The position numbers and the translations under genes are program-made. From positions 793,908-857,907 of the forward strand of contig OZ246408.1 in the NCBI GenBank assembly GCA_965231015.1: 64,000 bases of DNA, read 5' to 3'. This document shows, one piece after another, positions 1 to 64,000 of this stretch. A model generated the notes under the pieces. That model did no database searches. It was not told the origin of the DNA and worked only from the letters and a program-made list of their open reading frames with translations. The DNA is from an uncultured Gammaproteobacteria bacterium. GTDB taxonomy: Bacteria; Patescibacteriota; Patescibacteriia; UBA9934; CAZDDW01. Every line of letters begins with the position of its first letter. Position 1 is the first letter of the stretch.

Positions 1-149
1 TTGTTTTTGTTAGACTTGGCTTCATTAAAAATATTATACCATATTGCTATAAGATGCTGTGTAAAAAAATATCGAATTAAACACAGCTGATATTTTAGTA
101 TTGAACGATAAAAAACCATATATTGACCTTGCCTTTTATTAAAGCACTT

Positions 150-470
150 GCTCACCATAGCTCGCAAAGCGACGGTGAAAATAGGAAATCGGACTGGACC
201 GACTGGTTGAAGAGGGGAAGGTGTCCCGAGACGACCTTTGCAAAACGAATCCGACCATACTTGTGGCCGGAGGCTCGCTGATTGCCTCCTCGCGGACATT
301 GGTCTTGAACCGGAAAGAGTTCGATAAAGGAGTGTCCTCCTTTTTTGAAGTAATTAACGTATGGCTTCAAATCTCCGGACTATTTTTTGCCTGCTTAAAG
401 ATTAAGACTGTCTGTCCTCCTCTAACGAAAGCGGACAAAAAAGATCCTAAAACCCTTCCCCCCCACCCCC
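150..470. ncRNA. Unclassified GC-rich, hairpin-rich segment (about 52% GC in an AT-rich background) ending in a + strand terminator-like hairpin (313..337, AAGGAG-tgtc-CTCCTT-TTTT); candidate structured RNA, family not identified
   Basis: Compositional contrast with flanks; multiple stem-loops (GGAGGC-tcgctgatt-GCCTCC); C-rich tract 455..473; no convincing ORF; no match I could make to tmRNA, RNase P or SRP core motifs. Confidence 0.2.
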
Positions 471-480
471 TTTCTTAATT

Positions 481-509
481 AAAAAATAGAAACCATTATC
501 TCGGTTTTT
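481..509. terminator. Hairpin (GAAACC-attatctc-GGTTTT) with T/A tracts on both sides; probable bidirectional terminator downstream of the minus-strand oxidoreductase gene
   Basis: Stem-loop plus flanking A6/T5 runs. Confidence 0.35.
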
Positions 510-609
510 AATTTTTGGCTCAAGGTCGCAGATGATGTTAAAACTATTATTTAAACCAAATAAAAACATATCAATGTACTTTTAATTTAACCGGGTACAC
601 TTGATTGAT

Positions 610-2535
610 TTATAATGCCAGTGTCGCTAACGCGCCCTCTGCCATTGCCTCAGTCACACGGCGGGGATTTACAGCATCGCCAACGATCGTTATTCGTTTG
701 ACTGATTTCTTCAATTCTTTAGCCAAACCATCATTGGGTTGAGACCCCAAACAGAGGACAACCGTTGTGGCCGGTATGGTTTTTATCCCTTGAGTATTTT
801 CAATGGAAACCGTGTCTGAACCAATTTCCATTACTTTTGTATACAATAGCATTTTGACGTTCTTTTTTTGCAAGCGTCCTAACAAAAGCGTTCTATCATC
901 CACGGGAGCATCTAGCGCAATTTCGCCCGAGGCCTCGACAATGGTGACTGGCAACCCCTTGTCAGCAAGGTATTCCGCCGTTTGAGCGCCGGCACAACCC
1001 CCTCCCGCAACCACAACTTTTCCTTTTGCTTTTGCTTTTTTTTCCAAAAGGTCTCTGGCAATTAAAACATGTTTTCTATCTACCCCGGGGATATCAGGCC
1101 GCACCGCAGAGGAACCGGTCGCGATGATAATGGCGTCCGGTTTTATTTTTTTCAAAGTTGATGATGAAAACATGGTTTTCAGCTTCACATTCACCCCCAA
1201 GCTTTTAACATCTCGCACCAATGTTTTCCGCAATTCCTGCCAACCCTCGCGATGTGGGGCGGCGGAGGCGGCGAACAATTGTCCACCAAGACGCGCTGAT
1301 TTTTCATACAAGGTGACTTTATGACCACGCTTTGCCGCAGTACGCGCCGCTTCTAGACCGGCGGGTCCTCCACCAACGACCACGACATTTCTTTTTTTCT
1401 TTGCCGGCTTTAAAAATTGTTGTTCTCTGCTCGTTTCCGGATTAACCGTGCACCAAACATCTTGTTGTGCGAATAATCGAGAGATACAACCTTGATTGCA
1501 AGTAATGCACGGGTTAATTTTGCCTTCCTTTCCGGATAGAACCTTGTTTGGCCAGTCCGGATCAGCCAGCAACGTTCGTCCCAAAGCCACGAAATCAGCT
1601 TGACCGTTCTTCAAGATGCTTTCCGCCATTTTTGGCGTTCGGATTTTCCCAACGGCGATAAGAGGAAGCTTGCTTGCTTTTTTCACTTGAGCCGCCAAAT
1701 CTAGCAATACGCCATCCTTGACAGCCATCGGAGGAATCATTTTTCCCTGCGCGTAGGAGGCATAATTACCGGCTGAAATATGCACGGCGTCAATACCCAA
1801 TCTCTCTAACTCTTTTACAATACGAATAGTGTCTTTAACTTTGAGGCCACCGGGGACGAACTCGTCCGCTGATAAACGAATTGTCATGATAAACTCATCT
1901 CCAACTTCTTTGCGGACAGCCTGAATCACTTCTTTCGCAAACCTAAAACGATTTTCAAAGGATCCTCCGTACTTATCGGTTCTTTTATTTGAAAAAGGAG
2001 AAAGAAATTGTGTAATGAGATAACCGTGGGCACCGTGCAGTTCCACAAAATCACAGCCGGCTTTTTTCGCGCGACCGGCCGCCGCGGCATATTGAGCCAC
2101 TATTTTTTTTATCTCTGCTTGAGTAAGTGCGTGAGGAACTTCATTTATCGTAGGATCGGGAATAGCCGAAGGAGCCAGGGGTTGCTTGCCGGTCGTTTTT
2201 GAAGATGTTTGCCTGCCGGCATGATAAAGCTGGGGTCCTATCACGGCACCTTCTTTATGGGCGACTTTCACTAACTTTTTTAACCCGGGAATCACGGCAT
2301 CCGAATGAATCCCAAGCTCATTAACGAAGCCTTTTCCCCGCGGATCGATAAAGCTCGCTTCAAGAATAAGCATGCCAGCCCCTCCTTTTGCTATTCGCTC
2401 AATATGAGCAAGATAGCGCGATGTAACCAAACCTTTTTTATCCACGTAGTTTCTTACCATCGGCGGCATGACTAAACGATTTTTTATTTTTAGAGAACCG
2501 ATTGTCACCGGTTCAAAAAGTTTCTTGTATTTCAT
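610..2535 (-). CDS. Old Yellow Enzyme-family FMN oxidoreductase fused to an FAD/NAD(P)-binding domain with a 4Fe-4S motif (2,4-dienoyl-CoA reductase FadH / NADH oxidase-like)
   Basis: N-terminal OYE TIM-barrel motifs (HGAHGYLITQFLSP), CxxCxxxC-like CITCNQGCISR, Rossmann GGGPAGLEAA and GGGCAGAQ; ATG at 2535 (MKYKKLF) preferred over the TTG at 2574. Confidence 0.8.
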   Translation of the reverse strand: MKYKKLFEPVTIGSLKIKNRLVMPPMVRNYVDKKGLVTSRYLAHIERIAKGGAGMLILEASFIDPRGKGFVNELGIHSDAVIPGLKKLVKVAHKEGAVIGPQLYHAGRQTSSKTTGKQPLAPSAIPDPTINEVPHALTQAEIKKIVAQYAAAAGRAKKAGCDFVELHGAHGYLITQFLSPFSNKRTDKYGGSFENRFRFAKEVIQAVRKEVGDEFIMTIRLSADEFVPGGLKVKDTIRIVKELERLGIDAVHISAGNYASYAQGKMIPPMAVKDGVLLDLAAQVKKASKLPLIAVGKIRTPKMAESILKNGQADFVALGRTLLADPDWPNKVLSGKEGKINPCITCNQGCISRLFAQQDVWCTVNPETSREQQFLKPAKKKRNVVVVGGGPAGLEAARTAAKRGHKVTLYEKSARLGGQLFAASAAPHREGWQELRKTLVRDVKSLGVNVKLKTMFSSSTLKKIKPDAIIIATGSSAVRPDIPGVDRKHVLIARDLLEKKAKAKGKVVVAGGGCAGAQTAEYLADKGLPVTIVEASGEIALDAPVDDRTLLLGRLQKKNVKMLLYTKVMEIGSDTVSIENTQGIKTIPATTVVLCLGSQPNDGLAKELKKSVKRITIVGDAVNPRRVTEAMAEGALATLAL

Positions 2536-2834
2536 ATTTGCTTTAATGGTTGATGAGCAAAAAAACGGTGCCAAATAGCTCTTTTACAAATATTGTCTTG
2601 AAGTAAATACTTTCACTCTCAGTATACCACTTCTTTGTCATTGAAAAAACCTCCCTAATCACTTACCCGAATATATTTTTCTGCAAAGAGAAAAGCGGGG
2701 CATTAACTCTACTTGGCTCCGAACTCTGAACTAAATTCGAACTTTTTTCAGAGAAAATCCAGAATAAAAATGAGGTGCGTTTCCGCTTTTTTCTGATAAA
2801 GAAAAACAGCCGTTAATACGCCGAACATACAATT

Positions 2835-2909
2835 TGGCTCCCCGGGTTGGACTCGAACCAACAACATCCACGTTAACAGCGTGGCGTTCTGCCTTTGAAC
2901 TACCGGGGA
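2835..2909 (-). tRNA. tRNA-Asn (GTT)
   Basis: Cloverleaf: acceptor TCCCCGG/CCGGGGA, anticodon loop CTGTTAA, T-loop TTCGAGT, encoded CCA. Confidence 0.9.
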
Positions 2910-3089
2910 ATGCTTGTCCACCAAAGCTTTAGCGACGGTGAAAAATAAAACGGCCAGCCCTTTGGCTGGTCGCTTAATCGTTTTTGAATACAACTTAAGC
3001 AATCCAGCCGGGCCGGAAATTAATATTATTTCGATTATTATTGCTGAAAATCATCATATGTGACCTAAATATACACGAATTATACCCTC

Positions 3090-3118
3090 TTGTCAAATAC
3101 CCAAAACTGTGTTAATAT
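3090..3118 (+). promoter_or_regulatory. Sigma70-like promoter for tRNA-Asp (TTGTCA-N17-TAATAT)
   Basis: -35 at 3090..3095 and -10 at 3113..3118, 18 nt upstream of the tRNA 5' end. Confidence 0.5.
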
Positions 3119-3136
3119 TTCGCCACATGAGGTTGT

Positions 3137-3212
3137 GGACCGGTAGTGAAGCGGTTAACACGTCGCCCTGTCACGGCGAAGATCGCGGGTTCGAATCCCG
3201 TCCGGTCCGCCA
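3137..3212 (+). tRNA. tRNA-Asp (GTC)
   Basis: Acceptor GGACCGG/CCGGTCC, anticodon loop CTGTCAC, T-loop TTCGAAT, encoded CCA. Confidence 0.9.
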
Positions 3213-3215
3213 TAA

Positions 3216-3240
3216 GACCCCGAGCAAATTCGGGGTTTTA
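3216..3240 (+). terminator. Rho-independent terminator after tRNA-Asp (CCCCGA-gcaaat-TCGGGG-TTTT)
   Basis: 6-bp GC stem plus T4. Confidence 0.6.
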
Positions 3241-3301
3241 TGATTTGACGAATTTGGCTGATTCTAGCATAATACTTCTAGTTGTTAATAACTCTATTAT
3301 T

Positions 3302-3880
3302 ATGTCAGAAGAAATACAGAAGGTTCCAGAAGAAGCCTTAATGTCTAAACAAGAAGGCACGGAATCAACTCTACCGGAGGACCAAATCGAACGAGGAGGA
3401 GCAAATGATAATGTTCGGAAAATCAGTCCGGAAATGGTAGCCAAGGCTAAACAAGAAGGCTTGGCCGTCGAAAAAGGTAAAACCTCTGATCCCGTTTCCA
3501 AACGAGAAGCACTAAGTGGAGACAAGGACTGGTCCAAAGAAAACGTTGAAATCGGGGCTGATGTTCGGGCGGCGGCCATGGAACTGGCTGCGGAAAGCGA
3601 ATCCTCAGCTGATCTTCGAACCTCAACGATTGATGCCCTGATGAACCAGACAGTAACTTTTGAAGTTAGTGACGGGCTCGGTGCAAAGGGGAAAATACTA
3701 TCTCGTAACGAAGATGGTTCACAGGTAACAATCCGAGTAACCACCAAAAAATCCTGGATGCCGTGGAAAAAAGATGAGATTCAAGACCACACCGTTAGTC
3801 CAGATCAAATCCAGAGCTTTGATGAAATGATGAAACAGAATCAAGCAATTCAAGAAACGGGAACCCAGTCAACCGGCTAA
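3302..3880 (+). CDS. Hypothetical acidic protein (192 aa)
   Basis: Intact ORF; the ORF-track start at 3146 overlaps tRNA-Asp and is rejected, first ATG after the tRNA terminator used; followed by a terminator. Confidence 0.55.
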   Translation: MSEEIQKVPEEALMSKQEGTESTLPEDQIERGGANDNVRKISPEMVAKAKQEGLAVEKGKTSDPVSKREALSGDKDWSKENVEIGADVRAAAMELAAESESSADLRTSTIDALMNQTVTFEVSDGLGAKGKILSRNEDGSQVTIRVTTKKSWMPWKKDEIQDHTVSPDQIQSFDEMMKQNQAIQETGTQSTG

Positions 3881-3894
3881 GTTATCATGATAAC

Positions 3895-3925
3895 AAAACC
3901 CCGGGCATGTGCTCGGGGTTTTTGG
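3895..3925 (+). terminator. Rho-independent terminator (CCCCGGGC-atgt-GCTCGGGG-TTTTT)
   Basis: 8-bp stem with one G.U pair, T5 tract. Confidence 0.6.
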
Positions 3926-3978
3926 TTTATTTTTTCATTTTCACTTTCGTGCGAATATCCCGATGAGATCAATTTGTT

Positions 3979-4008
3979 ATACCCCTTATTCGTACGAATA
4001 AGGGGTAT
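3979..4008. repeat. Perfect 30-bp palindrome ATACCCCTTATTCGT/ACGAATAAGGGGTAT; a member of a recurring palindromic element family (see also 9966..10030, 33834..33870, 52155..52200)
   Basis: Exact reverse-complement symmetry read directly from the sequence; shares TACCCC/GGGGTA arms and a TTCGTAC/GAA core with the other copies. Confidence 0.8.
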
Positions 4009-4041
4009 GGAACTCGAGACAAAAAATTGACCGCCGCAAGA

Positions 4042-4419
4042 TCACTCGGATCCGGCAGCGGTATCGGAAGTAGAGAAGGTATCGATTCCCATCTCGGCCA
4101 TGACTTCCTCGACCTTGATGGCCACTTCTTCGGTGAGCGGGGCGTGATCGTCCTTGATACGGCTCATGTGCTCGGGACTGATACCGATCTTGTCGACCAG
4201 ATCTTTATCCGAGCAACCACGGTCCTGTCCCTGCTTGATGAAGGCGAGCACAGTGGTAAAATCGGAAAACATTAGAGTGTGAACAGCAGATAAAACCGAG
4301 AGTGACTCCACTCTCACTTCCCCTTTCACGTACCGCATCATGTCCTCAAGCATCATCATCAACTTGGTTGGATTGGCTTCATCATCAGCGAGCACCAGAC
4401 GCAACTTGAGCTTGCTCAT
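4042..4419 (-). CDS. Hypothetical protein (125 aa) with a C-terminal HTH-like segment (DLVDKIGISPEHMSRI)
   Basis: Intact ORF in a GC-rich patch; ATGA overlap with the upstream small ORF. Confidence 0.5.
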   Translation of the reverse strand: MSKLKLRLVLADDEANPTKLMMMLEDMMRYVKGEVRVESLSVLSAVHTLMFSDFTTVLAFIKQGQDRGCSDKDLVDKIGISPEHMSRIKDDHAPLTEEVAIKVEEVMAEMGIDTFSTSDTAAGSE

Positions 4420-4613
4420 CGAGCTAATCGTCGCTCTTCTGATTCGAACGCGGCACCCAGATGGACGGGCCGCGAGCCGCCACGACTGCTTAAGCTCATG
4501 ACACCGGGATCATAATAGTTCGAACTCGTACCATTGTCGCCCCAGGTGAACACCCAGTACAGCACCGCGACGATTTCGCAGTAGATCAAGTACGTGATTG
4601 CAAGTGGAATCAT
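4416..4613 (-). CDS. Small predicted membrane protein (65 aa, MIPLAITYLIYCEIVAVLYWVF...)
   Basis: ATG overlapping the stop of the upstream 39-aa ORF (ATGA coupling); one hydrophobic helix. Confidence 0.4.
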   Translation of the reverse strand: MIPLAITYLIYCEIVAVLYWVFTWGDNGTSSNYYDPGVMSLSSRGGSRPVHLGAAFESEERRLAR

Positions 4614-4729
4614 GTGACAATCCGAAACTGTGCCCCAGCCAGAGGCAAGGTGATCCACATCATCACACCGGCCGCACCCATGATGGCGGCCACGATAGCG
4701 ATTCGGGTCAAACTTTTGTGTTTGCTCAC
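4610..4729 (-). CDS. Small hydrophobic peptide (39 aa, MSKHKSLTRIAIVAAIMGAAGVMMWITLPLAGAQFRIVT), GTG start
   Basis: Strong SD GGAGGAG placed 8 nt upstream of the GTG; a TM helix; a different frame from the 106-aa track ORF, which has no RBS spacing. Confidence 0.4.
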   Translation of the reverse strand: MSKHKSLTRIAIVAAIMGAAGVMMWITLPLAGAQFRIVT

Positions 4730-4796
4730 GGTTCACTCCTCCTCTTGGTCAAAGCCAAGACTCGAGGTTTCCCGATTTTTAACTTCTCGTCAACCC

Positions 4797-6176
4797 CTAG
4801 ATTTCAAGGCTTCCATAATGGATCACGAGATAGACTTTATAATTATTTCCGTTTGGTTCAAAGTACATGCCCGTACCGACGGTGTTCCAATCTTCGTGAT
4901 AAATTGAGCGGTAGTGGGCACCGTTGTAACCCTCTTCGGCGAGCATCCAATCAATGGTTTGATCCATCATATCTTTGACCGATTCGGTGGTTCCGGAAAC
5001 ATAATTCCACGAAATATTCTCGGTAAAGTAATTTTCGTTCCATCCATCGGCTGAATACCGCTCGGTCCAATCATAATCCCACTCTTCGATCCACTCGTGC
5101 ATGCTAGAGCCGTCCGGGCGAGTGTGTGTGGAATATCCAACCTCTTCTCCTTCATAGCCGGCCCAATCCGTGGCCGAGTCAATAAAACGTTGATCAAGCA
5201 CCAGCTCGCGAAGTCCTGCTGCCGTGCGCAAATCATTAATCTCATCCAACCAGTACTCGTTTACTTCCATCAAATCAACTCCACTTGGCACCTCTCCGCG
5301 CTGGTACGAACTAATTGTTAGCTCACTACTCGAGCTCGAGCTGGCCGATGAGGCCGTGGTCGAACTTGTAGTTTCATATTCAATATAAACGTCTTCCATG
5401 TCTCCTTCATCAATGGCTGATAAATCTGCATCTGTAATTCCAAGACTCAGGTAGCGCATGATGCTGTAGGCGGCATCTCCGTCACGCATATAAATGCGGC
5501 GGCAAATATCCGGATCAACATACCAGGCTTCACCATGTTGTTCGACTTGGAGCAAGATCTTTCCTTTGAGCCGATCGGCCAGATCATTGCTCGAACAAAT
5601 ACTAGACGATCTATCCATCTCATCCGTATCATCTACTTCCGGAATATCATCAAGGTCAGCGTCAGTAATCCCAAGCCCAAAGGAACGCATCATTTCATAC
5701 GCAGTTGGGCCGTCTTTCATGTAATAACGTAATTTGTCTTCTGGATTCACGTACCAAGCCTCACCGTTTTGCTCAGTCTGTAGCAAGATGTAGCCAACGG
5801 TGCGATCAGTAATGCTTGAAGTATCATAAAGAGTTGGCACTGGATCTTCTTCCTCTGGTTCATCCACTTCGGTAATAGCAGCGTCGGTAAGACTCATTAA
5901 GGCCGATCCGGTCCAACCCTCTACTCCATTCGGCGTAATCACTCGGTACCAACCATCGGTCTCTCCATTGATCTGCACTACAGTTCCGGCAGCCACAGTT
6001 TCGAGCACAGTTGTCCCGTCAACACACGGGTTATCGCGCACAAAAGCGGCAATATCATAAATGCCGTGCCAATCACGCTCATATATCGGATCCTCATAAC
6101 AGGCAAAAGCTAAAACTTGTTGCCCTATCAACATAGAACCGAGCAACATTATTAAACCGATCATCAATTTGTTCAT
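4797..6176 (-). CDS. Secreted protein: signal peptide, SH3b-like segment, two ~63-aa internal tandem repeats, C-terminal CAP/SCP (YkwD-like) domain
   Basis: N-terminal MNKLMIGLIMLLGSMLIGQQVLA; duplicated LLQ(T/V)EQ(N/H)GEAWYV(N/D)P...GLGITDADL repeat; CAP-like HYRSIYHEDWNTVGTG C-terminus. Confidence 0.7.
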   Translation of the reverse strand: MNKLMIGLIMLLGSMLIGQQVLAFACYEDPIYERDWHGIYDIAAFVRDNPCVDGTTVLETVAAGTVVQINGETDGWYRVITPNGVEGWTGSALMSLTDAAITEVDEPEEEDPVPTLYDTSSITDRTVGYILLQTEQNGEAWYVNPEDKLRYYMKDGPTAYEMMRSFGLGITDADLDDIPEVDDTDEMDRSSSICSSNDLADRLKGKILLQVEQHGEAWYVDPDICRRIYMRDGDAAYSIMRYLSLGITDADLSAIDEGDMEDVYIEYETTSSTTASSASSSSSSELTISSYQRGEVPSGVDLMEVNEYWLDEINDLRTAAGLRELVLDQRFIDSATDWAGYEGEEVGYSTHTRPDGSSMHEWIEEWDYDWTERYSADGWNENYFTENISWNYVSGTTESVKDMMDQTIDWMLAEEGYNGAHYRSIYHEDWNTVGTGMYFEPNGNNYKVYLVIHYGSLEI

Positions 6177-6207
6177 AAAAAATTTTTTAATTCTTCTTCC
6201 ATAATGC

Positions 6208-6213
6208 TATAAT
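6208..6213 (+). promoter_or_regulatory. TATAAT -10 box 9 nt upstream of the 6222 ATG (leaderless-type start)
   Basis: Exact TATAAT, no SD between it and the ATG. Confidence 0.3.
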
Positions 6214-6221
6214 TTAACCAC

Positions 6222-6875
6222 ATGAGCAAACCTGGAGGAAAACGGTATAAAAGGACACCGCTCGAGAAAATAAATGGACCTACTCCACAGCTTAAGCCGG
6301 TGGACATTATTTTGGTTCATCATAAACAAAGTTTGTTTCGTTTTTTTCTGCGCATGGTCACGGATTCTTACTGGGATCATGCCGCGCTGGTGATGTACCC
6401 CCGCAGTTCTAAAAACGAAATGCTCTACTCGGTAATTGTTGAGTCAATCCGGCCGGGGTTAGCCGGGCTGGTTGGCTCACGTGGTGTAGCTTTGCACCGA
6501 CTTGATAAATATTTCAACGAACCTCACCGATACGACGTGGGAATTGTCCGGGTTGAAGGTTTATCAAAAGAAGAGCGTGAGGAGGTTCGTTTGTTTATGC
6601 TAACCAATGTTGATGCCCCATACTGGCCGTGGCACTATATTGAAATCCTTCTTGCGGCCATGCTTCCACCTCTACGCTACTGGATTTTGCGTCGACAAAG
6701 ATTTAGCTGTTCTAGCTTGATTCAAAAAGCTTTCTTTGATGCATTGGGTGATAAATACAAATCACGTGTTGTTTTTAAAGAAGGGGTTTGGTCCCCAATT
6801 GAACTAGAAGAGCTGACAAGCCCGGGTGATATTGCTCGCAGTAAAAACATTAAATGGATCTACAATAAACATTAG
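6222..6875 (+). CDS. Putative permuted papain-like (YiiX/NlpC-P60-like, His-then-Cys order) hydrolase, paralog 1
   Basis: Conserved SYWDHAALV ... FSCSSLIQKAF pattern; paralogous to the next gene. Confidence 0.5.
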   Translation: MSKPGGKRYKRTPLEKINGPTPQLKPVDIILVHHKQSLFRFFLRMVTDSYWDHAALVMYPRSSKNEMLYSVIVESIRPGLAGLVGSRGVALHRLDKYFNEPHRYDVGIVRVEGLSKEEREEVRLFMLTNVDAPYWPWHYIEILLAAMLPPLRYWILRRQRFSCSSLIQKAFFDALGDKYKSRVVFKEGVWSPIELEELTSPGDIARSKNIKWIYNKH

Positions 6876-6876
6876 C

Positions 6877-7515
6877 ATGAAACCAGAAACCTTGAAGAAA
6901 AAATGGCCGGTTATTGAAGAACAGTTGGAAACAGCTGACATTTTGTTGTTTCATAAACGAAAGGGTCCAATAACAAAACGGATTCAGGAGGGTACAGGAA
7001 GTTATTGGAATCACATTGCCCTTATCTTTAAACCAAAATCCGAGATGCCAATCGGAGGGCCACTCATTGTTGAAGCAGCCTACAGCGGTATTGAAATTCA
7101 TCAACTAAAAAAATACACTGACCGAACTTTGTTATATGACATTGGAGTGCGTCGTTTTCCAAACTTAACAGAAAAACAAAAACAAGACATTGTCTTGAAT
7201 TTTATTTTAAAAAACTTGGATCAACCGTACGACTACAGTCGATTGGTTGGTCTATTTCTGGCCCCTCTTTTGGTACGTATTTCTCCAAAAATCCTACTCA
7301 AGGCCACGGACTATTTTATTCATGAAAACGCTTTTTTGTGTTCCACCTTTGCCATGAAAGCTTTTCAGCAAATATCAGAAAAACAAAATAAGAGCAAATC
7401 CTTTACCCAACACTTGGGTGTTCAACCCAAGAAAAAACACCGCCAGGAACTTTTTGCACCTGCCGATATTGCTGATTCAGACATGTTTGAGTGGATCTTC
7501 AATGAAAAACATTAA
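6877..7515 (+). CDS. Putative permuted papain-like (YiiX-like) hydrolase, paralog 2
   Basis: SYWNHIALIF ... FLCSTFAMKAF; ATG at 6877 placed 1 nt after the paralog 1 stop (the track start at 6826 is an in-frame extension). Confidence 0.5.
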   Translation: MKPETLKKKWPVIEEQLETADILLFHKRKGPITKRIQEGTGSYWNHIALIFKPKSEMPIGGPLIVEAAYSGIEIHQLKKYTDRTLLYDIGVRRFPNLTEKQKQDIVLNFILKNLDQPYDYSRLVGLFLAPLLVRISPKILLKATDYFIHENAFLCSTFAMKAFQQISEKQNKSKSFTQHLGVQPKKKHRQELFAPADIADSDMFEWIFNEKH

Positions 7516-7534
7516 AAAATACTGCGAATAGACT

Positions 7535-8968
7535 CTATAAAGATTCCACCAAGACCGGTGTGGAACTGATTGGAACCGTAATTGGTCCATTTTCATTTTC
7601 TAAAATTTCAACCTCAAACATTATTTCCTCATCCTCAAAACTGGGAACTGTTTTTATGACTCGAACCTCTGCAAGAGACAGGTCAAGCTCATAGTTGTCC
7701 TCAAACGGACTCCAAAGCACGTAACGATCACCGTCCAAAGTCTTGAACCGATAAACCCACACCCCGGTCTTGGCTTCGTAATCCCCCTCCGAAATCACTT
7801 CAACCTCCTCAAACGGAATTAACTTGCTCGTAAGAAGTTGGTATGAATAGTATGACAGCTTTTCAATTCCGGCATAAGAAAGTAAGCCATAATCACGCCA
7901 CATATTGTCCGGGCTTGGCGGAGAGCTCACGTGGGTGTGCCAGGCTACGAGCTCTGCCCCGGCTCCATAAAGAATAACCAACCTGCGCCAGACATCAGCC
8001 GCCTGCTCCTCCGGTGAATTTGGATAACTGGTTCGGACACTTAACGTTGGATCCGAGGTGACCCCGGTTTCCGTAACCCAGATTCGGGGATCAGATTCAT
8101 ATTCTGACACAACCTCGTAAACCTGATTATATTTATGGGGCAAAGTCCACCATGGACCATAATCATGAAAAGAAAAAACATCAAAAGTACCAGGTTCAGT
8201 TTTTTCAAGTGTTATGGCAAGTTCTGACAGGTTGTAATCACTAACCCCACCAAGTCCGGGATAAATTACCTGTCCGTCCGGGTCCTTCTCATGTACAAAA
8301 TCAGCCACAAATTGTAAAAACAAAACTCGATCTTCAGCAGTATAATCACCATCATCCGGCCCAATAATTCCGGAGGTTAATGGATCTTCAGCGTAACGCC
8401 GCCAATGAGCAAGTTCATTACCCGGCTCCCAATATTCAACGTAATCTTTAAACCGAACAACCGTGTTGTTAAGGTAATCAAGATGATCCTCATTACCCGG
8501 CTCCATCCAAACTTCTGACCAAGGAGGGGTAGCCGAGGCATACTGCAGGTTGTGCAAATCTCCCACATTTACCAGGTTTGACTCTGACTCAAAATATTCA
8601 ATGGTTGGATCAAAAAACCACTTATTGTCATTTGGTTCAATCTGGTCCCAATACATTCCGGAACCAACTATTTGTCGTGACAGTTGGGCCCCAAGCCTTT
8701 TAAGATCTGCCAAAACCCAAGCCACTTCTTCAATCTCGTCCGGTATTGCCGGATCCCCGTGTGTTTTAATGAAATTCAGACCGATCTGTGGCGAATGAGC
8801 AGTGGTGTCGCGCAGAGTGATCAACCTGTCAGATGAATACTTTCCAGAGGTCATGACTACTTCATGATTTGAATCACTAAAACCAAAACAACCGGCACCA
8901 AGTAGGCTCAGGCCGGACAAAAGAAAAAACAGACCAATTATTTTTGTGCGAAATGGTTGTAAACCCAT
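7535..8968 (-). CDS. Clan GH-A (TIM-barrel) glycoside hydrolase lipoprotein
   Basis: Lipobox LLGAGC; catalytic acid/base motif YWEPGNE and nucleophile motif IWVTETG. Confidence 0.7.
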   Translation of the reverse strand: MGLQPFRTKIIGLFFLLSGLSLLGAGCFGFSDSNHEVVMTSGKYSSDRLITLRDTTAHSPQIGLNFIKTHGDPAIPDEIEEVAWVLADLKRLGAQLSRQIVGSGMYWDQIEPNDNKWFFDPTIEYFESESNLVNVGDLHNLQYASATPPWSEVWMEPGNEDHLDYLNNTVVRFKDYVEYWEPGNELAHWRRYAEDPLTSGIIGPDDGDYTAEDRVLFLQFVADFVHEKDPDGQVIYPGLGGVSDYNLSELAITLEKTEPGTFDVFSFHDYGPWWTLPHKYNQVYEVVSEYESDPRIWVTETGVTSDPTLSVRTSYPNSPEEQAADVWRRLVILYGAGAELVAWHTHVSSPPSPDNMWRDYGLLSYAGIEKLSYYSYQLLTSKLIPFEEVEVISEGDYEAKTGVWVYRFKTLDGDRYVLWSPFEDNYELDLSLAEVRVIKTVPSFEDEEIMFEVEILENENGPITVPISSTPVLVESL

Positions 8969-9201
8969 ACAAATATAGCCGCAAAAATCCAAGCATAGAC
9001 AAACGCCTCAACCAAAACAATCGCCACTCCGGCAAAATTAAGACTTTGATAACCAGGGGCAAGAATCTGGATGAACTGGTTGTGATAAGCTCCAAGTTCA
9101 CTTGAACCAAGCACGGCCTGATGAACTAAAATACCGATATTTAAGAGCCCGTAAACAACCACCGAAGCCCAACCGAAGCCTTTTAAAGATAGTTTTTGCA
9201 T
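8938..9201 (-). CDS. Small two-helix membrane protein (87 aa)
   Basis: ATG at 9201; hydrophobic segments; overlaps the start of the GH gene by about 31 nt. Confidence 0.35.
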   Translation of the reverse strand: MQKLSLKGFGWASVVVYGLLNIGILVHQAVLGSSELGAYHNQFIQILAPGYQSLNFAGVAIVLVEAFVYAWIFAAIFVWVYNHFAQK

Positions 9202-9269
9202 ACGAATACATAATAAACTCGGTTGACTGTCTTGGCAAGCCTGAAACAAAATGAGATAATAGGAGCCGT

Positions 9270-9956
9270 ATGAGAATAAATCCCTTGGCAATTTTTTATG
9301 CGGTGGTCGTGATTGCGTGTGCGGTTTTATTGGTTGTAAACCCGGACATGATTATGTATCAAGAATTTTTTCTTGGAGGGGTCATTCTGACAGCTCTCTT
9401 AATTTTCGGGTTTACAATTCAACAAATTGGATGGAGCAAGGCGCTATATATTTTTGTACTGGCCGCTGGGGTTGGTTACGTCATGGAGTATTTGGGGGTC
9501 AATGACGGTCAGGTGTTTAGCAATTATTATTATACAGATTTTCTGGGTTCGAAAATCGGGGGTGTTCCGTACTTGATTCCAATCTCCTGGTTTACGGCCT
9601 TAATGACCGCTTTTTTGGGTGCTCGACTGATCCTTGGATTTGGGAAACGTAAAAGTAAATTAATACTGTTTTCTTCTGCTTCTCTCCTAGCTGTGATTTA
9701 TGATTTACCGATTGAGTATATGGCCAAGCATGTCTGGCAGTCTTGGGTTTGGCTGGACGGAGGGATTTTCCTTGGGGTACCGCTCCTAAACTTTATCGGC
9801 TGGTTTGTGGTGGCCTTTATAGTTTTCGGGCTCGGTGCTGGAGCATGGCGCAGCCTTAGCAAAACCGCCCGCGGTTACCGCGAGCTACAAATTGTTTGCT
9901 TTAGCGCCTTCGGTTTGACTTTATTCCACGTCGTGCTCGACTTGCTGGCTAAATAA
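9270..9956 (+). CDS. Polytopic integral membrane protein (possibly DUF422 / carotenoid-biosynthesis-associated family)
   Basis: SD AGGAG 5 nt upstream; about 6 TM helices; family assignment from memory only. Confidence 0.6.
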   Translation: MRINPLAIFYAVVVIACAVLLVVNPDMIMYQEFFLGGVILTALLIFGFTIQQIGWSKALYIFVLAAGVGYVMEYLGVNDGQVFSNYYYTDFLGSKIGGVPYLIPISWFTALMTAFLGARLILGFGKRKSKLILFSSASLLAVIYDLPIEYMAKHVWQSWVWLDGGIFLGVPLLNFIGWFVVAFIVFGLGAGAWRSLSKTARGYRELQIVCFSAFGLTLFHVVLDLLAK

Positions 9957-9965
9957 TTTACTACG

Positions 9966-10030
9966 ACTTTTTCGTACCTACGAACAAACAATATACCCCG
10001 ATTCGTTCGAATAGAGGGTATATTGTTTGT
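9966..10030. repeat. Palindromic element copy: ACTTTTTCGTACCTACGAACAAACA followed by a 15-bp inverted repeat (ACAAACAATATACCC/GGGTATATTGTTTGT) enclosing an inner ATTCG-tt-CGAAT hairpin
   Basis: Direct reading; 25/25 identical to the core at 33834..33858. Confidence 0.75.
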
Positions 10031-10106
10031 GAATCATTTTCACTTTTCCATCTACGCTAAAGCTTCGGTGGACAGGCGTGCGAAAGACCCCATATAAAAC
10101 AAGAAA

Positions 10107-10137
10107 CCCGCCCGAGTAAAGACCCGGACGGGTTAGT
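10107..10137 (-). terminator. Imperfect hairpin (AACCCGcCCG...CCGGaCGGGTT) followed on the minus strand by a T-rich run; terminator for the doc operon
   Basis: Stem-loop plus T tract in minus orientation. Confidence 0.35.
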
Positions 10138-10145
10138 ATTTTACT

Positions 10146-10174
10146 CTAAATCTCCCGAATCTCCAGCATGTTTA
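10146..10174. repeat. 29-bp direct repeat (left copy) duplicating the last codons and stop of pyk (encodes MLEIREI*)
   Basis: 27/29 identity with 10904..10932; both mismatches are synonymous in the pyk frame. Confidence 0.75.
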
Positions 10175-10175
10175 A

Positions 10176-10592
10176 TTATAGCTCCACTAAATACTTACGC
10201 AAAAATTTCTCTATTCCGAGCACCACCTCATCTTTTAAAGTTGACGGGCTTGAGGCGACCCAAACAGCAAAATTGTAAAACTCAACCTCATCGACCTTGA
10301 TCCATTTTCCGTTTTTATACAAAAAGACCAAAAGTGTGGTCATGGCAAGACGTTTATTACCATTTTGAAACGGGTGATTCTTAACCATTAAATAAAATAA
10401 AATCGATGCCTTGCCAAGCAGACCCCGATAAACAACCCTTTTCTGAAAACGCTGAAATGGTACGGCCAAACATCCTTCGAGCACTCCGGCAAAACGAGTT
10501 CCAAAATCTGGAATGGGTTCATTGAAATTTAAAGCTTCCTTAGCAAAAGTATGTGCCACCTGTTCAACTTCAGCCAGGCTAATGGGTTTCAT
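10176..10592 (-). CDS. doc: Doc-family (Fic-fold) toxin
   Basis: Doc signature HPFQNGNKR (HxFx(D/N)GNKR); 138 aa; 1-nt gap to the upstream HTH gene. Confidence 0.85.
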   Translation of the reverse strand: MKPISLAEVEQVAHTFAKEALNFNEPIPDFGTRFAGVLEGCLAVPFQRFQKRVVYRGLLGKASILFYLMVKNHPFQNGNKRLAMTTLLVFLYKNGKWIKVDEVEFYNFAVWVASSPSTLKDEVVLGIEKFLRKYLVEL

Positions 10593-10593
10593 A

Positions 10594-10845
10594 TTACTCT
10601 GCCCCTAACATTTCAAGCGTCTGACCATATTCACGAACTGTCTTTCGCACGGCCTGTTCAATCATTTTCTTTTCTTTGGCACTTATCTCTTTTCCAACCA
10701 AAATTTTAACTTCACTCTCTGGAATCATAAAAGATCGACCAAGCCGCTTAGCCTTGATCTGTCCGCTGGTAATTTTTTTATTTACTGCAATCCGACTAAT
10801 CCCAAGTAAATCTGCCACTTCTTGAACCGAGTAATATTCCTTCAT
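10594..10845 (-). CDS. HTH (excisionase/MerR-like HTH_17-type) DNA-binding protein, putative antitoxin partner of Doc
   Basis: YYSVQEVADLLGISRIAVNKKITSGQIKAKRLG helix-turn-helix; ATG at 10845 preferred over the TTG at 10878. Confidence 0.7.
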   Translation of the reverse strand: MKEYYSVQEVADLLGISRIAVNKKITSGQIKAKRLGRSFMIPESEVKILVGKEISAKEKKMIEQAVRKTVREYGQTLEMLGAE

Positions 10846-10870
10846 ACTATTGTTAACTTTATTGTTCAAG

Positions 10871-10904
10871 GTTAACAATTGTTAACCTCTTTGTCAATAT
10901 TGAC
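10871..10904. promoter_or_regulatory. Two perfect palindromes in the doc-operon promoter region: GTTAACAATTGTTAAC (10871..10886) and GTCAATATTGAC (10893..10904); putative autoregulatory operators
   Basis: Exact dyad symmetry immediately upstream of the antitoxin start. Confidence 0.5.
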
Positions 10905-10932
10905 TAAATCTCCCGAATTTCGAGCATGTTTA
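10904..10932. repeat. 29-bp direct repeat (right copy) = authentic pyk 3' end
   Basis: See 10146..10174. Confidence 0.75.
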
Positions 10933-12292
10933 CTTTGCGGCCGGCGGGATGGCTCGCAATTACTACGACTTTGTCGCCTGCTCGAACAAGTTTAGCTAGT
11001 TTTAAAAGTCGAGTTGCCCGTTTGATCAAATCATCTGTCTCATAATCCATTTTAAGCGAATACGGCTGCACAGCCCAAGACAGGTTCAGCTGGTGGCGAA
11101 TAAATTCAGTTGAAGCAATAGCCACGATGGGGATTTCAGGGCGGAAGCGGCTGACCATGCGGGCAGTTGCTCCAGAGTTAGTGAGTGCCAGGATCATTTT
11201 TGTTTTCAAAGTTTGAACCATGAGTGAAGCAGCACCGCTCACCGAGTCCTTAACCATCTCGGCCAGCTGTGAGCTTTCTTCGAGCGTAACGTCATCATAG
11301 TGTGACGCTTCAGCTTCCTCGATTATTCGAGTCATGGTTTTTACAGCTTCCACCGGATACTTTCCCGTGGCAGTTTCACCAGAAAGCATAACCGCGTCCG
11401 TATGATCGATCACCGCGTTGGCTACGTCAGAAACTTCGGCGCGTGTTGGTCGTGGATTCCTGATCATTGAATCGAGCATTTGCGTGGCCACAATTACCGG
11501 CTTAGCTGCCGCACGGCACTTGTCAATGAACTCTTTTTGCAAAATCGGCACACCTTCAGCTGCGGTTTCGATTCCTAAGTCTCCTCGGGCTACCATGATC
11601 GCGTCTACTGACTTTAGAATCTCATCGAATCGATCCACGGCTTCGTGTTTTTCGATCTTGGCAATCACCTTGGGCAAGGGTTGATCATCCTTGGCGGCCG
11701 AGCGCAGAATACGCCGCATCTTTTTTACGTCCGCCGGATCTGTGACAAACGACAAGGCTACATAATGCAACTTTTGCTCAACACAAAACTTAGCATCTGA
11801 TTTATCCTTTTCTGTAATGGCCGAGATACTCAAATTGGTTTCCGGAAAGTTGATGCCTTTATGAGAGGTCAAAGTTCCCCCGACCACAACTTTAAATTTC
11901 AAAAATCCCTTTCGCCCACTCACAATCTCCCCTTCCATCAACCCATCGTCAAGCAAAATAGTATGACCCTTTTTCACATCCTTGTATAAATTTTCAAACG
12001 TCACCGGCACCTCAATGGTTTTTCCACGTTGTAGCTTGACTCCCTTTTCAGGCAACTCACCCACCCGAATCTTCGGACCCTGCAAGTCGCCAATAATTGC
12101 CACCGGATGCTTGAGCTCGCGAGCTACGGAGCGAATATTACGGATTAATTTTTTGTGATCAGCGTGTATACCATGCGAAAGATTAAGCCTGGCCACGTTC
12201 ATGCCGGCTCGGACCATTTGCTTGAGTTTAGATGCAGAATGACTGGCCGGACCAATCGTGCACACTATCTTTGTTCTTTTTTTACTGGGCAT
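10904..12292 (-). CDS. pyk: Pyruvate kinase
   Basis: Canonical PK motifs (IVCTIGPAS, MVARGDLGIE); ATG at 12292 (MPSKKRTKIV). Confidence 0.9.
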   Translation of the reverse strand: MPSKKRTKIVCTIGPASHSASKLKQMVRAGMNVARLNLSHGIHADHKKLIRNIRSVARELKHPVAIIGDLQGPKIRVGELPEKGVKLQRGKTIEVPVTFENLYKDVKKGHTILLDDGLMEGEIVSGRKGFLKFKVVVGGTLTSHKGINFPETNLSISAITEKDKSDAKFCVEQKLHYVALSFVTDPADVKKMRRILRSAAKDDQPLPKVIAKIEKHEAVDRFDEILKSVDAIMVARGDLGIETAAEGVPILQKEFIDKCRAAAKPVIVATQMLDSMIRNPRPTRAEVSDVANAVIDHTDAVMLSGETATGKYPVEAVKTMTRIIEEAEASHYDDVTLEESSQLAEMVKDSVSGAASLMVQTLKTKMILALTNSGATARMVSRFRPEIPIVAIASTEFIRHQLNLSWAVQPYSLKMDYETDDLIKRATRLLKLAKLVRAGDKVVVIASHPAGRKVNMLEIREI

Positions 12293-12293
12293 A

Positions 12294-13529
12294 TTAAAGA
12301 TCATCAGGGGTTACTTCTTCTAAGATGGCGGACATTAATATTTCCTCTCCGGCACGCATAACAAGAAGGCTCACAGTATCTCCCGGATCGAACTCATTAA
12401 TGATTTGAGCCAAAGTCTTGTCCGTGTTGACCGCCTGTCCGTTAATAGAAATTATAATATCTCCCTCAACTAACCCGGCGGCTTCAGCCGGTGAACCCGG
12501 CAGGATAGCCGGCTCATTTTCCCCAGTACCAGCCACCACGAGTGCTCCCTCGCTCACGGATAATCCGTTTTCTTCAGCCACAAACTCATCAATCATCAAA
12601 TAACGCACCCCAAGCCATGGCCGTACAATTCGACCGTGCTCCAACACATCACTCACCACTTCCTTGACCGAGTTGACCGGAATAGCAAAGCCGATTCCCT
12701 CACCCGAACCACTAATGGCGGTATTTATCCCGATTACTTCTCCAAGGAGATTAATGAGTGGCCCACCAGAGTTTCCTGGATTAATGGCCGCATCGGTTTG
12801 AATCGCTTGCTCAATTACTTGACTCGAACTAAAGTCACTAGCCAGCACCCGACGACCCAGCCCGGAAACCACCCCCTTGGTAACAGTATTCTGATATTCG
12901 GACAGAGTATTACCAATAGCAATCACGGTCTGACCAACGCGTAAATTGTCCGAGTCACCAAGAATAGCTACTGGAAAACTTTGGCCGTCTGTTTCCTCTT
13001 GATTAATCTGAAGCACGGCCAGATCCAAGAACAAATCTTCAGCCAGCACTGTAACTGCGTATTCCTCTCCGTCATTGGTTAAAATACTGTAAACCGCATC
13101 CGGGTCACTAACCACATGCTTATTGGTTATAAGAAGCCCTTCACTTGAGACAAACACAGCCGTACCACCTCCGACTTCAATAAGCTCACTCTCCAGAGAC
13201 TCTGTGTCCTCAGCTTCAAAATCATAAAAATAATAATCCGAGGCCTCAATAGTAAAAACCTGTTTGCGAACCACCACACTAACCACTGATGGTATGACTT
13301 GATTAACCACGGCAATAGTGGCTGTTTCTTCCTCTATGAGATCCACAATTTTGCGCTCTAAGGCCTCTTCTTCGCTCATGGGTAGAATATCCACTCCAAA
13401 TTGATCTGAAAGCTCCTGAACCAAATTTGAACGTTGAAACATTGAATAACCGGCCAAAGACCCAAAGAAAGCACCAATAACCGCTGAGATAGCAAGGACA
13501 AAAATTAGTAGTCCGGCTCGTTGAGTCAT
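12294..13529 (-). CDS. htrA: HtrA/DegP-family trypsin-like serine protease with a PDZ domain, N-terminal membrane anchor
   Basis: Catalytic GNSGGPL, His (TNKHVV), C-terminal PDZ. Confidence 0.9.
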   Translation of the reverse strand: MTQRAGLLIFVLAISAVIGAFFGSLAGYSMFQRSNLVQELSDQFGVDILPMSEEEALERKIVDLIEEETATIAVVNQVIPSVVSVVVRKQVFTIEASDYYFYDFEAEDTESLESELIEVGGGTAVFVSSEGLLITNKHVVSDPDAVYSILTNDGEEYAVTVLAEDLFLDLAVLQINQEETDGQSFPVAILGDSDNLRVGQTVIAIGNTLSEYQNTVTKGVVSGLGRRVLASDFSSSQVIEQAIQTDAAINPGNSGGPLINLLGEVIGINTAISGSGEGIGFAIPVNSVKEVVSDVLEHGRIVRPWLGVRYLMIDEFVAEENGLSVSEGALVVAGTGENEPAILPGSPAEAAGLVEGDIIISINGQAVNTDKTLAQIINEFDPGDTVSLLVMRAGEEILMSAILEEVTPDDL

Positions 13530-13849
13530 AATTCAATTTTTATTTTGTAAAAATTTATATTTTTTTTGTGTTCAACCTTCACCCCATCAGCGCGGAGAAG
13601 GGCAACTTTTTTGTTCAACCCTTTTTGGTATCCTCCGATTGTTCCGTCCGAGCACACAACTCTATGACACGGGGTTCCAGGCACGTCCGGATTCGCCTTA
13701 AGAGCATTACCGACCGCCCGAGCCGCCCCTGGTGAACCAACTGCTTTTGCAAGATCTTGATGGCTAATCACTCGTCCGCGTGGTACACGTCTCAGGCATT
13801 CATAAACCCAATCAGCAAAACTTTTTCTTTTTACTTTTTTTCGCTCCAT
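13526..13849 (-). CDS. ogt: Methylated-DNA-protein-cysteine methyltransferase (MGMT/Ogt C-terminal domain only, 107 aa)
   Basis: Active-site PCHRVV and HTH (AARAVGNALKANP); ATGA overlap with the htrA start. Confidence 0.75.
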   Translation of the reverse strand: MERKKVKRKSFADWVYECLRRVPRGRVISHQDLAKAVGSPGAARAVGNALKANPDVPGTPCHRVVCSDGTIGGYQKGLNKKVALLRADGVKVEHKKNINFYKIKIEL

Positions 13850-14300
13850 TCTTTCTAAGCAATGACTTTAGTTCCTTTTCAAAAGTTTTTACGTCTTCAA
13901 ACGAGCGGTAGACCGAAGCAAAACGAATGTAAGCCACTTTATCAAAGGTCTTGAGACGCTTCATTACAAAGTCTCCGATTTCTTCCGTGGTTAGCTCACC
14001 GGTTTTTTTCTTTTGAATGTCTCGCTCAATACGGTGTAGCAATTTCTTTAAAGCCTGTTCGGTTACAGGTCGTTTTTCAAGTGCTTTATTGAGCCCCTTA
14101 GTCAACTTTTCGCGCGAATATGCTTCACGCCGTCCGTCCCGCTTGACCACCATAAAACCTAATAATTCGACTTCTTCTAAAGTCGAGAAACGGTACGAAC
14201 ATTTTTCACACTCACGTCGTCGACGAATTCCCATCCCATCTTGGGACACCCTTGAATCAACCACTTTAGTGTCTTTGTACCTACAAACCGGACAATTCAT
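13812..14300 (-). CDS. nrdR: Transcriptional repressor NrdR (zinc ribbon + ATP-cone)
   Basis: MNCPVCRY...CEKC zinc ribbon, ATP-cone; ATG at 14300; 38-nt overlap with ogt. Confidence 0.85.
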   Translation of the reverse strand: MNCPVCRYKDTKVVDSRVSQDGMGIRRRRECEKCSYRFSTLEEVELLGFMVVKRDGRREAYSREKLTKGLNKALEKRPVTEQALKKLLHRIERDIQKKKTGELTTEEIGDFVMKRLKTFDKVAYIRFASVYRSFEDVKTFEKELKSLLRKNGAKKSKKKKFC

Positions 14301-14564
14301 AACGAGGATATTATACCGCATTACTCACCCCCTCTCAAGCGAGGAAATATAATATGACACATTCGAGACCGAGTGTTCTCCACTCCCCTTCAGCGAGGTT
14401 ATTTTTCCTGGAGGAATTTGTGAGCCGACCACAAGACAAACCAAAGACCAAGGATCAATGACCCTTGGTCGACGAAACACCATAACGAGGCTCGGATACC
14501 ATACTTACACTTTCAGCAGATCCAAGGCCGAGTGGTCCTCACAGGGAAATGATCGAGCGCCCCT

Positions 14565-15755
14565 CTACATCATCTTCTTCCGAATAAAGGCCGGGATTTC
14601 CAACTCATCGTCTTCTTCGTCAACTTTTGGTTTGCTTGAAGAGGTTGAAACAGGAACCTGCTCGCGCTCTGACACCTTTGGAGCCTTGGCCTTGATTCGG
14701 CGTGGCTCTTCCCGCTCTTCTTCCTGCACCGGGGCTTGTGGTGCCCATGATCCTTGGGACGGAATTTCCATAGCACCTTGAGCGGTGACAGAACGCCGTT
14801 CTCGCGAATCAAACCCGGTAGCCACTACAGTAATTCTAATGTTATCCTTCATGTCTTCATCAATGTTGGCTCCAAAAATAACCTTGGCGTCCTCATCAGC
14901 TGAACCTGTAATAACCTTGGCCGCTTCAGCCACCTCGTGCATGCCAAGATCTGACCCTCCGGTAACTGTAAAAAGAATACCCTTGGCACCATCAATAGAA
15001 AGTTCCAGCAGCGGACTGGCAATAGCCTGTTTAGCCGCTTCAATAGCCCGATTTTCCCCAGAAGCATTACCGATCCCCATCAAAGCTGAACCAGCGCTTT
15101 CCATAATGGCTTTAACATCAGCAAAGTCAACGTTGATGATTCCAGGAACCGTAATCAATTCAGAAATTCCCTGCACACCTTGTCGCAAAACATCATCCAC
15201 CACAGCGAACGCCTCCATCAGCGAGGTCTTTTTATCTACAATCTGCAAGACTCGATCATTGGGAATACTGATCACAGTATCTACATGTTGGATCAGATTA
15301 TCATATGCTTCATCAGCAATACGTTTTCGCTGTGCACCTTCAAAAGTGAACGGTTTAGTGACAACCGCTATGGTAAGTGCGCCAATATCACGAGCTAACT
15401 TAGCAATTTCTGTTACTGCCCCACTACCGGTTCCACCGCCAAGACCACAAGTCAAGAAAACCATGTCTGAATTACTCAACACTTCACGAACCTCATTTTG
15501 ACTCTCCTCAATAGCCCGACGTCCAATTTCCGGATTCATTCCTGCACCCAGGCCGCGGGTTACAGTTTTCCCAATGCTTACTTTTTTAGAGGCCGGATTT
15601 TGGTGCAAAGCCTGAACATCTGTGTTCACGGCCACGAACTCCACTCCGCGGATCTTTTCTTCGATCATGCGAGTAATAGCCGCACCACCACCCCCACCAA
15701 TGCCAACTACTTTGATCTTGGCAAAGGTCTCAATGTCTGGTTTTACTTCTGCCAT
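14565..15755 (-). CDS. ftsZ: Cell division GTPase FtsZ
   Basis: GGGTGSG tubulin signature; strong SD GGAGG upstream. Confidence 0.95.
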   Translation of the reverse strand: MAEVKPDIETFAKIKVVGIGGGGGAAITRMIEEKIRGVEFVAVNTDVQALHQNPASKKVSIGKTVTRGLGAGMNPEIGRRAIEESQNEVREVLSNSDMVFLTCGLGGGTGSGAVTEIAKLARDIGALTIAVVTKPFTFEGAQRKRIADEAYDNLIQHVDTVISIPNDRVLQIVDKKTSLMEAFAVVDDVLRQGVQGISELITVPGIINVDFADVKAIMESAGSALMGIGNASGENRAIEAAKQAIASPLLELSIDGAKGILFTVTGGSDLGMHEVAEAAKVITGSADEDAKVIFGANIDEDMKDNIRITVVATGFDSRERRSVTAQGAMEIPSQGSWAPQAPVQEEEREEPRRIKAKAPKVSEREQVPVSTSSSKPKVDEEDDELEIPAFIRKKMM

Positions 15756-15920
15756 ATTTTTATTCGTCCTCCTCGAACAATTATTGTGTTAGGAAGTATT
15801 CAACATGAACAAATATTTTATCCATGAATGAATTAAAATTTAACTGATTTCATGAACCACTTTAAGACATGTTTTTCCGGGTGTCAAGACAAAAAAAGTG
15901 TTCAAGAAATACACAGGGGA

Positions 15921-15953
15921 TGAAAAAAGGATGGGAGAACCCATTCCTTTTTC
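15921..15953. terminator. Hairpin AAGGATGGG-agaa-CCCATTCCTT with T tracts on both strands between ftsA and ftsZ (terminator/attenuator)
   Basis: 9-bp stem, T6 following on + and T-run on -. Confidence 0.35.
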
Positions 15954-15980
15954 TGATTTCTAAATTTAAAAGTGCAGTTT

Positions 15981-17237
15981 TTATGGCTTCAAGGATTTGA
16001 TTAATTTTACCAGACCTAAACCTAATTGGTTGACCACCTTGATCTTTCCAAACAGATTTCCAAGACCACCTCCGCGTACTCCACTAATACTGTGTCCCCA
16101 GACAACAAGTCCAATAGAGGTGCTGAAAGCTGGATCATTGGCATAATCAACCACAGAAGTAATTCCGATCGGAGTACCAAGTTCGGCTGGCAAGCGCAAT
16201 TGCCGCTTAGCTACATCAATCATGCTTGGCATCTTTGATCCTCCACCGGTTAAAACCACGCCGGCTGGCAACATCCCAGATCTGTCTATCTTCGCTAGTT
16301 CTTGGTCTACTTTTTCATAAATTTCCTCAATCCTGGCTTCAGCTATTTCAGACACAAATTTTGCAGATGTTTTTTCTCCTTCGCTTCCTCCAAACTCTTC
16401 TAAATAAATATCCTCTTTTCGAGAAACCTCACTCGGCAAAGCCACGGCATGCCGCAGTTTAACCTCTTCGGCCACATCAATCGAGGTACGCAAACCAATG
16501 GCAATGTCAGAGGTGATATGACCAGCTCCAACAGGAATAACGGCCGTATGCAAGACATCACCCTCCTCATAAACCACCACGCTGGTGGTACTGGAGCCGA
16601 TATTTACCACAGCTACTCCAAGTTCTTTTTGACGATTACTGACCACAGCTTCCGCACTAGCCAATACAGAAAAAACCAGGTCGTCAATCTCCAGCCCGGT
16701 TCGATAAACACACTTGGTTAGATTCTTAATTTGAGTGGTCAAACCTTGGATTATAAGAGCATCTACCTCAAGCCGGATTCCGTTCATACCCACAGGATCC
16801 TTAATCCCCCGCTGACCATCAACTGTAAAGCTTTTTGGAATCACGTGTAAAATCTCATAATTTGCTGGAGTAGCTACGGTTCGAGCCGCCTCAATAGCTC
16901 GTTCCACATCCTCTTCCTTAATTTCACCATCACTTCTAGCTACTCCTATCACTCCTTTACTTTCTTCGGTGATTATGTGACTTCCGGAAATACCAACCCA
17001 GGCTGTGTTCACCGGAAACCCAGTTAACCGTTCGGCCATTTCCAGAGCCTTGGAGGTACTAGCGGTAGCGTCTTCAATCGAGGTAATTGTTCCTTTATTA
17101 ACTCCCTCGGACGGCATTTCGACAGCCCCAATAATGTGCACCTGTTCTTTGTCGTTTTCTCCTGGCATGGATTGCCCAACAGCCACGCGAATAGCGTGGG
17201 AACCGATATCTAATCCAGCAATAATATTTTCTGCCAT
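15981..17237 (-). CDS. ftsA: Cell division protein FtsA (actin-like ATPase)
   Basis: N-terminal IIAGLDIGS, FtsA-type domain order, C-terminal amphipathic tail. Confidence 0.9.
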   Translation of the reverse strand: MAENIIAGLDIGSHAIRVAVGQSMPGENDKEQVHIIGAVEMPSEGVNKGTITSIEDATASTSKALEMAERLTGFPVNTAWVGISGSHIITEESKGVIGVARSDGEIKEEDVERAIEAARTVATPANYEILHVIPKSFTVDGQRGIKDPVGMNGIRLEVDALIIQGLTTQIKNLTKCVYRTGLEIDDLVFSVLASAEAVVSNRQKELGVAVVNIGSSTTSVVVYEEGDVLHTAVIPVGAGHITSDIAIGLRTSIDVAEEVKLRHAVALPSEVSRKEDIYLEEFGGSEGEKTSAKFVSEIAEARIEEIYEKVDQELAKIDRSGMLPAGVVLTGGGSKMPSMIDVAKRQLRLPAELGTPIGITSVVDYANDPAFSTSIGLVVWGHSISGVRGGGLGNLFGKIKVVNQLGLGLVKLIKSLKP

Positions 17238-17249
17238 AGTCTCAACAGT

Positions 17250-17627
17250 TTAACTGATTTTAGATAAAAAATCCAGTAAATGAGGTCCTAAAATAAATAA
17301 CCCAATCACTGCCGCTAACACAGATGAAAGCAGGACTGTTCCGGCCATAATATCTTTAATTTCAGCCACAATAGGATTCAATCTTGGTTTAAATCCATCA
17401 GCCATGCGCTCAAATGTACTATTAATAAGCTCTAAGATTAAGACCATGCCCACTAGAAGCATGATTAAAATGTGCTCCCAAGTCTCAAGTGGCCAAACAA
17501 AAGCCAAGACAATCACCAGGGTGCCAATTATTACCTGAATCCGGAAGCTCTGCTCACTAACAAACACGCTCTTGATTCCTCTCAAGGCGTGAGAAAAACT
17601 CTTAAACAATTTTTTCACACTTATCAT
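17250..17627 (-). CDS. dgkA: Prokaryotic diacylglycerol/undecaprenol kinase family membrane protein
   Basis: Alignable to DgkA (ILELINSTFERMAD vs VEILNSAIEAVVD); 3 TM helices; ATGA overlap with ybeY. Confidence 0.8.
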   Translation of the reverse strand: MISVKKLFKSFSHALRGIKSVFVSEQSFRIQVIIGTLVIVLAFVWPLETWEHILIMLLVGMVLILELINSTFERMADGFKPRLNPIVAEIKDIMAGTVLLSSVLAAVIGLFILGPHLLDFLSKIS

Positions 17628-18049
17628 ATTTTTACTTTGGACAATATTACTTCCTGCAGAGCGAACATCTCTTCGGCTTCCTTTTTCTTAACATGATCAT
17701 AACCCATTAAATGCAGTACTCCGTGAACCAACAAGCGTAACACCTCTTCTCGAGCCCGCACACCCTGTTTTTTTGCCTGTTGTTGGGCAATCGGGTAGCA
17801 GATTAGCACCTCTCCAAGCACCCCGTCCTCGGCATGTGTGAATGACAAAACGTCGGTAGGCATATTTTTACCACGGTATGCCTGGTTTATCTTTTTGATT
17901 TCCGGCTTTGTTAAAAATGCTACAGATACCTGCCAATCATCGCTTTTGGGAAATAAATGCATTAAAATCCGACTAACCGAATTAAAGGAGCTTTTTGGTA
18001 CTCGTGCTCCTCCGCGGAGCTTTCCGTAATTCACATCAAACCTGATCAT
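17624..18049 (-). CDS. ybeY: rRNA maturation endoribonuclease YbeY
   Basis: Zinc motif HGVLHLMGYDH. Confidence 0.9.
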   Translation of the reverse strand: MIRFDVNYGKLRGGARVPKSSFNSVSRILMHLFPKSDDWQVSVAFLTKPEIKKINQAYRGKNMPTDVLSFTHAEDGVLGEVLICYPIAQQQAKKQGVRAREEVLRLLVHGVLHLMGYDHVKKKEAEEMFALQEVILSKVKI

Positions 18050-19095
18050 TACCTTATCACCATACTATTTAACATCATCTGAAAAGTTTGCAAATAATCA
18101 ACCGTGGTTTTATTACCAACGTTGTAGCTGATGATAAAAACCCGATCTCCATCATCAAGATAAGCGGTCAGCCTGTCCGGACTCATAATTCCGGACAACC
18201 CTTCTTTTGTTTCCACCATTAACAAATCGTCTACACTAGCCTGTAAGTCCTGGGCTAAAAACCAGTCTGTAATAGAGGTCTCTGTTGATTTGGCATTCAT
18301 TAAAACCTGGATTATCTCTCCTGATTCAGCCGTAAATACTACTTGCTCGGTGGGTCCGCCAATCGCACGCACGTTCCAAAGCGATGGATATGTCAGGGTA
18401 TAACTAAACGAAGCCTCATCAAACAAACGCACCAGTCCGGATTCAACCAGCGATGCCGGAGCGGTTCCGTTCGGGTTGTACCGATGAAAGACCTCGTTTC
18501 CGTCCAAGAAACCGTCTTCATCACTGTCCGGTAGGTTGGCCTTAGTTCCATACAACGTTTCCTCCACGTCAGTTAGTCCATCCGAATCTGAATCTGTTCC
18601 GGGAATTAAATCTTCAGCAAATGGACTGACTTGTTCATCCTCATCTTCAATCTCTTCAGGTTCATCCTCGTCCTCGATGTCAGAATCTTCATCATCAGCG
18701 GTTATATCATCAGTTACCGGGGGTTCATCGTCAGGTATTTCAATTTCCGGAACCGATTCTGGCTGTTGTAGGGTGTTTAAAACTATCAAAGCCGCGGCCA
18801 CAAACAAGGCAATCACAATTATCCCTATCACCACCAGCTTGACCGGGAAGCCTTTTTTCTTGGAAGGCTTGGAAGGCTTGGAAGGCTGAGAGGGCTTTGA
18901 AGGCTCTGGAGCTTTCGCAGCGGGAGGTGGCACCGGCTTTGGTTTTGCCGGCTCTTTTGGTTCAGTTCGTTTTACCGGCGTCTCATTGAGGGCAGTTCGT
19001 CGATACTTCTCTGGCATAGCCTGAATCAAGGGCTCGTTTTCTTTGGCCTTGTTTCCTGCTGGCTGTTCGATTTTTGTTTGGTCAGCCTTTGCCAT
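18049..19095 (-). CDS. Single-pass membrane protein: Pro/Lys-rich N-terminal cytoplasmic region, TM, acidic linker, two TSP3-type Ca-binding repeats (DSDSDGLTD, DSDEDGFLDGNE), conserved (F/N)xYxPNG motif, extra C-terminal domain
   Basis: Direct motif reading; paralog of the two upstream genes; shares 1 nt with the ybeY start. Confidence 0.7.
   Translation of the reverse strand: MAKADQTKIEQPAGNKAKENEPLIQAMPEKYRRTALNETPVKRTEPKEPAKPKPVPPPAAKAPEPSKPSQPSKPSKPSKKKGFPVKLVVIGIIVIALFVAAALIVLNTLQQPESVPEIEIPDDEPPVTDDITADDEDSDIEDEDEPEEIEDEDEQVSPFAEDLIPGTDSDSDGLTDVEETLYGTKANLPDSDEDGFLDGNEVFHRYNPNGTAPASLVESGLVRLFDEASFSYTLTYPSLWNVRAIGGPTEQVVFTAESGEIIQVLMNAKSTETSITDWFLAQDLQASVDDLLMVETKEGLSGIMSPDRLTAYLDDGDRVFIISYNVGNKTTVDYLQTFQMMLNSMVIR
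18859..18903. repeat. Intragenic 9-bp tandem repeat (CTTGGAAGG x3 perfect plus degenerate copies) encoding a PSKPS-rich tract
   Basis: Direct reading. Confidence 0.8.
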
Positions 19096-19097
19096 AA

Positions 19098-19787
19098 TTA
19101 TTCAGTTGTGGGCAAATCAGTTAATTTTCCTGATCCATTCGGATCATAACCGTTGGACACCTCATCACCATCAAGATACGTATCTCCGTCCGTGTCAGGA
19201 TCAAGCGGATCTGTCTTCCACGTTTTTACCTCCTCATAATCACTTAACCCGTCAGCATCAGTATCACTAATGCGCGGACTAGTTCCATATTCTCCGGTCT
19301 CTTGAACATCACTTAATCCGTCACGGTCGGTATCAAATGAGTCTGACGGTTCTGGGGCTGGCTCTGGAACTTCTTCTTCCTCCTCTTCCACCACTACATC
19401 ATCATCCATCATGGTGTCTTCTTCCATAATTTCATTTGGATCCACTTGAATATCATCTGCTGGAGCACGGTTCAAAAGAAAATATGAAATCAGCCCGGCC
19501 GCCACAATTACTAAAACCACTATAACCACAATTAAAATGATCTTTAAGGTACGCCCTGTACCCTTGAGCGCGGAAGGTGGGGCTGATTTTGCTTCAGTCA
19601 ACGGTGGAGTCTGCATGGGTGTTGCCGGAGCCCCGGGTGATGGTTTGGGTTTTTCCGAACTCATGGCCGGCATAGGACCACTCGTTGGAGCCTCAGGTCG
19701 CGGTGGCGGAGTCGGGGCTTCACCCCCCTTGTCCGTGTCCGCAAAAATATCTTCAGGCTCATTCTTTTTTTTCACGTCATCAAACAT
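19098..19787 (-). CDS. Single-pass membrane protein with Pro-rich N-terminus, acidic linker, three TSP3-type Ca-binding repeats and C-terminal NGYDPNGSGKL motif
   Basis: DTDRDGLSD, DTDADGLSDYEE, DPDTDGDTYLDGDE repeats. Confidence 0.7.
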   Translation of the reverse strand: MFDDVKKKNEPEDIFADTDKGGEAPTPPPRPEAPTSGPMPAMSSEKPKPSPGAPATPMQTPPLTEAKSAPPSALKGTGRTLKIILIVVIVVLVIVAAGLISYFLLNRAPADDIQVDPNEIMEEDTMMDDDVVVEEEEEEVPEPAPEPSDSFDTDRDGLSDVQETGEYGTSPRISDTDADGLSDYEEVKTWKTDPLDPDTDGDTYLDGDEVSNGYDPNGSGKLTDLPTTE

Positions 19788-19818
19788 AAAAAATATTCAA
19801 TTTACATTTTTACAATTT

Positions 19819-20808
19819 TCAATTTAAGGTACCTGAACCGACCGGGTCATATCCAGAGTTAACCTCATCACCGTCCGCATATCCATCCCCGTCTGTATCT
19901 ACGACAAGCGGAGAACTGCCATATACTTCTACCTCTTCCCCGTCAGTCAAGCCGTCACCATCGGTATCCGGATTGAACGGATCTGTATCAAGATCCAATT
20001 CTTCCCCATCCATTAAACCGTCTCCGTCAAGATCAGGATTAGTATCGTCCATGCCAAGTTCAGCCTCCCGGTCACTACTAACCCCGTCTAAATCAAGATC
20101 AGCTGGACCCACGCGATCGTAACAACCCTCAATCAATTCTTCCGGTAAAACATCACACAAACTTGGGTCACGCACCGTGATAGCGTTTTGGATCGTGATT
20201 TCAGCTTTGCAATAACTTTCATTGACACCGTTCTCTGCACACGTTCCTGCGCGCATGATGGTTGGTAAAATTTGAGCCTGGCAAGAGGCCACCCATTCCG
20301 GATCAGTTAATTCTTCCTCACACCGGGCGTAATCTTTTTCTGCCACAATAAGTGGTAATAAAATGTGATCATAACAGGCCTCACGAGTTTCTTTATCAGT
20401 AATTGCATCGCAGTCTTCCGGATTACCCTTTTCCCGAGCCACCGTTTCCACACAGGCCACAAATGATTCTCCTTCTAGCATTTCACACACAGCGAGTGCC
20501 GAGGTCTTGGAAGCCTCCCGAGTAATAGTTCGCGCCTCACAAGCGGCCGGATCTTTTGCTTCAGCACATTCAGACAACTGACCGGCTAATCGTTTTTCAG
20601 TTTCTATTAAAGTTTGTTCATTCATCTGTCGCTCGTCAATATTGTGCGAGATGTTTCGTACAATAACCACTGCCACAATGATAATAATGACAGCCAAAAG
20701 AACCGAGCCGATGATAATAGCAATGGTTCGAACCGAAAGACCTCCGGATGGTTCCTGTCCTTCACCTTCCGGAACATACTCGTAAAGTTGTGGTTCTTGT
20801 TCAGCCAT
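19819..20808 (-). CDS. Single-pass membrane protein with Cys-rich central region, four TSP3-type repeats and C-terminal [12 protein letters not shown] motif
   Basis: [36 protein letters not shown] repeats; about 18 Cys in the middle section. Confidence 0.7.
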
Positions 20809-20811
20809 ACT

Positions 20812-23800
20812 TTAGAACGGACAGTAATTCATTTCAATATTTGTTAGATTCACGGTTCCCGTGCCTGGGAAACTAATTCTAAACGGCACAGTAAACTCTT
20901 CGTCTGATTCCGGACACTCGAAACCGATTGGGAATAGCAACGGCTGACTATTCCCTTCGTTCATAGTTCCGCTTGAAGTTCCGGCATCAGTGGTATAAGT
21001 GATATGTTTTCCAATAATGGATTCCACAATAGCCTCGTACATATCACGTAAATCTTCGGCGGTTTCACTTGAATAAGCATATTCGATTCCATTGTTTGAA
21101 GGTGAACAATTATCCGCATCAGAAATATCATCCGGTTCATCTCCTGAACAAACATCCGGCATAATTCCGGCTCGTTCACAAACATCACTCGACCAGTGGG
21201 CCATATAACCCTTAAGACTGCTTGATCCGGTCAGGGCAGCAGTATACAAATCCAAAGTTCCGGTTTGCCCCTCACAATCGCGTTTCAAACGCCGAGCCCA
21301 TTCGTCTACCGTGTTTTCACCATCTCCGGCTGTCGGGCTACCATCACTTAATAATACCACCACCTGAACCGTGTCTTCCGGAGCCGGATTTTCCAGCTCA
21401 TTATAAACCGCCTCCAGACCCTCTTCCGGGTAAGTGCTTCCGGATGCGCTGTAAGCATTTACTGTATTGATAAGTGAATATTCATCTTCAGAGGTAGACA
21501 AATTATAATCGATATTACCGGTACCAGGGCTACTAAAGCTAGCTAATCCAATTTCAATGGTTCCATCTTCAAAGGAATCAAACAGTTCTCCAATAGCATC
21601 AATGGTCGCTTCTTTAGCAACATCGAGCCTAGAATCTGAACCATCGAGTAATTCATTCATACTGGTTGACAAATCCATAATAAAGAACACTTGAACGTAT
21701 GGTGGAGTGACTCCAGCGAATGACACATCTGCAGTTAAACTGGATCCAACCCGACAGGCTGGGAAGTACATTAAAGCGGTGTCAGGTGAATCACCGGAGC
21801 CGAAACTATACAGGTCAACTGAATCTGTTTTTAGTGAACCCTCTTCTTCGGCCTCAACCTGGACGGACACACTGGAGAGTGAAAACGGACAACCGGACGA
21901 ACAGTTATCATTACACTCAGGAGCTACACAGGTACCAAGAGAAGTGGTCGGGGGAAACGAGAACGGATTCTGTCCACAATTATCATCGTAGTCGGCAATT
22001 CCAGCGTTGACATCACACGGAACTCCGTTGAAATCTTTTAACTCATCATCAATTGTTCTGTACCCACCATTACAATAACCGGCCGGAGCACACTCGTATA
22101 CTTTATCAGCTATTCCATCCCCATCGTCATCACACAAATCATTGTTATCACACAAATCCTGACAATCTAGAAAACTGTCACAGGCGCCGGAAATATCTCG
22201 CCGGTCAGGGTCTTCATCTTTTAAAATACAATAATTGATTGGCATATCCGTGCCATCACAAAACTCACTTCCGTTAACCTGATCGTCACCACAGTAACCA
22301 CCGCTCATGGTTTGGTACTGACAACTGGCCGTACAGTAGTTACAGCTTCCGCCGTACGGCGCTTCACACGGCACGGCGTTCCCGGCACCCCAGTCACAGG
22401 CTTCAATTCCATCATAACGCTTACCGTCTCCACAAACATTAAACAAGCAGGAAGTAGTGCACTCATCATTGTTATCATCATTTCCATCATCACACTCCTC
22501 TGTTCCTTCTGTTACCCCGTTTCCACAATACCCAGTTCCAATACAGCTCTCACCACCAATTTCGTCCCAACCACCCACAAAATGGCTTGAGTCAGCCTCT
22601 GGCCAAAAACAACCTGTACCAGCAGCGATGTCAGAGTCACACACACGGGTACGCATAGTTTCAAATTCAAAAGTTGAGCATGTGCCATTGGCACATTCTC
22701 CGTCCGTCTGACACGGCTTACCAATTTCGTCTCCGGTATCACACAACTGTGAAGATTCACAGGCTTCATAACCACTGACATTACCACACGTTCCACCCTC
22801 ACAATCATCATCAATTTCACATGGCTCTCCCTCAAGTGACCCTGACGAACAAATCGCGCCGTCCCAAGTCTCTGACTCACCATCACACTCTTCTGATCCG
22901 TTTACTACTCCATCGCCACAGCTTGGTGGATCTCCGGCACAATTAAAGGCACAGCCCTCATCTGGGTCGTATGAATAAATTCCGTTTACGTACTGACAAC
23001 TATTGGCCACGGCCCAAGCACCACTCGTACGAAAATCTTCGTTGTAACCACAGTCACACACTTCACTTCCGGCCAAAGTTCCGTCTCCACAAAAAATTGC
23101 TCCATCAACGTCACAGTCGAGTCCACAATATCCGTACTGACCATTGAAAGCTCCATCATCACACTCTTCTCCATCATCAACAACTCCGTTTCCACAAAGG
23201 TATGGAGTACAAGACGAAGCAGAGTCAGCCGCTTCTTGATATGCGGAACAGTCTGCACTACCACTTACAGCACAGTTTCCACTGTAACAACAAGTGACGG
23301 TTTTTTGACCTTCTATATATGTACAGGTTCCTCCTCCGCAATCAATTGAGTCATTACACGGGTCACCGTTTGAACAAACCCCACTGGCACACTCACCATC
23401 TGCTCCACAGGTGGCAACTACGTCTCCGGCCGGATCACAAACGGTTCCATAATAACTTGATTCAACATCATTAAAACAGATATATACTTCACCCGGATCA
23501 CAATCCACGGTTTGTGTGTCTCCAATTTCACAGGTCTCATTTTCACCCACCACTCCATCGCCACACTCTTCGGAAAGACCAAGTTCGGTTCCATCACAGA
23601 AAAGAGAAGTAGTAAATCCATCCGGATTAGATTCAGACGCATTACCAACGGTAATTTCAGCCCAATCTGTGGTGTCCTGGTCTAGATCATAAGCCCAAGG
23701 AGCGCCATTATATTCTAAATCAACAAACAACTCGTAAGCTTCCCCGGCTATGGAGCGGAAGCCATAGACATGTGAGCCTTCATTGCAAACAAACTGCGAA

Positions 23801-26800
23801 GCGTCCCCGTTCCAACAACTGGTTTCATCATAGCCCTCCGGACAATCGGCTAAATTATTAAGTGGGTCCGTTGGCAAAGCGGCACCCAAATTATTTCCCA
23901 GCTGAGCCTGCCAACTTGGCCAAGCACTATAACTGCGGGAACGTAAAAAACTTCCCACTTGCAATTCCGGTACGGTCTGCACACAAGTTTCACCCCCCGG
24001 ACAGTTATCGTCCACAAAACAGGCCATGGTTTTTGTCACTGAACAACGGCTATTGGTGCTACCGTAGGTATCAATCTGTCCGTACATGCTGCGCAAATCT
24101 GACAAGCGTATAGTGTCACGCTGCAACATTTGTTTTTGTGCTCCACAAACCGCATCGGCTCCGTACTCAAAACACTCGGCGTCATAACTACATTCAGCTA
24201 ACTGTAAACCGTCCGTAGCATTATCAGTATCGATCGGGTTTGCGTAGGCGTCGGTTTCATAACAAAACTCATCATCAAGCAAAACATCATTGGCATTGAA
24301 TGCCCAGCTATCAAGCACTTGCTCAAACACTTCCAAAGTTTCATCCTCTGCCCCTTCATTGTAGGCAATGGCATAAATATTAGAGTAAATGTCCCCGGTC
24401 TGATTGGCCGCATTAACATAAACCGTACGACCGTCCTGAACCGCTTCGTAACCATCCACATCATCGGTTGAAGAATAAGATCCGTCAAAGTTGGCATCGT
24501 ACCAATCACCTGGCGAGTAATAATCCTCGTTGCCAGCAATCCTGACACCAACCGCATCGGTGTAATCATCCCCATCAATCATAAACAGTAACTCACGGAA
24601 TACTCCGGAAGTGGTTTGTGGATTTGGTGCCTCGACCACCCTCATGTTTGGTAGATCATCGCTCGTATCAGCCGCGTCTCCGGCGTCCCGACAATAATAG
24701 AAAGAGAAATTAGAATATGGGAACGGACTGCCAAGATCGGTTCGTACGGACGGACCAAAATCTCCAAGCCCCAGACCCTCAAAGGCGGTATCATATTCTT
24801 CAGTATCAGAAAAAGGGAACGTGCCCACTTGTGGCCATGGATTTTCACACAAGAAGACCATCTCTTCAACCGAACCACTGATTACCTCTCCGGTAGTGCT
24901 TGGATCGTTAAACGAGTCGGATGTCACTGTAGCAGAAGCCACAATATCCTCTTCACCGTTTTTAGATTCAGCAACCGCGTCATTGAGGTCAGTTGTCGCG
25001 GCCGGGTCAGATAAATTTAAAACTGATCCATCTCCGGTTATACCCCAGCTCCAGGTCCAATCATAATAACCGGCAATTGGCGTAATTTCTTCCCGAACGT
25101 TATTACGGATTGTATATGCCGCAGCTTCGAGGTCATGACTTTCAGCCGCTTCAGTAAAGAGTCCTGGACTTGAAGACTTGTCTTCCACTAACACGTCTTC
25201 AAGCTCACAAACCTCAGTTCCGGTCTTGAAACTTGAAGCTAAAAGTTGATTTGCCTCAAAACCATAAAGAGCGTCAGTGATAGTCGGTCGGATAGTGATG
25301 CCGTACTGTGTGGTTACTCCAATGTTGTAAGCAGCCTCGGTATTATCATCCTGCAAATCCTGATCACCTACCACCACCAACCGGTACAAAGAATTCTCTT
25401 CAAGTGGTTGTGAGTAGGTAAAAGTGACCTCGGTACTGCTTTCAGATAAATCATTAGACAGGGTGCCCTCCATGTAACAGACAACGGGATCCTGGGCATA
25501 CACCTCGCGACCGAACAAGCCAGCCACCTTATTAGCCACAAAACGCCAAGCCCGGACGTACCACGGACGATCACCTTCATGTAAAGCAACCAAACTTTCT
25601 TCATAACCGGACGGACAATCACCGGTTTCAAGATCAGCGTCAGGCTGTGCTTCACCGTCCACCAACACTCCTGAACCAAGATAAATTAAGAAAATGTTGT
25701 CCACGGTTTCATTACCAACCTGGACGCGGAAAGACTCAGTATCCATTAAGGAATCAAACTCAGCACTAACCGAGGCGTTACGACACACGTCTTCCCGAGC
25801 ATCTGGAGCAAAAGTGGCGGTTGGTCGATCAGCACAACAACCACCAAAACCACAACCGATCGTAGTATAAGTCGCGACGCCACAATCAAGATCTTCCTCA
25901 CAAGAACAATTGACACCAACTTCAGCTTCTCCGGTAGCTCCGGTGCCGGTTTGACTGTCCGTTCCTTCAGCTCGCAGATCCGTCATGATTGGATTTTCAT
26001 CCAAGACAACCGACGCTTCGATCGCCCCCTCAGATATTTCAGCCACCTGGAACGGATCAATTAAACCGTCCCCGCCGGCCAAAGCGGCTTCACATTCTTC
26101 ACCTGTTCCATAATTGCCATCACCACAAAAAGATGGAGTTGAGTATTCGTGATTTGATCCCTCAAAAAGACCGTCATCAGAACAACCTTCATCAGCTGGA
26201 TCACACTCACCGCTCTCATTCAAACACCGCGAACTGCAACCATCTCCATTCGTTCCATTTCCATCATCACAGTCTTCCCCGTCCTCCCGAGTGCCGTTAC
26301 CACAGACAGCTGTAATTTCGGTTGCATCAAGCGAACCCTCATTTAAACAAATATTGGAACAACCGTCTCCGGAACTATTATTTCCATCATCACACTCCTC
26401 ACCCCCTATAGCATCATTGTGCAAAATAATTCCGTCTCCACAAACTGTGCCAGCGTAACCTGAACCCTCGTTTGTACAAACACTGGAACATCCGTCTAAA
26501 TCATCATTGTTGCCGTCATCACATTCTTCAAAACCATCCATTGATCCGTTTCCGCAAGTTCCGCCATCAGCCACAGCGGCAGTTCCCTCGGTCGTACAGG
26601 TAGCACTACAACCGTCTCCGTCCAGTGGTAAACCAGGGCCGTCATCACAGTCTTCACCAAATTCTTCTACTCCGTTACCGCAAACCGATACTCCGTAATC
26701 ACTTCCCTCGTTCAAACAAAGGCTGGAACATCCGTCCGGAAGTTCACGAGTGGTATCAAGGTTTGCTGGGGTAAAGAAAGCAATCTCGTAATTGTCTGGA

Positions 26801-29800
26801 ACCGTATTATCAATCTCCCAGTTCCAAGCATAGTCATACGCGTCAAGCCGTTGACCGGATGGTGAACACTCGTCCGGTCCGCCGTAAGCAGTGGCTTCGT
26901 AGGCTTGTTGAGCCCCGATTCGATCCAATACTTCACGTTCAGGATTTACTTCAACACGTTCAATACCACACGGAGCAGAATCGGCTTTAGTTTTAAAAAT
27001 CCACTCTTCATCTCCGGAAAGCCCGGTACCACTAAGACTCAACACCCCTTCTACCTGATCAGTTGTTGATGGATCATCACCGGAAATCCGCACCAAATAG
27101 TAAGTATCTTCTTCCAAATCACTTGGCGGACTCAAAGAGATTGACCAATCCCCGGCGTTGTAATTCAGTGTTCCGCCCACCACTTCCGTAGTTCCCAAAT
27201 TACAAAGCGCGTCGGAACACTCATACAGCCGAACATTGCCGTTGAAGCTGGACGAATCCATATCCAAATTAAAGGTCGCGCCAACCACAGCGTTGACACA
27301 AGCCTCTTCACACTCAGGCCATCGGTCTTCTACCCGAGGATCTTCAAAATTGACCTGAATGTCAGAGCTATCTCGTAAATTTTCATCCGTGATCTCGGCA
27401 GTGAGCTCAACCACATGACCGGGTTCAGTTTCAGATTCTGCCTCAACATTATAGGTATCAAAATCAAGCGAGACTAAATCAATAATGTCATCCCAGTCAG
27501 TGTTACCTGTATGCTCAGCATACCAGGTCCACACATCTCCCGGGGTATACAACACCTGACATCCTCCGGCTCCGATTGCGGAAGCATCAAAGTCGCTGTT
27601 TTCTTCAACGAAGGTGTAACTCTTTTCCGGAGGCAACAATAGCACACTCTCTATTTCACAGTCTGAGGTATCAGTCCTGGTCTGAAACTGCCACTCGTAA
27701 TCCGTTTCTAAGGGTTCTCCATCAGGACTTGTAATGCCTCCGATTCCACCAACGAGCGTCACCTGGTACCAAGTACTTGGATCAAAGACGGTACCGGCCG
27801 GCGATGAAATCCACTGGAAAGTGGTGTCAAACTTATCATCAAATTCTCCGTCAACAGTTTCTAAATCAGAACAAGGATCATCCGGATCCAGCCCGACACA
27901 TTTTTCTACAATGACGGTGCTCGTGGTGATACTTGCAAGCTCCACTCCGGGATCAGTTTCAAAAGAACCCTGCACCATTGAATTTACACAAACTTCCTCA
28001 CCGTTCGGCCAGGCTGTGTATGGCGTTGGGCTAATCCAATCATCAGAACATTCAACAATGAGTTGTGGAGCGTCCGGAATTTCTCCGGTAGAAAAACGCC
28101 AAAGGTATTCTGATTCCGGGATAGTTTCACTTGGACAAGTGGCTCGACACGCTCCATCATCACAACAAGTTTCACCTTGTGCGCACTCCGCTCCCCCATC
28201 AAGACAACTAGCCACTTCAAAATTAATCGTGTTTGAGGCAGTACCACCATTATCATAAAGTGTGACCGGTCCGGTGGTAGCTCCGGAAGGCACTTCTACT
28301 CGAACCTGTTCGCCATCACCTCCCCAATAATCAATGTTGGTTACGGCTACCCCATCATAAAAATCAACCGAGCCCTGCACGCTTCCAAACCGTTCACCAT
28401 AAAGATCAACCAACAGGCCCTCCGGACCGTTAGTCGGATCAATGGCACAAATGCTTGGCCCCGGACTGCCACTTGTTACCGTAAACTCGGCCTCATTACT
28501 TTCAGCACCATCATCACGCTCAATCCAAATTGCGGCTGAGCCTCCATCAGCCCATTCCGGTACCTTCATTATAATATTGTCATCCGCCCACCAATTGCTG
28601 GCACAGGCGTCTGGAAAATCAACATCAGCAACATCTGTTGCTCCGGTGGAATCCCTAAACCAAACAATGCCACCCGGCGGATCGTCGTCAAAATTTTCTC
28701 CGTAAATTGTTACGTATTGTCCAATAGGTCCGGTGTCTCCATAGTCTTCACAGGCACCAAAATTACATGGCGTATCATCACCTATTGTACAACCGGTCAC
28801 TGTTGGATCATTGGAACAATAATTTGGTACGTCCAAAGTACAGGTTCCAGCACAATCACTGTCAGCACTACAAGCTAAATCCGTGTTGTCGGCACAATAA
28901 TCAAGACCGGAATCAACATAACTGATGACCGGAGTCTCTTGTTCCGTCTCTGAGCTAACCGTAAACTGAACCGTGTTTGAACCATTCCCTTCTACAAAAA
29001 CCTGAACCTGATAATTACGAGCTGATACTTGAGGAACCGGGAAGCTAATACTTTCATCATTCCAATTTTGATACTCACTTGGTTCGTATCCGGTATTTCC
29101 GTAAAGAAGGTAAAGATTGTCCTCGGTCGTACCGAAATTTTTACCCGTGGCTACCACAATATCGTCCGGCAAACCACTTTCCGGATTAACGTCACACATA
29201 CTTGGTCGCACAGTACCATCTTCCGTGAAATCAATAATGACTGGGCCACGGTCATAATCATCGGTTCGGTCAGACAAAGGACCGTCAGCTTCAGCCGGCT
29301 CAGTCACAATTATGATCGGCCCGTCAACAAACCCGTTTGGTACCTCTACCACCACCTGAGTGCTGGTCCACGGATCAGCACAGTCAGCCACTAATGCCTG
29401 TACGTCATCATCATCTCCTTCTTCATCACCGTCCCCGTCCGTATCCGCTCCTAAAAACCAAACTTCTCCTTCTGCGTCATTAAAATATTCTCCTGAAATT
29501 GTAATGTAGTTTCCTGAGGTACCCTGGGTTGGTGAAACATAAGTTATTTCCGGATACCCAACACAAGTTCCCTCCTCACAAATTCCACTGGCACAATCAC
29601 CGTTTTCCGTACAAGATTCACCATCACAAGATAGACAATCATCTCCACCACAATCTACTCCGCTTTCGTCTTCGTCCTGCACACCGTTGGTACAGTGAGC
29701 AACCAAAGCGCTCACTGTAATGGAATCCGATAAAGTAGAGCGGCCGGAACAGTCATAGGCACGCGTACTCAAATTGTGTGAACCAAGAGAGGGCTCCGTC

Positions 29801-30798
29801 CAGTTGGCACTGTAGAGATCTGGCTCGCCAAGATTCAAAACCACTCCGTTGTCTTCAAATGAACTGTCAACGTAAAACTTAACCCGGTTGATTCCACCGT
29901 CGTCTGTGGCAATTGATTGCATAAGTGCCAGTTCTCCTACCGGAACTGAACCCCCATCATCCGGGTACGTCATCTCAACGGATGGGTCAGAGGTATCAAT
30001 TAAGTCCCCGGTGGTAAAAGTTGATTGACAGTCTTCACCCGGTGAACCACAGGTAATTAGCTCGCCACCGGTTTCTTTTAGACCGGCTCCGATTTGAACC
30101 GTGTAAGTAGTATTGGCATCAAAACAAAATTCAGCAGGGTCTTCCGGACAAACCGCTGACGGGGTAAACATAACCTCATCATCTTCAGTGTCAAAAGTTC
30201 CATCCACCGGATCACCAAGCGGATCCTGAATCTGGATGTTGCTGGCAATCGTAGAGGTGTCAACAGAATTATTAAATAAAATAGTGACCACTACATTTTT
30301 ATTTGGTAGATCACCGGTAGCACAACCATAACTCTCAATAATAAATTCATCATAAATCGGTGGGTTATCACCCGGATCCCAAGGGTCATCCCCCTCCTCC
30401 CCGGTTCCGGTGCCACCACCTACCGCGTCTACTAAAGAAGAAATAACAAATGTGGTAATGGCCCAGGCAGACATGATGATAACCATGCCAATTACAGCAT
30501 TCACCAACACCTTTTTAGCTTTACTGATTTTTTCCGCCTGACCACCTGAAGTCATCCACAAAAATCCGCCATAAATAATTAGGCCAAGCAAAACCACGCC
30601 GGCAAAACTGAGAGCGGTACGGATGAGTCGCGCCACTACAACCCGAATGTCAGCCTGAGCGAACCCGGCCTGTTCGGCAAACTGCTGAAACGCTGTTTCA
30701 TCAACCGGACCTTGAGCCAAGGCCTCGGTTCCAACAACCAAACCAAAGAGCGTAAGCCCGATGATCATGATCCAATAATTTTGGCGGATATATTTCAT
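20812..30798 (-). CDS. Giant (3328 aa) cell-surface protein: N-terminal pilin-like hydrophobic domain, Ig-like/IPT-TIG domains, myxococcus-type Cys-rich repeats (CGNG..ECDDGN), C-terminal von Willebrand factor A domain
   Basis: Uninterrupted 9987-nt ORF; IPT-like [22 protein letters not shown]; at least 4 CxxGxxExGExCDDGN repeats; vWA MIDAS DLSTSM...LLSDGSPT. Confidence 0.85.
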
Positions 30799-30799
30799 T

Positions 30800-32734
30800 T
30801 TATTCAGGTATTACACTACAGTCCCCTCCTCGACTTACCTCAGCGTCGCCACGACAACAACTCGGACTTGAGCTATCCACGTTACAATCCGGAGGAATCA
30901 CATCTTGAGCAGGATTAGCACTGCCCGGTCCATGCGCTGGGTAATAACAAATCTGGTACGAGCTTTTAATTCCGTGACTCAACCATGGTTCATAGTACCA
31001 AGTCAGCGTGTCAGTTGATTCTAAGAACAAGCCGTGGTCAATCACAACACGAGTGGCAGTTGGTTCAGCATCAGCCTGCGGTGGAGTTTCAGAATATCCC
31101 TCGTACAAGTTTTCCTTTTCAATTCGGTATGACAATTCATGGGTCGTAAAGTCACTTGATACCGGAACCAATCCAATGTTGTTGCTGTTCAAACTAGAAC
31201 TCATGAGCGTGACACCCGGCCCGGGTGGAGATACCCCGTCATCCTCAATAAACGTGGCAGATATTTCTGCGTCCAGTTCTACTTCTTCAGCCTCAAGATC
31301 AGGTCGCAATTCATAAATCGACGGGATCACATCATTGACTTCGTTCGTAGTTTCAAAGGCCCAAACATAGTTGTCCGTGGTTGGTCCATCAGCTGTACCG
31401 TCCAGGTTGGTAGAGGCTCCAACGTCCGGATTGTGGTTATTGTTTCCTCCATCAAGAGAATTGCCGGTCACATCCACCGCACCATCGTACGGATAGCCCA
31501 CAGCTTCCGGGGCACTATCCCCGACTGTCGCCGCAGTTACCGTAGTGTTGATCACAGACTCGCCCGGCAAACAGTAAATAGTGTCGCCACACGGATCCTC
31601 AGCACAAGCATCATCTGAAACAAACTCGATTGTCCGATATCCGTTCGAAATCGTCCAAGTTCCGGTCACGGTTCCTGAATTAAACGGATCCTGAAATTCA
31701 GCCAAAACATTTGAAAAGAAACTGTCTACGCCGTTATAGGTGCCGCTCACGGCAGTCGGATCCATAGCCTCGTTAAAATTGATCTGAATCACCACGTTGC
31801 GGTCTTTTTCTGTAGCGTGTCCAGGATAAACACTCTGCACGTATGGAGGCTCCAGATCAACCTCTGTCGAAACTTCAAAGGTCCATTCATAACCACCGTT
31901 AAAATTACCACTAAAAGCCTCGGTGCCATCTTCTTTTAAGATACCGTCCTGCAAACTAACCGTGTAGTTCATCGAATCAATCGCACTACCAAGGAGCTCA
32001 ACCGGATCAAAAACCCAGCTTAGATTATCTGCGGTTCGGTTCACAAGCACAGCTTCACTTGTTAAAGCCGATCCCTCCCCTTCGGAATTTGGATAAATTA
32101 AAACTAAACCATCGTTTAAAAAGTACGTATCATCAGTTTCGTCACCCGGAGTTCCGTTGTCGGAATATACACCATTGGTTAGTGAATCTAAGTTAATAGG
32201 TTCTTTAAAAGTGATGATTACCTTAGTGTTCCGTGGGATGTCATTGGCATTGCGTAGTGGCCAATGGTCTTGAATGATTCCCGCACCAAGCGGACCGGAA
32301 AGCGGTTCCACCCCGACCGGTGGTTCTGAACCAAACCCGCCAAAAATTCCTCCTTGACCGAGTAAGGCATTGAGAATAAATGAAACTATGCTATACGAAG
32401 CAAGTACAATAAAAGCGCCAATCACAGCATTGCGCATGATGAGCTTGGCCTTCTTGACCTTTTCAGCGTCTCCGGCTGAAGTCATCCAAAGGTAACCCGC
32501 GTACACAATGAGAGATAAAAATATTATGCCAATCAGACCGATGGCATAACGAATAATAATGGCCACAACCACACGAATATCAGTTTCAGGAAGACCGGCC
32601 GCTTGTCCAACCATTTCAAGTTGATCCTCTTGAGCCATGGCTTCCGGAGCAAAATAAAACAATAATCCCGCCACCACTACGACAAGGGTGGCGATGCAAT
32701 ATGTTCGCCATCTATTTTGCACTGCTTCAAGCAT
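30800..32734 (-). CDS. 644-aa surface protein sharing the pilin-like N-terminal domain with the giant protein, Ig-like beta-rich body, Cys-rich C-terminus containing RGD
   Basis: N-terminus DIRVVVAxIIRxAI...YxGxLWMTSxGxxEKxKKAK alignable to the giant protein; 1-nt spacing to the giant gene. Confidence 0.8.
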   Translation of the reverse strand: MLEAVQNRWRTYCIATLVVVVAGLLFYFAPEAMAQEDQLEMVGQAAGLPETDIRVVVAIIIRYAIGLIGIIFLSLIVYAGYLWMTSAGDAEKVKKAKLIMRNAVIGAFIVLASYSIVSFILNALLGQGGIFGGFGSEPPVGVEPLSGPLGAGIIQDHWPLRNANDIPRNTKVIITFKEPINLDSLTNGVYSDNGTPGDETDDTYFLNDGLVLIYPNSEGEGSALTSEAVLVNRTADNLSWVFDPVELLGSAIDSMNYTVSLQDGILKEDGTEAFSGNFNGGYEWTFEVSTEVDLEPPYVQSVYPGHATEKDRNVVIQINFNEAMDPTAVSGTYNGVDSFFSNVLAEFQDPFNSGTVTGTWTISNGYRTIEFVSDDACAEDPCGDTIYCLPGESVINTTVTAATVGDSAPEAVGYPYDGAVDVTGNSLDGGNNNHNPDVGASTNLDGTADGPTTDNYVWAFETTNEVNDVIPSIYELRPDLEAEEVELDAEISATFIEDDGVSPPGPGVTLMSSSLNSNNIGLVPVSSDFTTHELSYRIEKENLYEGYSETPPQADAEPTATRVVIDHGLFLESTDTLTWYYEPWLSHGIKSSYQICYYPAHGPGSANPAQDVIPPDCNVDSSSPSCCRGDAEVSRGGDCSVIPE

Positions 32735-33021
32735 GAAGCGTTCTTAATTTACTAGCTTATTATACCTTAATTTAGTTGAGAAGCGAAGTGTGGATAAGGC
32801 TAAAGCAAGTGAGTTGAATCCAAACCATATATATTTAAGTCTAGACTTTTGCAACACGGTTTCAAAAAAGATACGGTCGGCCACTTTTTGCAACCACTTT
32901 AAGCATAAACTGGTTCCACTTTAGGGCCGGCCGGACCCTTTTTGGAACCACATAGAAATTACACAATCGTCTGAAATCGGTGTGTAATCAGATCCCTTGC
33001 CCTAATTTTAGCCAATTAGTA

Positions 33022-33051
33022 TTGACAAAAAGGACTAAATAATATCATAAT
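33022..33051 (+). promoter_or_regulatory. Sigma70-like promoter (TTGACA-N18-CATAAT) upstream of the 33115 gene
   Basis: -35 at 33022..33027, -10 at 33046..33051. Confidence 0.4.
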
Positions 33052-33114
33052 ATGTCTTCACTTCACTGATCTAGGTGGAGCGCACACTGACAACTTCCAG
33101 TTAGGGAAAAGGAA

Positions 33115-33405
33115 ATGGACTACCTGTTCTACGTCTTCACCTGTCTCTTTGTGATTCTAGGCACCACAGCAAAGGTCTGGGCAGATGTCTGGGGCGAAGG
33201 TGCCGAAGGTCAACACGGGGGTAATCTCGTAATTGTGCTCGGAGTTTCAATGGCTCTCACTGGCACTATCAACGGCGTGGTTCAAACGAAGACCGAGTAC
33301 ATCATCGCCTTCCCAATCTGTGTCGTCGCTCTTATGTTGAGCCTGGTGATCAACGTCGTCATCAAGAAAATGCGAACCCTTCACCTCAAGAGGAAAGCAT
33401 CATGA
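33115..33405 (+). CDS. Small membrane protein (96 aa) in a GC-rich island
   Basis: Intact ORF, 3 hydrophobic segments, local GC clearly above the window average. Confidence 0.5.
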   Translation: MDYLFYVFTCLFVILGTTAKVWADVWGEGAEGQHGGNLVIVLGVSMALTGTINGVVQTKTEYIIAFPICVVALMLSLVINVVIKKMRTLHLKRKAS

Positions 33406-33697
33406 CCAAGGCAGTCCGCTTCTACTGGGAAGAGATGGGATTCGGCCTTGTCCCCTGAGGCATCGGGCTGAGCCTGATGTTCGCTCTCACAGTGGTCATG
33501 CAGCTGGAGCTCGGACCTGTACGGCCCCTTTCGCCATCGCCTACGTGGCCGTTCTGATGTGGAGCGTCTTCGACACGGGTATCCTGTGTTCGGTCTTCCA
33601 TGATCGTGATCAAAAAGCCACCATGCTCATCACCGCCGCTCTTTTTCTCACCTTCATGTTCTTTTACACCTGGTCGCTGCACAGCCTCCCGTCGTAA
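33402..33697 (+). pseudogene. GC-rich stretch with a fragmented reading frame: an 18-codon ORF (ATGA-coupled to the upstream gene) ends at an in-frame TGA at 33456; a downstream membrane-protein-like frame (...APFAIAYVAVLMWSVFDTGILCSVFHDRDQKATMLITAALFLTFMFFYTWSLHSLPS*) lies in another frame
   Basis: Hand translation of all three frames; no single intact ORF of 60 aa or more. Confidence 0.3.
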
Positions 33698-33833
33698 GAC
33701 CAGGCGAGATCCGCCGCCCTCACCCCCCCCCGATCAACCACAAGATCGTCTCGGGTGTAGGCGGTCTTGTTTTTATTCTCCTATTCGATCGAATTAAAAA
33801 CCACTTGCTTGCTTCGTAAAATTAACAAGTACC

Positions 33834-33870
33834 ACTTTTTCGTACCTACGAACAAACACCGTACCCCCCC
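33834..33870. repeat. Palindromic-element family copy: ACTTTTTCGTACCTACGAACAAACA + CCGTACCCCCCC (25/25 identical core to 9966..9990)
   Basis: Direct reading. Confidence 0.75.
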
Positions 33871-33880
33871 TCCTTAACCA

Positions 33881-33904
33881 AAAAGACCGTGCTATTGCAC
33901 GGTC
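33881..33904 (-). terminator. Rho-independent terminator for yqeY (GACCGTGC-tatt-GCACGGTC with T4 on the minus strand)
   Basis: 8-bp perfect stem. Confidence 0.55.
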
Positions 33905-33926
33905 CTAAAACTTTATACTTTATACT

Positions 33927-34385
33927 TTATCCTTGATCATCCGAGCCCAGCTCCTCTTCTACAGCCTTTTTCACATCTCCACCATCAACCTTTCCTTTAA
34001 CCTTTCCCATGATTGCTCCCATAACTTTTCCCATATCCTGCTTACCTTGGGCCCCAACTTCGGCAATGGTTTCCTTCACGATCTTTTTAAGCTCCTCAAA
34101 ATCCATTTGCTTGGGGCTATACTTGGCTAAAAGCTCAATTTCCTCGCGAGCTTTAGCGGCTAAATCCTCTCTGGCTCCTTCTGTAAACGATTCTAAGGAG
34201 TCTTTGAGCTGTTTAACTTGAGACTTAACTACAGCTAAAACTTCTTCCTCTTCAAGGTCACGTTTAAGCTCAATCGCCTTATTTTTTAAGGCCGCCTGTA
34301 ACATTCGAAGCGTAGAAAGAGTCTGTTCATTCCGTTCTTTCATGGCTAGCTTAAGGTCGTCCTTGATTTGGTCGATTAAGGCCAT
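33927..34385 (-). CDS. yqeY: GatB/YqeY-domain protein
   Basis: YqeY-like helical protein; classic rpsU-yqeY linkage. Confidence 0.8.
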   Translation of the reverse strand: MALIDQIKDDLKLAMKERNEQTLSTLRMLQAALKNKAIELKRDLEEEEVLAVVKSQVKQLKDSLESFTEGAREDLAAKAREEIELLAKYSPKQMDFEELKKIVKETIAEVGAQGKQDMGKVMGAIMGKVKGKVDGGDVKKAVEEELGSDDQG

Positions 34386-34405
34386 ATTTGGCTGATTAAA
34401 GCTAA

Positions 34406-34648
34406 TTATCGGCGTCTACCTCGACGTTTTGGTTCAGGTAACTGTCCAATACGATCCAGATACTCGCGTTTTTCAGCGATTTGCATGCGTCGAAGCGCAG
34501 AACTCTTTTGTGCGTTCTTGTTCTTTTTTGGCTCGTTAAAGCGAATTTTTCTAGCTTGAAGCATGCGGCCACTCTGCTGTACGCGGCGGCTAAAACGTCG
34601 GAGCATGCTCTCGAAACTTTCACCTTTTTTTCGTTTAACTTCTGGCAT
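34406..34648 (-). CDS. rpsU: 30S ribosomal protein bS21
   Basis: MPEVKRKKGESFESMLRRFSRRV similar to S21; basic C-terminus. Confidence 0.85.
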   Translation of the reverse strand: MPEVKRKKGESFESMLRRFSRRVQQSGRMLQARKIRFNEPKKNKNAQKSSALRRMQIAEKREYLDRIGQLPEPKRRGRRR

Positions 34649-34714
34649 AATATTCACCTCGCTTTCAAAAAAAGCTCGCCCGGATATTACCTTTTAATGA
34701 TTAATCTGTCAACT

Positions 34715-36103
34715 CTATTCACCGGAACCATTGGCCTCTTTTTCTTTGTTCGCAGCCAATTTCTTAGAAATAAGACTAACAACTTTTTTAGCATCCACTA
34801 TTTCTTGGGAGCCAGAGTCCATGTCCCGAATGATAATTGTGTCATCCAAAACCTCTTTTTGTCCAAGGATTATGGTGAAATCCACTCCCAATTTATTAGA
34901 CAGCTCTAATTGCGAAGTCAAGGCCCCTTTACCAAAAGCTTCAGCCACCTTGATTCCGGCACCACGGAATTCTTCAAATAATTTCAGACCCCGGCGCCTT
35001 GCTGCATCCCCGAGTTGAGCAAAAAAAATGTCTGGCTCATCTTCACGAGTAACCTCTACTTCCTTATCTTTCATGGCATTAACAATTCTCTCCACACCAC
35101 AAGCAAAACCACAACCCGGCGTTCCTTCCCGGCCGCCCAACAGCTCGATCAGTCCATCATAACGACCGCCGCCACCCAAGGCACTCTGAGCTTTACCTTC
35201 TTCTTCATCAGCTAAATAAACCTCAAACACGGTACGGTTATAATAATCCAAACCGCGCACCAACTGTGGATCCAAAACGTACGGCACCTCAATCTCATCT
35301 AAAAACTCAAGCACCTGCATAAAGTGATTCTTGCTGTCCTCGTCCAACCAATCCACAATCTGTGGAGCCTCATCTTTTAATGAGGCACACTCCTCTTCTT
35401 TGCAATCCAATAAGCGTAAAGGATTTTTGGTTAACCGTTTCTTGCAGTCATCGCACAACTTGGAGCGGTGCTGACGGTAATAAGCCACCAGTTCAACTTT
35501 ATATTCCTGACGAGTTTCCTGAGTTCCGATCGAGTTGACCCGCATCACGGTATCTAGTCCCAACTCTTTAAACAAGGAATGTAATATAACCATCAGTTGC
35601 GCATCTATTATTGCCTCGTCTGAACCAAAAACCTCAAAATTTAACTGATGGAACTGTCGATAACGTCCAGCCTGTGGTCGATCGTGCCGAAAAAGCGGAC
35701 CAAGGTCCCACAATTTAACCGGTTGGGGCTGATTAAGCATGCCGTGATTAATGTAAGCACGAGCAAACCCAGCTGTGAACTCTGGACGCAAAGCGGCCTT
35801 TTCGCCGCCCAGAAGCTCAAACTTGTAAAGTTCCTTTTCTACAATATCGGTTTGCTTTCCCACTGTTCGAACAAACAAATTTTCCTCCTCAAGAACCGGA
35901 GTTATTAAACGTTTAAAACTGTAAGAATTGGCAATTTCTCGAACCTTGGAACGTACTGCGTCCCAATACTTTTGTTCTTCAGGCAAAATATCTCGAAACC
36001 CTCGCAATAATTCCGGAGTTTTTATTTTTCTCTTCGGTGTTTCCTTTTCCTCCTTGACCGACTTTTTTACCGGAGCTTTTTTGGTAGCAGCTTTCTTAGG
36101 CAT
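34715..36103 (-). CDS. hisS: Histidyl-tRNA synthetase with a 35-aa Lys-rich N-terminal extension
   Basis: Class II motifs (ALRPEFTAGFARAY, GGGGRYDGL) and HisRS anticodon-binding C-terminus. Confidence 0.9.
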   Translation of the reverse strand: MPKKAATKKAPVKKSVKEEKETPKRKIKTPELLRGFRDILPEEQKYWDAVRSKVREIANSYSFKRLITPVLEEENLFVRTVGKQTDIVEKELYKFELLGGEKAALRPEFTAGFARAYINHGMLNQPQPVKLWDLGPLFRHDRPQAGRYRQFHQLNFEVFGSDEAIIDAQLMVILHSLFKELGLDTVMRVNSIGTQETRQEYKVELVAYYRQHRSKLCDDCKKRLTKNPLRLLDCKEEECASLKDEAPQIVDWLDEDSKNHFMQVLEFLDEIEVPYVLDPQLVRGLDYYNRTVFEVYLADEEEGKAQSALGGGGRYDGLIELLGGREGTPGCGFACGVERIVNAMKDKEVEVTREDEPDIFFAQLGDAARRRGLKLFEEFRGAGIKVAEAFGKGALTSQLELSNKLGVDFTIILGQKEVLDDTIIIRDMDSGSQEIVDAKKVVSLISKKLAANKEKEANGSGE

Positions 36104-36114
36104 ATATATTATCT

Positions 36115-36720
36115 TTAGAGGTTGTAGTCAGGTAATTCAAAGGTGCCGATTCGTGAAATTGGTAAACCGCGAACCCAAACACGACCAACAATATCGCCCC
36201 GACGAATTGGTCCGAAACGGCGCGAGTCCAGACTTTCATCTCGGTTATCACCGAGCACGTAATACTCATCTTCATTCAGAGCGACCCGGATTCTACCGTA
36301 CGTCCGTGCAGTGTCAAGATATGGTTCATCTAGTACAGTTCCATTTGGATACTGACTGTTATAAATAGTAATTAAGCCGTCATTTATTTCCACGGTTTCC
36401 CCGGGAAGACCAACCACCCGTTTGATAAAAAACTCAGATGGATTGTCCGGATTTCTAAATACAATAATTTCTCCACGTTCAGCTTCACGGAAACGGTAAC
36501 TAATTTCATCAATAATCAAATATTCATGATCATAATAATTCGGTTCCATTGAAGCACCTTTAACATAAAACGGCTGGATCAAAAAATAGCGAATTGGAAT
36601 AATAATGGCCGCAGAGATAATCACAATCTGCACCACTTCTAAAATAAACATGGCTAAAGCCCCTAAGGTAGGCCCGAGCTTCCGATGCCAAAAAGTGTCA
36701 TCTTTTTTCTTTAAAATCAT
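36115..36720 (-). CDS. lepB: Signal peptidase I
   Basis: GASMEP Ser box, GDNRDESLDSR Lys box. Confidence 0.9.
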   Translation of the reverse strand: MILKKKDDTFWHRKLGPTLGALAMFILEVVQIVIISAAIIIPIRYFLIQPFYVKGASMEPNYYDHEYLIIDEISYRFREAERGEIIVFRNPDNPSEFFIKRVVGLPGETVEINDGLITIYNSQYPNGTVLDEPYLDTARTYGRIRVALNEDEYYVLGDNRDESLDSRRFGPIRRGDIVGRVWVRGLPISRIGTFELPDYNL

Positions 36721-36813
36721 ATCTTTGTTTTGATACCCCCTTTCAGATAAAAGAGTTACCCCCAGTTTAGCACAAATTCGTGATAAATCAAGGGGTAACC
36801 CTAAATGCTTGTA

Positions 36814-38511
36814 TTAAGCCGCAGTAGCCTGTTTTTCGTAGTATTCATCCTTAGCCTCAGCTGTTTCAAGCCCGAGCTCAGCATCTTTCTTGGCAATTAT
36901 TTTTTCAAGCCGCTGAACTACGTTGCGCATAGCATACTGTTTCATCTCATCACTCATTTCTTCTGTGTTTGAACTCATCTCAAAGAGAAGATCCGCAAAC
37001 TCTTTATCGCTAACGTTGGGAAACCTGGCTTCAAAGGCAGGATTATTTTCTGGATACTTTCGAACAAAATCACCCTGACTTTTCATCCACATAATTGTAA
37101 ACGGGCTAACACCGCTGTCCTCTTGACTGTCCTCTTGCATTAATTCTTTTTTCATCCGAAATGAAGAAGTAAGCGATCCAAAAGTCACCCCTAAACCGTG
37201 AACATCCATTAGCGGATCACTGGCTCTGCCGGCAATTGCTTCCGGAGACATATACTTTGGAGTGCCGCTAATCTCATGTCTGAACTCTTCTTGAGGAGGC
37301 AGATCATCCATTCTTATCTCATCACCGGTCACTTCATTCAAATAATCAAGAAGTTCTTGTAAAACCATTTCGGCTCGTTCTTTATCTGCGGAATTGCGAA
37401 CCTTACTATAATGGAGAGCTTTTTCCTCAAATTCATCATACTGCTCTTCTAAAATTCTTTTTCTAGCCTTACGCACAGACTCATCATCTTCCCTATCTTC
37501 AATGCTGTCTTTTTCCTCCTGATAGTACTCCCACATCAAATTTTCTATTTCTACATGCCGTTTTTCCATATCCCGGTACTCCTCCATTTGCAGAGCGGCC
37601 TGCTCCAACAGCGCATCGCGACTTATTCCAAGATCAATTAATTTGGCCTGGTCAGGATGTTCAGGACTGCCCATGATATTATCCGGCTTAACATCCCGAT
37701 GAATAATGCCTCGGTCATGCATTTCAAGCAAAGTCTTGGCCGTGCTCATCATCATTTCCATAGCTACCTTTGAGTCAAGCGGCCCTTTTTCCGTACGCAA
37801 AGTTTTTAAATCCTTACCTTCAATCTTTTCCAAAACAGTTGCAAAAAACGTTTCGTTATCATGAGCACCTTCAAAACGAGCCGCCCCCACAAAGGCTGGC
37901 AGATTTTCAATTGTTTCAGTGTCCCGAGTGCCCAAATATTCCTCTCGCATTTTTTGTGATATTCCCGGTTCAACCACTTTTTCCGGATGCAAAGCCGCGT
38001 GCATGCCAATTTCAGACAAACGATCTTTGCGAACTACCGCGTCTGCTCTATCAGTAGCCAGTTTTACCACCACAGACTCCCGTCCACTAATCGGTCGCCC
38101 ATCTTTGGTCACAGGATGTGCTTCAGCAACCGCTCCCTGATTCCCTGCTCCAAGCACTTGATCGATCTCATAATATATTTCTTCTTCGTTGTTCAACCAA
38201 CGTTCTTCCACCTCTTCTTGAGTGTGTGTAGTGAATCGCTTTGGTACTTCAAAGCTACCGGCTTCCGTCTCGGTAGTAATTTTTATCGTCTCACCAAAAT
38301 CTTCGTGTTCAACCGTCTTTGGCATCCAGCGTTCCACCTGGGCAATATTAATATAATCAAAATTTGACTCAACAGGCTCAACGTCTCGCTCGGCTTGTTC
38401 CTGCTGAACCTGCTCCATAGCTACCCTTCTTTGCTCCTCAAAACTCTCTGGTTTCTTTGGTTTTTCCCTCTCACCTCCATTAAACCACTTAGAAATAAAT
38501 TCAAATGCCAT
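36814..38511 (-). CDS. Hanks-type Ser/Thr protein kinase with a ~100-aa charged insertion in the activation segment
   Basis: LGAGNQGAV glycine loop, VVVK, HRDVKPDN catalytic loop, DLG, GTPKYMSPE; about 125 aa between DLG and SPE. Confidence 0.85.
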   Translation of the reverse strand: MAFEFISKWFNGGEREKPKKPESFEEQRRVAMEQVQQEQAERDVEPVESNFDYINIAQVERWMPKTVEHEDFGETIKITTETEAGSFEVPKRFTTHTQEEVEERWLNNEEEIYYEIDQVLGAGNQGAVAEAHPVTKDGRPISGRESVVVKLATDRADAVVRKDRLSEIGMHAALHPEKVVEPGISQKMREEYLGTRDTETIENLPAFVGAARFEGAHDNETFFATVLEKIEGKDLKTLRTEKGPLDSKVAMEMMMSTAKTLLEMHDRGIIHRDVKPDNIMGSPEHPDQAKLIDLGISRDALLEQAALQMEEYRDMEKRHVEIENLMWEYYQEEKDSIEDREDDESVRKARKRILEEQYDEFEEKALHYSKVRNSADKERAEMVLQELLDYLNEVTGDEIRMDDLPPQEEFRHEISGTPKYMSPEAIAGRASDPLMDVHGLGVTFGSLTSSFRMKKELMQEDSQEDSGVSPFTIMWMKSQGDFVRKYPENNPAFEARFPNVSDKEFADLLFEMSSNTEEMSDEMKQYAMRNVVQRLEKIIAKKDAELGLETAEAKDEYYEKQATAA

Positions 38512-38517
38512 ACTTTT

Positions 38518-38805
38518 TTATGCAACTTTTCGTTGTTTAGATTGTATTTTATAAATAGCGTCGTAAATCTTGCTCACGTCACCGCGTGGTGCTGTAGCTG
38601 CCGCAAAGGCTTGCTTTAGTGATTCATAATCAGGATGATCCGAGCCCAAAGCTTCTAGGAGACGATCCTCCCACTGCTCCAAGTGATGGGCACGTGGTCC
38701 TCCGGCATTATCCGTCTTATCCATGGCCGAGTAAAACTCTTCCAGCTCATTTTCAAAATTGGGTCGGTAGTTAAATTCAAGCTGATCTGGTCTGGATTTT
38801 TCCAT
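38518..38805 (-). CDS. Hypothetical protein (95 aa) immediately upstream of the kinase gene
   Basis: ORF with ATG at 38805 (MEKSRPDQ); 6-nt spacing to the kinase start. Confidence 0.4.
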   Translation of the reverse strand: MEKSRPDQLEFNYRPNFENELEEFYSAMDKTDNAGGPRAHHLEQWEDRLLEALGSDHPDYESLKQAFAAATAPRGDVSKIYDAIYKIQSKQRKVA

Positions 38806-38903
38806 ATGTGAATACTTTATCTTAAGCAAAAAAGATACACAAGTCCTCACACTTAACAAATCCACTAAAATAGGCTATCATACGCGTGAACCTTGTGGGG
38901 TTT

Positions 38904-40370
38904 ATGTCCAAAGACAGTATTGATTTATTGAAAGAAAAATATCAGCTTGAGGAAGCAAGACCAAAGCGCCGGTCCATTCCGTTTGTGGGACGGGTATTTT
39001 TGTTTGTTGTGATTGCCTCAGCCTTGGCTGCCGGGGCTCTTAGTTATCAAGTGACAATCAGTGGTGAAGACGGTGGAACCATGGGAATTTTTTCCACCCT
39101 ACGCAACCTGGTTAGCTCACAGGACAAGCTTTTGGTTGGTGAAGGATCTGATCGAATCAATATTTTAATGCTCGGGATCGGTGGTGAAGGTCATGATGGT
39201 CCGGAGCTGACTGACACCATTATTTTTGCCAGTTACCGACCATCAACTGATGAAGTCGGTATGCTTTCTATCCCGCGCGACATGACGGTCGAGATTCCAG
39301 GCTATGGCTGGCGCAAGGTCAATCATGCCAACGCTTTTGGGGAAATCGGGGAAAAAGGAACCGGTCCTGAATTGGCCGCAGAAGTGATCGGTGACACTTT
39401 GAATCAAGACATTCACTACTACGTCAAGGTAGACTTTGCCGGGTTTGCTGATCTGATTGATGACCTGGGAGGAGTGGATATTTATGTTGAGAATACCTTC
39501 ACTGACTATCAATACCCAACTGACGATTATTTGGTTGAAACGATTCACTTTGATGAGGGGTGGATGCACATGGATGGTGAGACAGCCTTAAAATATGTAC
39601 GCTCACGTCATGGTAATAACGGAGAGGGGTCAGACTTTGCTCGTGCTCGCCGACAGCAACAGCTACTGATGGCGGTTAAAGAAAAATCAATGTCTGCCGG
39701 AACCATTTTAAACCCAAGTAAAATCAGCAACATTCTCACAACTTTGTCTGACCATATTGAAACCAATTTGTCCGCCTGGGAGATTATCCGTCTGGCAACA
39801 CTTGGTCGCGATATTGATCCAGAAAAAATTCAAAACCATGTCCTCGACAACTCAGCGGACAGTCCGCTTTATGCCACCTCCCTAAACGGGGCTTATGTCT
39901 TGCTTCCAAAAAATGATGACTGGGGACCAATCGAACGCATGGCCGCTAATGTTTTTTCAGAAGGAGACGAAACCTACCAAATTGAAGCTCCACCTGAAGA
40001 AGCACCCACTTTTGTCAAAATGGAAATCCAAAACGGAACTAATATTGAGGGTTATGCTTTTCGTACTTCACAACTGTTAGAAGGTCAGGGATTTGAAATT
40101 GTTAAAATTGGCAACGCGGCAGAACGCGGTTACGAACACACGGTCATTTATGACCTGACCGGTGGTGCCCGGCCGGATGAACTTAAACTGGTTCAGGATT
40201 TTTTGGAGGCTGATGTAGCCATGACCGCAGCCGGATGGATTTATACAAACGAAGTTGTTCCACAAGAAATAACGGTTTCTCCGGAAAATCCGGACGCCGA
40301 GCCAACAGAGGAAAACATTGACTTTTTAGTGATTTTAGGAGAAGCTAGTGCTAATCTCGTAATGCGATAA
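38904..40370 (+). CDS. LytR-CpsA-Psr (LCP) family cell-envelope phosphotransferase with a C-terminal LytR_C-like domain
   Basis: N-terminal TM, LCP core (NILMLGIGGEG...DTIIFAS...LSIPRDM); ATG at 38904 preferred over the GTG at 38886. Confidence 0.85.
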   Translation: MSKDSIDLLKEKYQLEEARPKRRSIPFVGRVFLFVVIASALAAGALSYQVTISGEDGGTMGIFSTLRNLVSSQDKLLVGEGSDRINILMLGIGGEGHDGPELTDTIIFASYRPSTDEVGMLSIPRDMTVEIPGYGWRKVNHANAFGEIGEKGTGPELAAEVIGDTLNQDIHYYVKVDFAGFADLIDDLGGVDIYVENTFTDYQYPTDDYLVETIHFDEGWMHMDGETALKYVRSRHGNNGEGSDFARARRQQQLLMAVKEKSMSAGTILNPSKISNILTTLSDHIETNLSAWEIIRLATLGRDIDPEKIQNHVLDNSADSPLYATSLNGAYVLLPKNDDWGPIERMAANVFSEGDETYQIEAPPEEAPTFVKMEIQNGTNIEGYAFRTSQLLEGQGFEIVKIGNAAERGYEHTVIYDLTGGARPDELKLVQDFLEADVAMTAAGWIYTNEVVPQEITVSPENPDAEPTEENIDFLVILGEASANLVMR

Positions 40371-40441
40371 ACCCGAAATTCGAAGATCGAAATTCAAAAT
40401 GTTTCGGATTTCGTGCTTCGAGCTTCGGATTTTTTCTTACT

Positions 40442-41773
40442 ATGATTCCAAAAATTGCTATCATTGGCCGAGCCAATGTTGGAAAATCAACTCTCTTTAA
40501 TCGTCTGGTAGAACGCCAGAAAGCTTTAGTTTCCAAAATCCCCGGCACCACTAGAGATCGAAACGAAGCTGATTGTTTATGGCGCGGTAAAATTATTCGT
40601 ATAATTGATACCGGGGGCATGGATGTGGATTGGAAAAATGAAATTGAACAAAAAATCGTAGCGCAAGCTCGCAAAGCCATGGATGAAGCGGACGTGATTT
40701 TATTCCTGGTTGATGCCAGAGCCGGACTAATGCCACTTGATGAAACCCTAGCCAAAGAACTAGCAAAAAGTACCAAGCCAGTCATTCCGGTTGTGAACAA
40801 GATTGATGGGGTTAAGAAACTGCCGGAATGGAAATGGCCTCTTTCTGATCCATGCGCAATTTCCGCAGCTAAAGGAAACGGGGTCGGTGATTTGCTAGAT
40901 GAAATCTATGAAACACTCAAAAAATTAAAGAAGCATCCCGCTGATATTACTGAGGTCACTTCCAGTCACATTGCCGTGATCGGAAAACCAAACGTGGGTA
41001 AATCTTCGTTTATTAATAAAGTACTTGGCGAAGAACGGTTTATTGTTTCTGGGACCGCTCACACTACCCGTGAACCAAACGACACTGAAGTGGAAGTTGG
41101 TGGTAAGAAGTACGTATTGATTGACACAGCCGGGATTAGAAAGCTGGCCAAAGTTAAAAAGGCACGCACGCTGGAAACTGCTAGTGTACGACGTAGTCTT
41201 GATACTCTAAAAAAAGCCGATGTGGCTCTTTTTGTGATCGACATCAGCAAACCCATTACCGCACAAGACAAAATTTTGGCCGGACTTATTATTGACGCTC
41301 GAGTAGGCACTGTGATTGTGGCTAATAAGTGGGACTTGATTGAAGATAAGGAAACCAACATCAACCAAAAATTCAATAAAAAAATCCACAATACTTTCCC
41401 CTACTTTACTTGGGCACCGATCATTTATACCTCGGCCAAGTCCGGACAGCGAGTTAAAAAAGTTTTTGAATTGGTTGATGAAGTTCAGCAGGCTCGCTAC
41501 AAAGAAATCTCTCAAGAGGAACTTGATACATTTTTAGCGCGAGCCATGCGCAAACAAAAACCTCTACGCGGAAAAGGGGCCGGTTTTCCAAAAATTGTTG
41601 GCTTTTCTCAAATTGGTATTGCCCCCCCAAGATTCCAACTGGTGGTCAAGGGTAAATATACCGAGGCTTTAAATAAAGCTTACGTTCGATACCTGGAAAA
41701 CAGTCTTCGCGAACATTTTAAATTGATCGGAACTCCTGTTAAAATAAGCGTAAGAGCTAGTAAAAAAGTATGA
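40442..41773 (+). CDS. der: Ribosome-biogenesis GTPase Der/EngA (two GTPase domains + KH-like)
   Basis: Two G1 boxes (GRANVGKST, GKPNVGKSS). Confidence 0.95.
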   Translation: MIPKIAIIGRANVGKSTLFNRLVERQKALVSKIPGTTRDRNEADCLWRGKIIRIIDTGGMDVDWKNEIEQKIVAQARKAMDEADVILFLVDARAGLMPLDETLAKELAKSTKPVIPVVNKIDGVKKLPEWKWPLSDPCAISAAKGNGVGDLLDEIYETLKKLKKHPADITEVTSSHIAVIGKPNVGKSSFINKVLGEERFIVSGTAHTTREPNDTEVEVGGKKYVLIDTAGIRKLAKVKKARTLETASVRRSLDTLKKADVALFVIDISKPITAQDKILAGLIIDARVGTVIVANKWDLIEDKETNINQKFNKKIHNTFPYFTWAPIIYTSAKSGQRVKKVFELVDEVQQARYKEISQEELDTFLARAMRKQKPLRGKGAGFPKIVGFSQIGIAPPRFQLVVKGKYTEALNKAYVRYLENSLREHFKLIGTPVKISVRASKKV

Positions 41774-42303
41774 TCTTAGTTGTCGGACTGGGAAACCCTG
41801 GCAAAAAGTACGAAGACACACGTCACAACGTGGGCATGATTGTGGTAGATCGATTAGCAGAAAAAAATGGAGCCAATTGGAAAAATAAGTCGCGTTGGAA
41901 GGCTGAGGTTGCTGAAACCGAGCTCGAAAACCACAAGGTTCTGCTGATAAAACCCCAAACCTTCATGAACAATTCCGGCCAAGCTGTACAGGCGGCTCGA
42001 GGCTGGTTTAAAAAGGTGCCAGTTGATCAAATCGTGGTTGTACACGATGAGGCTGATTTGCCGTTTGGAGAAGTTCGGGTTAAGCAAGGTGGTGGTTCAG
42101 CCGGACACAATGGAATTAAGTCGATTGAGCAACACCTGGGCAGCCCGGAATTCTGGCGTGTGCGCGTTGGCGTGGGCAAACCCGAGCATCCGCATGTGCC
42201 GCTCGACCAATGGGTGTTAGGTGAGTTTAGTAAGGACGAAAAAGATCAACTCGATTCGATTGCCGAAGAGGCAATAATCAAAATTCACGAAACCCTGAAC
42301 TAA
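41770..42303 (+). CDS. pth: Peptidyl-tRNA hydrolase
   Basis: GLGNPG, HNGIKS motifs; ATGA overlap with der. Confidence 0.95.
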   Translation: MILVVGLGNPGKKYEDTRHNVGMIVVDRLAEKNGANWKNKSRWKAEVAETELENHKVLLIKPQTFMNNSGQAVQAARGWFKKVPVDQIVVVHDEADLPFGEVRVKQGGGSAGHNGIKSIEQHLGSPEFWRVRVGVGKPEHPHVPLDQWVLGEFSKDEKDQLDSIAEEAIIKIHETLN

Positions 42304-42367
42304 TATCCACACAGACAGCATTGACAAAACCATTTTTTCGTGGTAAAAACGAGATACTAATAAAAAG

Positions 42368-42397
42368 ACTCCCCATTTCTGCGGGAGTTTTGTTTTT
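42368..42397 (+). terminator. Hairpin (ACTCCC-catttctgc-GGGAGT) + T-rich run after pth, immediately before the dprA ATG
   Basis: 6-bp stem, TTTTGTTTTT. Confidence 0.3.
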
Positions 42398-43483
42398 ATG
42401 AACAATGATCTTAAATATTTAATCGCCTTATTGCGATTTAGAAAGTTCGGAGCCAAGCGCACAGCTTACTTGCGCAATTTTTTTGATTCTTGGCAGAACG
42501 CGTTCCAAGCCTCGCTCTCTGAACTCATTGAGGCTGGGATCGATTCAAAAGTAGCCGAGGAGTTTGTGACCCAACATCGTTCGATTGAACCGGATCGCGA
42601 GCTCGAGCTGATGAACCAACACAAAATCAACTTGATTCCTTTTGGCGACTCGGCCTACCCCAAGCGTTTAGCCACGATCTACGATCCGCCGGCTGCTCTA
42701 TTTATTCGCGGTACCCTGTCCGAACCTGAAGTACAATATTTTTCAGTCGTAGGAACCAGAAAACTTACGCGTTACGGCGAACAAGCCGTGTATGAAATTG
42801 TGCCAAACTTGGCTAAAGCAGGACTTGTGATTACGAGTGGACTGGCGCTCGGAATTGATACTCTTGCTCACAAAGCTACGCTCATAGCCGGTGGCAAAAC
42901 CGTGGCTGTGTTACCCGGGGGAATTGATGACGAGTCAATCGTCCCTAAACAAAATCGAAATCTGGCCAGCGAAATCATTAATTCCGGTGGAGCCATAATC
43001 AGTGAATTTCCACCCGGCACTGGTTCATTTAAGGGTAGTTTTCCTTTCCGTAACCGCATTATTTCCGGTTTGTCCAACGGAACGTTAGTCATCGAGGCCG
43101 CAGAGCGCTCCGGAAGTCTGATCACAGCCAAAACAGCCCTGGAACAAAATCGAGATGTTTTTGCCGTGCCTGGCCCCATCACCTCGCCCACTTCTCTCGG
43201 CCCCAACAACCTCATCAAAATGGGTGCCACCCCCACCACAGAACCGGCTGATATCCTAGGTCATTATGACATCAACGGACACGTAATAAATTTACCCATA
43301 GTCGAACCAACTGATGAAATCGAGTTGTTAATATTTGAAAATCTTTCTAAAGAGCCTACACACATTAACCTCATTGTCTCGACCACCAAACTAGACGCCG
43401 CTAAGGTCGCGGGGGCTCTGACCTTAATGGAGATGAAAGGTATGATTCGCCATCTTGGAGGCATGAATTTCGTAAGGCGGTAA
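42398..43483 (+). CDS. dprA: DNA processing protein DprA/Smf
   Basis: Rossmann-like DprA core (VVGTRK...GLALGIDTLAH...ERSGSLITA). Confidence 0.9.
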   Translation: MNNDLKYLIALLRFRKFGAKRTAYLRNFFDSWQNAFQASLSELIEAGIDSKVAEEFVTQHRSIEPDRELELMNQHKINLIPFGDSAYPKRLATIYDPPAALFIRGTLSEPEVQYFSVVGTRKLTRYGEQAVYEIVPNLAKAGLVITSGLALGIDTLAHKATLIAGGKTVAVLPGGIDDESIVPKQNRNLASEIINSGGAIISEFPPGTGSFKGSFPFRNRIISGLSNGTLVIEAAERSGSLITAKTALEQNRDVFAVPGPITSPTSLGPNNLIKMGATPTTEPADILGHYDINGHVINLPIVEPTDEIELLIFENLSKEPTHINLIVSTTKLDAAKVAGALTLMEMKGMIRHLGGMNFVRR

Positions 43484-43534
43484 ATGACTTCATGTATGCA
43501 TTTATACATGTATGCATTTTTTCATTTAATAAAT

Positions 43535-43903
43535 ATGAATCAACAAGATCTGAAATTCAAAACACTTAATTTTAGCAAACAAACGATTCAGCTCTGCCGG
43601 GCTCTGTCGTCGGACACCATCTCAAAACCGATAATAAATCAATTGATCCGTTCGGCAACAAGTGTTGGAGCTAATTATCGTGAAGCTTGTGCTGCCTGTT
43701 CAGCACTCGATTTCAGACATAAAATTTATATATGTCGGAAAGAAGCCGAGGAAAGTGAATATTGGATACAACTGCTTTTTAACTGTTTTCCTAACCAAAA
43801 CAACCAAATTCAGGAACTCTTCGATGAATGTAAAGAAGTAAAAAAGATTTTCTGTGCCAGCACAATGACAATAGAAAAGTCACGAAAACTTAACAATGAA
43901 TAA
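43535..43903 (+). CDS. Four-helix-bundle protein of the 23S rRNA-intervening-sequence protein family
   Basis: SVGANYREA...DFRHKIYICRKEAEESEYWIQL signature; 122 aa from MNQQD. Confidence 0.65.
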   Translation: MNQQDLKFKTLNFSKQTIQLCRALSSDTISKPIINQLIRSATSVGANYREACAACSALDFRHKIYICRKEAEESEYWIQLLFNCFPNQNNQIQELFDECKEVKKIFCASTMTIEKSRKLNNE

Positions 43904-43947
43904 TTGTATAAATTAATAGATGGATAGATAAATGTATTTCCTCAGAC

Positions 43948-43980
43948 TTGACATAAGTAGGTCATATACATTATCTTATA
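43948..43980 (+). promoter_or_regulatory. TTGACA -35 with an AT-rich TATCTTATA -10 region ending about 5 nt before the topA ATG (leaderless-type)
   Basis: TTGACA at 43948..43953. Confidence 0.3.
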
Positions 43981-43984
43981 GGCC

Positions 43985-46207
43985 ATGTCACGTTTAGTAA
44001 TCGTTGAGTCACCAACGAAAGCCAAAACCATTTCTAAATTTCTAGGGAAAGGATACAACGTCCTCTCCTCTTTTGGTCATATCAGGGATTTACCGAAAAG
44101 TACCACCGGGGTTGATGTTGAGAATGATTTTAAACCAAAATTTGTTATCCCAACGGCCAAACGAAAAACCGTGACCGCTTTAAAAAAGGCGGCTGAAAAG
44201 GCTGATGAAATTTTGTTCGCTACTGATGAAGACCGAGAGGGAGAAGCTATCAGCTGGCATTTGGCAGAAATTTTAGATGTGCCGGCTGAAAAAATTAAAC
44301 GAATTGTTTTTCACGAAATTACCAAGGACGCGATTAATGAGGCCTTGAAAAACCCGCGGCCAATCGACATGAAGCTTGTCGATGCACAACAAGCACGTCG
44401 CATCCTAGATCGATTGGTAGGTTATGAACTAAGTCCGTTTTTGTGGCACAAAATCCGCCGTGGACTTTCTGCTGGTCGAGTTCAATCAGTGGCCGTACGA
44501 TTAATTGTTGAGCGCGAGCGCGAACGAGATGCTTTTGAAAGCGAAGAGTACTGGTCAATAGAAAGTATTCTGAAAAAAGACAACACAGAATTCGAAACTA
44601 AGCTCACTGCAGAAGATGGAAAAAAGCTCGACAAGCTGGAGATCAAGAACGAAGCTCAGGCCAGTAAAATTCTTGATGAACTCAAAGGTACAGACTGGAA
44701 AGTTGCCAGCGTTAAGAAGACAGAGAAAAAACGCAAATCCCCTACCCCATTTACAACTTCAAAGCTGCAACAGGCAGCCAACAATAAACTCGGTTTCTCA
44801 GCCAAGAAAACCATGATGATTGCTCAGCAACTTTATGAAGGTATTGATGTTGGCAGTGAAGGATCGGTTGGTTTAATCACTTACATGCGTACTGACTCGC
44901 TCAATCTTTCAGATAAATTTCTCACTGATGCGGAAAACCACATCAAAGATAACCTTGGAGCAGAATTCCATCAGCGTCAGGTTTATAAAACCAAAAGTAA
45001 GGGGGCCCAAGAAGCGCACGAAGCCATTCGTCCAACCGAAGCTTTCCGACACCCAGACAAAATCAAGGACTCATTGAGCTCAGATCAATTCAAGTTATAT
45101 GACTTAATCTGGCGGCGCTCCATTGCCAGCCAAATGCCAGAAGCGATCTTTGACTCAACTTCGGTAGACATTAATGCTTCGCGCTACACCTTCCATGCTA
45201 CTGGATCAGTGATTAAGTTTGAGGGATTCTTAAAAGTATATAAAGAAAAGAGAAAAGAAACCATCCTGCCTGAAATGAATGAAGGTGATGCGCTCGACCT
45301 CGTTAAACTGGAACCAAAACAACACTTCACTGAACCACCGGCCCGCTACACCGACGCTTCTCTTGTCAAAGCTTTGGAAGAGCATGAAATCGGACGACCT
45401 TCAACTTATGCTCCTACCATTGCCACAATTATTGACCGAGGCTATGTTGAACGAGATGAAAAGAAACATCTATTCCCGGATGATATTGCCTATACCGTCA
45501 ACGATATGCTAGTGGAACATTTTCCTGACATTGTTGATTTAAAGTTTACTGCCAAAATGGAAAAAAATCTGGATGAAGTAGCTGAAGGAGATATTGAGTG
45601 GGTTCCACTTCTTAGTACCTTTTATCATCCGTTTCACGAAAACCTGGAAAAGAAAGAAAAGGAAGTTAAAAAAATTAAAAAAGAAGACGTACAAACTGAC
45701 ATCGAATGTGACAAGTGTGGCAAAACAATGGTAATAAAGGATGGGCGTTTCGGTAAATTCCTGGCCTGTTCTGGATTTCCTGATTGTAAAAACACTAAGC
45801 CGGTCAAAGAAAACGGAGATGGAGAACCGGAAGTCGATGAAGAAACAACGGACGAAAAGTGTCCCAAGTGTGGCGGCGACATGGTAGTTAAACATGGGCG
45901 TTTCGGTAAATTCCTGTCTTGTTCAAATTATCCGGAATGTAAGAGCATTAAATCAATTGCCAAAGGAACCGGAGTCAGCTGTCCGCAATGCCAAAAAGGT
46001 GAACTGTCTGAAAAAAGAACCCGGCGTGGAAAAACTTTTTACGGTTGTGACCAATATCCAGATTGTGACTTTGCACTGTGGAGCAAACCGACCGGAGCTA
46101 AATGCCCGGAATGTAAATCATTGGTGGTCTTTGGAGCCAAAGACACGGTGAGATGTTCAAGTAAAGAATGTAAATGGAAAGACAAAGCTCCAACCAAATC
46201 AGAATAA
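43985..46207 (+). CDS. topA: DNA topoisomerase I with C-terminal zinc ribbons
   Basis: Toprim LVIVESPTKAKTI, active-site GLITYMRTDS, 3 C4 zinc ribbons. Confidence 0.95.
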   Translation: MSRLVIVESPTKAKTISKFLGKGYNVLSSFGHIRDLPKSTTGVDVENDFKPKFVIPTAKRKTVTALKKAAEKADEILFATDEDREGEAISWHLAEILDVPAEKIKRIVFHEITKDAINEALKNPRPIDMKLVDAQQARRILDRLVGYELSPFLWHKIRRGLSAGRVQSVAVRLIVERERERDAFESEEYWSIESILKKDNTEFETKLTAEDGKKLDKLEIKNEAQASKILDELKGTDWKVASVKKTEKKRKSPTPFTTSKLQQAANNKLGFSAKKTMMIAQQLYEGIDVGSEGSVGLITYMRTDSLNLSDKFLTDAENHIKDNLGAEFHQRQVYKTKSKGAQEAHEAIRPTEAFRHPDKIKDSLSSDQFKLYDLIWRRSIASQMPEAIFDSTSVDINASRYTFHATGSVIKFEGFLKVYKEKRKETILPEMNEGDALDLVKLEPKQHFTEPPARYTDASLVKALEEHEIGRPSTYAPTIATIIDRGYVERDEKKHLFPDDIAYTVNDMLVEHFPDIVDLKFTAKMEKNLDEVAEGDIEWVPLLSTFYHPFHENLEKKEKEVKKIKKEDVQTDIECDKCGKTMVIKDGRFGKFLACSGFPDCKNTKPVKENGDGEPEVDEETTDEKCPKCGGDMVVKHGRFGKFLSCSNYPECKSIKSIAKGTGVSCPQCQKGELSEKRTRRGKTFYGCDQYPDCDFALWSKPTGAKCPECKSLVVFGAKDTVRCSSKECKWKDKAPTKSE

Positions 46208-46210
46208 ACC

Positions 46211-46236
46211 AAAACCCCGCATAATCGCGGGGTTTT
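46211..46236. terminator. Bidirectional rho-independent terminator AAAA-CCCCGC-ataatc-GCGGGG-TTTT
   Basis: Perfect 6-bp GC stem flanked by A4/T4. Confidence 0.7.
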
Positions 46237-46240
46237 AAAA

Positions 46241-46900
46241 TTATTTTTTCTTATCTTTCTTTTTATCTTTTTCCTTCTTCTTTTCCTTTTCCTCTTTTTC
46301 CCATGGTGGCTCTGGCACATCTTCCTTCAAAATCTTTTTAAAATGATCCTTGTGCTTTTCACCCCACTTAAGATCAATCTTTTTCCCAGAACTACCAAAC
46401 GCCAAAATTAAATTTACCGTTCCCTCTGTTAACTTGGCCAATCCACCTAATACTTCCCCGGTAATTCCAGAGTAGGCCGCCCGAAACGATCGAAAGCCCC
46501 ATTTTTCAACCCGCCACATGGTGTTGCGGAACTTGTTTCTAACACCACCAAACACAAATCGTCCGGCTTCCCAGACAGGGACTCCGACTGCTGCCCCGGC
46601 TGCGGCAGGATATTTCAACCACTGATTCTTGATCGGCGTTCCATACTCATCCTCCTCTTCCGGTTGTGACTCCGGCTTTGTTTCTTCTTCTAAGTCACCC
46701 TCCGCTTCCAGAGCCGCCTGTTCAGCATTCAGGCGTGCTTGTTCAACCAGGTGAGTCCGTTCAGCTTCAGAAATTGGCACCCCGCGTTCACGCTGCCGTT
46801 TTATTTCTTCTTGTATACTTTGAACCGCTGTTTCAACTCTTCGTCGTATAAGCTCGTCACGGTTTCGATCCGGAGTTGAGCCTGTTTCTGGTGAGGTCAT
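46241..46900 (-). CDS. Hypothetical protein with a Lys/Glu-rich C-terminal tail
   Basis: Intact ORF converging on the topA terminator. Confidence 0.55.
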   Translation of the reverse strand: MTSPETGSTPDRNRDELIRRRVETAVQSIQEEIKRQRERGVPISEAERTHLVEQARLNAEQAALEAEGDLEEETKPESQPEEEDEYGTPIKNQWLKYPAAAGAAVGVPVWEAGRFVFGGVRNKFRNTMWRVEKWGFRSFRAAYSGITGEVLGGLAKLTEGTVNLILAFGSSGKKIDLKWGEKHKDHFKKILKEDVPEPPWEKEEKEKKKEKDKKKDKKK

Positions 46901-46982
46901 ATTTTTATCTTAATTAACCCTATGCTATCAAACAAAAACCGACTTTACAAGAAGCTAATTTAAGCGTAGGCTTATAGGTATT

Positions 46983-48464
46983 ATGGACCCTATCGCTCCA
47001 ACCTACGAAGACCTGGAACGAATCATCTTGGAAAATTATGAAGAGCCGAATTTAGAACTGGTTCGTAAAGCTTATGATTACGCGGCCGAGATTCATGGCG
47101 ACAGTAAAAGAGACAGTGGGCATCTTTACATCACGCACCCCATAGCCACCGCCTGCAAACTGGCTCAGATGAAACTTGGCATGACCGTGATTGCCGCTGG
47201 TCTTTTACATGACGTCATGGAAGACGGTGAAATTGAAAAACAAGAAATCTCTTCTAAGTTCGGTCAGGAAATTGCCGAACTCGTTGATGCAGAAACCAAA
47301 CTGCGTAAAGTATATTATCAGGGCGCGGAACGGTATATTGAAAACCTACGCCGCATGTTTTTAGCTATGGCCACGGATGTTCGTGTGGTCTTTATTAAAT
47401 TTGCTGACCGGTTGCACAATCTGAAAACTCTTTATGCCCGCCCTTTACACAAACAGATCCGAACCTCAACCGAAACCTTAGAAATTTATGCACCTATTGC
47501 CAGCCGATTGGGAATGGGAGAAATGAAGGGTGAACTGGAAGACACCGCCTTTGCCTATGCCCACCCGGATGACTACTTGCGAACACTGGAACTGTACGAA
47601 CAACATGTGTCTCCCCGAAAACCCGAGGTTAAACAAATCATTAATGATGCTCAAGAGCTGCTAAGTGCACATAACATTATTCCAGTTTCCGTACACGGCC
47701 GCGCGAAACGCATCTATTCCCTTTATAAAAAGCTACAACGTTACAATAATAATATTGAAAAAATATACGACCTGGTGGCGGTACGAATTGTGGTTAACGA
47801 TGTAGCCGAGTGCTACACTTCACTTGGTATTTTGCATGGTAAATGGCGACCTTTACCGGGCAGGATCAAGGATTATATTTCCCAGCCAAAACCAAATGGA
47901 TATCAGTCGCTGCACACGACGGTCTTTTGTGCCGAGGGAAACATCATCGAGTTTCAGATTCGCACTGAAGAAATGCACGAACTGGCTGAATTTGGTGTGG
48001 CGGCACATTGGCGTTATGAAGAAACCGGCTCCAGAAAAAATAAAAATATCCAATGGATGGAAGAACTTTCCGCACTAAATAAAGAAATCAGCAGTCATAA
48101 GGATTATTTGGCCAAGTTGGAGGCCTTAAAAATTGATCTTTTCCGCGACCGAATTTTTGTCTTTACTCCCAAGGGTGACGTAATTGACCTTCCGGAAAAA
48201 GCCACCCCAATTGACTTTGCCTATTCCATTCACACAGAAATCGGCCATAAGGCCACTTCAGCCAGAATTAATGATAAGATTGCAAACTTGGATACAGAAC
48301 TTCGTTCCGGAGATATTTGTGAAATCATAGTTGATAAAAACCGGAAAGGGCCAAATCCGGACTGGTTGAAATATGCGAAAACCAACCAAGCCAGAAACAA
48401 AATAAAAGCAGCCACTAAGAAAACTGTCAAAGGATGGCTGCGTAATCTTACTAATCAAACTTAA
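46983..48464 (+). CDS. rel: Bifunctional (p)ppGpp synthetase/hydrolase Rel (HD + synthetase + TGS; no ACT domain)
   Basis: HD motif (HDVMED), synthetase (RAKRIYSLYKKL, GYQSLHTTV), TGS (IFVFTPKGDVIDLP). Confidence 0.9.
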   Translation: MDPIAPTYEDLERIILENYEEPNLELVRKAYDYAAEIHGDSKRDSGHLYITHPIATACKLAQMKLGMTVIAAGLLHDVMEDGEIEKQEISSKFGQEIAELVDAETKLRKVYYQGAERYIENLRRMFLAMATDVRVVFIKFADRLHNLKTLYARPLHKQIRTSTETLEIYAPIASRLGMGEMKGELEDTAFAYAHPDDYLRTLELYEQHVSPRKPEVKQIINDAQELLSAHNIIPVSVHGRAKRIYSLYKKLQRYNNNIEKIYDLVAVRIVVNDVAECYTSLGILHGKWRPLPGRIKDYISQPKPNGYQSLHTTVFCAEGNIIEFQIRTEEMHELAEFGVAAHWRYEETGSRKNKNIQWMEELSALNKEISSHKDYLAKLEALKIDLFRDRIFVFTPKGDVIDLPEKATPIDFAYSIHTEIGHKATSARINDKIANLDTELRSGDICEIIVDKNRKGPNPDWLKYAKTNQARNKIKAATKKTVKGWLRNLTNQT

Positions 48465-49330
48465 CCACGAAACTTTTCAATTAATTTTCGAAGGTCTTCC
48501 TTGGAATAAAAGTCTAATATAACTTTTCCCCGACCCTCACGCTCTTGAATCTTAACCTTCGTCCCTAAAGACTGTTCCAACTCCGTTTCTAAAGCCACCA
48601 AATTCGGATCTTGCCCGGTTTTTTTGCGAGCCCGCTTGGCGCTTCCGGCTCGTGCCTCCACCTGACGAACAGTCACCCCTCCTCCCAAGATTTTTTCAAA
48701 TAACTCCCGTCTCTTTTTCTCATCTTCTTCAGAAAGCAGACTGCGAGCGTGAGAACGTGAAATTTTTCCGCCAGCTAAAGCCTCTTGCATGTCACTAGAC
48801 AATTCAAGCAAACGCATGGTATTTGTGACTGCTGACCGACTCTTTCCGACCTGGTCAGCTATTTGTTTTTGAGTCAGACCAAACTCATCCCGTAGGGCCT
48901 TATAAGCCATCGCCTCTTCAACAGCATTCAAGTCTTGCCGTTGAATATTTTCAATCAAAGCCAGTTCCAACTTTTCCTGATCATTCACCGTACGCGAAAC
49001 AATGGGCACCCTTTCAAGTCCTAGTTCTTTGGCCGCTCGCAGACGACGTTCCCCAGCAATCAGCTCGTACTCGCCATCTTCACGAACCGATACTACTAAC
49101 GGTTGTAAAATCCCGTGTTTGCCAATTGATGAAACCAGGTCGTGTAAATCTTCGGTAACAAACTCCTTGCGAGGTTGGCGCGGATTATGACACACCCGCT
49201 CGATCGGCACCTCCAAAACTGTTCCTGGCTCTTTTACTTCTCCATCAGCCGGGGGCGCAATTACTTTTTCATCGTCTTTTTGTGGGATGAGCGAGGAAAG
49301 CCCACGCCCAAGTCCAGAATTTTTTGCCAT
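48461..49330 (-). CDS. parB: Chromosome partitioning protein ParB/Spo0J
   Basis: ParB box GERRLRAAK, HTH. Confidence 0.9.
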   Translation of the reverse strand: MAKNSGLGRGLSSLIPQKDDEKVIAPPADGEVKEPGTVLEVPIERVCHNPRQPRKEFVTEDLHDLVSSIGKHGILQPLVVSVREDGEYELIAGERRLRAAKELGLERVPIVSRTVNDQEKLELALIENIQRQDLNAVEEAMAYKALRDEFGLTQKQIADQVGKSRSAVTNTMRLLELSSDMQEALAGGKISRSHARSLLSEEDEKKRRELFEKILGGGVTVRQVEARAGSAKRARKKTGQDPNLVALETELEQSLGTKVKIQEREGRGKVILDFYSKEDLRKLIEKFRG

Positions 49331-49334
49331 ATAT

Positions 49335-50108
49335 TTATAGTAGACCGTCTTGTTTCATAATAAACTCGCGCGCCAAACGCTCGTAAGCTTTAGAGGCTTT
49401 CGAATTACGGTCATAGCCAATAATTGTTTTGCCAAATGATGGCGCCTCGGCCAGCCTTACACTACGTGGAATTACTGAACGAAAAATCCGGTTGGGAAAG
49501 TGTTGATACAATTCTTCAAGCACTTCACCGGAAAGCTTGGTTCGTGAATCAAACATGGTAATTACCGCTCCCATCACTTCTAGGTCCGGCTTAAGATTGT
49601 CTTTAACTAAACCAACAGTATTCAACAATTGCCCGAGCCCTTCTAAAGCAAAATACTCAGCCTGAACCGGAATCAAGACCGAATCGGCCGCGACCAATCC
49701 ATTCAAAGTCAATATTCCAAGAGACGGTGGATTATCAACGATCACAAAATCGTAATCATCACGCACGTCTGAAAGGGCCTTATGTAAAAACCATTCCCGA
49801 TTTTCTGAATCAACCAGTTCAATATTAGCCCCAGCTAAATTTCCATGCGCCGGCACTACTCTTAGTTGGTTGTGTTCGGTCGCATGAACCAAGTCTTGCA
49901 CCTTCATGTTGCCAATCATGCCCTCATAAATACTGGCTTCAAGCACCCGGTGGTCAATTCCGAGTCCGGAGGTGGCGTTGGCTTGAGGATCCAAATCAAT
50001 AAGCAAAACAAATTTACCGAGCTCGGCGAGCCAAGCGGATAGATTGAGCGCGGTTGTTGTTTTCCCCACACCACCTTTCTGATTTACGACCGAAATAATG
50101 TGTGCCAT
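49335..50108 (-). CDS. parA: Chromosome partitioning ATPase ParA/Soj
   Basis: Deviant Walker A KGGVGKTT. Confidence 0.9.
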   Translation of the reverse strand: MAHIISVVNQKGGVGKTTTALNLSAWLAELGKFVLLIDLDPQANATSGLGIDHRVLEASIYEGMIGNMKVQDLVHATEHNQLRVVPAHGNLAGANIELVDSENREWFLHKALSDVRDDYDFVIVDNPPSLGILTLNGLVAADSVLIPVQAEYFALEGLGQLLNTVGLVKDNLKPDLEVMGAVITMFDSRTKLSGEVLEELYQHFPNRIFRSVIPRSVRLAEAPSFGKTIIGYDRNSKASKAYERLAREFIMKQDGLL

Positions 50109-50193
50109 ATCTGGGGTTATTATACTAGTTTGACCTAAAAAAATCCAGCCATTTAACTGTGTAAAAAGAAACGACGCCCGGGCGAGAAGCTGC

Positions 50194-51045
50194 CTAGGCG
50201 TCAGGGTCGGACGATATTTTTGTTTTGGTGTACTGCTCGTCCATCTGGGCGATGATCGAACGCACCAAACTCAACGTGCTGGGGTGGAACCGCAACCGGT
50301 TGTTCTGATACGAAAGATGGGCCCACCTGGGAAACTCTCGGTTGGTCGAGGCCTGAAGCTTGGATTCCAGTCTCCCACCTTGGTCAAGCAGGTGCGCTAT
50401 TGTGCCAATGTTCGAAATGGGGGCATCCGTTTTCATGGAATTGCCCATCAGCGACACGATCGGCAACATGGCACCGCCACGCACGGCCATCCAGAACTGG
50501 GGCAAGGGCTTGCGTACGCCGATCCATCCGGATGAGTACTTTCGATCGAAGTAGTGACCGATATTGAAGTGGTTCAGGATGTTGGTCATGCGACTGGAAC
50601 TCGAATTTGTGGTCAAGGCGATCACAAACTCATCCCGCAGGATCATCAACTCATCCAAAGCTTGCTTCGTGTCACTGGTCAATTGGAACCGATTGGGGTT
50701 AGTCCCGGTGAAGATTCGGTGCACTTCGTTGGCTCTTTCACGGGCGTCCTTCTTGCCCAATTGAGGAGCCAAGCACTTGCCAACCTTGAGATTGATCTGC
50801 ATCCAGAACGGGACCAACTGCTTGGTGACCGATCTCTCGTTCTCATCTCGACGAATGCGGTTGAGGTAGGCAGGAAGTTCTTGAATACGAGGGTCACTCA
50901 TGGAAACCTCGTACACTTCCGCGTACACGGACTTGGTTGCCCAGTCAGGATCTGTGACCCCTTCCGGTACCCTGAGTTCAACCAGGGTTTTGAACAGGTC
51001 GACGCACACCACGCCGACCCTGCCATTCCTTGCTGGAACAGGCAT
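50194..51045 (-). CDS. Putative HAD-superfamily (haloacid-dehalogenase-like) hydrolase, divergent; GC-rich
   Basis: Motif I-like VVCVDLFKTLV (cf. L-2-HAD FDLYGTL), motif II ALTTNSS, motif IV-like GNSMKTD; start at the internal ATG (MPVPARNG) is uncertain. Confidence 0.45.
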   Translation of the reverse strand: MPVPARNGRVGVVCVDLFKTLVELRVPEGVTDPDWATKSVYAEVYEVSMSDPRIQELPAYLNRIRRDENERSVTKQLVPFWMQINLKVGKCLAPQLGKKDARERANEVHRIFTGTNPNRFQLTSDTKQALDELMILRDEFVIALTTNSSSSRMTNILNHFNIGHYFDRKYSSGWIGVRKPLPQFWMAVRGGAMLPIVSLMGNSMKTDAPISNIGTIAHLLDQGGRLESKLQASTNREFPRWAHLSYQNNRLRFHPSTLSLVRSIIAQMDEQYTKTKISSDPDA

Positions 51046-51300
51046 GGATACCTCCGGCGTAGTTTTGACAGTGCATCTTGCTGTTGGCCCCCGCTTTCCA
51101 GCCCGCACAAATGCGAGCAAAGCCTTTTACCAATTGTCTATTAACCTTCAATCTTTGAAAGTAAAAATAAAGAACCACTGTTTTTATACCAAAGCTAGCC
51201 AAAAAAGTCAATACATAGTACCTATTGACAAATTAGGTAAACTCGCCTTAAATGAATAAATGGACCTTATACCAGAAACCCAAAGAAGGGGGGCGGCACA

Positions 51301-52140
51301 TTGCCCGGTATTCAAATAGTGCGGGTCAGTAGCGGAGAAGAAGCAGCAAAGATTATCCTAAGCTCGCCAGATAATTGCTTGATTACAAGACCGGGAACGG
51401 ATCTTAATCAGTTGTTCAGAGTTCTTGAATTCATGGCCGCTGACTTCGACGGCACGACAATCCAGGGTGGGAGCCTTTGGAAAAAAACAGACCGACGTCT
51501 TCCTGAACATATCCGGAATGAGGTCAAGGAACAGTTTGCTCGTTATCACGAGGAGCAAGAGACCACAAGCCTTGACGTACCCATGAATCTGTTTCGCCAC
51601 ATTCGTTTCGCAGTCGAAAAGTATGTGGAGGCCGGGTTTGCCAAAAGTGACCTGCATGAAATTGCTGAAGAACTGGAAATACGTCCCGGCTTTCGCAGGC
51701 TTCATGCCCTCATGGAAAAAACTTGTATTGTTTCGGTTGGGTTTGCCGAAACGATTCAACATCTGGTCGAGCACCGCCACTTGCCCTGCGAGGTGATGGG
51801 AACCATGATCGCTTTTGACGACAACGGGTGCGCTTGCGGGTATAAATCAAACCAGATCATGGTTGACACCACCAAGGGTCATGCTGTTCTGGAATTCATG
51901 CTCCGACGCACCAAGAGCATGCACTTCAGGAAACTGCTCGTTATTGGTGACACTATCAATGACCGAGCCATGATGTTCCCAGGTGCGGTCAACATCTTGC
52001 TGGTTGATCCAACAGGTAAAGTGTTGCCGAACCGAGGACCCGGCTACATCAACACCATGTGGGACAACCTGACCTGTATCCTCTACCACGACAATTTCGA
52101 ACCTTTGGTCGAGCTCATCGAAAACGCTCGCCACACGTGA
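51301..52140 (+). CDS. HAD-superfamily hydrolase; GC-rich
   Basis: Motif I AADFDGTT, motif II SVGF, motif IV VIGDTINDRAMM; the track start is a TTG and the true start may be further in. Confidence 0.6.
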   Translation: MPGIQIVRVSSGEEAAKIILSSPDNCLITRPGTDLNQLFRVLEFMAADFDGTTIQGGSLWKKTDRRLPEHIRNEVKEQFARYHEEQETTSLDVPMNLFRHIRFAVEKYVEAGFAKSDLHEIAEELEIRPGFRRLHALMEKTCIVSVGFAETIQHLVEHRHLPCEVMGTMIAFDDNGCACGYKSNQIMVDTTKGHAVLEFMLRRTKSMHFRKLLVIGDTINDRAMMFPGAVNILLVDPTGKVLPNRGPGYINTMWDNLTCILYHDNFEPLVELIENARHT

Positions 52141-52154
52141 GACCTGCTCCAGGT

Positions 52155-52200
52155 CTCTTTTTCGTACAAAAAATCCCCTCGGATTAACGAGAGGGCTTTT
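52155..52200. repeat. Palindromic-element family copy (CTCTTTTTCGTAC + CCCTC-ggattaacga-GAGGG-CTTTT hairpin) immediately 3' of the HAD gene
   Basis: Shares the cTTTTTCGTAC core with 9966.. and 33834..; also probably serves as a terminator. Confidence 0.6.
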
Positions 52201-52296
52201 GGCCTGCCAACCGAAGACAGACAGAGTCCCCCTTCGCTAAAGCTTCGGGGACAACCAACCTTCGACCATAATCATCAATCAATTACAGGCGAAGGT

Positions 52297-52373
52297 TGGT
52301 TGCGGGAGCCGGATTTGAACCGGCGACCTTCGGGTTATGAGCCCGACGAGCTGCCTGACTGCTCTATCCCGCG
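52297..52373 (-). tRNA. Initiator tRNA-fMet (CAT)
   Basis: C1xA72 mismatch, three G-C pairs closing the anticodon stem (GGG/CCC), near-identity to E. coli tRNA-fMet over long stretches. Confidence 0.9.
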
Positions 52374-52453
52374 ATGTATGGTGCTTAGTCTAGCCAAACT
52401 TACCCAATCTGTCAAGGGTGGCCTGCCAGCCGTAGCTCCAACGGAGCGAAGGC

Positions 52454-52540
52454 TGGTGCCGGGAGAGGGACTCGAACCCTCACGGTATTGCTACCACGGG
52501 ATTTTGAGTCCCGCGCGTCTGCCAGTTCCGCCACCCCGGC
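52454..52540 (-). tRNA. tRNA-Leu (CAA)
   Basis: 87 nt, long variable arm, anticodon loop CTCAAAA, GCCGGGGTGGCGGAA 5' end. Confidence 0.9.
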
Positions 52541-52623
52541 TCTTGGTCATATTATGGTTTTGTGTGCGAAGATAATAGCACAGTCTTGCCAAATGATCAA
52601 GATTATGTTATATTTCAGCTCAC

Positions 52624-52700
52624 AAAATAGCTTGGCGGGGTAGCTCAGTCGGTTAGAGCGTGGGACTCATAAGCCCGAGGTCGTGGGTTCGATCCCCACC
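52624..52700 (+). tRNA. tRNA with CAT anticodon (elongator Met or lysidine-modified Ile2)
   Basis: Cloverleaf with GTAGCTCAGT D-arm, anticodon loop CTCATAA, encoded CCA; A31.G39 mismatch noted. Confidence 0.8.
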
Positions 52701-52705
52701 CCCGC

Positions 52706-52735
52706 TACCACAAAAATGTCCACTGTATTAGTGGA
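52706..52735 (+). terminator. Rho-independent terminator (GTCCAC-tgtatta-GTGGAC-GTTTTGTGTTT)
   Basis: 6-bp stem + T-rich tail. Confidence 0.55.
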
Positions 52736-52770
52736 CGTTTTGTGTTTATAAGAGTATAATTTTTACTATT

Positions 52771-53235
52771 ATGACACTCACCACTCACGCCACGGTTGGA
52801 ACTCTGATCGGTTATTCCATCGGCGACCCGGTCGCCGGTTTTGTCTTAGGACTAATTTCTCACCTTCTTCTTGACATGATTCCACATGGGGACCATGACA
52901 TGAACATTAACTTCAGAGTCAATAAAACCCGCATGAAGCGGATTTTTGCTTACGGAACCGTTGACGCCATTGCTGCAATATTCCTGGTTTTGATTATTAT
53001 CAACTGGAAAGATCTGGTTCCAATTAATACCATATCCTGGGCTATTGCCGGATCAATTCTTCCTGACCTGTTAATTGGTTTACACGACCTAACCAAATGG
53101 AAGTGGTTGGATTCGTTCAACAAATTACATTTTTATTTCCATGATTTCTTTGTAAAAAAACGCGGTGATGTTCGCCTGCGCTATTCCCTGATCGGCCAAG
53201 CTCTCTTAATCATCTTTTTGATTAATCTGCTCTAA
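52771..53235 (+). CDS. Membrane-embedded metal-dependent hydrolase-like protein (YdjM/DUF457-like)
   Basis: HLLLDMIPHGDHD His cluster, 4 hydrophobic segments; TATAAT 11 nt upstream. Confidence 0.5.
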   Translation: MTLTTHATVGTLIGYSIGDPVAGFVLGLISHLLLDMIPHGDHDMNINFRVNKTRMKRIFAYGTVDAIAAIFLVLIIINWKDLVPINTISWAIAGSILPDLLIGLHDLTKWKWLDSFNKLHFYFHDFFVKKRGDVRLRYSLIGQALLIIFLINLL

Positions 53236-54387
53236 GGTTCGTTCAGCGGTTTGTTCCCAGTTAAATTGTTTGGCTCGCTCCAGTCCGGCTAGGGCGATTT
53301 TTTTATTGTACTCAAGATCGATTAACTGTTCGAGGTGGGTGGCAATTTCTTGAGGTTCATCTGGATTTGCATAAAGTACAACTTCACCCCCAACTTCCGG
53401 GATTGAAGTCATTCTGGAAGTTATTACCGGCACCCCAATTCCCATGGCTTCAAGCACCGGCAGACCAAAACCTTCATAATAAGACGGATAGATAAAGGCC
53501 AGGGTGTTGGCCATTAAGGCCCATTTTTCATCACTTGAAACGTACCCCACATAACGCACCACATCAGTTCCGGCGTGCTCCTGCCATTTTTTATTAACCT
53601 TATCAATGGCAGCAAAAATTTTATCATGTTTCCATCCCATTTTCCCTGCTACCACCAAACGCAGATCCTTGGCTCGAGATGGGAAGCGATCTAAAAAATG
53701 ATCAAAACCAAGCACTGTGCCTTGAATATTTTTCCGCGGCTCCAAAGTACACAGGGTCAAATAATACTGTCCGGGCACACCCCACTTGTCCCGCATTTTT
53801 TCTGTCAATTCATGACGACAATCAAAGTGTCGCTCGGCTCCATGAAGAACAATGGCTGTTTTTTGTTCTGAACCAGGAAAAAATTTAGCTAAATCTTCTT
53901 TAGTAGCTTCACTTGGAACAATGATCCGATCCGCCTTGCTAATTTGGCGAGGCAGGAGCAATCGAGTAGAAATCATCCGACGATGCCAAGAAGAAGGAAA
54001 CCATTCCGGGTGAGCTAGAATTGCCAGGTCGTGGACAAAAATTACGGTCCGACCTTTATAACAAAGCGGTAACTCGTGGGTTGGAACAAATAATACATCA
54101 GGACGAACTCGGGCAATGGTTCTACCAATCAGGGCATGAGAGTAAACGAATGGCAAAAACTTTTTACATTTCAAACAAGGAAAATATTTTATTCGAACCC
54201 CTACTCGCGAACCAATTAACTCGTCAATCACTCCATGCGGAACTCCTCTATTTAAAAACAGAACATAATCGTTCTGCTGGTCTATGGCCAAGAGACCTTT
54301 AACAATCTCGAAAGTATAGTGTCCCACTCCGGCAGCCTCACCGGACGCGGGATTAAGAATACTTCGACAATCAATGGCAATTTTCAT
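53206..54387 (-). CDS. GT4-family (GT-B fold) glycosyltransferase
   Basis: EX7E motif YEGFGLPVLEAM. Confidence 0.85.
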   Translation of the reverse strand: MKIAIDCRSILNPASGEAAGVGHYTFEIVKGLLAIDQQNDYVLFLNRGVPHGVIDELIGSRVGVRIKYFPCLKCKKFLPFVYSHALIGRTIARVRPDVLFVPTHELPLCYKGRTVIFVHDLAILAHPEWFPSSWHRRMISTRLLLPRQISKADRIIVPSEATKEDLAKFFPGSEQKTAIVLHGAERHFDCRHELTEKMRDKWGVPGQYYLTLCTLEPRKNIQGTVLGFDHFLDRFPSRAKDLRLVVAGKMGWKHDKIFAAIDKVNKKWQEHAGTDVVRYVGYVSSDEKWALMANTLAFIYPSYYEGFGLPVLEAMGIGVPVITSRMTSIPEVGGEVVLYANPDEPQEIATHLEQLIDLEYNKKIALAGLERAKQFNWEQTAERTLEQINQKDD

Positions 54388-54388
54388 A

Positions 54389-54889
54389 TTATTTCATGCT
54401 TCCGATGACCCCTTCTGCACCAAGCGTTAAGGATAAGACAATAATCCCGGCCACCACCATGCCACCAAGAATGGCTGGCAGTGATTTTTTCGGGTCAATA
54501 TTAAAAACCACGGAAGCTACACTGGCCGTCCATACTCCGGTCAAAGGAAAAGGGACAGCGGTTAACAAAAACAGGGCAACCAATCCATATTTTTCATACT
54601 TTCCTCTGGTTACTCGATCCGTTCTTTTTTCCACCCGAGTGATTATTCGATGCGCCCACCGCCAGTGCCGATCAGCCCAATTACGCCCCCAATCCAAGCC
54701 ATACACAATCATCAAGGCCGGTATTGCGTTACCAAGACAAGAAACAAAAAAGGACTGCAAGGGTCGCAAACCAAATACCTCAATACCCACCGGAAGAGCC
54801 AGCCGCAACTCCCCTACCGGAATCATAGCCAAAAGACCGGTAGCTAAATCAGGTGGAAACTGAGCAATGAAATTTATTAAATTATTCAT
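54389..54889 (-). CDS. Small polytopic membrane protein (possibly small multidrug-export-like family)
   Basis: 4 TM helices; 1-nt spacing to the GT4 gene. Confidence 0.55.
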   Translation of the reverse strand: MNNLINFIAQFPPDLATGLLAMIPVGELRLALPVGIEVFGLRPLQSFFVSCLGNAIPALMIVYGLDWGRNWADRHWRWAHRIITRVEKRTDRVTRGKYEKYGLVALFLLTAVPFPLTGVWTASVASVVFNIDPKKSLPAILGGMVVAGIIVLSLTLGAEGVIGSMK

Positions 54890-55869
54890 AATTCATCCGG
54901 CCAAACATAAGTGTCATAGGCCCAAACAGCCAATCCTTTTACTTCTGCAAAACGAGACTCCAGACTGTCTGAGCCTAAAACAATCACATACAAATCATGC
55001 TTACTATTTTCTTGCACTCGAACAGCCAAACAATATCCGGCCGCCGGTAAATATCCGGTTTTGCCTCCGATGATTTTATACGGTTCTTCGTTAAGGAAAC
55101 TGGTGAGTAAATCGTCCGTGGTCGGAATAGTATAGTTGCGACCCGAGGTTGAGGTGAATTGAATTTCAGGCTTTGTAACTGCTCCATAAATTTCCGGCTC
55201 TTCAAGAACCGCTTCTAATAAACGGATAATATCGTGGGTGTTTGATCGATTGTCTTGACTTAGGCCGGTTGGGTCAGCAAAAGCTGATTCAGTCATCCCT
55301 AATTCCCCGGCCTTGTTGTTCATACCGGCCACAAAATCATCAAGGGAAAGACCGGTCAGGCGCACTAAAGCCATGGTGGCCGAATTATCCGAACCAATCA
55401 GACTCGCGTGCAATAAATCTCGCACCTTCACCTCATCGTTGATCACTAAGTAATCATGCCCACCAAGTCGAACATCGATGTCACGCACCGCTGCTTCAGC
55501 CTCAAGATCAAGCCCATTTTGCAAGGCAACATAGGCGGTCATTAATTTTGTAATACTGCCAATGGAGCGCACCTGCAGTGGATCTTTGGCGTAGAGTGTG
55601 GTCCCACTAGCCTTGTCAAACACAATAGCACTTTGTGCTGAAGTTACTATTCCTAAACTATTCATGCGTGTCTTGGTCGGAGCCACCGCAGTAATTTCGT
55701 GTACCGGAAGCTCATTATCAAGAACATGCCGGGTCAACTCAATCGATGATGGCACCCGTCCTCCGGCTATCGGTAATCCTGCATTTGCCTCAATTTGAGT
55801 AGCATCAACCGGCATGAAGTTTACCATGCTGGCCGTAAGAACAATTTGTAACAAAGCGCGGTAAATCAT
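54886..55869 (-). CDS. D-alanyl-D-alanine carboxypeptidase (peptidase S11, PBP5-like)
   Basis: SITK, SDN, KTG motifs. Confidence 0.85.
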   Translation of the reverse strand: MIYRALLQIVLTASMVNFMPVDATQIEANAGLPIAGGRVPSSIELTRHVLDNELPVHEITAVAPTKTRMNSLGIVTSAQSAIVFDKASGTTLYAKDPLQVRSIGSITKLMTAYVALQNGLDLEAEAAVRDIDVRLGGHDYLVINDEVKVRDLLHASLIGSDNSATMALVRLTGLSLDDFVAGMNNKAGELGMTESAFADPTGLSQDNRSNTHDIIRLLEAVLEEPEIYGAVTKPEIQFTSTSGRNYTIPTTDDLLTSFLNEEPYKIIGGKTGYLPAAGYCLAVRVQENSKHDLYVIVLGSDSLESRFAEVKGLAVWAYDTYVWPDEL

Positions 55870-55871
55870 AA

Positions 55872-56411
55872 TTATTCGGTTCCGTCCAAAACCTGTTCAA
55901 GGCTTTCATGGACTGATAATTCTTCAAAGTCCGGCAACTCCTCAACTGAACCAAGTCCCAGATGCCGAATAAAATCATTGGTAAGGGTATAGACCGGTTG
56001 AAGACGGGTGGCATCATCTCGCTGTTCAATAAGTCCTCTCATTAATAAATTACGGATTATCACAGAACAATTAATTCCGCGGATCTGTTCAATCTCGGGT
56101 TTGGTGATTGGCCCTCGGTAAGCAATAATAGTCAGGGTCTCAAGCGACGGTCTAGTCAGCTCGCCGGTTACCTCTTCTTTGGTCAGGCTTTCAGCCAGAT
56201 CACCATACTTCGAATTGCTAACCAGCTGATACTTGTTTTCGTTAACAATCAAACCTAGTCCGGATTCATCTTTTGTGTAACGTGCGGTCAATTGCTCAAG
56301 AGCCTGTTTCACTTCATCTGTTTCGGCTTCTACCAGTTTGGCCAGCTTATTAAGATCAATTGGCCGGGTTGCTAAAAATAAAACGGTTTCAATTTTTCCA
56401 ATCAGGGACAT
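55872..56411 (-). CDS. scpB: Segregation and condensation protein B
   Basis: Winged-helix ScpB motifs; ATG at 56411 (MSLIGKIETVLF). Confidence 0.85.
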   Translation of the reverse strand: MSLIGKIETVLFLATRPIDLNKLAKLVEAETDEVKQALEQLTARYTKDESGLGLIVNENKYQLVSNSKYGDLAESLTKEEVTGELTRPSLETLTIIAYRGPITKPEIEQIRGINCSVIIRNLLMRGLIEQRDDATRLQPVYTLTNDFIRHLGLGSVEELPDFEELSVHESLEQVLDGTE

Positions 56412-56412
56412 A

Positions 56413-57105
56413 TTATTCAACTCGTTTAATGGTAATGTCAGAAAAAGCATCGCTTTGCGCCACAGATATCACGCGTTGCTTCATCAATTCAAGTAAAGCC
56501 AAAAAATTCACCACCACGTCAACTTTATTTCCACCACTAGAAATCTCGCTAAAGCTCAGGTGGGCCCGATTGATGAGCACGTCATGAATGTTGCGAATCC
56601 GATCCTGAACCGAAACCACCTTGCGCATACTGGCTTCCTTGAGCGCCAAAAACGGTTCTAATCGTTTAATGACCGAGCGCATGGCTTCGGAAAAAGCACT
56701 TGCCTCTAATTTTTGTGGTGGGGCAAATTCAGTCTTGGCTACCTTCAACGGCTTTGAACGAGCAAAACTGACTTCTTTATTTTGATATACAGCGTATAGT
56801 TTAGCCGAAGCCTCGACAAATTTGCGGTACATCTTAAGCTGTTCAGCCAAATTCCCTTCTTCCTCTTCTTCAAAATCTACGTCCGGTAAAATCGCTTTGG
56901 ACTTTATATAAAGAAGACGCGAGGCTACCACTAAAAAATCTGCCAACTCTTCCGGAGGCACCTCCTGAGCGTTCACGTACTCCAAATAATCGTCCGCTAC
57001 ACGCGCAAGTGAGACTTCCGTAATGGACAGCTCCTCGGCTTCGATCAACTCGAGCAATAAGTGAAGCGGGCCGGAAAAAGCTTCTGATTTGAATTCAAAC
57101 CCCAT
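56413..57105 (-). CDS. scpA: Segregation and condensation protein A
   Basis: FSGPLHLLLELIEAEELSITEVSLARVADDYLEY. Confidence 0.85.
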   Translation of the reverse strand: MGFEFKSEAFSGPLHLLLELIEAEELSITEVSLARVADDYLEYVNAQEVPPEELADFLVVASRLLYIKSKAILPDVDFEEEEEGNLAEQLKMYRKFVEASAKLYAVYQNKEVSFARSKPLKVAKTEFAPPQKLEASAFSEAMRSVIKRLEPFLALKEASMRKVVSVQDRIRNIHDVLINRAHLSFSEISSGGNKVDVVVNFLALLELMKQRVISVAQSDAFSDITIKRVE

Positions 57106-57113
57106 GGTTTACT

Positions 57114-58514
57114 TTATCCTTTATCCTTTATTACTTGAATGTGAACTTCTGATAATTGATCTTCATCAAGCTCGGTCGGCGCTCCGGTCATTGATTCCAC
57201 TCCTTCACTATTCTTTGGAAAAGCCATTACTTCGCGAATGTTGTCTTCCCCTTCCAAGATCATAAGCAAGCGATCAACCCCCGGAGCCAGCCCACCGTGT
57301 GGTGGGGCGCCATACTTGAACGCCTCAAGCATGTGACCAAACTTTTCTTCAACCACGTCCTTACCGTATCCAGCAATCTCGAACGCCTTGTACATAATTT
57401 CCGGATCATGATTACGGATTGCCCCTGAACACATTTCGTATCCATTACAAACCATGTCGAACTGATTAGCCAAGATACTAAACGGGTCAGCCGAGTTCAA
57501 GGCTTCCATACCGCCTTGTGGCATGGAAAACGGATTGTGTCCAAAATCAACTTTCCCATCATCGTCTTTTTCATAAAATGGAAAGTCTACAATCCAAGCA
57601 AAAGCCAGTTCATTTGGATCATTTTTATCATTACGCAGATCCGGTTTGTCAGTTCCGTACTTTTCCATGGCTTCCTTGTACGGAATACTCGGCCATGGAC
57701 TTTCAGTAATAGTTTTTTCAGGATAGAGCTCGTTCACCATTTTAGTAACCATCTGTTCTGTGAATTCTAGCAACTGGTCTTGGTCAACAAACGACATTTC
57801 CATGTCGAGCTGGGTGTGTTCCGGCTGTCTGTCCCCGCGAGCATCTTCATCACGCAAACAGCGTGCCACTTGAAAATACTTTTCCATTCCGGCCACCATT
57901 AATAACTGCTTGTACTGTTGTGGAGCCTGTGGCAAAGCATAAAACTTTCCCGGGTGCATGCGCGACGGTACAACATAGTCGCGAGCTCCTTCAGGAGAAC
58001 TAACCGTCAAGAGCGGAGTTTCGATCTCAATAAAGTCCTGTTCGTGCAAATAATTTCGGAACCAGTGGACCAATCGATCACGCTGACGGATATTTTTGTT
58101 CATGCGCTCGGTGCGTAGATCTAGATATCGATGTTTCAGGCGAAGTTCTTCATTCACTGGCTTAGAATCTTTATCAATCTCAAACGGTGGAGTTTCACAC
58201 TTCCCCAAAATTTCAATAGATTTAGCCAAAATTTCAACGTTTCCAGTGGCCATGTCCGGGTTCTTTTGCTTTTCTCCACGCTCTTGGACAACACCCGTGA
58301 TTCCGAGCACAAACTCAGGACGAATCTCATCTACGAGTTCCTTGGACGCATCGTCCAATTCATTTGGCACCACCACGACCTGCACAATTCCGGTACGGTC
58401 GCGCATGTCCAAAAACACGATCTTACCCATGTTACGGCGGGCGTTCACCCAACCATCAATGGTCACGGTTTCGTTAATCAACTTTGAGGTTTCAACGTTT
58501 AGATTACGAGACAT
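57114..58514 (-). CDS. aspS: Aspartyl-tRNA synthetase, bacterial-type core but lacking the GAD insertion domain (466 aa)
   Basis: OB fold, LRDEDARGDRQPEHTQLD, motif 3 GGLAPGVDRLLM; DKPDLRN is followed directly by WIVDFP where bacterial AspRS carries about 130 aa. Confidence 0.9.
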   Translation of the reverse strand: MSRNLNVETSKLINETVTIDGWVNARRNMGKIVFLDMRDRTGIVQVVVVPNELDDASKELVDEIRPEFVLGITGVVQERGEKQKNPDMATGNVEILAKSIEILGKCETPPFEIDKDSKPVNEELRLKHRYLDLRTERMNKNIRQRDRLVHWFRNYLHEQDFIEIETPLLTVSSPEGARDYVVPSRMHPGKFYALPQAPQQYKQLLMVAGMEKYFQVARCLRDEDARGDRQPEHTQLDMEMSFVDQDQLLEFTEQMVTKMVNELYPEKTITESPWPSIPYKEAMEKYGTDKPDLRNDKNDPNELAFAWIVDFPFYEKDDDGKVDFGHNPFSMPQGGMEALNSADPFSILANQFDMVCNGYEMCSGAIRNHDPEIMYKAFEIAGYGKDVVEEKFGHMLEAFKYGAPPHGGLAPGVDRLLMILEGEDNIREVMAFPKNSEGVESMTGAPTELDEDQLSEVHIQVIKDKG

Positions 58515-58515
58515 A

Positions 58516-59805
58516 TTACGGTCTGATTCTGTTTATTAATCGTGGGAACGGGATTGTTTCGCGCACATGCTCTATGCCCGAGATCCAGGTTATGATCCGT
58601 TCTAAGCCGTAACCAAATCCCGAGTGCGGAACCGAGCCATACTTGCGTAGATCCAAGTACCACTTAAAGTCACCTACCGGCAAGTTATGTTCCTTGATAC
58701 GCTCGAGCAGAGTATCGTAATCGTCTTCACGTTGACTGCCGCCGATTATTTCGCCGTATCCTTCGGGTGCCAGTAAATCAGCGCAAAGCGCACGTGACGG
58801 ATCAGCCGGATCACGCTTCATATAAAAAGCCTTTACCTCGGCCGGATACTTTTCAATAAAAATCGGTTTATCAAATTCTTTAGTCAACCTTGTTTCATCG
58901 TCTGCACCCAGGTCATCGTTTTCTTTTATATCTGAACCAAGCTCATGCAACTTGGCCACTGCTTCGGCATGGGTCATACGCACAAACGGAGCTTGAACTT
59001 TTTTCAAAGCTTCGATATCTCGATCAAGAATCTTTAACTCTGGTTCATTGATCTCGAGAACCTTGGCCACGATGTGACAGATCAGTTCTTCCTGAATCTT
59101 TATGTTTTCATCATGTTCAACAAAAGCGGTTTCAACATCCATCATCCAAAACTCAGTTAAATGTCGGCGAGTCTTAGATTTTTCAGCCCGGAACACCGGA
59201 CCAAAATCAAAACATTTTCCAAAACTCATAATCGCGGCCTCGAGATACAGTTGACCGGATTGTGAGAGATAGGCGTTGCCTTCGTCAAAATACTCGAGTC
59301 CAAAAAGTTCAGTTGTTCCCTCGCAAGCTGATGGAGTAAGAATTGGTGAGTCGATCTTTATATAACCGTTGTTATTCAAGTACTCATAGGTTGCGTTGAT
59401 AACGGTGTTGCGAATCCGCTGAATTGCCCACTGCTTTTTACTACGCAACCAAAGATGCCGGTTCTCTAACAAGAAATCCGGACCGTGTTCTTTTTTGCTG
59501 ATCGGATAGTCGTCTGTAGCAAGTTGAACGATCTCAATTCCTGTACCATCAAGTTCAACACCGGACGGAGCTCGCGGTTCTTCTTTAACCGTTCCTTCAA
59601 CGATTACAGATGATTCGTTCCTGAGACTTTGCAGTGCTTCCCACTTCTCTGGACTCACGGAATCTTTGGTGTAAACAACCTGAACCCGGCCGCTTCCATC
59701 ACGGAATTGCAAAAAGAAAATCTTCCCGCTGGAACGGAAATTATAGACCCACCCTTTCAGGGTGACTTTTTGGCTAATTTTAGCGCTAATTTCTGATACA
59801 TTCAT
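58516..59805 (-). CDS. asnS: Asparaginyl-tRNA synthetase
   Basis: FRAEKSKTRRHLTEFWM, class IIb motifs; ATG at 59805. Confidence 0.9.
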   Translation of the reverse strand: MNVSEISAKISQKVTLKGWVYNFRSSGKIFFLQFRDGSGRVQVVYTKDSVSPEKWEALQSLRNESSVIVEGTVKEEPRAPSGVELDGTGIEIVQLATDDYPISKKEHGPDFLLENRHLWLRSKKQWAIQRIRNTVINATYEYLNNNGYIKIDSPILTPSACEGTTELFGLEYFDEGNAYLSQSGQLYLEAAIMSFGKCFDFGPVFRAEKSKTRRHLTEFWMMDVETAFVEHDENIKIQEELICHIVAKVLEINEPELKILDRDIEALKKVQAPFVRMTHAEAVAKLHELGSDIKENDDLGADDETRLTKEFDKPIFIEKYPAEVKAFYMKRDPADPSRALCADLLAPEGYGEIIGGSQREDDYDTLLERIKEHNLPVGDFKWYLDLRKYGSVPHSGFGYGLERIITWISGIEHVRETIPFPRLINRIRP

Positions 59806-59826
59806 AAACAATAACTAGCGCTATTT

Positions 59827-59853
59827 TAGCTTATTTTAGAGGGATTTGCAAAT
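59827..59853. promoter_or_regulatory. 27-nt conserved element TAGCTTATTTTAGAGGGATTTGCAAAT (contains the 10-bp palindrome ATTTGCAAAT) in the asnS 5' region
   Basis: 26/27 identical to 61526..61552, also just upstream of a minus-strand gene. Confidence 0.5.
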
Positions 59854-59928
59854 CCACTTACCAACAGATCAAGCTCTTCCAAAATTAGGCCTAATGTCCT
59901 ATAATGACTACGATAAGATAAAAGAACT

Positions 59929-60108
59929 ATGAAAACAAAGGAAGAGATCCAATACAAGAAAAAGCTTAAAGAAATTGAGGTTCAGCTCAAAAAATTGCAA
60001 ACCCAATTTAATAACATTAGAAAACGAGCTCGGGATTCGAAAGCCAAAGCAATATCAACTGATGATGCCGGTAAAATTGCCAAAATCAGGAAACAACTTG
60101 GACTATAG
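59929..60108 (+). CDS. Small basic protein (59 aa, MKTKEEIQYKKKLKEIEVQLKKLQTQFNNIRKRARDSKAKAISTDDAGKIAKIRKQLGL)
   Basis: ATG at 59929 preceded by a TATAAT (59900..59905); the stop lies inside the 25-bp stem hairpin. Confidence 0.35.
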   Translation: MKTKEEIQYKKKLKEIEVQLKKLQTQFNNIRKRARDSKAKAISTDDAGKIAKIRKQLGL

Positions 60109-60156
60109 TGACACAAAAACACCTCGCGTAAGCGAGGTGTTTTTGTGTCACTATAG
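60103..60156. terminator. Perfect inverted repeat with 25-bp stem (CTATAGTGACACAAAAACACCTCGC / GCGAGGTGTTTTTGTGTCACTATAG) and GTAA (GNRA) tetraloop; bidirectional terminator or structured RNA element
   Basis: Exact reverse complementarity over 25 nt read from the sequence; lies between convergent genes. Confidence 0.8.
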
Positions 60157-60165
60157 TTGAAATGA

Positions 60166-61491
60166 TTATGTTTCTGTTTGCCTTTTGTTCTCTTGAGCAG
60201 AAGCGTATTGCTTGATTTGTTCACCTAAATTTTCTTGTATTTGTTGAACAGCGTTAATAACTTGCTGTCGATCTTCGGATGCTTCTGCTTTTCGTAGTTC
60301 TGTTTTATAAATTATTGCTTCACGCATAAGAGTGTCGGCCATATCTGTTTTCACTTCATCTTTTATTTCACTGACTCTGTCTGCCCATTCATCAATTTTA
60401 TCAACCATTTCCTTCTGACCGGGTACAGATTCGGCTACGCTATAACCAAATGACATCCCGCTCTTTAGTGCGTCTTCTGTTGATCCTCCATGTTTCTCAT
60501 CAAAATCCTTAATACTCACCCCATCTGCCTCGAAAATCTTTTTTCTTTGATCAAATATTTGCTTTCGTGTTGCCTCATCAATATTTGGGTCATTAAGGTT
60601 TGCCTCTGCTAGTTTCTTTTTAAATACTTTTCGTTCTCGTCCAGCAGGGATATTCTCTAGAATCTGATCCATCACTTGAGCTGCTTTGGGTTTTTCACTT
60701 TCTATTCGTTTATCTGCTTCTGCTTTAAATGCTTCTAATGTAACATCAACTAAATCTTTTGCGTCTTCTTTACCGCTTATTGCTGCAGTTTGTTCAATTG
60801 TACCTGAACCTGCTATATCCTCAATATTTCGTCTAGATTGTTCTCCGCGCGAAGAAATAAACTCACTAGGTTGTGTTTTACTTTCCCATCTTGACTTAGA
60901 TAACGCACTACTCCAATCTTCGTCAGGATTTTGCACCCCGTCCTTTAATGCAACAAGATGCTGTCGAAAACTATCAGGAATGTTTGTTGCCGGATCATCT
61001 AAAACGTCTTGCAACCCATTGGTGATATTATCTATAGAGTCTTGTAACCCAGAAGCTTCTTGTGTCTCTGCAGCAGGCTCTTCTGTTTCCCCTGCTTCTT
61101 CTGTCTCCTCAGATTCTTCAGCAACCTCAATATCCTCATCTTCTTCAAGAGCCTTAATCTCGGCATCAATCCTGACTACCTCAACTTGTAATGCTTCAAA
61201 TTTTTGAGTGGCTTCTGTAGCCTCAGTTTTAATAGCATCAATCTCGGCAGCAGCTTCGGGATCAAGGTTCTCTCCCATTTCTTTTGCGAACGCTTCTGCT
61301 TCGGCAATAGCTTCACTAGCTTCTGCTGCTCTGGCTTCTACCTTCATAAGCTCCGCTTCAACAGCTTCACGTTCGGCCTGAAGTTCTCCTCGCTCTTCAG
61401 CTTTGGCTTGTTCAGCAGCCGCCTCTGCCTTTCTGGAGTCCCCAGCCTCCTGTTTGGCTCGCATAGCTGCGAGTCTTTCTTTCATACTCAT
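60166..61491 (-). CDS. Acidic coiled-coil protein (441 aa, Ala/Glu-rich N-terminus)
   Basis: Intact ORF; no TM; heptad-like AEA/EEA runs. Confidence 0.65.
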   Translation of the reverse strand: MSMKERLAAMRAKQEAGDSRKAEAAAEQAKAEERGELQAEREAVEAELMKVEARAAEASEAIAEAEAFAKEMGENLDPEAAAEIDAIKTEATEATQKFEALQVEVVRIDAEIKALEEDEDIEVAEESEETEEAGETEEPAAETQEASGLQDSIDNITNGLQDVLDDPATNIPDSFRQHLVALKDGVQNPDEDWSSALSKSRWESKTQPSEFISSRGEQSRRNIEDIAGSGTIEQTAAISGKEDAKDLVDVTLEAFKAEADKRIESEKPKAAQVMDQILENIPAGRERKVFKKKLAEANLNDPNIDEATRKQIFDQRKKIFEADGVSIKDFDEKHGGSTEDALKSGMSFGYSVAESVPGQKEMVDKIDEWADRVSEIKDEVKTDMADTLMREAIIYKTELRKAEASEDRQQVINAVQQIQENLGEQIKQYASAQENKRQTET

Positions 61492-61525
61492 ATAACCGAA
61501 AAAAAAATATTTTATAGGATCAGCT

Positions 61526-61552
61526 TAGCTTATTTTAGACGGATTTGCAAAT
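61526..61552. promoter_or_regulatory. Second copy of the 27-nt element (TAGCTTATTTTAGACGGATTTGCAAAT) in the 5' region of the coiled-coil gene
   Basis: See 59827..59853. Confidence 0.5.
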
Positions 61553-61692
61553 ATACTTTGGGGACTCTTCACTCCAGCCAACTTGTTGGCGTGCGCCATC
61601 GGATCGAACTCAACCCCTGACCCCGATTTTACCTGTTTAACCTTTAGCGTTAAAATTTATTCGCGGTTACACTCATCCCTCCCATCCATAAC

Positions 61693-64000
61693 TCACTGTT
61701 TAACTACTTCCTTACGTACATGACTATACATCCGCTCTCCAAAGAACGTTTTCAACTCCGGATTCTTATCAAGCTTTTTATAAAAATCCATTTTTTGCTT
61801 AAACATGTTAATCAACTCATTCTGTAACACCTGATCAAATTTAATTTTAGCAGCATCCACAGAATTATTCTTAATTGCTCCCTGTACAGAAATATCACTT
61901 ACTAATTTCTCTGCAATGCGACCGATATCAACAATATCCTCAGCTGTAAACTCAGTTCCAAACCGGTCATTCATCTCTTTAACGATCGCTGACAAAGACT
62001 CTTTTTCTTCAATCTTCTTTTTTGTATCCCCATTGTTCATTGGTTCAAGTTGACCATCTTCTGAATCCAACTGGATTGTACCCTTGATTTGTTCCAATAA
62101 TTTATATGATTCAATATCCACACTTTCCAGAATTTCTGTAGGAAGTTCTTCTTTCACCTTGGGCAACTTCTTGGCGAGTAACTTGGTAAACATAAACAGT
62201 TTCTCCAACTCACTACTCTCATATGGAATGATCTGTGCTGCAAAAGCAAATCGACGCACGAATTCTTTACACTTCTTTTTGAAATCATCCCGCAATTCAT
62301 CAGTCTCATCCTCGAAACGCTCAACAACAATGTCCAGAGCAGCATTTATCTTATCCGGACCTTGATTCTTTAATAAATCATCAACCAAACCGGACACTTC
62401 ATGTTCGGTAAATAATTTGAAAGCGTACAAATCGCGCTCAAGATCATGCAATAAGTTCGGATCTGTACCTTCAGAAAGAACAGTGGTGATATAGTACGGC
62501 TGAAACGCCTCTTTAATTTCATCCATCTCATTCACAAAATCTAAAACAAAAACCTCTTCTTTGCCGGCCCGACAACGGTTTAATCTTCCCAGAGCCTGAA
62601 CTGCCCCTACACCACTCAATTTCTTATCAACGTACATTACATCTAACAATGGCTGATCAAAACCGGTTTGAAATTTTTCAGCCACAATCAAGAACTTATT
62701 ACTATTCTTCTTAAATTCCTCGGCTGTTGCTTGGTCAGGTACGCCATTCATTTGAGCTTCCGTGTATTCGGCACCACCATCTCTTACTGTTCCAGAAAAA
62801 GCAACCAGTGCTTTAAAAGGATAATTATGCTCAGCAAGATATTTATCAAAAGCCTGCTTGTATCGAACGGCATGCAGCCGTGACTTTGTTACTACCATCG
62901 CCTTAGCCTTACCATGAATCTGTTTGGCAATTCGATTATTAAAATGCTCAATCATTACCTCGGTTTTCTTTCCAATGGCATGTTCGTGCTTCTCGACATA
63001 CCCAATTAAAAGTCGTTGTGCTTTGCTCTTCTCAAACTCTGGATCATCTTCAATAGACTTCATTAAATTAAAGTACGCCTTATAGGTTGTGTAGTTTTTT
63101 AGAACATCCAAAATAAAGCCTTCCTCAATCGCTTGTTTCATTGAATACAAGCTAAACGGATAGTATTTTCCGTCTAGTGGATTCTTTGTCCCGAACAACT
63201 CCAGTGTCCGTTGCTTTGATGTAGCTGTAAAGGCAAAAAAGCTAATATTTGGGGTCTTTACTTTACGTGACCGCAGCTTCTTAATCACTTTGTCTTCCGT
63301 TGTCTCAGGGGCAAATGACTCTTCCTGATTTTCCGCTTCATCCAAACTATCAGTCTGCAACACCTCGCGCAGCTGAGCCGCCTGATCTCCGGATTGCGAA
63401 GAATGAGCTTCGTCAATCAATACCGCAAAATTCCTTCCGGGAATATTTTCAATCGTGTCGATAATAAACGGGAACTTCTGAAGCGTGGTAATAATAATCT
63501 GCTCACCGGATTCCAATGCTTCCTTTAGTTCGGTTGAATTTTCTGTGATCGCTTTTACCACACCTTGAACCTGCTCATACTGTTTGATTATATCTCTAAG
63601 CTGTTTATCAAGCACTCGTCGATCAGTAATAACAAGGATGGTATCAAAAATTCTTATATTGTCCTCGTTGTAGAGCTCGGATAACTGATGAGCCGTCCAA
63701 GCGATAGTGTTACTTTTCCCACTGCCGGCACTATGTTGGATCAAATAATTCTGGCCTGACTCATTTTCCTGAGCATCACTAATAAGCCTTTGAACCGTGT
63801 CGCGTTGATGATAACGTGGAAAAATTAGAGTTTCTGTCTTGTATTTTTTCCCTTTGTCGTCTTCCTTTTCTTCAATTTGGATCGTAATATACTTTTTTAT
63901 CAACTCTAAAACACTATCGCGTGTCCAAACATCCTCCCATAAGTATGAGGTTTTATAACCATTTTCAACCGGTGGATTACCCGCGCCGTTTTGATAACCT
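61693..64000 (-). CDS. hsdR: Type I restriction enzyme R subunit (HsdR), helicase and C-terminal parts; N-terminal part runs off the window edge
   Basis: SF2 motifs I (HSAGSGKSNT) and II (VLIDEAHSS); the track's TTG at 63903 is not the start, as the frame stays open to position 64000. Confidence 0.8.
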   Translation of the reverse strand, partial: GYQNGAGNPPVENGYKTSYLWEDVWTRDSVLELIKKYITIQIEEKEDDKGKKYKTETLIFPRYHQRDTVQRLISDAQENESGQNYLIQHSAGSGKSNTIAWTAHQLSELYNEDNIRIFDTILVITDRRVLDKQLRDIIKQYEQVQGVVKAITENSTELKEALESGEQIIITTLQKFPFIIDTIENIPGRNFAVLIDEAHSSQSGDQAAQLREVLQTDSLDEAENQEESFAPETTEDKVIKKLRSRKVKTPNISFFAFTATSKQRTLELFGTKNPLDGKYYPFSLYSMKQAIEEGFILDVLKNYTTYKAYFNLMKSIEDDPEFEKSKAQRLLIGYVEKHEHAIGKKTEVMIEHFNNRIAKQIHGKAKAMVVTKSRLHAVRYKQAFDKYLAEHNYPFKALVAFSGTVRDGGAEYTEAQMNGVPDQATAEEFKKNSNKFLIVAEKFQTGFDQPLLDVMYVDKKLSGVGAVQALGRLNRCRAGKEEVFVLDFVNEMDEIKEAFQPYYITTVLSEGTDPNLLHDLERDLYAFKLFTEHEVSGLVDDLLKNQGPDKINAALDIVVERFEDETDELRDDFKKKCKEFVRRFAFAAQIIPYESSELEKLFMFTKLLAKKLPKVKEELPTEILESVDIESYKLLEQIKGTIQLDSEDGQLEPMNNGDTKKKIEEKESLSAIVKEMNDRFGTEFTAEDIVDIGRIAEKLVSDISVQGAIKNNSVDAAKIKFDQVLQNELINMFKQKMDFYKKLDKNPELKTFFGERMYSHVRKEVVKQ

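Follow-up and report, generated by a model that had tools for sequence, protein, structure and literature searches.

Five predicted surface-protein genes adjoin ybeY, dgkA and ftsA in a gene block conserved across Candidatus Uhrbacteria

Genes for surface proteins that run into genes of cell division raise two questions: what the proteins build, and whether their position bears on their function. We examined such a locus in a 64-kb window (the whole stretch of DNA analysed) from an uncultivated Candidatus Uhrbacteria (CPR/Patescibacteria) bacterium. An initial annotation had proposed an adhesion apparatus in unusual coupling to division genes. No published description of this gene combination was found in the literature, and none of the products mapped to a characterised family above threshold.

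Results

Five minus-strand open reading frames were found exactly where the initial annotation had placed them: gene 1 (644 aa; 30800..32734), gene 2, which encodes a giant protein (3328 aa; 20812..30798), gene 3 (329 aa; 19819..20808), gene 4 (229 aa; 19098..19787) and gene 5 (348 aa; 18049..19095). They are followed on the same strand by ybeY (17624..18049; PF02130, 121 bits), dgkA of the prokaryotic diacylglycerol/undecaprenol kinase family (17250..17627; PF01219, 93.9 bits), ftsA (15981..17237; an identical gene on L004 has SHS2_FTSA and FtsA Pfam matches) and ftsZ (14565..15755; identified from its translation, with Tubulin and FtsZ_C matches in orthologues). The spacing between genes 1 and 2, 2 and 3, 3 and 4, and 4 and 5 was 1, 3, 31 and 2 nt. 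The stop of gene 5 overlaps the start of ybeY by 1 nt, ybeY overlaps dgkA by 4 nt, and 12 nt separate dgkA from ftsA. The proposed spacing of 0-31 nt straight into ftsZ thus held as far as ftsA (actual values -1 to 31 nt, then -4 and 12 nt), but was slightly overstated for ftsZ, which lies 225 nt further on. YbeY is a ribosome-maturation nuclease; its gene shares the predicted transcription unit and has no evident link to surface or division function.

Strong terminator-like hairpins were seen solely at the two ends, before gene 1 and after ftsZ. The one after yqeY (33883..33906, minus strand) sets the upstream boundary of a predicted unit of ~18.3 kb, and the one after ftsZ (14446..14470, minus strand; 11 pairs and a T-run) sets its downstream boundary. 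The gene-1 ATG is preceded at a distance of 25 nt by a TATAAT (32759-32764), and a promoter-like site (15859-15887) falls within the ftsA-ftsZ gap. From this layout we infer that the surface genes are co-transcribed with ybeY, dgkA and ftsA; ftsZ is probably transcribed in the same unit. Chance is ruled out by the uninterrupted reading frame of 9,987 nt and by the recurrence of this gene layout in 80 further genomes.

These 80 species-level genomes (GTDB species representatives) all belong to Uhrbacteria, and the denominators below are testable loci. In this sample, where every locus was retrieved through the gene-5 family and genomes without the block fall outside, the giant was upstream in 60/60 loci and ybeY followed the gene-5 homologue in 79/79. 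Next came dgkA (77/79), ftsA (76/76) and ftsZ (62/62), with ftsZ adjacent to nrdR in 54 of 58. The order was identical in independently retrieved contigs as well. Gene 5 and ybeY overlapped in 74% of loci and were at most 20 nt apart in 95%, so that the geometry of translational coupling is conserved. The dgkA-ftsA gap had a median of 19 nt; the ftsA-ftsZ gap had a median of 171 nt and was never below 49 nt. Relatives therefore keep these genes together in every testable locus, where scattered or absent genes would have spoken against the proposed unit.

The block is single-copy and core in the clade. Median identity was 33% for the surface genes and 39% for ybeY; with a pace of evolution so close to that of ybeY, the surface genes do not count as hypervariable accessory genes. 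The flanks are also collinear in the clade (topA-dprA-pth-der-lytR ... lepB-hisS ... nrdR-htrA-pyk). We conclude that the block is a lineage-wide, vertically inherited trait, fixed across the Uhrbacteria clade. The adjacency to division genes is accordingly real and clade-wide; for a fixed vertical trait in a region collinear on both sides, however, adjacency alone does not establish a functional link to division.

We then considered the products. The block carries signatures of surface proteins: signal peptide and hairpin, Ig/IPT domains, VWA, TSP3, 162 Cys and a pI of about 4. Gene 1 encodes a signal peptide (..AMAQ|ED), a VirB2-like two-helix hairpin, 3-4 Ig-like domains of the Big_5 type and a Cys-rich C-terminus. 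Its Pfam scores were 39.1 bits for Big_5 and 24.6 bits for T4SS_pilin, just below the cut-off of 26.6. Its homologues form 483 clusters, aligned over the full length at ~40% identity and assigned by name almost entirely to Uhrbacteria or Patescibacteria. In Foldseek the AF2 model (pLDDT 79.6) matched S-layer proteins best, with SbsC first (4uic, E 9e-10) and the H. volcanii S-layer (7ptp) also among the top matches; TM-scores were low (0.13-0.15). Judged from the model, these are matches to generic tandem-Ig strings.

The hairpin of gene 1 (aa 56-123; 32366..32569, minus strand) has the invariant residues R62, G69, Y78, G80 and G88. It matched 24,516 representative proteins at E<=1e-3. The hairpin also matches the families PF18895 and Mbov_0395 (pilin-like), and is ~50% identical to stand-alone pilin-like proteins of 95-190 aa. 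The pilin-like anchor noted earlier in the 644-aa protein is indeed present but not exclusive to it, since the giant carries one too (aa 60-118; 30445..30621, minus strand; PF18895, 29.6 bits against the cut-off of 26.6, and 32.1 bits on the N-terminal piece alone). The two hairpins share 44% identity, and genes 1 and 2 are paralogous over their first ~300 aa (31% identity, E 1e-28).

The giant (354 kDa, pI about 4) begins with the signal peptide and hairpin, followed by Big_5, Big_7, several IPT/TIG and again Big_5. Then come Cys-rich acidic repeats (DUF4215 / TIGR02232), about 800 aa that match no family, a second Cys-rich region, a VWA domain and the last ~100 aa. Pfam confirmed the vWA, IPT/TIG and Cys-rich (DUF4215) repeats that had been read from the sequence, and added Big_5, Big_7 and T4SS_pilin. 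The distal VWA (aa ~3037-3220; 21139..21690, minus strand; PF00092 and PF13519) contains the MIDAS motif DLSTS (aa 3042-3046; nt 21661-21675, minus strand), and Dx(S/T)x(S/T) was retained in 35 of 38 aligned homologues. Orthologues in relatives range from 2263 to 4978 aa. Their N-terminal stalk is conserved, while the distal domain is, by lineage, VWA, Laminin_G_3 or CarboxypepD_reg-like; variable distal domains on a conserved stalk are what a ligand-binding end predicts.

The products of genes 3-5 are, by their sequence topology, bitopic proteins with a single TM and the N-terminus inside. They had been described as three paralogous TSP3 proteins; the TSP3 module and this layout are common to them, and their paralogy is limited to these features. 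TSP3_bac was matched by the 329-aa protein (57 bits) and the 229-aa protein (33.2 bits). The 348-aa protein had no Pfam match at E<=0.01, but PF18884 occurs in several of its homologues, and its TSP3-like stretch can be aligned with the 229-aa protein (E 6e-10). Gene 3 encodes a 26-aa cytoplasmic tail, the TM, a 12-Cys region and TSP3 repeats; a homologue of its mid-domain was found by tblastn in 33/80 loci. Gene 4 encodes an N-terminal cytoplasmic motif, MFDDVKKKNEPEDIFAD (nt 19737-19787), a Pro-rich tail, the TM, an acidic linker and TSP3 repeats. Its motif, MFD..(E)PED(I/M)F, recurs at the same gene position in most of the 80 loci and is variant or missing in several orthologues. Gene 5 likewise encodes a cytoplasmic motif, PLIQAMPEKYRRTAL (aa 22-36, nt 18988-19032), and a Pro-rich tail, then the TM (aa 84-108), an acidic linker, TSP3-like repeats and a C-terminal PsbP/Mog1/LpqN-like domain (nt 18052-18453, minus strand). 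Across species the conserved cytoplasmic pos3 motif reads PxI(F/H)V(M/I)P(E/K)x(Y/F). Both the cytoplasmic motifs and the hairpin residues show much stronger conservation than passive anchoring would require.

Discussion

A surface, adhesin-like apparatus is suggested by the Sec signal and membrane hairpin, the Ig/IPT stalk, the acidic Cys-rich repeats, the distal MIDAS VWA and TSP3, and the lineage-differing distal domains of the giant also fit it. The adhesion reading of the initial annotation thus stands in its surface, calcium-binding and adhesin-like character, with the pilin module and the paralogy corrected. The explanation we favour, at somewhat better than even chances, is a five-protein calcium-dependent surface complex with a role in attachment, encoded in a vertically inherited core operon of Uhrbacteria and co-transcribed with ybeY-dgkA-ftsA and probably ftsZ; complex formation and adhesion we infer from sequence. 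The two paralogues would leave the cytoplasm by Sec and be anchored in the membrane through the VirB2-like hairpin, or alternatively be fed out of the membrane into a VirB2-type fibre. The 644-aa paralogue would bear a short row of Ig-like domains, and the giant would form a stalk, acidic and rich in disulfides, built from Cys-rich and Ig/IPT repeats, with a metal-dependent VWA binding domain at its far end and other binding-type domains there in sister lineages. The three bitopic proteins, most likely the base of the structure, would display calcium-binding TSP3 repeats on the external side of the membrane (with a PsbP-like domain added in one of them) and present short conserved peptides to the cytoplasm. 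The most likely role would be attaching to a host cell or substrate, and operon fusion with division genes could supply a new set of the structure at each cell division. The organism may lead an episymbiotic lifestyle, as had been suggested. The block is thus a concrete candidate for an attachment or envelope structure of Uhrbacteria.

Related modules occur in known systems. CglB and CglD are gliding focal-adhesion adhesins and MtsD a cohesion protein of Myxococcus xanthus, and such VWA/TSP3/Cys-rich surface proteins are thought to act as a complex. They have the MIDAS VWA, TSP3 repeats and Cys-rich acidic repeats (TIGR02232) in common with the block, but the matches are at repeat level only (CglD 35 bits, cut-off 400; MtsD 16 bits, cut-off 800), and the Myxococcus proteins are diderm lipoproteins, whereas those of Uhrbacteria are TM-anchored, of monoderm type and without gliding machinery. 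Giant Ig-repeat calcium-binding adhesins of the LapA, SiiE, BapA and Ebh class share the very large acidic Ig-like stalk with a distal binding domain. RrgA/GBS104 are VWA tip adhesins of sortase pili, and the VWA domain of PilY1 is reportedly the adhesive or mechanosensing end of its pilus, so that VWA at the adhesive end is common to these and the giant. Sequence and Pfam scans of the giant found no RTX repeats or T1SS signal, and its C-terminus (...NYCPF) lacks LPXTG. Unlike in the giant adhesins, the anchor is an N-terminal membrane hairpin, and the genes are core and syntenic, not accessory.

The block might instead encode a structural envelope coat, S-layer-like or a sheath, built at the septum, which would account for co-expression with FtsA/FtsZ. 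SbsA/SbsC of Geobacillus and the S-layer glycoprotein of Haloferax likewise have Big_5-type Ig domains and are acidic; high acidity and calcium binding are common to all five proteins of the block, and a single-copy core block conserved at about the ybeY rate would suit a coat. We consider this unlikely: the S-layer matches of the model are generic with low TM-scores, Pfam and family scans of the proteins turned up neither SLH nor any other module for binding to a lattice or wall, anchoring is by a TM hairpin, and the MIDAS VWA with its lineage-specific swaps suits ligand binding better than a lattice. More doubtful still is the reading of both hairpin proteins as pilin-domain fusions, tip or minor subunits of a VirB2-type T4SS pilus that display adhesion domains. 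Patescibacteria widely carry VirB2-like pilins, as well as arrays of 2-11 pilin genes, which are essential in Southlakia (PMC12102498). Like those pilins (PF18895 / TrbC), the two adjacent hairpin genes combine a signal peptide with a two-helix hairpin and short basic loop; the hairpin belongs to the same family as many stand-alone CPR pilins, and its invariant residues include a membrane-embedded Arg. Here, however, it precedes ~500 residues of ectodomain in one protein and ~3200 in the other, which makes them 5-25 times pilin size, and the block has no stand-alone pilin gene. Of the other ORFs in the window, Pfam was run on the 20 larger ones, and none of these encoded VirB4, VirB6 or a coupling protein. 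The position of the hairpin genes is fixed beside ybeY-dgkA-ftsA; the cited study mentions neither pilin-ectodomain fusions nor this context.

Two further readings concern the division genes. In the PilM-PilN and FtsA-FtsN pairs, a short cytoplasmic N-terminal peptide of a bitopic protein binds an actin-fold ATPase. The proteins of genes 3-5 might likewise be divisome adaptors whose peptides dock onto FtsA and physically couple the division ring to the surface apparatus. They share with PilN and FtsN the N-in bitopic layout, a short hydrophobic-Pro cytoplasmic motif (which we take to resemble the INLLP motif of PilN) and encoding in the same gene string as an FtsA-family member. The pos3 motif and the pos2 motif MFD..EPEDIF recur across at least 80 species, and gene 5 appears translationally coupled to the ybeY-dgkA-ftsA string. 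We nevertheless regard docking as improbable. No homology to PilN or FtsN was detectable, nor any Pfam/NCBIfam similarity to FtsQ/L/B or ZipA; the N-terminus is ~25 residues away from the motif, the TSP3, PsbP-like and fn3 ectodomains are unrelated, and ybeY and dgkA intervene before ftsA. A physical link of the surface proteins to FtsA is thus only a lead. A stronger contender, though still short of probable, is that the gene order arose as a neutral accident and stayed frozen in genomes that are small and seldom rearrange, with a shared transcript and no shared function. Adjacency to ftsA could be historical, as the whole region is collinear in the clade: the housekeeping flanks are conserved on both sides, ftsZ-nrdR adjacency is nearly as conserved as the block, the string includes a functionally unrelated ybeY, and the gap before ftsZ always leaves room for a promoter. 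Against such an accident, retention is 100%, with overlapping stop and start codons, despite protein identities of only ~33%, and it extends to subclades in which gene sizes and domains of the block have been remodelled.

A conserved block of surface genes joined to ybeY, dgkA and ftsA

We observed five consecutive minus-strand genes whose layout in the ORF table matched, base for base, the one given in the initial annotation. These were gene 1 (30800-32734, 644 aa), gene 2, encoding the giant (20812-30798, 3328 aa), gene 3 (19819-20808, 329 aa), gene 4 (19098-19787, 229 aa) and gene 5 (18049-19095, 348 aa), with gaps of 1, 3, 31 and 2 nt. On the same strand follow ybeY (17624-18049), dgkA (17250-17627), ftsA (15981-17237) and ftsZ (14565-15755). 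The surface genes had been described as running straight into these four. This was seen as far as ftsA (gene 5 overlaps ybeY by 1 nt, ybeY overlaps dgkA by 4 nt, and dgkA lies 12 nt from ftsA), while ftsZ is a further 225 nt away. The arrangement departs from the canonical dcw order, since the position upstream of ftsA, where mur/fts genes such as ftsQ, murC and ddl would be expected, is taken by dgkA and ybeY and, beyond them, genes 1-5.

In a consensus scan, the only minus-strand terminator-like hairpins that were convincing lay 3' of yqeY (33906-33883) and 3' of ftsZ (14470-14446). A TATAAT is found 25 nt 5' of the gene 1 ATG, and the ftsA-ftsZ gap contains a promoter-like site. From the gene spacing and these sites, a single unit of about 18.3 kb is predicted, with a possible internal promoter for ftsZ. 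Because of the spacing and the terminator positions, the surface genes are also predicted to be co-expressed with the division genes. Rfam, applied to the window at the gathering thresholds and to the 1.15-kb gap upstream of gene 1 by E-value, gave only tRNAs and chance-level matches.

We further examined the conservation of this arrangement. Homologues of the 644-aa and 348-aa proteins formed about 500 clusters each, nearly all from MAGs labelled Candidatus Uhrbacteria (the phylum Candidatus Uhriibacteriota in NCBI) or Patescibacteria. One genome per GTDB species was scanned with an alignment of the 348-aa family, giving at least 324 species with a relative. Of these, 80 loci were analysed, and the window proteins were placed on them by tblastn. 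All 80 were retrieved through the gene-5 family, so that genomes lacking the block fall outside the sample, and the denominators below are the loci long enough for each test. The giant was found upstream of the gene-5 homologue in 60/60 loci and ybeY downstream of it in 79/79, followed by dgkA (77/79), ftsA (76/76), ftsZ (62/62) and nrdR (54/58), on one strand and in one order throughout. The block was kept together with ybeY-dgkA-ftsA in every testable gene-5 locus, dgkA excepted. The observation that the block is joined to the division genes is confirmed, and considerably strengthened. In the two loci where dgkA was absent from its usual slot (L023 and L071), the adjacency of ybeY and ftsA was retained.

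The close spacing was also shared. Gene 5 overlapped ybeY in 74% of loci and lay within 20 nt of it in 95%, ybeY overlapped dgkA in 73%, and the dgkA-ftsA gap had a median of 19 nt. The ftsA-ftsZ gap had a median of 171 nt and was never below 49 nt. Contigs obtained independently, through relatives of gene 1 or of the membrane hairpin described below, repeated the layout from lepB-hisS to ftsZ-nrdR. The cluster was intact in the closest named relative, where a seeming locus-tag mismatch (ABIG32_00775 vs _01465) was checked. When the gene-5 homologue of one divergent subclade, which is of the fn3 type, was used to look for an outgroup, only further proteins labelled Uhrbacteria or Patescibacteria came back, in the identical context.

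Median identity to the window protein was about 33% each for the giant and the gene-5 C-terminal domain, 39% for YbeY, 47.5% for DgkA and 62-66% for FtsA and FtsZ. The closeness of the 33% to the value for YbeY argues that the surface genes are core genes, evolving about as fast as ybeY, and not hypervariable accessory genes. Horizontal transfer of the block was rejected, as its GC content is only slightly above that of the flanks and it occupies one fixed place throughout the clade.

The 644-aa protein and the giant are paralogues headed by a VirB2-like hairpin

The vWA, IPT and Cys-rich repeats claimed for the giant were recovered with Pfam, which gave T4SS_pilin, Big_5, Big_7, several IPT/TIG domains, DUF4215 Cys-rich repeats and VWA. 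For the 644-aa protein, the matches were Big_5 and, slightly below threshold, T4SS_pilin (PF18895; 24.6 bits, against 29.6 for the giant and a cut-off of 26.6); most of its listed homologues have a precomputed PF18895. Over an N-terminal stretch of ~300 residues the two proteins are paralogous (31% identity, E 1e-28). They share a signal peptide ending AxA/Q, the VirB2-like hairpin and the first Big_5 domain. Cleavage is predicted at ..EAMAQ/ED and ..EALAQ/GP and is followed by two helices joined by a K-rich loop. The two hairpins, each with this basic loop, are 44% identical, and the invariant residues include an Arg in the first helix.

An AF2 model of the 644-aa protein (pLDDT 79.6) placed the helices at residues 53-84 and 90-128, with three to four Ig-like sandwiches after them. 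The top-ranked fold matches of this model were S-layer proteins (SbsC, E 9e-10), at the low TM-scores expected for generic Ig strings. The giant has a mass of 354 kDa, a pI of about 4 and 162 Cys, with 641 Asp+Glu vs 103 Lys+Arg. Its VWA domain (PF00092, 36.6-40.3 bits) resembles integrin I-domain-like adhesion domains in its fold match and in an intact MIDAS motif (DLSTS, aa 3042-3046). The pattern Dx(S/T)x(S/T) was retained in 35 of 38 aligned homologues, and metal or ligand binding is a prediction from the sequence.

Orthologues of the giant in sister lineages (2263-4978 aa) carry other terminal domains and retain the N-terminal hairpin and the Ig/TIG stalk. The orthologue at locus L088 (8091-23027, 4978 aa) has three Laminin_G_3 domains and LVIVD, that at L060 (204-8132, at least 2642 aa) a CarboxypepD_reg-like end, and that at L091 (1-8230, 3412 aa) VWA. 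A PDB sequence search with the C-terminal 528 aa of the giant, and one with the 644-family profile, gave no match.

Sortase-anchored proteins and pilus tip adhesins bear a C-terminal LPXTG, which is absent from both the giant (ending ...IEMNYCPF) and the 644-aa protein (...GDCSVIPE). The RTX/T1SS giant adhesins (LapA, SiiE) have RTX nonapeptide repeats, a C-terminal T1SS signal and no N-terminal Sec signal, whereas the giant has an N-terminal signal peptide, and none of its 9 overlapping pieces gave an RTX or hemolysin-type Ca-binding match in Pfam.

When the 95-aa hairpin (encoded at 32345-32629) was used in a HMMER search, 24,516 representative proteins were matched at E<=1e-3, with 5,670 of them passing E<=1e-10. 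Among the best 150 of the 24,516 were stand-alone pilin-sized proteins (about 50% identity), gene 1 orthologues of ~600-900 aa, at least 22 giants, and proteins with 2-16 tandem hairpins. The tandem chains included P0370 (1775 aa, 16 matched stretches) and P0374 (1147 aa, 11). The context was examined for two matches that were not stand-alone, and both lay inside this cluster. A VirB2-like hairpin that is usually counted as a small 'pilin' thus heads thousands of proteins, including giants of up to ~5000 aa, which bears on the counting of pilin arrays in Patescibacteria. A survey of type IV secretion in this group counted PF18895 proteins as VirB2-like pilins and noted pilin arrays; hairpin-ectodomain fusions and an ftsA-adjacent context are not described there (PMC12102498).

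Three bitopic proteins with conserved cytoplasmic motifs

The products of genes 3-5 had all been called TSP3 proteins. The 329-aa and 229-aa proteins matched TSP3_bac (PF18884, cut-off 25) with 57 and 33.2 bits, whereas the 348-aa protein had no Pfam match at E<=0.01 and only aligned to the repeats of the 229-aa protein (E 6e-10). Several of its homologues carry PF18884, and its C-terminal domain is PsbP/LpqN-like. For the surface proteins of the block, membership of the CglD and MtsD families was rejected (35 bits vs a cut-off of 400 and 16 vs 800, NCBIfam), as was that of FliL and PknB, the NCBIfam matches being sub-threshold and at the level of repeats only.

Short motifs in the cytoplasmic tails recur among the 80 loci, though some orthologues have variants of them. 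The first bitopic protein (329 aa) has 'PWK' ahead of the TM, the second (229 aa) has 'MFD..(E)PED(I/M)F' right at its N-terminus, and the third (348 aa) has 'PxI(F/H)V(M/I)P(E/K)x(Y/F)..GA', where M27 and R32 are invariant. No family model in Pfam or NCBIfam matched these motifs, and the 329-, 229- and 348-aa proteins did not match the FtsN, FtsQ/DivIB, FtsL, FtsB or PilN models (SPOR, POTRA, PilN etc.) in either database.

Possible role of the block

Packed against ybeY-dgkA-ftsA, in a fixed position throughout the clade, is thus an operon-like block for proteins predicted to be membrane-anchored, acidic, disulfide-rich, calcium-binding and extracellular. We infer that they assemble into a complex at the surface, in which the giant would serve as a long stalk displaying a binding domain that differs by lineage, and the 644-aa paralogue and the three bitopic proteins would make up its membrane base. 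The role is most likely attachment to a host or substrate, since the base is conserved and the distal domain, which is of a binding type, has been exchanged from lineage to lineage. The initial annotation had proposed an adhesion apparatus, and this is partly supported: its surface and anchor modules and their packing to ftsA stood, whereas adhesion and a complex are proposals. Alternatively, the block may encode a structural coat. S-layer proteins of the SbsA/SbsC type combine a wall-anchoring module (SLH or equivalent) with a self-assembling string of Ig-like domains; the surface proteins here have Big_5 domains and a top fold match to SbsC, and Pfam gave no SLH module in them. The hairpin proteins could also be subunits of a VirB2-type fibre, as they resemble T4SS pilins in the family match, the cleavable signal peptide, the two hydrophobic helices and the short basic loop. 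However, a mature T4SS pilin has roughly 70-130 aa, against 644 and 3328 aa here, and is encoded with VirB4, VirB6 and other components, none of which was found in a Pfam scan that covered, of the other ORFs in the 64-kb window, the 20 larger ones.

The adjacency to the division genes could itself be accidental, frozen in place because gene order in this region is collinear in general. That ybeY belongs to the same string suggests that genes transcribed together do not have to share a function. PilN docks onto PilM, and FtsN onto FtsA; the cytoplasmic motifs of the bitopic proteins presumably resemble those of PilN and FtsN. By this analogy the cytoplasmic peptides might dock onto FtsA (or FtsZ), coupling the hairpin-anchored giant adhesin to the division ring in a trans-membrane organelle, which we consider improbable. 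If true, an episymbiont with a reduced genome would coordinate its division plane with attachment to the host, and the bitopic proteins would represent a previously unknown class of divisome partners.

The individual parts are known kinds of module. We did not find described the combination of hairpin-anchored paralogues, including a giant, with three bitopic TSP3 proteins bearing conserved cytoplasmic peptides and an invariant translational coupling to ybeY-dgkA-ftsA. To our knowledge, no Uhrbacteria have been cultivated, and for most CPR bacteria there is little knowledge of envelope construction, of attachment to partner cells or of division by so reduced a divisome. The two hairpin-anchored surface proteins and the three bitopic proteins offer a core, lineage-wide and well-delimited candidate set. 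Literature searches on Uhrbacteria, CPR/Patescibacteria pilins, S-layers, giant or surface proteins and VWA/TSP3 did not yield a description of the cluster; a giant-gene preprint met there concerns Omnitrophota.

Neighbouring genes

The window is ordinary core chromosome, with topA, dprA, pth, der, lytR, lepB, hisS, rpsU and yqeY upstream of the block, nrdR, htrA and pyk downstream, and parAB and aminoacyl-tRNA synthetases farther on. Further copies of the hairpin, TSP3 and PsbP modules were not found elsewhere in it. The 1.15-kb gap 5' of the operon (region 32735-33926) contains a 96-aa membrane ORF (33115-33405, plus strand), a near-consensus promoter-like site (33022-33051, score 11/12) and a terminator-like hairpin (33740-33770, plus strand). 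No such gap was seen in those relatives that we examined; there the next gene, which is yqeY, rpsU or an unannotated ORF, comes within ~80-160 nt of gene 1. A possible gene of ~80 aa that relatives share 5' of gene 1 proved to be rpsU.

The signal peptidase I gene lepB (36115-36720) is a conserved upstream neighbour, in the order lepB-hisS-(rpsU)-(yqeY)-cluster (L001, L003, L088 and L089). The signal peptides of both hairpin proteins are long and carry AxA sites, and the proximity of lepB may be a coincidence. The gene between lepB and lytR (36814-38511, minus strand) encodes a protein of 565 aa that is Ser/Thr-kinase-like and contains long acidic insertions; different genes occupy the slot in L001 and L003. 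Two minus-strand ORFs, of 485 aa (7535-8992) and 441 aa (60166-61491), had no Pfam family at E<=0.01, and a 459-aa ORF (4797-6176, minus strand) has bacterial SH3 domains and a CAP (cysteine-rich secretory protein family) domain. The nrdR ORF is listed at 13812-14321 (minus strand); its probable true start is an internal Met before CPVC, at about 14300, and a promoter-like site at 14338-14310 (11/12) would fall inside the ORF as listed.

Follow-up and report, generated by a model that had tools for sequence, protein, structure and literature searches.

Three single-pass membrane proteins with TSP3-type repeats and a shared terminal motif encoded beside a giant surface-protein gene in Patescibacteria

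Layout of the locus

Positions 18049-20808 of the window (the whole 64-kb stretch of DNA that was analysed) are filled exactly by three adjoining minus-strand ORFs, as the first-pass annotation had proposed. We refer to the encoded proteins as pA, pB, and pC. The genes and their main features are as follows.

19819..20808, minus strand: pA, 329 aa, bitopic (ORF, orthologue alignment)
20659-20727, minus strand: pA TM helix, residues 28-50 (composition)
20101..20586, minus strand: pA Cys-rich ectodomain, residues 75-236, six ~27-residue Cys-pair helical repeats
19825..19860, minus strand: pA putative cap motif, residues 317-328, one residue ahead of the stop, conserved among orthologues
19098..19787, minus strand: pB, 229 aa, bitopic (ORF, composition)
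19731..19787, minus strand: pB cytoplasmic N-terminal motif MFDDVKKKNEPEDIFADTD (orthologue comparison)
19473-19541, minus strand: pB TM helix, residues 83-105 (composition)
Residues 152-211 of pB, minus strand: three TSP3 repeats
19122..19154, minus strand: pB putative cap motif N-G-Y-D-P-N-G-S-G-K-L, residues 212-222 (orthologue alignment)
18049..19095, minus strand: pC, 348 aa, bitopic (ORF, family alignment)
19003..19029, minus strand: pC cytoplasmic motif L-I-Q-A-M-P-E-K-Y (family consensus hydrophobic-[HFY]-x-M-P-x-x-[FY])
18775-18837, minus strand: pC TM helix, residues 87-107 (composition)
Residues 168-203 of pC, minus strand: exactly two TSP3 repeats
18448..18486, minus strand: pC putative cap motif H-R-Y-N-P-N-G-T-A-P-A-S-L, residues 204-216, internal, leading from the last repeat into the C-domain
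18052..18447, minus strand: pC C-terminal domain, residues 217-348, alpha/beta sandwich of the PsbP/Mog1 type

Composition analysis found one hydrophobic helix in each protein, in agreement with the single TM helix predicted earlier, and all three are N-in/C-out single-pass membrane proteins. Their ectodomains were correctly called extracellular, because pA contains 12 invariant Cys residues and pB and pC have positive-inside tails. pA consists of a short acidic N-tail, the TM helix, a Cys-rich helical domain, four TSP3 repeats, and a C-terminal cap. pB has a Pro-rich cytoplasmic tail, the TM helix, an acidic linker, three TSP3 repeats, a cap, and a seven-residue tail, and pC has a Pro/Lys-rich cytoplasmic tail, the TM helix, an acidic linker, two TSP3 repeats, a cap, and a PsbP-like domain. 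A Pro-rich, inside-positive N-terminus and an acidic linker had been attributed to all three proteins; both descriptions fit pB and pC but not pA, whose 27-residue N-tail is acidic with 11% Pro and which carries the Cys-rich helical domain where the linker would lie. The middle protein had been described as Cys-rich, but pB contains no Cys, and the Cys-rich protein is pA (12 Cys), whose gene adjoins that of the giant protein described below. The extra C-terminal domain assigned to the last protein is present in pC, where it measures 133 aa.

The repeat module and its terminal motif

D-x-D-x-D-G-x-x-D-x-x-E loops occur four times in pA, three times in pB, and twice in pC, which bears out the earlier count of two to four. 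The TSP3 unit is a 12-residue calcium loop followed by a short helix, with a period of ~23 residues. In alignments of the pC family and of pA orthologues, the ligand positions D1, D3, D5, D9, and E12 are invariant or nearly so; the first loop of pA is degenerate. Comparison with Pfam TSP3_bac (PF18884; curated cut-off 25 bits, whole-protein score), a check suggested by the first-pass annotation, supported the assignment for pA (57 bits) and pB (33.2 bits) but not for pC alone (14.4 bits), although 17 of 21 members of the pC family match the model (best E 3.5e-6). The repeats are of the bacterial TSP3 type and may be expected to bind calcium. A six-frame scan of the window placed the repeats and the motif in pA, pB, and pC only, the sole match elsewhere being an acidic low-complexity stretch of the giant gene.

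Among solved structures, the repeat module matches only region B of Staphylococcus aureus Bap (PDB 7C7R/7C7U), on whose repeats it superposes with an rmsd of 0.7 A over 45 residues at 53% identity (Foldseek); the corresponding profile match has an E value of 5e-7. This likeness to Bap would also suggest calcium binding. Bap is a wall-anchored biofilm protein, and the match spans two repeats only; the domain architecture is not common to the two, and the cap motif is not seen in the aligned stretch of Bap. TSP3 proteins of the OmpA family have the same loop, helix, and period, and they also reside in the envelope. However, OmpA-type proteins belong to the outer membrane of diderms and their arrays run into OmpA_C, whereas pA, pB, and pC have an N-terminal TM anchor, come from a monoderm, and end their arrays with a specialised capped repeat. 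Membership of the OmpA family, which is defined by OmpA_C and/or an N-terminal beta-barrel, was rejected, and a Pfam search found no OmpA domain in any of the three proteins.

The last repeat follows the consensus D-x-D-x-D-[GT]-[YF]-x-D-G-x-E-V-x-x-G-Y-[ND]-P-x-G-x-G-x-L, and the motif that had been noticed after the last repeat of each protein is the tail of this consensus. In the AlphaFold models, this tail is a confidently predicted hairpin that forms a closed loop, with a beta-bridge between Y320 and T327 in pA and between residues 206 and 215 in pC (pLDDT above 90). A search of other genomes, as had been recommended, revealed conservation far beyond the locus: 'EV..GY.P.G.G.L' is kept at at least 80% per column among 48 pB orthologues. 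In the pC-family alignment, Y206 and P208 are invariant and L216 is nearly so. The motif was found in 71 of 76 pB-type (MFx-type) and 12 of 16 pA-type TSP3 proteins and is missing from 100 of 102 long TSP3 proteins, most of them OmpA-type. Because OmpA-type TSP3 proteins lack it, we rejected the view that the motif is a generic feature of TSP3 arrays.

The predicted structures suggest that the motif is a structural cap and not a sorting signal: the tail of the last repeat would fold back as a small hairpin and so close the array. The first-pass annotation had raised the possibility of a sorting or processing signal, which would be cleaved at the cell surface by a sortase-, rhombosortase-, or exosortase-type enzyme. 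The location of the motif at or close to the C-terminus of pA and pB would suit such a signal, as would the last residues of pB in this genome, 'LPTTE', which superficially resemble LPXTG. However, only one Pro of the pB tail, and not LPxT, is conserved across orthologues, and in pA and pB the motif is followed by polar ends of one and seven residues, respectively, with neither a hydrophobic helix nor a basic tail. In pC the motif is internal and runs into a confidently folded domain. All three proteins are already anchored by their N-terminal TM helices, and no sortase-family match was present among the scanned proteins of the window. The LPXTG-sortase, GlyGly-CTERM, and PEP-CTERM signal types, in each of which a motif is joined to a hydrophobic helix and a basic tail, were therefore rejected for pA, pB, and pC, and we regard a sorting function as highly improbable.

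The adjacency of three genes with a common repeat module that is 47-56% identical could also suggest recent duplication and a variable surface family, and the locus had indeed been described as a set of diversifying tandem paralogs. That description did not survive closer comparison, and we consider it almost certainly wrong. The likeness is limited to the 46-71 residues of the repeat-plus-cap module, beyond which the proteins are unrelated; orthologues of each protein hold the same position in many genomes; and, across genomes, modules of the same family (B or C) have an identity of 0.70, as against 0.53 for modules of different families in one genome. The nearest neighbour of a module belongs to the same family in 70 of 78 cases, so that modules group by family and not by genome. 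On the basis of this confinement and family-wise clustering we rejected recent paralogy. As judged by sequence comparison, pA, pB, and pC are three old, unnamed orthologous families under conservation.

Domains outside the repeats

The Cys residues of the pA ectodomain are arranged in six pairs (81/90, 108/119, 133/145, 163/176, 190/200, and 218/229), and all 12 are invariant across 14 orthologues. AlphaFold gives an all-helical model with a pLDDT of about 90. Sequence searches of Pfam and the PDB found no relative of this domain, and Foldseek searches of the PDB returned just generic helical repeats with E above 1. The domain may form a stalk in the shape of a rod of disulfide-stapled helical hairpins; in pB and pC, a long acidic or Pro-rich linker would serve as the stalk.

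The cytoplasmic tails of pB and pC contain short conserved motifs. A 'MF[DE]x' start combined with '[PV][ED]D[IM]F[AS]' (the 'MFDD...EDIFA' type) occurs in 45 of 61 pB orthologues. The pC motif is found in 88 of 146 cluster representatives and in 44 of 77 full-length orthologues, at a median of 45 residues ahead of the TM helix. Searches with pB returned 1473 database relatives, dominated by OmpA-family matches that share the repeats only. The pC family has 53 close relatives, and its C-domain alone retrieves 1113 cluster representatives.

The C-domain of pC is modelled with a pLDDT above 90, and its Foldseek matches include cyanobacterial PsbP (2xb3/2lnj), BT_1490 (3hlz), and Tsi3. Against 2xb3, 2lnj, 6kac_P, and 5xnl_P, E is about 1e-4 with probability 1.0 and a target-normalised TM score of 0.43-0.54; the PDB profile match is to 2xb3 (E 0.014). 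The domain thus has the fold of PsbP, CyanoP, and Mog1, but its sequence scores lie under the Pfam threshold: the pC of the window has no match to Pfam PsbP (PF01789), and 4 of 21 family members have weak matches (best E 2.8e-4). Here the PsbP-like domain occurs in a non-photosynthetic organism, and the combination of a TM anchor, two TSP3 repeats, and a PsbP-like domain is an architecture undescribed for PsbP-like proteins.

Gene neighbourhood and possible roles

The three genes lie within a tightly packed string on the minus strand, the other features of which are listed below.

32865..32838, minus strand: promoter-like site before the gene for the 644-aa protein
30800..32734, minus strand: 644-aa protein with Big_5 and the same T4SS_pilin-like N-domain as the giant protein, first of the string
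20812..30798, minus strand: giant Cys-rich surface protein, 3328 aa, immediately upstream of pA
17624-18049, minus strand: ybeY, downstream of pC
17250-17627, minus strand: dgkA, downstream of ybeY
15981-17237, minus strand: ftsA, downstream of dgkA
14565-15755, minus strand: ftsZ, downstream of ftsA
14470..14446: terminator-like hairpin after ftsZ

The giant protein contains a VirB2-like T4SS_pilin N-domain, Big_5, Big_7, TIG, and DUF4215 domains, and a C-terminal VWA domain with 'DLSTS'. The string is spaced by gaps of 3, 31, and 2 nt and a 1-nt overlap, and the genes from ybeY to ftsZ follow pC with overlaps or short gaps. No strong terminator-like site was found ahead of the hairpin after ftsZ. 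Gaps of 1-3 nt suggest translational coupling, and pA, pB, and pC are probably co-transcribed with the gene for the giant Cys-rich Ig/VWA protein. Rfam matches in the window are tRNAs only.

The order large Cys-rich protein, (pA), pB, pC, ybeY, dgkA, ftsA, ftsZ recurs in Uhrbacteria and related lineages, and in hundreds of Patescibacteria genomes the module is placed between a giant surface-protein gene and cell-division genes. Because the sampled loci were drawn from related lineages, the following counts are phylogenetically non-independent: pC directly precedes ybeY in 72 of 85 loci and ybeY, dgkA, ftsA, and ftsZ together in 62 of the 85; fewer than 700 nt separate the first TSP3 gene from the end of a large Cys-rich ORF upstream of it in 69 of 70 related loci; and pA occurs in all 26 of the 26 loci with a giant that terminates in '..N-x-x-[FL]-x-Y-C', as opposed to 0 of the 39 remaining loci. 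Nine divergent loci within the 70 keep the large protein, pB, and pC but have lost ybeY through ftsAZ, with clpP/secDF downstream. In these loci, a T4SS_pilin N-domain is found in only one of the eight complete upstream large proteins and VWA was not detected, so that 'the giant' does not denote a single uniform partner. Gene order can also persist without shared function, because ybeY and dgkA, genes without an evident link to surface proteins, are part of the same synteny.

A large part of bacterial diversity belongs to the Patescibacteria. Those that have been cultured grow attached to other cells, and most of the surface machinery of the group lacks annotation. In Saccharibacteria, several adhesins are needed for epibiotic growth (PMC10633639). 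Our literature search found neither TSP3 repeats in Patescibacteria nor a gene cluster of this kind. The locus defines three unnamed protein families that belong, together with a giant surface protein, to one fixed gene module, and it offers concrete handles (the capped form of the TSP3 array, the PsbP-like ectodomain of pC, the helical repeat of pA with its Cys pairs and no known relative, and two conserved cytoplasmic peptides) for testing how the giant is anchored and whether calcium might exert control. As TSP3 calcium repeats on envelope proteins are already known, the gain lies chiefly in annotation and hypotheses.

We favour, at about even confidence, a reading in which pA, pB, and pC are membrane-anchored, calcium-stabilised partners of the giant surface protein. 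Each would project a short calcium-binding TSP3 array off the membrane of a monoderm, most likely Uhrbacteria-like cell; the chains of pA and pB would finish at the cap, and that of pC would continue into the PsbP-like domain, which may bind protein. Together they could hold, space, or present the giant at the cell surface. The pB-pC pair would be the older core, accompanying any large surface protein in the lineage, and pA would be tied specifically to the giant's C-terminal VWA module, possibly through contact between its acidic repeats and the MIDAS. Both for integrins and for Myxococcus CglD/CglB, it has been proposed that COMP-type TSP3 repeats engage the MIDAS site of a VWA domain, and on the Myxococcus cell surface such repeats act together with a VWA/MIDAS adhesin in a calcium-dependent manner (10.1101/2023.10.19.562135). 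Here, the repeats and the VWA domain are encoded by neighbouring genes, whereas CglD is a diderm lipoprotein with both in one chain; no gliding machinery is present here. Membership of the CglD and MtsD families was rejected on the NCBIfam equivalog models NF033765 and NF047639: the best scores were 35 bits against a cut-off of 400 (CglD) and 16 against 800 (MtsD), and they were local to the repeats. The physical partnership is suggested by gene neighbourhood, in particular by the retention of the large protein, pB, and pC in order even at the nine divergent loci. Against it stand the sub-threshold score of pC's own repeats and the derivation of calcium binding from sequence only.

The same proteins might instead be stand-alone calcium-binding spacers of the wall or S-layer, with the giant adjoining by inherited gene order. 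Many envelope proteins that are unrelated to one another use TSP3 arrays as calcium-binding linkers, the OmpA-family matches that dominate the searches being an instance, and synteny in the lineage is generally stable, even ybeY and dgkA staying in place. We think this unlikely, as the order of the large protein, pB, and pC outlasts a rearrangement that removes the downstream genes, pA tracks one subtype of giant, and the short intergenic gaps suggest translational coupling. Alternatively, pB and pC could be lineage-specific bitopic division or envelope proteins whose cytoplasmic peptides bind FtsA or another cytoplasmic division protein. The position of pC ahead of ybeY and the division genes is consistent with this idea, as are the short conserved motifs within otherwise low-complexity tails. 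pB and pC also resemble FtsN and PilN in being N-in bitopic proteins, with a short conserved peptide in the cytoplasm, a single TM helix, and an extracytoplasmic domain, and in being encoded near the gene for an actin-like partner; in FtsN and PilN, the peptide binds to FtsA and PilM, respectively, at the IA-IC cleft (PMC7613929). However, the motifs of pB and pC are unlike the peptides of FtsN and PilN in sequence, ybeY and dgkA intervene between pC and ftsA, and the divergent loci retain the large protein, pB, and pC with no ftsA or ftsZ downstream. We therefore regard a role as divisome-linked anchors as quite unlikely.

A combination of this role with the favoured partnership would make pB and pC a lineage-specific trans-membrane coupler, whose conserved cytoplasmic peptides dock, as those of FtsN or PilN do, on FtsA or on a different protein of division or the cytoskeleton, while the calcium-repeat and PsbP-like ectodomains hold the giant. 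We give this possibility a smaller weight still. If it were true, the placement or renewal of a giant adhesin-like protein would be tied to the division site, and Patescibacteria would have an undescribed divisome-associated module.

Gene Order, Repeats, and Predicted Membrane Topology

The interval 18049-20808, for which the first-pass annotation had described three tandem genes, is exactly occupied by three minus-strand ORFs. We refer to them, in transcription order, as pA, pB, and pC. They follow the gene for a giant Cys-rich surface protein:

30800..32734, minus strand, 644-aa gene, first of the string; 1-nt gap to the 3328-aa gene
20812..30798, minus strand, giant gene, 3328 aa; 3-nt gap to pA
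19819..20808, minus strand, pA, 329-aa ORF
19098..19787, minus strand, pB, 229-aa ORF
18049..19095, minus strand, pC, 348-aa ORF

Within the trio, 31 nt separate pA from pB and 2 nt separate pB from pC. Downstream, pC overlaps ybeY by 1 nt and ybeY overlaps dgkA by 4 nt, and the dgkA-ftsA and ftsA-ftsZ gaps are 12 and 225 nt. Because the genes are tightly packed, a promoter-like site was found upstream of the 644-aa gene, and the top terminator-like hairpin of the minus strand (14470..14446) lies after ftsZ, putative co-transcription of the string is likely. The giant protein (20812-30798, minus strand) carries a VirB2-like T4SS_pilin N-domain, Big_5, Big_7, TIG, DUF4215, and a C-terminal VWA domain, an unusual joining of a pilin-like membrane hairpin to a giant ectodomain. 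The 644-aa protein (30800-32734, minus strand) has the N-domain and Big_5 in common with it.

With the Pfam TSP3_bac model (PF18884, cut-off 25 bits), pA scored 57 bits and pB 33.2 bits; pC itself scored 14.4 bits, below the cut-off, and was reached only through its family (17/21 members matched, best E 3.5e-6). Calcium-type loops number four in pA (the first degenerate), three in pB, and two in pC, in agreement with the two to four repeats initially proposed. A six-frame scan of the 64 kb placed the loops and the motif that ends the last repeat in pA, pB, and pC only, bar a single acidic, low-complexity match that falls within the giant gene, and the pattern is not due to chance.

The Pro-rich, inside-positive tail and acidic linker that had been ascribed to all three proteins were found in pB and pC (N-tail Pro content 22% and 21%, with basic residues beside the TM helix in both; D+E content after the helix 42% and 45%) but not in pA, which has a 27-residue acidic N-tail with only 11% Pro and whose TM helix is separated from its repeats by a 186-residue stretch with 12 Cys. 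As the 12 Cys sit in this segment, the Cys-rich protein is the product of the gene adjoining the giant gene and not, as first annotated, of the middle gene; pB has no Cys. The extra C-terminal domain of pC is present and is 133 residues long.

Three Families and a Specialised Last Repeat

Pairwise BLAST similarity among pA, pB, and pC is limited to a 46-71-residue repeat-plus-cap module. Across 26 genomes with all three genes, module identity was 0.70 within family B, 0.70 within family C, and 0.55 within family A, and 0.53 between families inside one genome; the nearest neighbour of a module came from its own family in 70/78 cases. Judged by these comparisons, the proteins are three distinct families, not DIVERSIFYING paralogs, and the earlier reading of a diversifying paralog family is essentially excluded by the module-only similarity and the clustering of modules by family.

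When the repeats are set in register, E-V-N-S-G-Y-D-P in the final repeat of pA falls opposite E-L-D-L-D-T-D-P in an internal one, so the first half of the terminal motif is an ordinary TSP3 repeat tail with Tyr replacing Thr. The distinctive unit is the entire last repeat, D-x-D-x-D-[GT]-[YF]-x-D-G-x-E-V-x-x-G-Y-[ND]-P-x-G-x-G-x-L. The motif is conserved outside this locus, reading 'EV..GY.P.G.G.L' at ≥80% per column in 48 pB orthologues, 'EV...Y.P.G.....L' at ≥80% in 50 pC orthologues, and 'EV..GYNPLG.G' at ≥50% in 27 pA orthologues. Among database matches, the strict motif followed the last repeat in 71/76 pB-type and 12/16 pA-type proteins and in only 2/102 long TSP3 proteins, mostly OmpA-family, which marks it as a signature of these Patescibacterial families and not of TSP3 proteins in general. 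In AlphaFold models made from the family alignments, the cap has pLDDT >90 and is a loop shut by a beta-bridge (Y320/T327 in pA, Y206/S215 in pC). On these models we read the motif as a structural element that caps the array of repeats rather than a sorting signal. A sorting or processing signal, which the first-pass annotation had considered, is essentially excluded: no hydrophobic or basic segment follows the motif, the ends beyond it are short and polar in pA (1 residue) and pB (7 residues), and in pC it is internal and precedes a folded domain.

Outside the module, each family has its own hallmarks:

20101-20586, minus strand, pA ectodomain, six helical Cys-pair repeats of ~27 residues each, all 12 Cys invariant
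19731-19787, minus strand, pB cytoplasmic motif 'MF[DE]x...[PV][ED]D[IM]F[AS]', conserved within a low-complexity tail
19003-19029, minus strand, pC cytoplasmic motif hydrophobic-[HFY]-x-M-P-x-x-[FY], conserved within a low-complexity tail

In the orthologue alignment, the Cys of pA form six C-x8-12-C pairs spaced ~27 residues apart, modelled as helical hairpins at pLDDT ~90. Pfam and PDB sequence searches gave no relative of this ectodomain, and Foldseek gave no significant match. The pB start 'MF[DE]x' and tail '[PV][ED]D[IM]F[AS]' occur together in 45/61 orthologues; a 1,002,985-bp public contig carries an identical pB sequence. A 9-nt tandem repeat of 5.7 copies (18859-18910) encodes (PSK)n in the pC cytoplasmic tail, possibly a length-variable spacer between the M-P motif and the membrane.

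The pC family has exactly two repeats in 131/146 cluster representatives. A search of 1.84 billion representatives found 1113 relatives of its C-domain at E ≤1e-3, always C-terminal in proteins of ~300-600 residues. The domain model matches cyanobacterial PsbP, photosystem II PsbP, BT_1490, and Tsi3, and there are weak matches to PDB entry 2xb3 (profile E 0.014) and, in 4/21 pC relatives, to Pfam PsbP. As modelled, the domain has a PsbP/Mog1 fold, yet it scores below membership of the Pfam PsbP family.

Conserved Neighbourhood and Proposed Role

Six metagenome or genome contigs with pC homologues (26-41% identity) repeat the gene order of the window: giant, one to three small TSP3 proteins, pC, ybeY, dgkA, ftsA, ftsZ. 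With one genome scanned per species, at least 244 loci were confirmed, and named records among the matches listed include Uhrbacteria, Magasanikiibacteriota, Falkowbacteria, and Parcubacteria. The closest homologues suggest an Uhrbacteria-like Patescibacterium as the source of the window. Many records with clearly Patescibacterial order (among them related loci L009-L012, L014, and L017) carry the title 'uncultured Gammaproteobacteria bacterium', in all likelihood a placeholder name or a labelling error of third-party assemblies.

A pB-type gene lies immediately upstream of pC in 58/74 loci with upstream sequence. ybeY directly follows pC in 72/85 loci, and ybeY>dgkA>ftsA>ftsZ is complete in 62/85. 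In 69/70 loci the first TSP3 gene starts <700 nt after the end of a large ORF, in most cases Cys-rich; the majority of these ORFs are longer than 1200 residues and extend past the retrieved DNA. The window giant matches the upstream proteins in 62/70 loci. Nine divergent loci lack ybeY, dgkA, ftsA, and ftsZ nearby and all nine keep the large upstream ORF, which makes the tie to the large protein sturdier than that to ybeY-ftsZ. In two of the nine that were analysed in detail, L078 and L085, the large protein, pB, and pC are followed by clpP (opposite strand), secD, and secF; clpP/secD/secF downstream of pB>pC after a large Cys-rich ORF is also listed for L079-L081, L083, L084, and L087.

The evidence consists of topology-compatible sequence features, conservation of repeats and cap, predicted folds, and gene order. 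That pA, pB, and pC are surface partners of the giant protein is, in our estimate, evenly balanced between right and wrong. The repeats would bind calcium, since the repeat module superposes on the solved Bap repeats at 0.7 A. The linkers of pB and pC and a disulfide-stapled helical rod in pA would serve as stalks, and the arrays with their caps, together with the PsbP-like domain, would be interaction heads for the co-encoded giant. pA occurs in 26/26 loci in which the giant has the terminus '..N-[FILV]-x-[FL]-x-Y-C', which marks the subtype bearing the VWA module at its C-terminus, and in 0/39 others (raw counts, not adjusted for relatedness). For COMP-type TSP3 repeats, engagement of MIDAS sites has been proposed both in integrins and in the CglD/CglB pair of Myxococcus (10.1101/2023.10.19.562135), and the VWA domain of the giant has a 'DLSTS' MIDAS-type motif; together these give a concrete, testable model for pA.

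One main rival is that the proteins are independent calcium-binding envelope stalks, linked to the giant by synteny only, which we consider unlikely; the retention of the large ORF in 9/9 divergent loci speaks against this reading. FtsN binds FtsA and PilN binds PilM by cytoplasmic peptides (PMC7613929), and by analogy FtsA is a candidate partner of the pB and pC cytoplasmic motifs. We give only a slim chance to the other main rival, a division-linked role in which these peptides would bind FtsA, a gene that is among those missing nearby at the nine divergent loci.

The repeat type is already known (PF18884). Resemblance of pA-pC to OmpA-type TSP3 proteins, to Bap, and to CglD/MtsD is confined to the repeats, and membership of pA-pC in CglD/MtsD fails on score. 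Pfam, NCBIfam, and the searchable literature gave no description of the last repeat with its cap, the invariable TM-2xTSP3-PsbP-like layout, the helical domain of Cys pairs, the cytoplasmic motifs of pB and pC, or the conserved gene module that includes a giant surface protein. On present evidence this is not a surprising new mechanism; its use lies in annotating a large unnamed family and in framing experiments on giant surface-protein anchoring in Patescibacteria.

Other Features of the Window

Downstream of the division cluster is a short Fic-domain ORF (10176-10592, minus strand); in another related locus, L003, the equivalent post-ftsZ place (14598-20951) holds a complete Fic gene together with a type I restriction-modification system. 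Four sizeable ORFs matched no Pfam family at the thresholds applied (7535-8992, minus; 46241-46900, minus; 52771-53235, plus; 60166-61491, minus). The adjacent, slightly overlapping plus-strand ORFs at 6222-6875 and 6826-7515 both match Peptidase_C92 (permuted papain-like amidase); they represent either two tandem copies or one gene broken by a frameshift. Tandem class II (D/K/N-type) aminoacyl-tRNA synthetase genes occupy 57114-58514 and 58516-59811, both on the minus strand.

Follow-up and report, generated by a model that had tools for sequence, protein, structure and literature searches.

Two adjacent genes in a Candidatus Uhrbacteria genome encode proteins of 644 and 3328 amino acids that both begin with what profile comparisons identify as a genuine VirB2-family pilin module (PF18895) and continue into large bodies that are predicted to be extracellular. 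VirB2-like pilins of Patescibacteria are already known; what appears to be new is that the same module is covalently joined to Ig-like and VWA-containing bodies, in a syntenic pair that is found throughout the lineage. The two proteins are read here as pilin-anchored adhesins that would probably co-assemble with short pilins, an interpretation to which we give an even chance.

The window, a 64-kb stretch of DNA from an uncultured, ultra-small bacterium, contains the two genes on the same strand, 1 nt apart (Table 1), and a scan of it with the pilin HMM found no pilin modules beyond those of the 644-aa protein and the 3328-aa protein (hereafter the giant). A sequence-only reading of this DNA had described both open reading frames and had placed the same N-terminal module on each. 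Both points held, as BLASTP aligned 124 aa of the N-termini (residues 1-140) with 41% identical and 62% positive positions (E 8e-30). The two motifs that it quoted were also recovered, the first as DIRVVVAIIIRYAI in the 644-aa protein with a 14-residue counterpart in the giant, the second as YAGYLWMTSAGDAEKVKKAK with a 20-residue counterpart, its spacing having been slightly simplified. The shared region is longer than the approximately 130 aa that had been proposed: the likeness takes in the first Ig-like domain (Big_5) as well (E 8e-28; 31% over 309 aa) and reaches about residues 280-300. Because the common region comprises the pilin module, the linker and the first Ig domain, the two genes are tandem paralogues.

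Assignment of the module to a pilin family is supported by the curated Pfam model PF18895 (T4SS_pilin; patescibacterial VirB2-like pilins), which has a gathering cut-off of 26.6 bits. Scanned alone, the N-domain of the 644-aa protein scored 31.3 bits and that of the giant 36.7 bits, so that the significant pilin-family similarity on which the earlier proposal depended is present; when the whole proteins were scanned, the giant remained above the cut-off (29.6 bits) and the 644-aa protein fell just below it (24.6 bits). The nearest relatives of the module are short stand-alone pilins of 96-186 aa with 37-60% identity, and its homologues are annotated and located in pilin arrays. With E limited to 1e-3, a profile of the module matched 85,511 cluster representatives, of which 33,749 were still matched with the limit at 1e-10. 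Conserved positions in the giant's module are G78, M82, T83, G86, A94 and G104, and four glycines of the 644-aa hairpin (G69, G80, G88 and G106) are invariant among orthologues.

The expectation that the TrbC/VirB2 family (PF04956) would match as well was not borne out directly, since its HMM gave no match to either window module at E up to 1. However, in an alignment of the N-domain, all 18 members matched PF18895 and six of them also matched PF04956 (best E 3.2e-6), and these matches in close homologues provide an indirect link between the two families. The module shows no significant direct similarity to canonical VirB2: an hhalign comparison with a small alignment of virB2 genes annotated on Agrobacterium, Sinorhizobium and Acetobacter plasmids was in register over 55 columns, with the 'WM' motif that closes helix 1 aligned to 'SWMFG' of VirB2, at a probability of 4% and E 0.0097, and no support was drawn from it. 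Searched against all PDB chains, the module profile matched nothing even at E up to 10, solved conjugative pilins included. For both modules the best NCBIfam match was NF045849 (Mbov_0395), which covers the hairpin (E 1e-7 and 1.7e-6) with scores of 27.6 and 31.5 bits, under the 40-bit cut-off. This model describes a pilin-like conjugal transfer protein of Mycoplasma ICEs, and the match fits the proposed monoderm (MPF-FATA) ancestry of patescibacterial T4SSs; the Mycoplasma proteins differ in being encoded on mobile elements and in being small, as the model has only 80 positions.

Each protein has three hydrophobic segments, in agreement with the helix layout originally described; the first is the predicted signal peptide and the other two are helices that surround a basic loop. 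Residues A34 and Q35 of the 644-aa protein are at least 90% conserved in orthologues, and both proteins would be cleaved after an A-x-A motif. The loop of the 644-aa hairpin (AGDAEKVKKAK) contains five K+R versus two D+E and that of the giant four versus one, while the hairpin flanks are acidic in both proteins, and the positive-inside rule accordingly predicts that the loop is inside and both ends are outside. The membrane layout of VirB2 and TraA (F-pilin) likewise has the loop inside and both ends outside. AlphaFold bore out a confident hairpin formed by the last two helices, which span residues 53-84 and 90-127 in the 644-aa protein (pLDDT above 90 in its full-length AF2 model) and residues 51-82 and 88-127 in the giant; a disordered linker, about 20 aa long, separates the hairpin from an all-beta body. 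Beyond the signal peptide and hairpin, neither protein has a further TM segment. A type IV pilin leader and an LPxTG sorting signal were looked for and rejected: the first 60 residues of both proteins lack a class III signal peptide (G/FTLIE-type prepilin peptidase site), LPxTG-like motifs are absent throughout, and neither protein is hydrophobic at its C-terminus.

Table 1. Features of the pilin-headed gene pair and its flanks (window coordinates).
Feature	Position	Strand	Basis or remark
644-aa pilin-headed Ig-like surface protein gene	30800..32734 (stop codon included)	minus	ORF and translation
Predicted Sec signal peptide of 644-aa protein, aa 1-34	32633..32734	minus	hydrophobic segment 9-35, ends A-M-A before Q35
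VirB2-like hairpin of 644-aa protein, aa 51-127	32354..32584	minus	PF18895 31.3 bits, AF2
644-aa body, aa 147-644: predicted tandem Ig-like beta domains and Cys-rich C-terminus	30803..32296	minus	AF2, Foldseek
3328-aa pilin-headed giant surface protein gene	20812..30798	minus	ORF
Predicted signal peptide of giant, aa 1-28	30715..30798	minus	hydrophobic segment 8-29, ends A-L-A before Q29
VirB2-like hairpin of giant, aa 49-127	30418..30654	minus	PF18895 36.7/29.6 bits, AF2
First Ig-like (Big_5) domain of giant, aa 170-263	30010..30291	minus	Pfam; common to 644-aa paralogue
IPT/TIG domain of giant, aa 533-613	28960..29202	minus	Pfam TIG, E 5e-20
Best-scoring Cys-rich acidic repeat stretches of giant, about aa 1452-1530	26209..26445	minus	PF13948 DUF4215
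VWA domain near distal C-terminus of giant, aa 3050-3173	21280..21651	minus	Pfam VWA, E 7e-9
Three genes 3' of giant (329, 229, 348 aa)	18049..20808	minus	one hydrophobic segment each
Spacer between yqeY and 644-aa gene, 1.2 kb	32735..33926		no pilin-like ORF here

The bodies of both proteins are predicted to be extracellular, and the huge extracellular bodies of the sequence-only reading are matched by very acidic, Cys-rich regions with Ig-like, TIG and VWA domains. The 644-aa body was modeled by AF2 as all-beta with pLDDT mostly above 90, and Foldseek matched it to bacterial Ig domains of L,D-transpeptidases, to the S-layer proteins SbsC and 7ptp, and to titin and cadherins; seven of its cysteines are invariant in the orthologue alignment. 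Pfam matches were to Big_5 and T4SS_pilin in this protein and to T4SS_pilin, Big_5, Big_7, TIG, DUF4215 and VWA in the giant, and Pfam revealed neither an SLH domain nor any other wall-binding domain in the two proteins. In the giant, a short acidic Gly-rich linker separates the hairpin from the first Big_5 domain, TIGR02232 Cys-rich acidic repeats occur in five stretches, and the composition of the body is 5.1% Cys, 19.8% D+E and 2.9% K+R. A VWA match was also present in the giant's orthologues at three other loci (L001, L003 and L004).

Candidatus Uhrbacteria carry the pair as a core cassette. Full-length orthologues of the 644-aa protein number at least 483 (38-60% identity), with named matches mostly from Candidatus Uhrbacteria, and among the 80 species-level loci gathered with an alignment of these orthologues, 74 have a gene of 570-710 aa followed directly by a giant; the other six are fragmented or break off at a contig end or close to one. 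The median size of the giant is 3378 aa (n=37 complete giants), and its full-length distant homologues include proteins of 3354, 3367 and 2263 aa (P0156, P0145 and P0115, respectively). The genes run in the sequence lepB-hisS-yqeY-[~620 aa]-[~3400 aa]-TSP3 membrane proteins, with yqeY upstream in 71 loci, hisS in 63 and lepB in 60, and with TSP3 membrane proteins 3' of the giant in the 14 loci that reach past it. In the window, the giant and the 329-, 229- and 348-aa genes are closely packed (gaps of 3, 31 and 2 nt) and the products of the latter three have C-terminal TSP3-type repeats or Asp-rich stretches; Pfam identified TSP3_bac in the first two and matched nothing in the 348-aa protein, and homologues of all three are present at L061, L062 and L084. 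The wider neighbourhood consists of housekeeping and cell-division genes, with ybeY, dagK, ftsA and ftsZ downstream. The lepB signal peptidase and LytR-CpsA-Psr were considered as functional partners and rejected: the synteny is real, but nothing more than a general envelope theme pointed to a functional link.

Upstream of the pair, the 1.2-kb spacer gave no match to the pilin HMM or to any Rfam family, and in many relatives this position is occupied by a short divergent pilin-like (hairpin) ORF or by a hairpin fused to YqeY. A terminator-like hairpin follows yqeY (33906-33883, minus strand). Because a promoter scan of the spacer found 24 sites versus a shuffled expectation of 23.6, no operon start was placed.

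Short pilin genes are located just upstream of the cassette in 25 of the 80 loci and inside it in seven. The ORFs between the two genes encode pilins of about 125 aa at four of these loci (L070, L071, L073 and L077; the L071 product scores 32.3 bits against PF18895, above the cut-off), proteins of 364-388 aa at two (L067 and L078) and a 67-aa fragment at one (L081). An initial conclusion from Table S3 of a published survey (PMC12102498), that Uhrbacteria may have no short pilins besides the pair, was overturned by assembly CALRBH01, in which the pair (L041) occurs together with an array of six short-pilin genes (L090). A 143-aa pilin of that array shares 47.7% identity with the giant's module, and the module of the giant's orthologue in CALRBH01 shares 49.5%. 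The pilin ORFs between the pair genes, the presence of pair and array in one assembly and this identity of module and array pilin all point to co-assembly.

The search for T4SS machinery proposed in the sequence-only reading (VirB4, VirB6 and VirD4) came up empty within the 64-kb window, as it did for VirB3, and no virB4 lies within 10 kb of the pair at L001-L005. VirB4 was detected in only five of 11 matched pair-carrying genomes, all of them draft MAGs (Table S1, PMC12102498), and is patchy in the lineage (18 of 36 Uhrbacteria in one published table section), although the incompleteness of draft MAGs weakens these absences. The VirB2 rows of the same survey give no protein lengths, so rows that represent fusion proteins cannot be told apart.

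The VirB2-like pilin arrays of Patescibacteria have been surveyed (Wang et al., 2023, PMC10633639; Quinonero-Coronel et al., 2025, PMC12102498), and the array of Ca. Southlakia epibionticum ML1 is essential; published reports call PF18895 proteins only 'predicted pilin subunits'. The window proteins resemble them in family score, signal peptide, hairpin and basic loop, with identity of up to 60%, and in that two adjacent pilin-domain genes constitute a small array, to which some relatives add a third or fourth short gene. In contrast, the published pilins are small and their arrays comprise 2-11 genes and frequently lie close to virB4, whereas this pair resides in a housekeeping neighbourhood with or without detected VirB4, and 644 and 3328 aa far exceed the size of the stand-alone pilins (about 100-190 aa). 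Such fusions of a pilin to a large body are not mentioned in the searchable literature.

Canonical VirB2/TrbC/TraA proteins (PF04956; subunits of T-, P- and F-pili) likewise consist of a leader peptide and two hydrophobic helices with a short basic loop, but the window proteins lack a PF04956 match, a solved-pilin match and T4SS neighbours (VirB3, VirB4, VirB6), and a C-terminal body of 0.5 to 3.2 kaa would not permit the head-to-tail cyclisation that T- and P-pilins undergo. Adhesin-bearing subunits of other systems include FimH-type two-domain adhesins, type IV minor-pilin/adhesin complexes and sortase tip adhesins with VWA domains (RrgA, SpaC). The design is comparable, in that a pilin-type assembly module carries a large body, here putatively adhesive, with Ig-like stalk domains and a distal VWA domain. 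Their assembly modules are unrelated, however; here the module is N-terminal and would stay in the membrane, with neither the LPxTG motif of sortase tip adhesins nor the class III leader of type IV pilins. S-layer proteins with Big_5/SbsA-type Ig domains offer another parallel, both in Big_5 itself and in the Foldseek matches to SbsC (PDB 4uic) and to an archaeal S-layer protein seen in situ (PDB 7ptp), and are likewise constitutive, core-genome and acidic, but the anchor here is a pilin hairpin rather than a wall-binding domain or a C-terminal TM segment.

In the proposed mechanism, the signal peptide would bring each protein to the membrane, cleavage after A-x-A would leave an N-terminal Gln, and the pilin hairpin would remain in the cytoplasmic membrane and point its Lys-rich loop into the cytoplasm, which would place the C-terminal body outside. 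There the 644-aa protein would expose roughly 500 aa made up of Ig-like domains, and the giant roughly 3200 aa made up of Ig-like and TIG domains, Cys-rich acidic repeats and a distal VWA domain. The bodies may serve as adhesin or envelope fibres, presumably attaching to a host cell or particle. The module would let both proteins join short pilins in one pilin-based assembly, with the pair acting as adhesin-bearing minor subunits at its base or tip. The analysis shows the family of the module, the topology signals in the sequence, the extracellular character of the bodies, the paralogy and the conserved synteny across the lineage; signal-peptide cleavage, adhesion, co-assembly or polymerisation, and the machinery involved are what we infer. 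Several considerations weigh against this reading: the window contains no T4SS genes and the cassette lies among housekeeping and cell-division genes; VirB4 is patchy among pair-carrying genomes; the module lacks significant direct similarity to canonical VirB2; a PF18895 filament has not been demonstrated by anyone, short members included; a body of 500 to 3200 aa per subunit would be hard to fit in a homopolymer; and the conserved Gly and Ala residues of the hairpin could reflect packing inside the hairpin alone.

The strongest alternative, which we rate as possible but distinctly less than even, is that the hairpin was co-opted as a two-helix membrane anchor of constitutive envelope proteins, forming an S-layer-like sheath or fibrils without extraction, polymerisation or any T4SS link. 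In its favour, the cassette occupies a core housekeeping neighbourhood (lepB, hisS, yqeY; ybeY, dagK, ftsA, ftsZ) and occurs at essentially every species-level locus, and VirB4 was undetected in six of the 11 pair-carrying draft genomes, an observation weakened by MAG incompleteness. The body is like the Ig domains of Big_5/SbsC-type S-layer proteins, and because the linker is only about 20 aa, the first Ig domain would be held at the membrane surface; the very large bodies would also disfavor dense polymer packing. However, the module has not decayed into a plain hydrophobic anchor: it retains its identity to stand-alone pilins, that of the giant is equally near an array pilin and its own orthologue's module, and short pilin genes are found inside or just upstream of the cassette. 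Because the module has stayed in the sequence space of the lineage's short pilins, which are encoded in separate arrays, the balance tips slightly toward the hairpin being more than an anchor.

It is also conceivable, but unlikely, that both proteins are strict T4SS pilus subunits, extracted by a VirB4/VirB3/VirB6-type machine (the MPF-FATA-like system of Patescibacteria) that builds a VirB2-like pilus in which they would be tip or minor pilins bearing the adhesin that this system lacks. VWA domains are known from tip adhesins of other pilus types, and the giant carries one distally. Membership in the pilin family, the VirB3-VirB4-TrsD clusters present in Uhrbacteria and the short-pilin array in the same genome as the pair are in line with this idea, as is the failure of the 2025 survey to find a PrgB-like adhesin in Patescibacteria (PMC12102498). 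Nevertheless, T4SS genes were never within 10 kb of the pair in the loci with gene lists examined, VirB4 went undetected in more than half of the 11 pair-carrying genomes, and the pair is core and syntenic while VirB4 is patchy. A chance or compositional resemblance, in which a signal peptide and generic hydrophobic helices yield a low-complexity Pfam artefact, might account for weak matches to unrelated membrane families (E 1e-3 to 1, HMM scans of the modules), for fold searches that match thousands of helical hairpins and cannot discriminate a pilin fold, and for the poor hhalign result, but is effectively refuted by scores above a curated cut-off, the breadth of the profile search, the specific motifs that are kept, the match of the two modules to each other and the placement of annotated homologues in pilin arrays.

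Returning to pilin-anchored adhesins that co-assemble with short pilins, a fuller version, which we consider improbable as a whole, is that Uhrbacteria possess, within a monoderm envelope, a filament or membrane platform of VirB2 type, some subunits of which carry very large adhesins; the pair would polymerise with short array pilins and decorate or cap the fibre to give a host-attachment organelle. In that case, as the pair is core and VirB4 patchy, assembly may do without a canonical VirB4 machine. HMM-based counts of patescibacterial 'VirB2 pilins' may take in multi-kilodalton surface proteins. Recent work has recognised VirB2-like pilins as a hallmark of Patescibacteria, and in the sole tractable species they are essential; the pair described here is a concrete candidate for the missing T4SS adhesin of this group and, because it is kept across the whole lineage, a good candidate for how Uhrbacteria cells hold adhesins on their surface.

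The 644-aa protein and the 3328-aa protein (the giant) are encoded by co-directional genes spaced by 1 nt. Residues 1-140 of the two proteins share 41% identity across 124 aa (E 8e-30). The common N-terminal module described in the sequence-only reading is thus present on both proteins, as are the motifs quoted for it. Because the similarity extends further and takes in the first Ig-like domain (309 aa at 31%), the two genes are tandem paralogues. In the 64-kb window, a module HMM detected no copies besides these two.

The proposed kinship of the module with conjugative pilins was borne out by a Pfam scan, in which both N-domains alone exceeded the curated cut-off of PF18895 (T4SS_pilin; 26.6 bits), scoring 31.3 bits for the 644-aa protein and 36.7 bits for the giant. 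When scanned whole, the giant again scored above the cut-off (29.6 bits) and the 644-aa protein slightly below it (24.6 bits). All 18 sequences of the module alignment matched PF18895, and six of the 18 additionally matched PF04956, the family of classical TrbC/VirB2 pilins (lowest E 3.2e-6). In a set of 5.8 billion proteins, the closest relatives of the module were stand-alone proteins of 96-186 aa with 37-60% identity, all of them with PF18895, and an exhaustive profile search returned 85,511 cluster representatives at E <= 1e-3. Evidence linking the module directly to canonical pilins is weak: the sequence search matched no solved pilin, hhalign placed the module in register with annotated virB2 genes (GFLWMTSGG over GISWMFG) at a probability of only 4%, and fold searches did not discriminate the helical hairpin. 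The top NCBIfam match was the 'Mbov_0395 pilin-like conjugal transfer protein' of Mycoplasma ICEs, with a score below the family cut-off. Genuine membership of the module in the patescibacterial VirB2-like pilin family is well supported, and chance resemblance to pilins is effectively excluded. PF18895 proteins have recently been described, as 'VirB2-like pilins', to be widespread in Patescibacteria, where arrays of 2-11 genes encode them (Quinonero-Coronel et al., 2025, PMC12102498; PMC10633639). They are essential in Ca. Southlakia epibionticum.

Both proteins contain three hydrophobic segments, and scanning of both revealed no further transmembrane segment, LPxTG motif or type IV pilin leader. 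The first segment is a predicted signal peptide with an A-x-A end preceding a conserved Gln, while the second and third form a hairpin (AF2 pLDDT > 90) with a basic connecting loop and acidic flanks. By the positive-inside rule, the loop would be cytoplasmic, and the mature N-terminus and entire C-terminal body would lie outside. F-pilin and VirB2 have the same orientation in the membrane, with the loop inside and both ends outside, and the C-terminus is surface-exposed in their pili. In the models, the hairpin is followed by a disordered linker of ~20 residues and then the body, which in the 644-aa protein is a confidently modelled all-beta chain of Ig-like domains resembling bacterial Ig domains of L,D-transpeptidases, S-layer proteins, titin and cadherins. 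The giant contains Big_5, Big_7, TIG, Cys-rich acidic repeats and, near its far end, VWA; its body consists of 5.1% Cys, 19.8% Asp+Glu and 2.9% Lys+Arg. That the module orients the bodies outside the cell is well supported.

Positions of the pilin-headed genes, their surroundings, other genes of the window and features of related loci (locus handle before the colon)
Feature	Position	Strand	Remarks
Two Peptidase_C92 paralogues	6222..7515		adjacent, overlapping; 217 and 229 aa
Fic ORF	10176..10592		looks truncated
Three membrane-protein genes	18049..20808	minus	329, 229 and 348 aa; directly after giant gene; each with a single hydrophobic segment plus a long acidic stretch
Giant pilin-headed protein gene	20812..30798	minus	3328 aa; ORF and translation
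Pilin-headed protein gene	30800..32734	minus	644 aa; ORF and translation
Spacer between yqeY and 644-aa gene	32735..33926		1.2 kb
Promoter-like site	33022-33051		upstream of 96-aa ORF; 11/12 positions match
Hydrophobic ORF in spacer	33115..33405	plus	96 aa; no Pfam family
Terminator-like hairpin	33740-33770		~330 nt downstream of 96-aa ORF
yqeY	33927..34385		152 aa, without hairpin
Two class II Asp/Asn-type tRNA synthetase paralogues	57114..59811		adjacent; 466 and 431 aa
Type I restriction R-subunit-like gene	61693..63903
Long yqeY examples	L021:9101-9862, L026:6449-7213, L046:3246-4049, L020:3721-4512		upstream of pair
Short-pilin arrays	L090:7632-11791, L091:5241-10447		6 and 8 genes

The pair is conserved well beyond this genome. 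Full-length orthologues of the 644-aa protein number at least 483 (38-60% identity), and those with names belong mostly to Candidatus Uhrbacteria (GTDB class ABY1). Scanning a single genome for each species yielded 80 loci. In 74 of these, a pilin-headed ORF of 570-710 aa directly precedes a giant one on the same strand; the other six are fragmented or end at or near a contig end. Complete giants (n=37) have a median length of 3378 aa and a maximum of 3610 aa, and the best profile matches include distant full-length homologues with 25-30% identity over > 2000 aa. Upstream of the pair lie lepB (60 of the 80 loci), hisS (63) and yqeY (71). Downstream, each of the 14 loci reaching past the giant carries homologues of the TSP3-repeat membrane proteins of the window. 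Among these, the 329- and 229-aa proteins match TSP3_bac calcium-binding-type repeats, and the 348-aa protein has no Pfam match. Because their genes directly follow that of the giant and are conserved there in relatives, all three are candidate partners of the pilin-headed pair.

Logan read-run assemblies contain the exact sequence of the 644-aa protein (SRR7048224, SRR7048221) as well as its closest database relative (94% identical). No further relative exceeds 60% identity, and since the best species-representative genome reaches only 52-53%, the species of the window seems to have no close genome in the species-level collection. Four loci (L006, L007, L015, L021) and ~20 others derive from TPA metagenome-assembled genomes titled 'uncultured Gammaproteobacteria bacterium', yet carry the Uhrbacteria-specific cassette and synteny; the taxonomy in these titles looks mislabelled.

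Ordinary short pilins are also present in the Uhrbacteria lineage. Assembly CALRBH01 carries the pair (L041) and, on a different contig, an array of six genes for pilins of 122-197 aa (L090); the module of our giant is 47.7% identical to one of these array pilins and 49.5% identical to the module of its orthologue in the same assembly. This array and a second one (L091) share their upstream neighbours, an NTP_transferase gene and then a solute-binding-protein gene (SBP_bac_1/8) abutting the first pilin gene, and neither has VirB4 within 10 kb. Seven of the 80 loci contain an extra short pilin ORF between the two large genes: four pilins of ~125 aa, two ORFs of 364-388 aa and a 67-aa fragment, with the inter-gene pilin of locus L071 scoring above the PF18895 cut-off. 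In a further 25 loci, an ORF for a divergent pilin-like hairpin that scores below the PF18895 cut-off lies just upstream of the pair, sometimes fused in frame to YqeY. Many Uhrbacteria have a yqeY product of ~250 aa, in which the YqeY domain is followed by a hydrophobic segment with an A-x-A site and then the divergent hairpin (18 bits on PF18895); elsewhere, an ORF of its own (80-130 aa) encodes the hairpin. The window has neither an inter-gene nor an upstream short pilin, and its yqeY spacer contains no pilin-like ORF and no Rfam family.

Tandem pilin hairpins were also observed, in proteins from outside the window. Among the 150 best profile matches, 119 of the 146 newly returned proteins (P0017-P0162; for example P0020, 1775 aa) are, upon re-scanning, single ORFs with 2-13 such hairpins, and the profile search counted up to 17 pilin stretches. 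These would be putative 'poly-pilin' proteins, either polyproteins or merged gene calls. Seven also contain a non-pilin stretch of > 200 aa, and P0151 (1369 aa) combines two pilin modules with ~1100 aa of other sequence.

The pilin family and its occurrence in Patescibacteria are already known, and Pfam matches to these large proteins are on record. The literature searched made no mention of pilin modules fused to large bodies, and the published survey found no T4SS adhesin in Patescibacteria (Quinonero-Coronel et al., 2025, PMC12102498).

Any role of the module beyond anchoring is inferred. We give an even chance to the reading that the two proteins are pilin-anchored adhesins that additionally co-assemble with short pilins. 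It is favored by a module that has not diverged from stand-alone pilins, by the presence, in some of the lineage, of short pilins within or close to the cassette, and by an Ig stalk with distal VWA, the architecture of an adhesin-bearing minor subunit. Several observations argue instead that the module is a plain membrane anchor, a possible though less probable reading: the core housekeeping location of the pair, the resemblance of the domains to S-layer proteins, the steric burden of bodies this large, the lack of any PF18895 filament seen to date and the lack of correlation with VirB4. The 64-kb window contains no VirB4, VirB3, VirB6 or VirD4; Uhrbacteria VirB3-VirB4-TrsD clusters are located elsewhere in the genome, and VirB4 is patchy, one section of a survey table scoring it present in 18 of 36 Uhrbacteria (PMC12102498). 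Eleven pair-carrying genomes matched to the survey table, all draft MAGs of 0.75-1.44 Mb, comprise five VirB4-positive and six VirB4-negative genomes. A stricter version of co-assembly, overlapping with the first reading, in which the proteins would be VirB4-dependent tip pilins, is unlikely.

Follow-up and report, generated by a model that had tools for sequence, protein, structure and literature searches.

A perfect 26-bp hairpin lying between two convergent genes of an uncultivated Patescibacteria bacterium is very probably a bidirectional intrinsic (Rho-independent) terminator that the two genes have in common. It is a known kind of element, conserved in position and in structure among related genomes, and it is an unusually long example of its kind, with a lineage-specific extension. 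The anatomy of the hairpin, the terminator calls on both strands and the positional and structural conservation, with compensatory changes, were observed directly. Termination itself is what we infer from the calls on both strands, the convergent genes and the compensated hairpins at the orthologous junctions, and the strong bidirectional terminator that the first-pass annotation had listed among its possible readings is thereby supported. In what follows, the window is the whole stretch of DNA that was analysed (64,000 nucleotides). It belongs to a genome of about 1.0 Mb, whose nearest relatives for AsnRS (63–78% identity) are Patescibacteria, many of them labelled Uhrbacteria. The positions of the features are given in Table 1.

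Table 1. Features of the hairpin junction in the window, and hairpins found at the orthologous junctions.
Feature	Position	Strand	Description
Complete perfect palindrome	60102..60157	both	26-nt arms and 4-nt GTAA centre
Left outer extension, ACTATAGTGACAC	60102..60114		the small ORF ends here, with CTA as its last sense codon, TAG as its stop and TGA as a further stop
A5 tract	60115..60119		read as the U-tract when the - strand (441-aa gene) is transcribed; in + strand RNA, paired with the U-tract
GC-rich core hairpin, CACCTCGC-GTAA-GCGAGGTG	60120..60139	both	8 bp with 6 G-C pairs, loop of 4; terminator stem proper
T5 tract	60140..60144		U-tract (TTTTTGTGT, 7 T out of 9); expected 3' end region of the small-ORF transcript
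Right outer extension, GTGTCACTATAGT	60145..60157		mirrors the left extension; without counterpart in relatives
59-aa basic coiled-coil protein gene	59929..60108	+	uncharacterised Patescibacteria family of about 60 aa; its transcription unit would be ended by the hairpin
Putative promoter of the small ORF, TTCCAA-17 nt-TATAAT	59877..59905	+	read from the sequence; alignment A7
Convergent 441-aa acidic coiled-coil protein gene	60166..61491	-	TAA stop 8 nt beyond the right arm
L002 hairpin, AAATAAAAATATCCTGCA-cta-TGCAGGATATTTTTATTT			perfect stem of 18 bp
L003 hairpin, TAAACATAAATCCCAGCA-taa-TGCTGGGATTTATGTTTA			perfect stem of 18 bp
L086 hairpin, AAAATACTCCGC-acaaa-GCGGAGTATTTT			perfect stem of 12 bp, then a 2-nt bulge and 3 more pairs
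L084/L085 hairpin, left arm AAAAACACCCCGC			one substitution from the window core; both contigs end in the loop

Structure of the hairpin

From end to end, the palindrome reads ACTATAGT-GACAC-A5-CACCTCGC-GTAA-GCGAGGTG-T5-GTGTC-ACTATAGT, in which ACTATAGT is its own reverse complement. An inverted-repeat search placed the two arms, of 26 nt each and 100% complementary, at 60102-60127 and 60132-60157; the first-pass annotation had recognised the perfect hairpin but, with a 25-bp stem at 60103-60156, had missed one pair at each end. The very low free energy that it had presumed was found on folding: the 56-nt RNA forms a single unbroken stem of -45.3 kcal/mol on the + strand and -44.4 kcal/mol on the - strand (z = -13.1 and -13.9, respectively; none of 200 shuffles did equally well), and in a context of 101 nt the value is -52.5 kcal/mol (z = -11.1). 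As for the GNRA loop, it is present as GUAA in the + strand RNA, but the other strand has UUAC, and the loop is not conserved in relatives. The hairpin does lie between convergent genes, as had been noted, namely the 59-aa ORF on the + strand and the 441-aa ORF on the - strand, and it fills the 57-bp gap between them, with the TAG of the basic 59-aa ORF sitting inside the left arm, again in line with the annotation.

The next-longest perfect inverted repeats with a short loop in the 64-kb window have arms of 15 nt, against 26 nt here, and no second copy of the hairpin arm was found in the window at up to 3 mismatches (0.00 expected). The hairpin is not a contig-end artefact, since an independent Logan assembly of SRR7048221 carries the identical hairpin sequence within a 6.6-kb contig. 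Near-matches to the outer 13-mer occur at three window sites, with 2 mismatches; none of them is part of a hairpin, as they fall within genes or at a start codon.

The predicted terminator core

The inner 30 nt have the layout of a textbook bidirectional intrinsic terminator: an A-tract, a GC-rich stem of 8 bp, a 4-nt loop and a T-tract. The core at 60120-60139 falls within the dimensions of intrinsic terminators (GC-rich stem of about 5–14 bp, loop of 3–8 nt), and a T/U-rich tract directly follows this stem, which is not the case for the 26-bp stem taken as a whole. The default terminator scan of the window did not list the hairpin, since it takes the stem to its full length, after which no T-rich tail follows; once the outer arm was trimmed, the core was called as a terminator on both the + and the - strands, with 8 pairs, 6 G-C, a loop of 4 and the tail TTTTTGTGTC. 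This tail is supplied by the T5 tract on the + strand and by the A5 tract on the - strand, and the columns of both tracts are conserved in alignment A5. The statement in the first-pass annotation that there are only short T runs therefore does not hold, as a T5 directly after and an A5 directly before the GC-rich inner stem make up the signature of a terminator.

The core is also situated at the end of both transcription units, starting 12 nt from the + strand stop (60106-60108) and 27 nt from the - strand stop (60166-60168), between genes that converge on it (59929-60108 on the + strand, 60166-61491 on the - strand) and that it would both serve. Its two-way character is apparent from the A5 that mirrors the T5, from the terminator calls on both strands and from the equal folding energies, the 30-nt core RNA with its A/U tracts reaching -19.9 and -19.0 kcal/mol on the two strands. 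These values match those of the complete orthologous hairpins (-17.7 to -25.0 kcal/mol) and of another terminator of the window, at 46211-46236 (-17.0 kcal/mol), so that the functional unit is an ordinary one; the outer 13 bp more than double the stability of the core.

The terminator at 46211-46236, AAAACCCCGC-ataatc-GCGGGGTTTT, likewise stands between convergent genes and has the same succession of A-tract, GC-rich stem and T-tract, as have further hairpins at 52139-52157, 52718-52736 and 33885-33904. Similar hairpins acting as ordinary terminators had been named in the first-pass annotation as what would tell against its interpretation; the same design does recur at other junctions of the window, but none of these hairpins is nearly as long. 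Since window junctions share this design, the genome carries conventional hairpin-plus-T-tract signals, which indicates that it uses canonical hairpin-plus-U-tract termination. To our knowledge, there is no experimental study of intrinsic termination in Patescibacteria. In Rfam, the hairpin had no match, the only window hits above the gathering threshold being tRNAs; the best local hit at the hairpin was a generic hairpin match of 28.8 bits against a threshold of 88, and permissive thresholds returned nothing there either.

Orthologous junctions and covariation

A homologous hairpin is found at the same junction in four related Patescibacteria genomes, with stems of 18, 18 and 12 bp in three of them and an assembly cut in the loop in the fourth, the closest relative (Table 1). 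Two of these genomes, L002 (GCA_964480695.1) and L003 (GCA_018701105.1, an Uhrbacteria MAG), were found via protein homology. The convergent arrangement of the small ORF and the 441-aa homologue is kept in L002, L003, L086 to L088, L091 and the JGI contig (JGI 3300072015, 157 kb), which belongs to the closest relative and has a gap of 61 bp. In L003, the two genes take their stop codons from the palindrome itself, as its outermost TAA and TTA.

The hairpins of the relatives line up with that of the window in alignment A5, made with MAFFT and blind to structure. Six core pairs are 100% paired in all four genomes, and five of the 13 pairs have changed on both sides, none on one side only, always to Watson-Crick and never to G-U pairs. 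The covariation amounts to 0.41, against 0.17 ± 0.05 in shuffled alignments (0 of 500 reached 0.41) and at most 0.17 when the partners were slid. Such a pattern is what selection on pairing in both strands would predict and, coming from four sequences, it is indicative rather than a statistical proof. The junction offers a clean, small example of a terminator that would evolve by compensatory changes under a two-strand constraint.

A census of 580 kb, made up of the window and 82 Patescibacteria loci, gave 30 perfect hairpins with a stem of at least 11 bp and a loop of 3–9 nt, where random-sequence arithmetic gives about one. The three longest all belong to this one junction: that of the window (26 bp) and those of L002 and L003 (18 bp each), the window having been picked for its hairpin and the other two not. 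Eighty loci gathered via AsnRS have neither the small ORF nor the 441-aa gene and served as census background only. In the distant family members L091 and L089/L090, no strong hairpin was found after the small gene, so that the element is not obligatory for the gene pair.

Another distant member of the small-gene family, from marine GOS data (L092), has a perfect, A/T-rich 17-bp hairpin 72 nt after the stop (708-747), AAATAAATAAAGTACCT-ctagtc-AGGTACTTTATTTATTT, which is another long, fully mirrored, terminator-like palindrome. Also, the L084 and L085 contigs, from two independent assemblies (ENA ERZ4231641 and JGI 3300038360), break off at an identical base in the orthologous hairpin's loop (positions 1546 and 1476, respectively); perfect palindromes of this kind may break de Bruijn graph assemblies.

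Proposed mode of action and comparison with known terminators

On either strand, the polymerase would first pass through the GC-rich stem of 8 bp, CACCUCGC/GCGAGGUG, and its loop of 4 nt, and next transcribe a run of U5; the nascent hairpin together with the weak rU:dA hybrid would release the transcript. In the + direction, this would end the monocistronic mRNA of the 59-aa gene; in the - direction, it would end that of the 441-aa gene before the polymerase could run antisense through the small gene into the AsnRS-AspRS-ScpAB operon. A stop in both directions would spare each gene antisense transcription and would prevent read-through into the aminoacyl-tRNA synthetase operon. As both strands must fold, there is no tolerance for pairs other than Watson-Crick ones, and the A-tract is a mirror image of the U-tract, which leads to a perfect palindrome of about 13–18 bp, as in the relatives. 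In an uncultivated genome of about 1 Mb, the hairpin would mark the 3' end of each of two transcription units, which is of importance for annotation and little else.

In Term-seq surveys, A-tracts upstream of the stem mark bidirectional terminators, and the median terminator has a stem of 20–28 paired nt and a 4-nt loop (PMC12207403). For terminators common to convergent genes, a stronger constraint and an evolution through compensatory switches have been described (PMC5381666). The hairpin resembles the bidirectional terminators mapped by Term-seq in Bacillus, Listeria, Enterococcus and E. coli in its GC-rich stem next to a 4-nt loop, its mirrored A- and U-tracts, the short gap between convergent stops and the compensatory Watson-Crick switches. 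It differs from them in that the palindrome runs on perfectly for 13 bp past the A/T tracts, bringing the stem to 52 paired nt, about twice the median range of 20–28, and in that one of the two genes has its stop codon 5 bp into the stem. The first-pass annotation, which judged the hairpin far longer than an ordinary terminator, was thus right for the full stem, but the core fits an ordinary terminator.

With the orthologous hairpins (L002, L003, L086 and L084/L085), it shares the junction, the A-tract with a C/T-rich core ending in GC, the perfect stem and a small-ORF stop codon inside the stem or at its base. The orthologues differ by their stems of 12–18 bp, by the absence of GACAC/GTGTC and of a mirrored ACTATAGT, and by proteins that end in LGLK or LGLE.

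The outer extension

Compared with the relatives, only the outer 9–13 bp, ACTATAGTG(ACAC)/(GTGT)CACTATAGT, are peculiar to the genome of the window. In the relatives, GGACTAAAGT/GGACTGAAAT is joined straight to the A-tract, and GACAC is absent. The coding sequence ends in GGA CTA AAG TAA AAA CAC C in L084 and in GGA CTG AAA TAA AAA in L002 and L086, against GGA CTA TAG TGA CAC AAA AAC ACC in the window, where TAG replaces the lysine codon AAG, the protein ends in LGL (LGLK/E in the relatives) and GACAC stands as a 5-base insertion, although the direction of these changes cannot be established from four taxa. Both differences are mirrored exactly on the far side, as GTGTC and ACTATAGT, where the relatives have unrelated sequence, and the intergenic gap is 57 bp in the window vs. 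33–39 bp in the relatives (18–24 bp shorter). At least nine additional perfect pairs cannot be chance (4^-9), and something specific must have produced or keep them.

Termination releases the RNA within the U-tract, so that the outer right arm is outside the terminated transcript and cannot contribute to termination. The extension is therefore not required by the terminator model and lies beyond the expected 3' end. Intramolecular template-switching in replication is the simplest way to obtain mirrored changes at a palindrome's base. Given that the hairpin is a terminator, it is the likeliest origin of the extension, with about even chances, and the symmetry alone points to it: a nascent-strand hairpin would copy the opposite flank and yield a longer palindrome. 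Template-switching makes quasipalindromes 'perfect or more perfect' (PMC7202029), and the hairpin is comparable to the outcome of quasipalindrome correction in the lacZ QP reporters of E. coli in that both arms carry symmetric changes that make an inverted repeat perfect or longer, the window having mirrored insertions at the base of both arms relative to the relatives. Quasipalindrome correction is nonetheless a mutational mechanism and not a class of elements, and it would be recognised here from its end product only. The lengthened palindrome may then be a natural example of the growth of an inverted repeat by template-switching.

The extension is unlikely to serve a function for which it was itself selected, and its contribution would be secondary at most: it could keep ragged 3' ends base-paired, and read-through RNA could form a 26-bp duplex that RNase III could cut. 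It is improbable, in particular, that the full 26-bp duplex, which exceeds two helical turns, was selected as an RNase III or processing site, likewise raised in the first-pass annotation, a fail-safe behind the terminator by which read-through transcripts would be destroyed or matured. The unbroken 26-bp stem with its tetraloop, present on both strands at about -45 kcal/mol, would suit such a role, the predicted stem exceeding the approximately 20 bp of unbroken dsRNA of an RNase III substrate, though in read-through RNA only; the extension is perfect even though it lies outside the part needed for termination, and the junction carries the longest perfect hairpins of the 580 kb in three genomes. 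However, the outer arm would be transcribed only when the terminator is read through, the relatives manage with 12–18 bp, so that the length is not conserved, and a neutral origin by template-switching explains the same facts. Little weight is likewise given to the possibility that selection has kept the outer 13 bp as a second layer, whereby escaped transcripts would form the 26-bp duplex and become a target either of cleavage by RNase III or of binding by the small basic protein. Were it true, the junction would be a 'terminator plus dsRNA fail-safe' module insulating two tightly packed convergent genes in a streamlined genome, and the grouping of the three longest hairpins of the 580 kb at one junction would reflect locus-specific selection for extreme stem length.

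Other interpretations of the palindrome

The outer repeats could also be read as the trace of an insertion, in which a MITE- or REP-like element, the 40-bp palindrome at 60110-60149, would have entered with an 8-bp target duplication, ACTATAGT. This is very improbable. ACTATAGT is indeed present as a direct repeat around the 40-bp inverted repeat (60102-60109 and 60150-60157), but it is self-complementary, so that the 'direct repeat' is merely the end of the palindrome. REP and MITE extragenic palindromes are similarly short, can occupy the 3' gap between convergent genes and could affect termination or mRNA stability; the hairpin of the window, in contrast, turned up as a single copy wherever it was searched for, does not show the conserved sequence of a family and is an ancestral feature of its site. 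At the same junction, the relatives have a homologous hairpin and not an empty site, and the inner palindrome is an orthologue of it (A5-CACCYCGC in L084). The left ACTA(T/A)AGT represents the ancestral coding-sequence end (GGA CTA AAG T in L084), and there is no transposase nearby. No second arm, core or outer 13-mer in a hairpin context was found within the window, which covers about 6% of the source genome. The look for other copies that the first-pass annotation had proposed gave none in the public collections searched either: there were no exact matches to the 44-nt centre in genome contigs or to a 20-nt arm segment in viral and metagenome contigs, and viral contigs gave no match to the outer arms when their interior was allowed to vary, the source genome itself being evidently absent from these collections. 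Another of its suggestions, a tiny mobile element with the hairpin as its terminal inverted repeat, is not supported: none of the searches turned up a second copy, and the inner palindrome was already present ancestrally at the site.

The probability is just as slight that the palindrome acts at the DNA level, as a cruciform or as a symmetric site bound by a protein in replication, in recombination (dif- or att-like) or in the organisation of the chromosome. Such a site would indeed present a perfect Watson-Crick palindrome with no G-T pair, but a function of the RNA of both strands equally expects no G-T pairs, and the succession of A-tract, GC-stem and T-tract is specific to terminators. Among the orthologues, pairing is conserved and sequence is not, while a protein site would conserve sequence. 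The ScpA and ScpB genes are 3–4 kb away (by synteny), but there is no adjacent recombinase, and the cumulative GC skew falls steadily through the region. The replication or recombination site considered in the first-pass annotation is set aside on account of this skew without inflection and of the conservation of structure rather than sequence.

Finally, a pair of outward-facing phage-type (T7/SP6-like) promoters, suggested by the resemblance of GTGTCACTATAG to the SP6/T7 core TCACTATAG, by the exact occurrence of this 9-mer on both strands and by 14 of 18 positions matching the SP6 promoter by eye, has a negligible probability and is refuted for practical purposes, since the motif occurs at up to 1 mismatch seven times in the window vs. 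7.6 expected, with no enrichment, such promoters would fire antisense into both genes, and there is no single-subunit RNA polymerase, phage context or match to phage DNA.

Flanking genes and putative promoters

The 59-aa ORF, strongly basic with many K/R residues and ending in TAG followed by an in-frame TGA, is a genuine gene. An exhaustive HMMER search (E<=1e-3) recovered a family of 32 cluster representatives, of 53–81 aa plus a few longer ones, where a word-index search had found one homologue only. The family pattern in alignment A6 is L-x-E-[IV]-E-x-x-L-K-x-L-Q-x-x-F-x-D-I-K-K-R-A ... L-R-K-x-L-G-L. Searches of Pfam, NCBIfam and the PDB with the small protein gave no family beyond generic coiled-coil noise.

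Upstream of the ORF, the boxes TTCCAA (59877-59882) and TATAAT (59900-59905) have counterparts in the relatives, of the form TTCCAA/TTCCAT/TTTTAA-17-TATACT. The consensus promoter scan did not list this putative promoter, whose -35 hexamer matches at 3 of 6 positions. With a conserved promoter-like element of its own, the small ORF would be a monocistronic unit of about 250 nt ending at the hairpin. In the relatives L084, L086 and L002, the -10 box TATACT is only 7–8 nt before the ATG of the small ORF, a spacing that suggests a leaderless mRNA there. Unlike these relatives, the window has a 15-nt purine-rich insertion, GATAAGATAAAAGAAC, within 59906-59928, which would give the small ORF a short 5' UTR.

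Between the divergent AsnRS gene and small ORF, the intergenic region (59806-59928) has a mean column identity of 77% across four genomes (L002, 7480-7590; L084, 1238-1350; L086, 2888-3000), far above that of the flanking proteins. It holds an invariant 18-nt tandem, TATTTTAGCTTATTTTAG, which makes two TAAAAT boxes on the AsnRS strand, as well as a palindromic TTGCAA that is usable as a -35 hexamer. The region is probably a back-to-back promoter pair and may include a regulator site.

Along the - strand, an HsdR-like helicase (61693-63903) is followed by the 441-aa protein, the hairpin, AsnRS, AspRS, ScpA and ScpB. The 441-aa protein has no Pfam match and only five homologues among 5.8 billion sequences, to which a second profile search added none; a search of metagenomes for related loci with the 441-aa family found nothing. 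The small basic family of about 60 aa is repeatedly convergent with an acidic coiled-coil protein of 340–440 aa, even where the neighbours differ, and this recurrent gene order hints at a functional link between the two proteins. The HsdR-like ORF on the - strand, with a GC content of about 0.40, has SWI2/SNF2, ResIII and T1R domain 3 matches; it opens directly with the ATPase domain and seems to be without the N-terminal nuclease region. This region of lower GC takes the place of the GATase/RecO neighbourhood that L002 and the JGI contig show upstream of their 441-aa homologue, and is possibly an inserted or decaying restriction-modification island. Elsewhere in the window, a single ORF of 3328 aa occupies 20812-30798 on the - strand, in a long run of genes on the same strand.

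Other inverted repeats in the window

Two further perfect palindromes were found between convergent features, both with 15-nt arms and without clear T-tracts: ATACCCCTTATTCGT/ACGAATAAGGGGTAT at 3979-4008, which has no spacer, and ACAAACAATATACCC/GGGTATATTGTTTGT at 9984-10030, with a spacer of 17 nt. Beside the tRNA cluster, two imperfect inverted repeats are present, one at 51792-51873 with arms of 27 nt (78%), and one at 52252-52302 with arms of 21 nt (86%), the right arm of which overlaps the 3' end of tRNA-Met (52297-52373).
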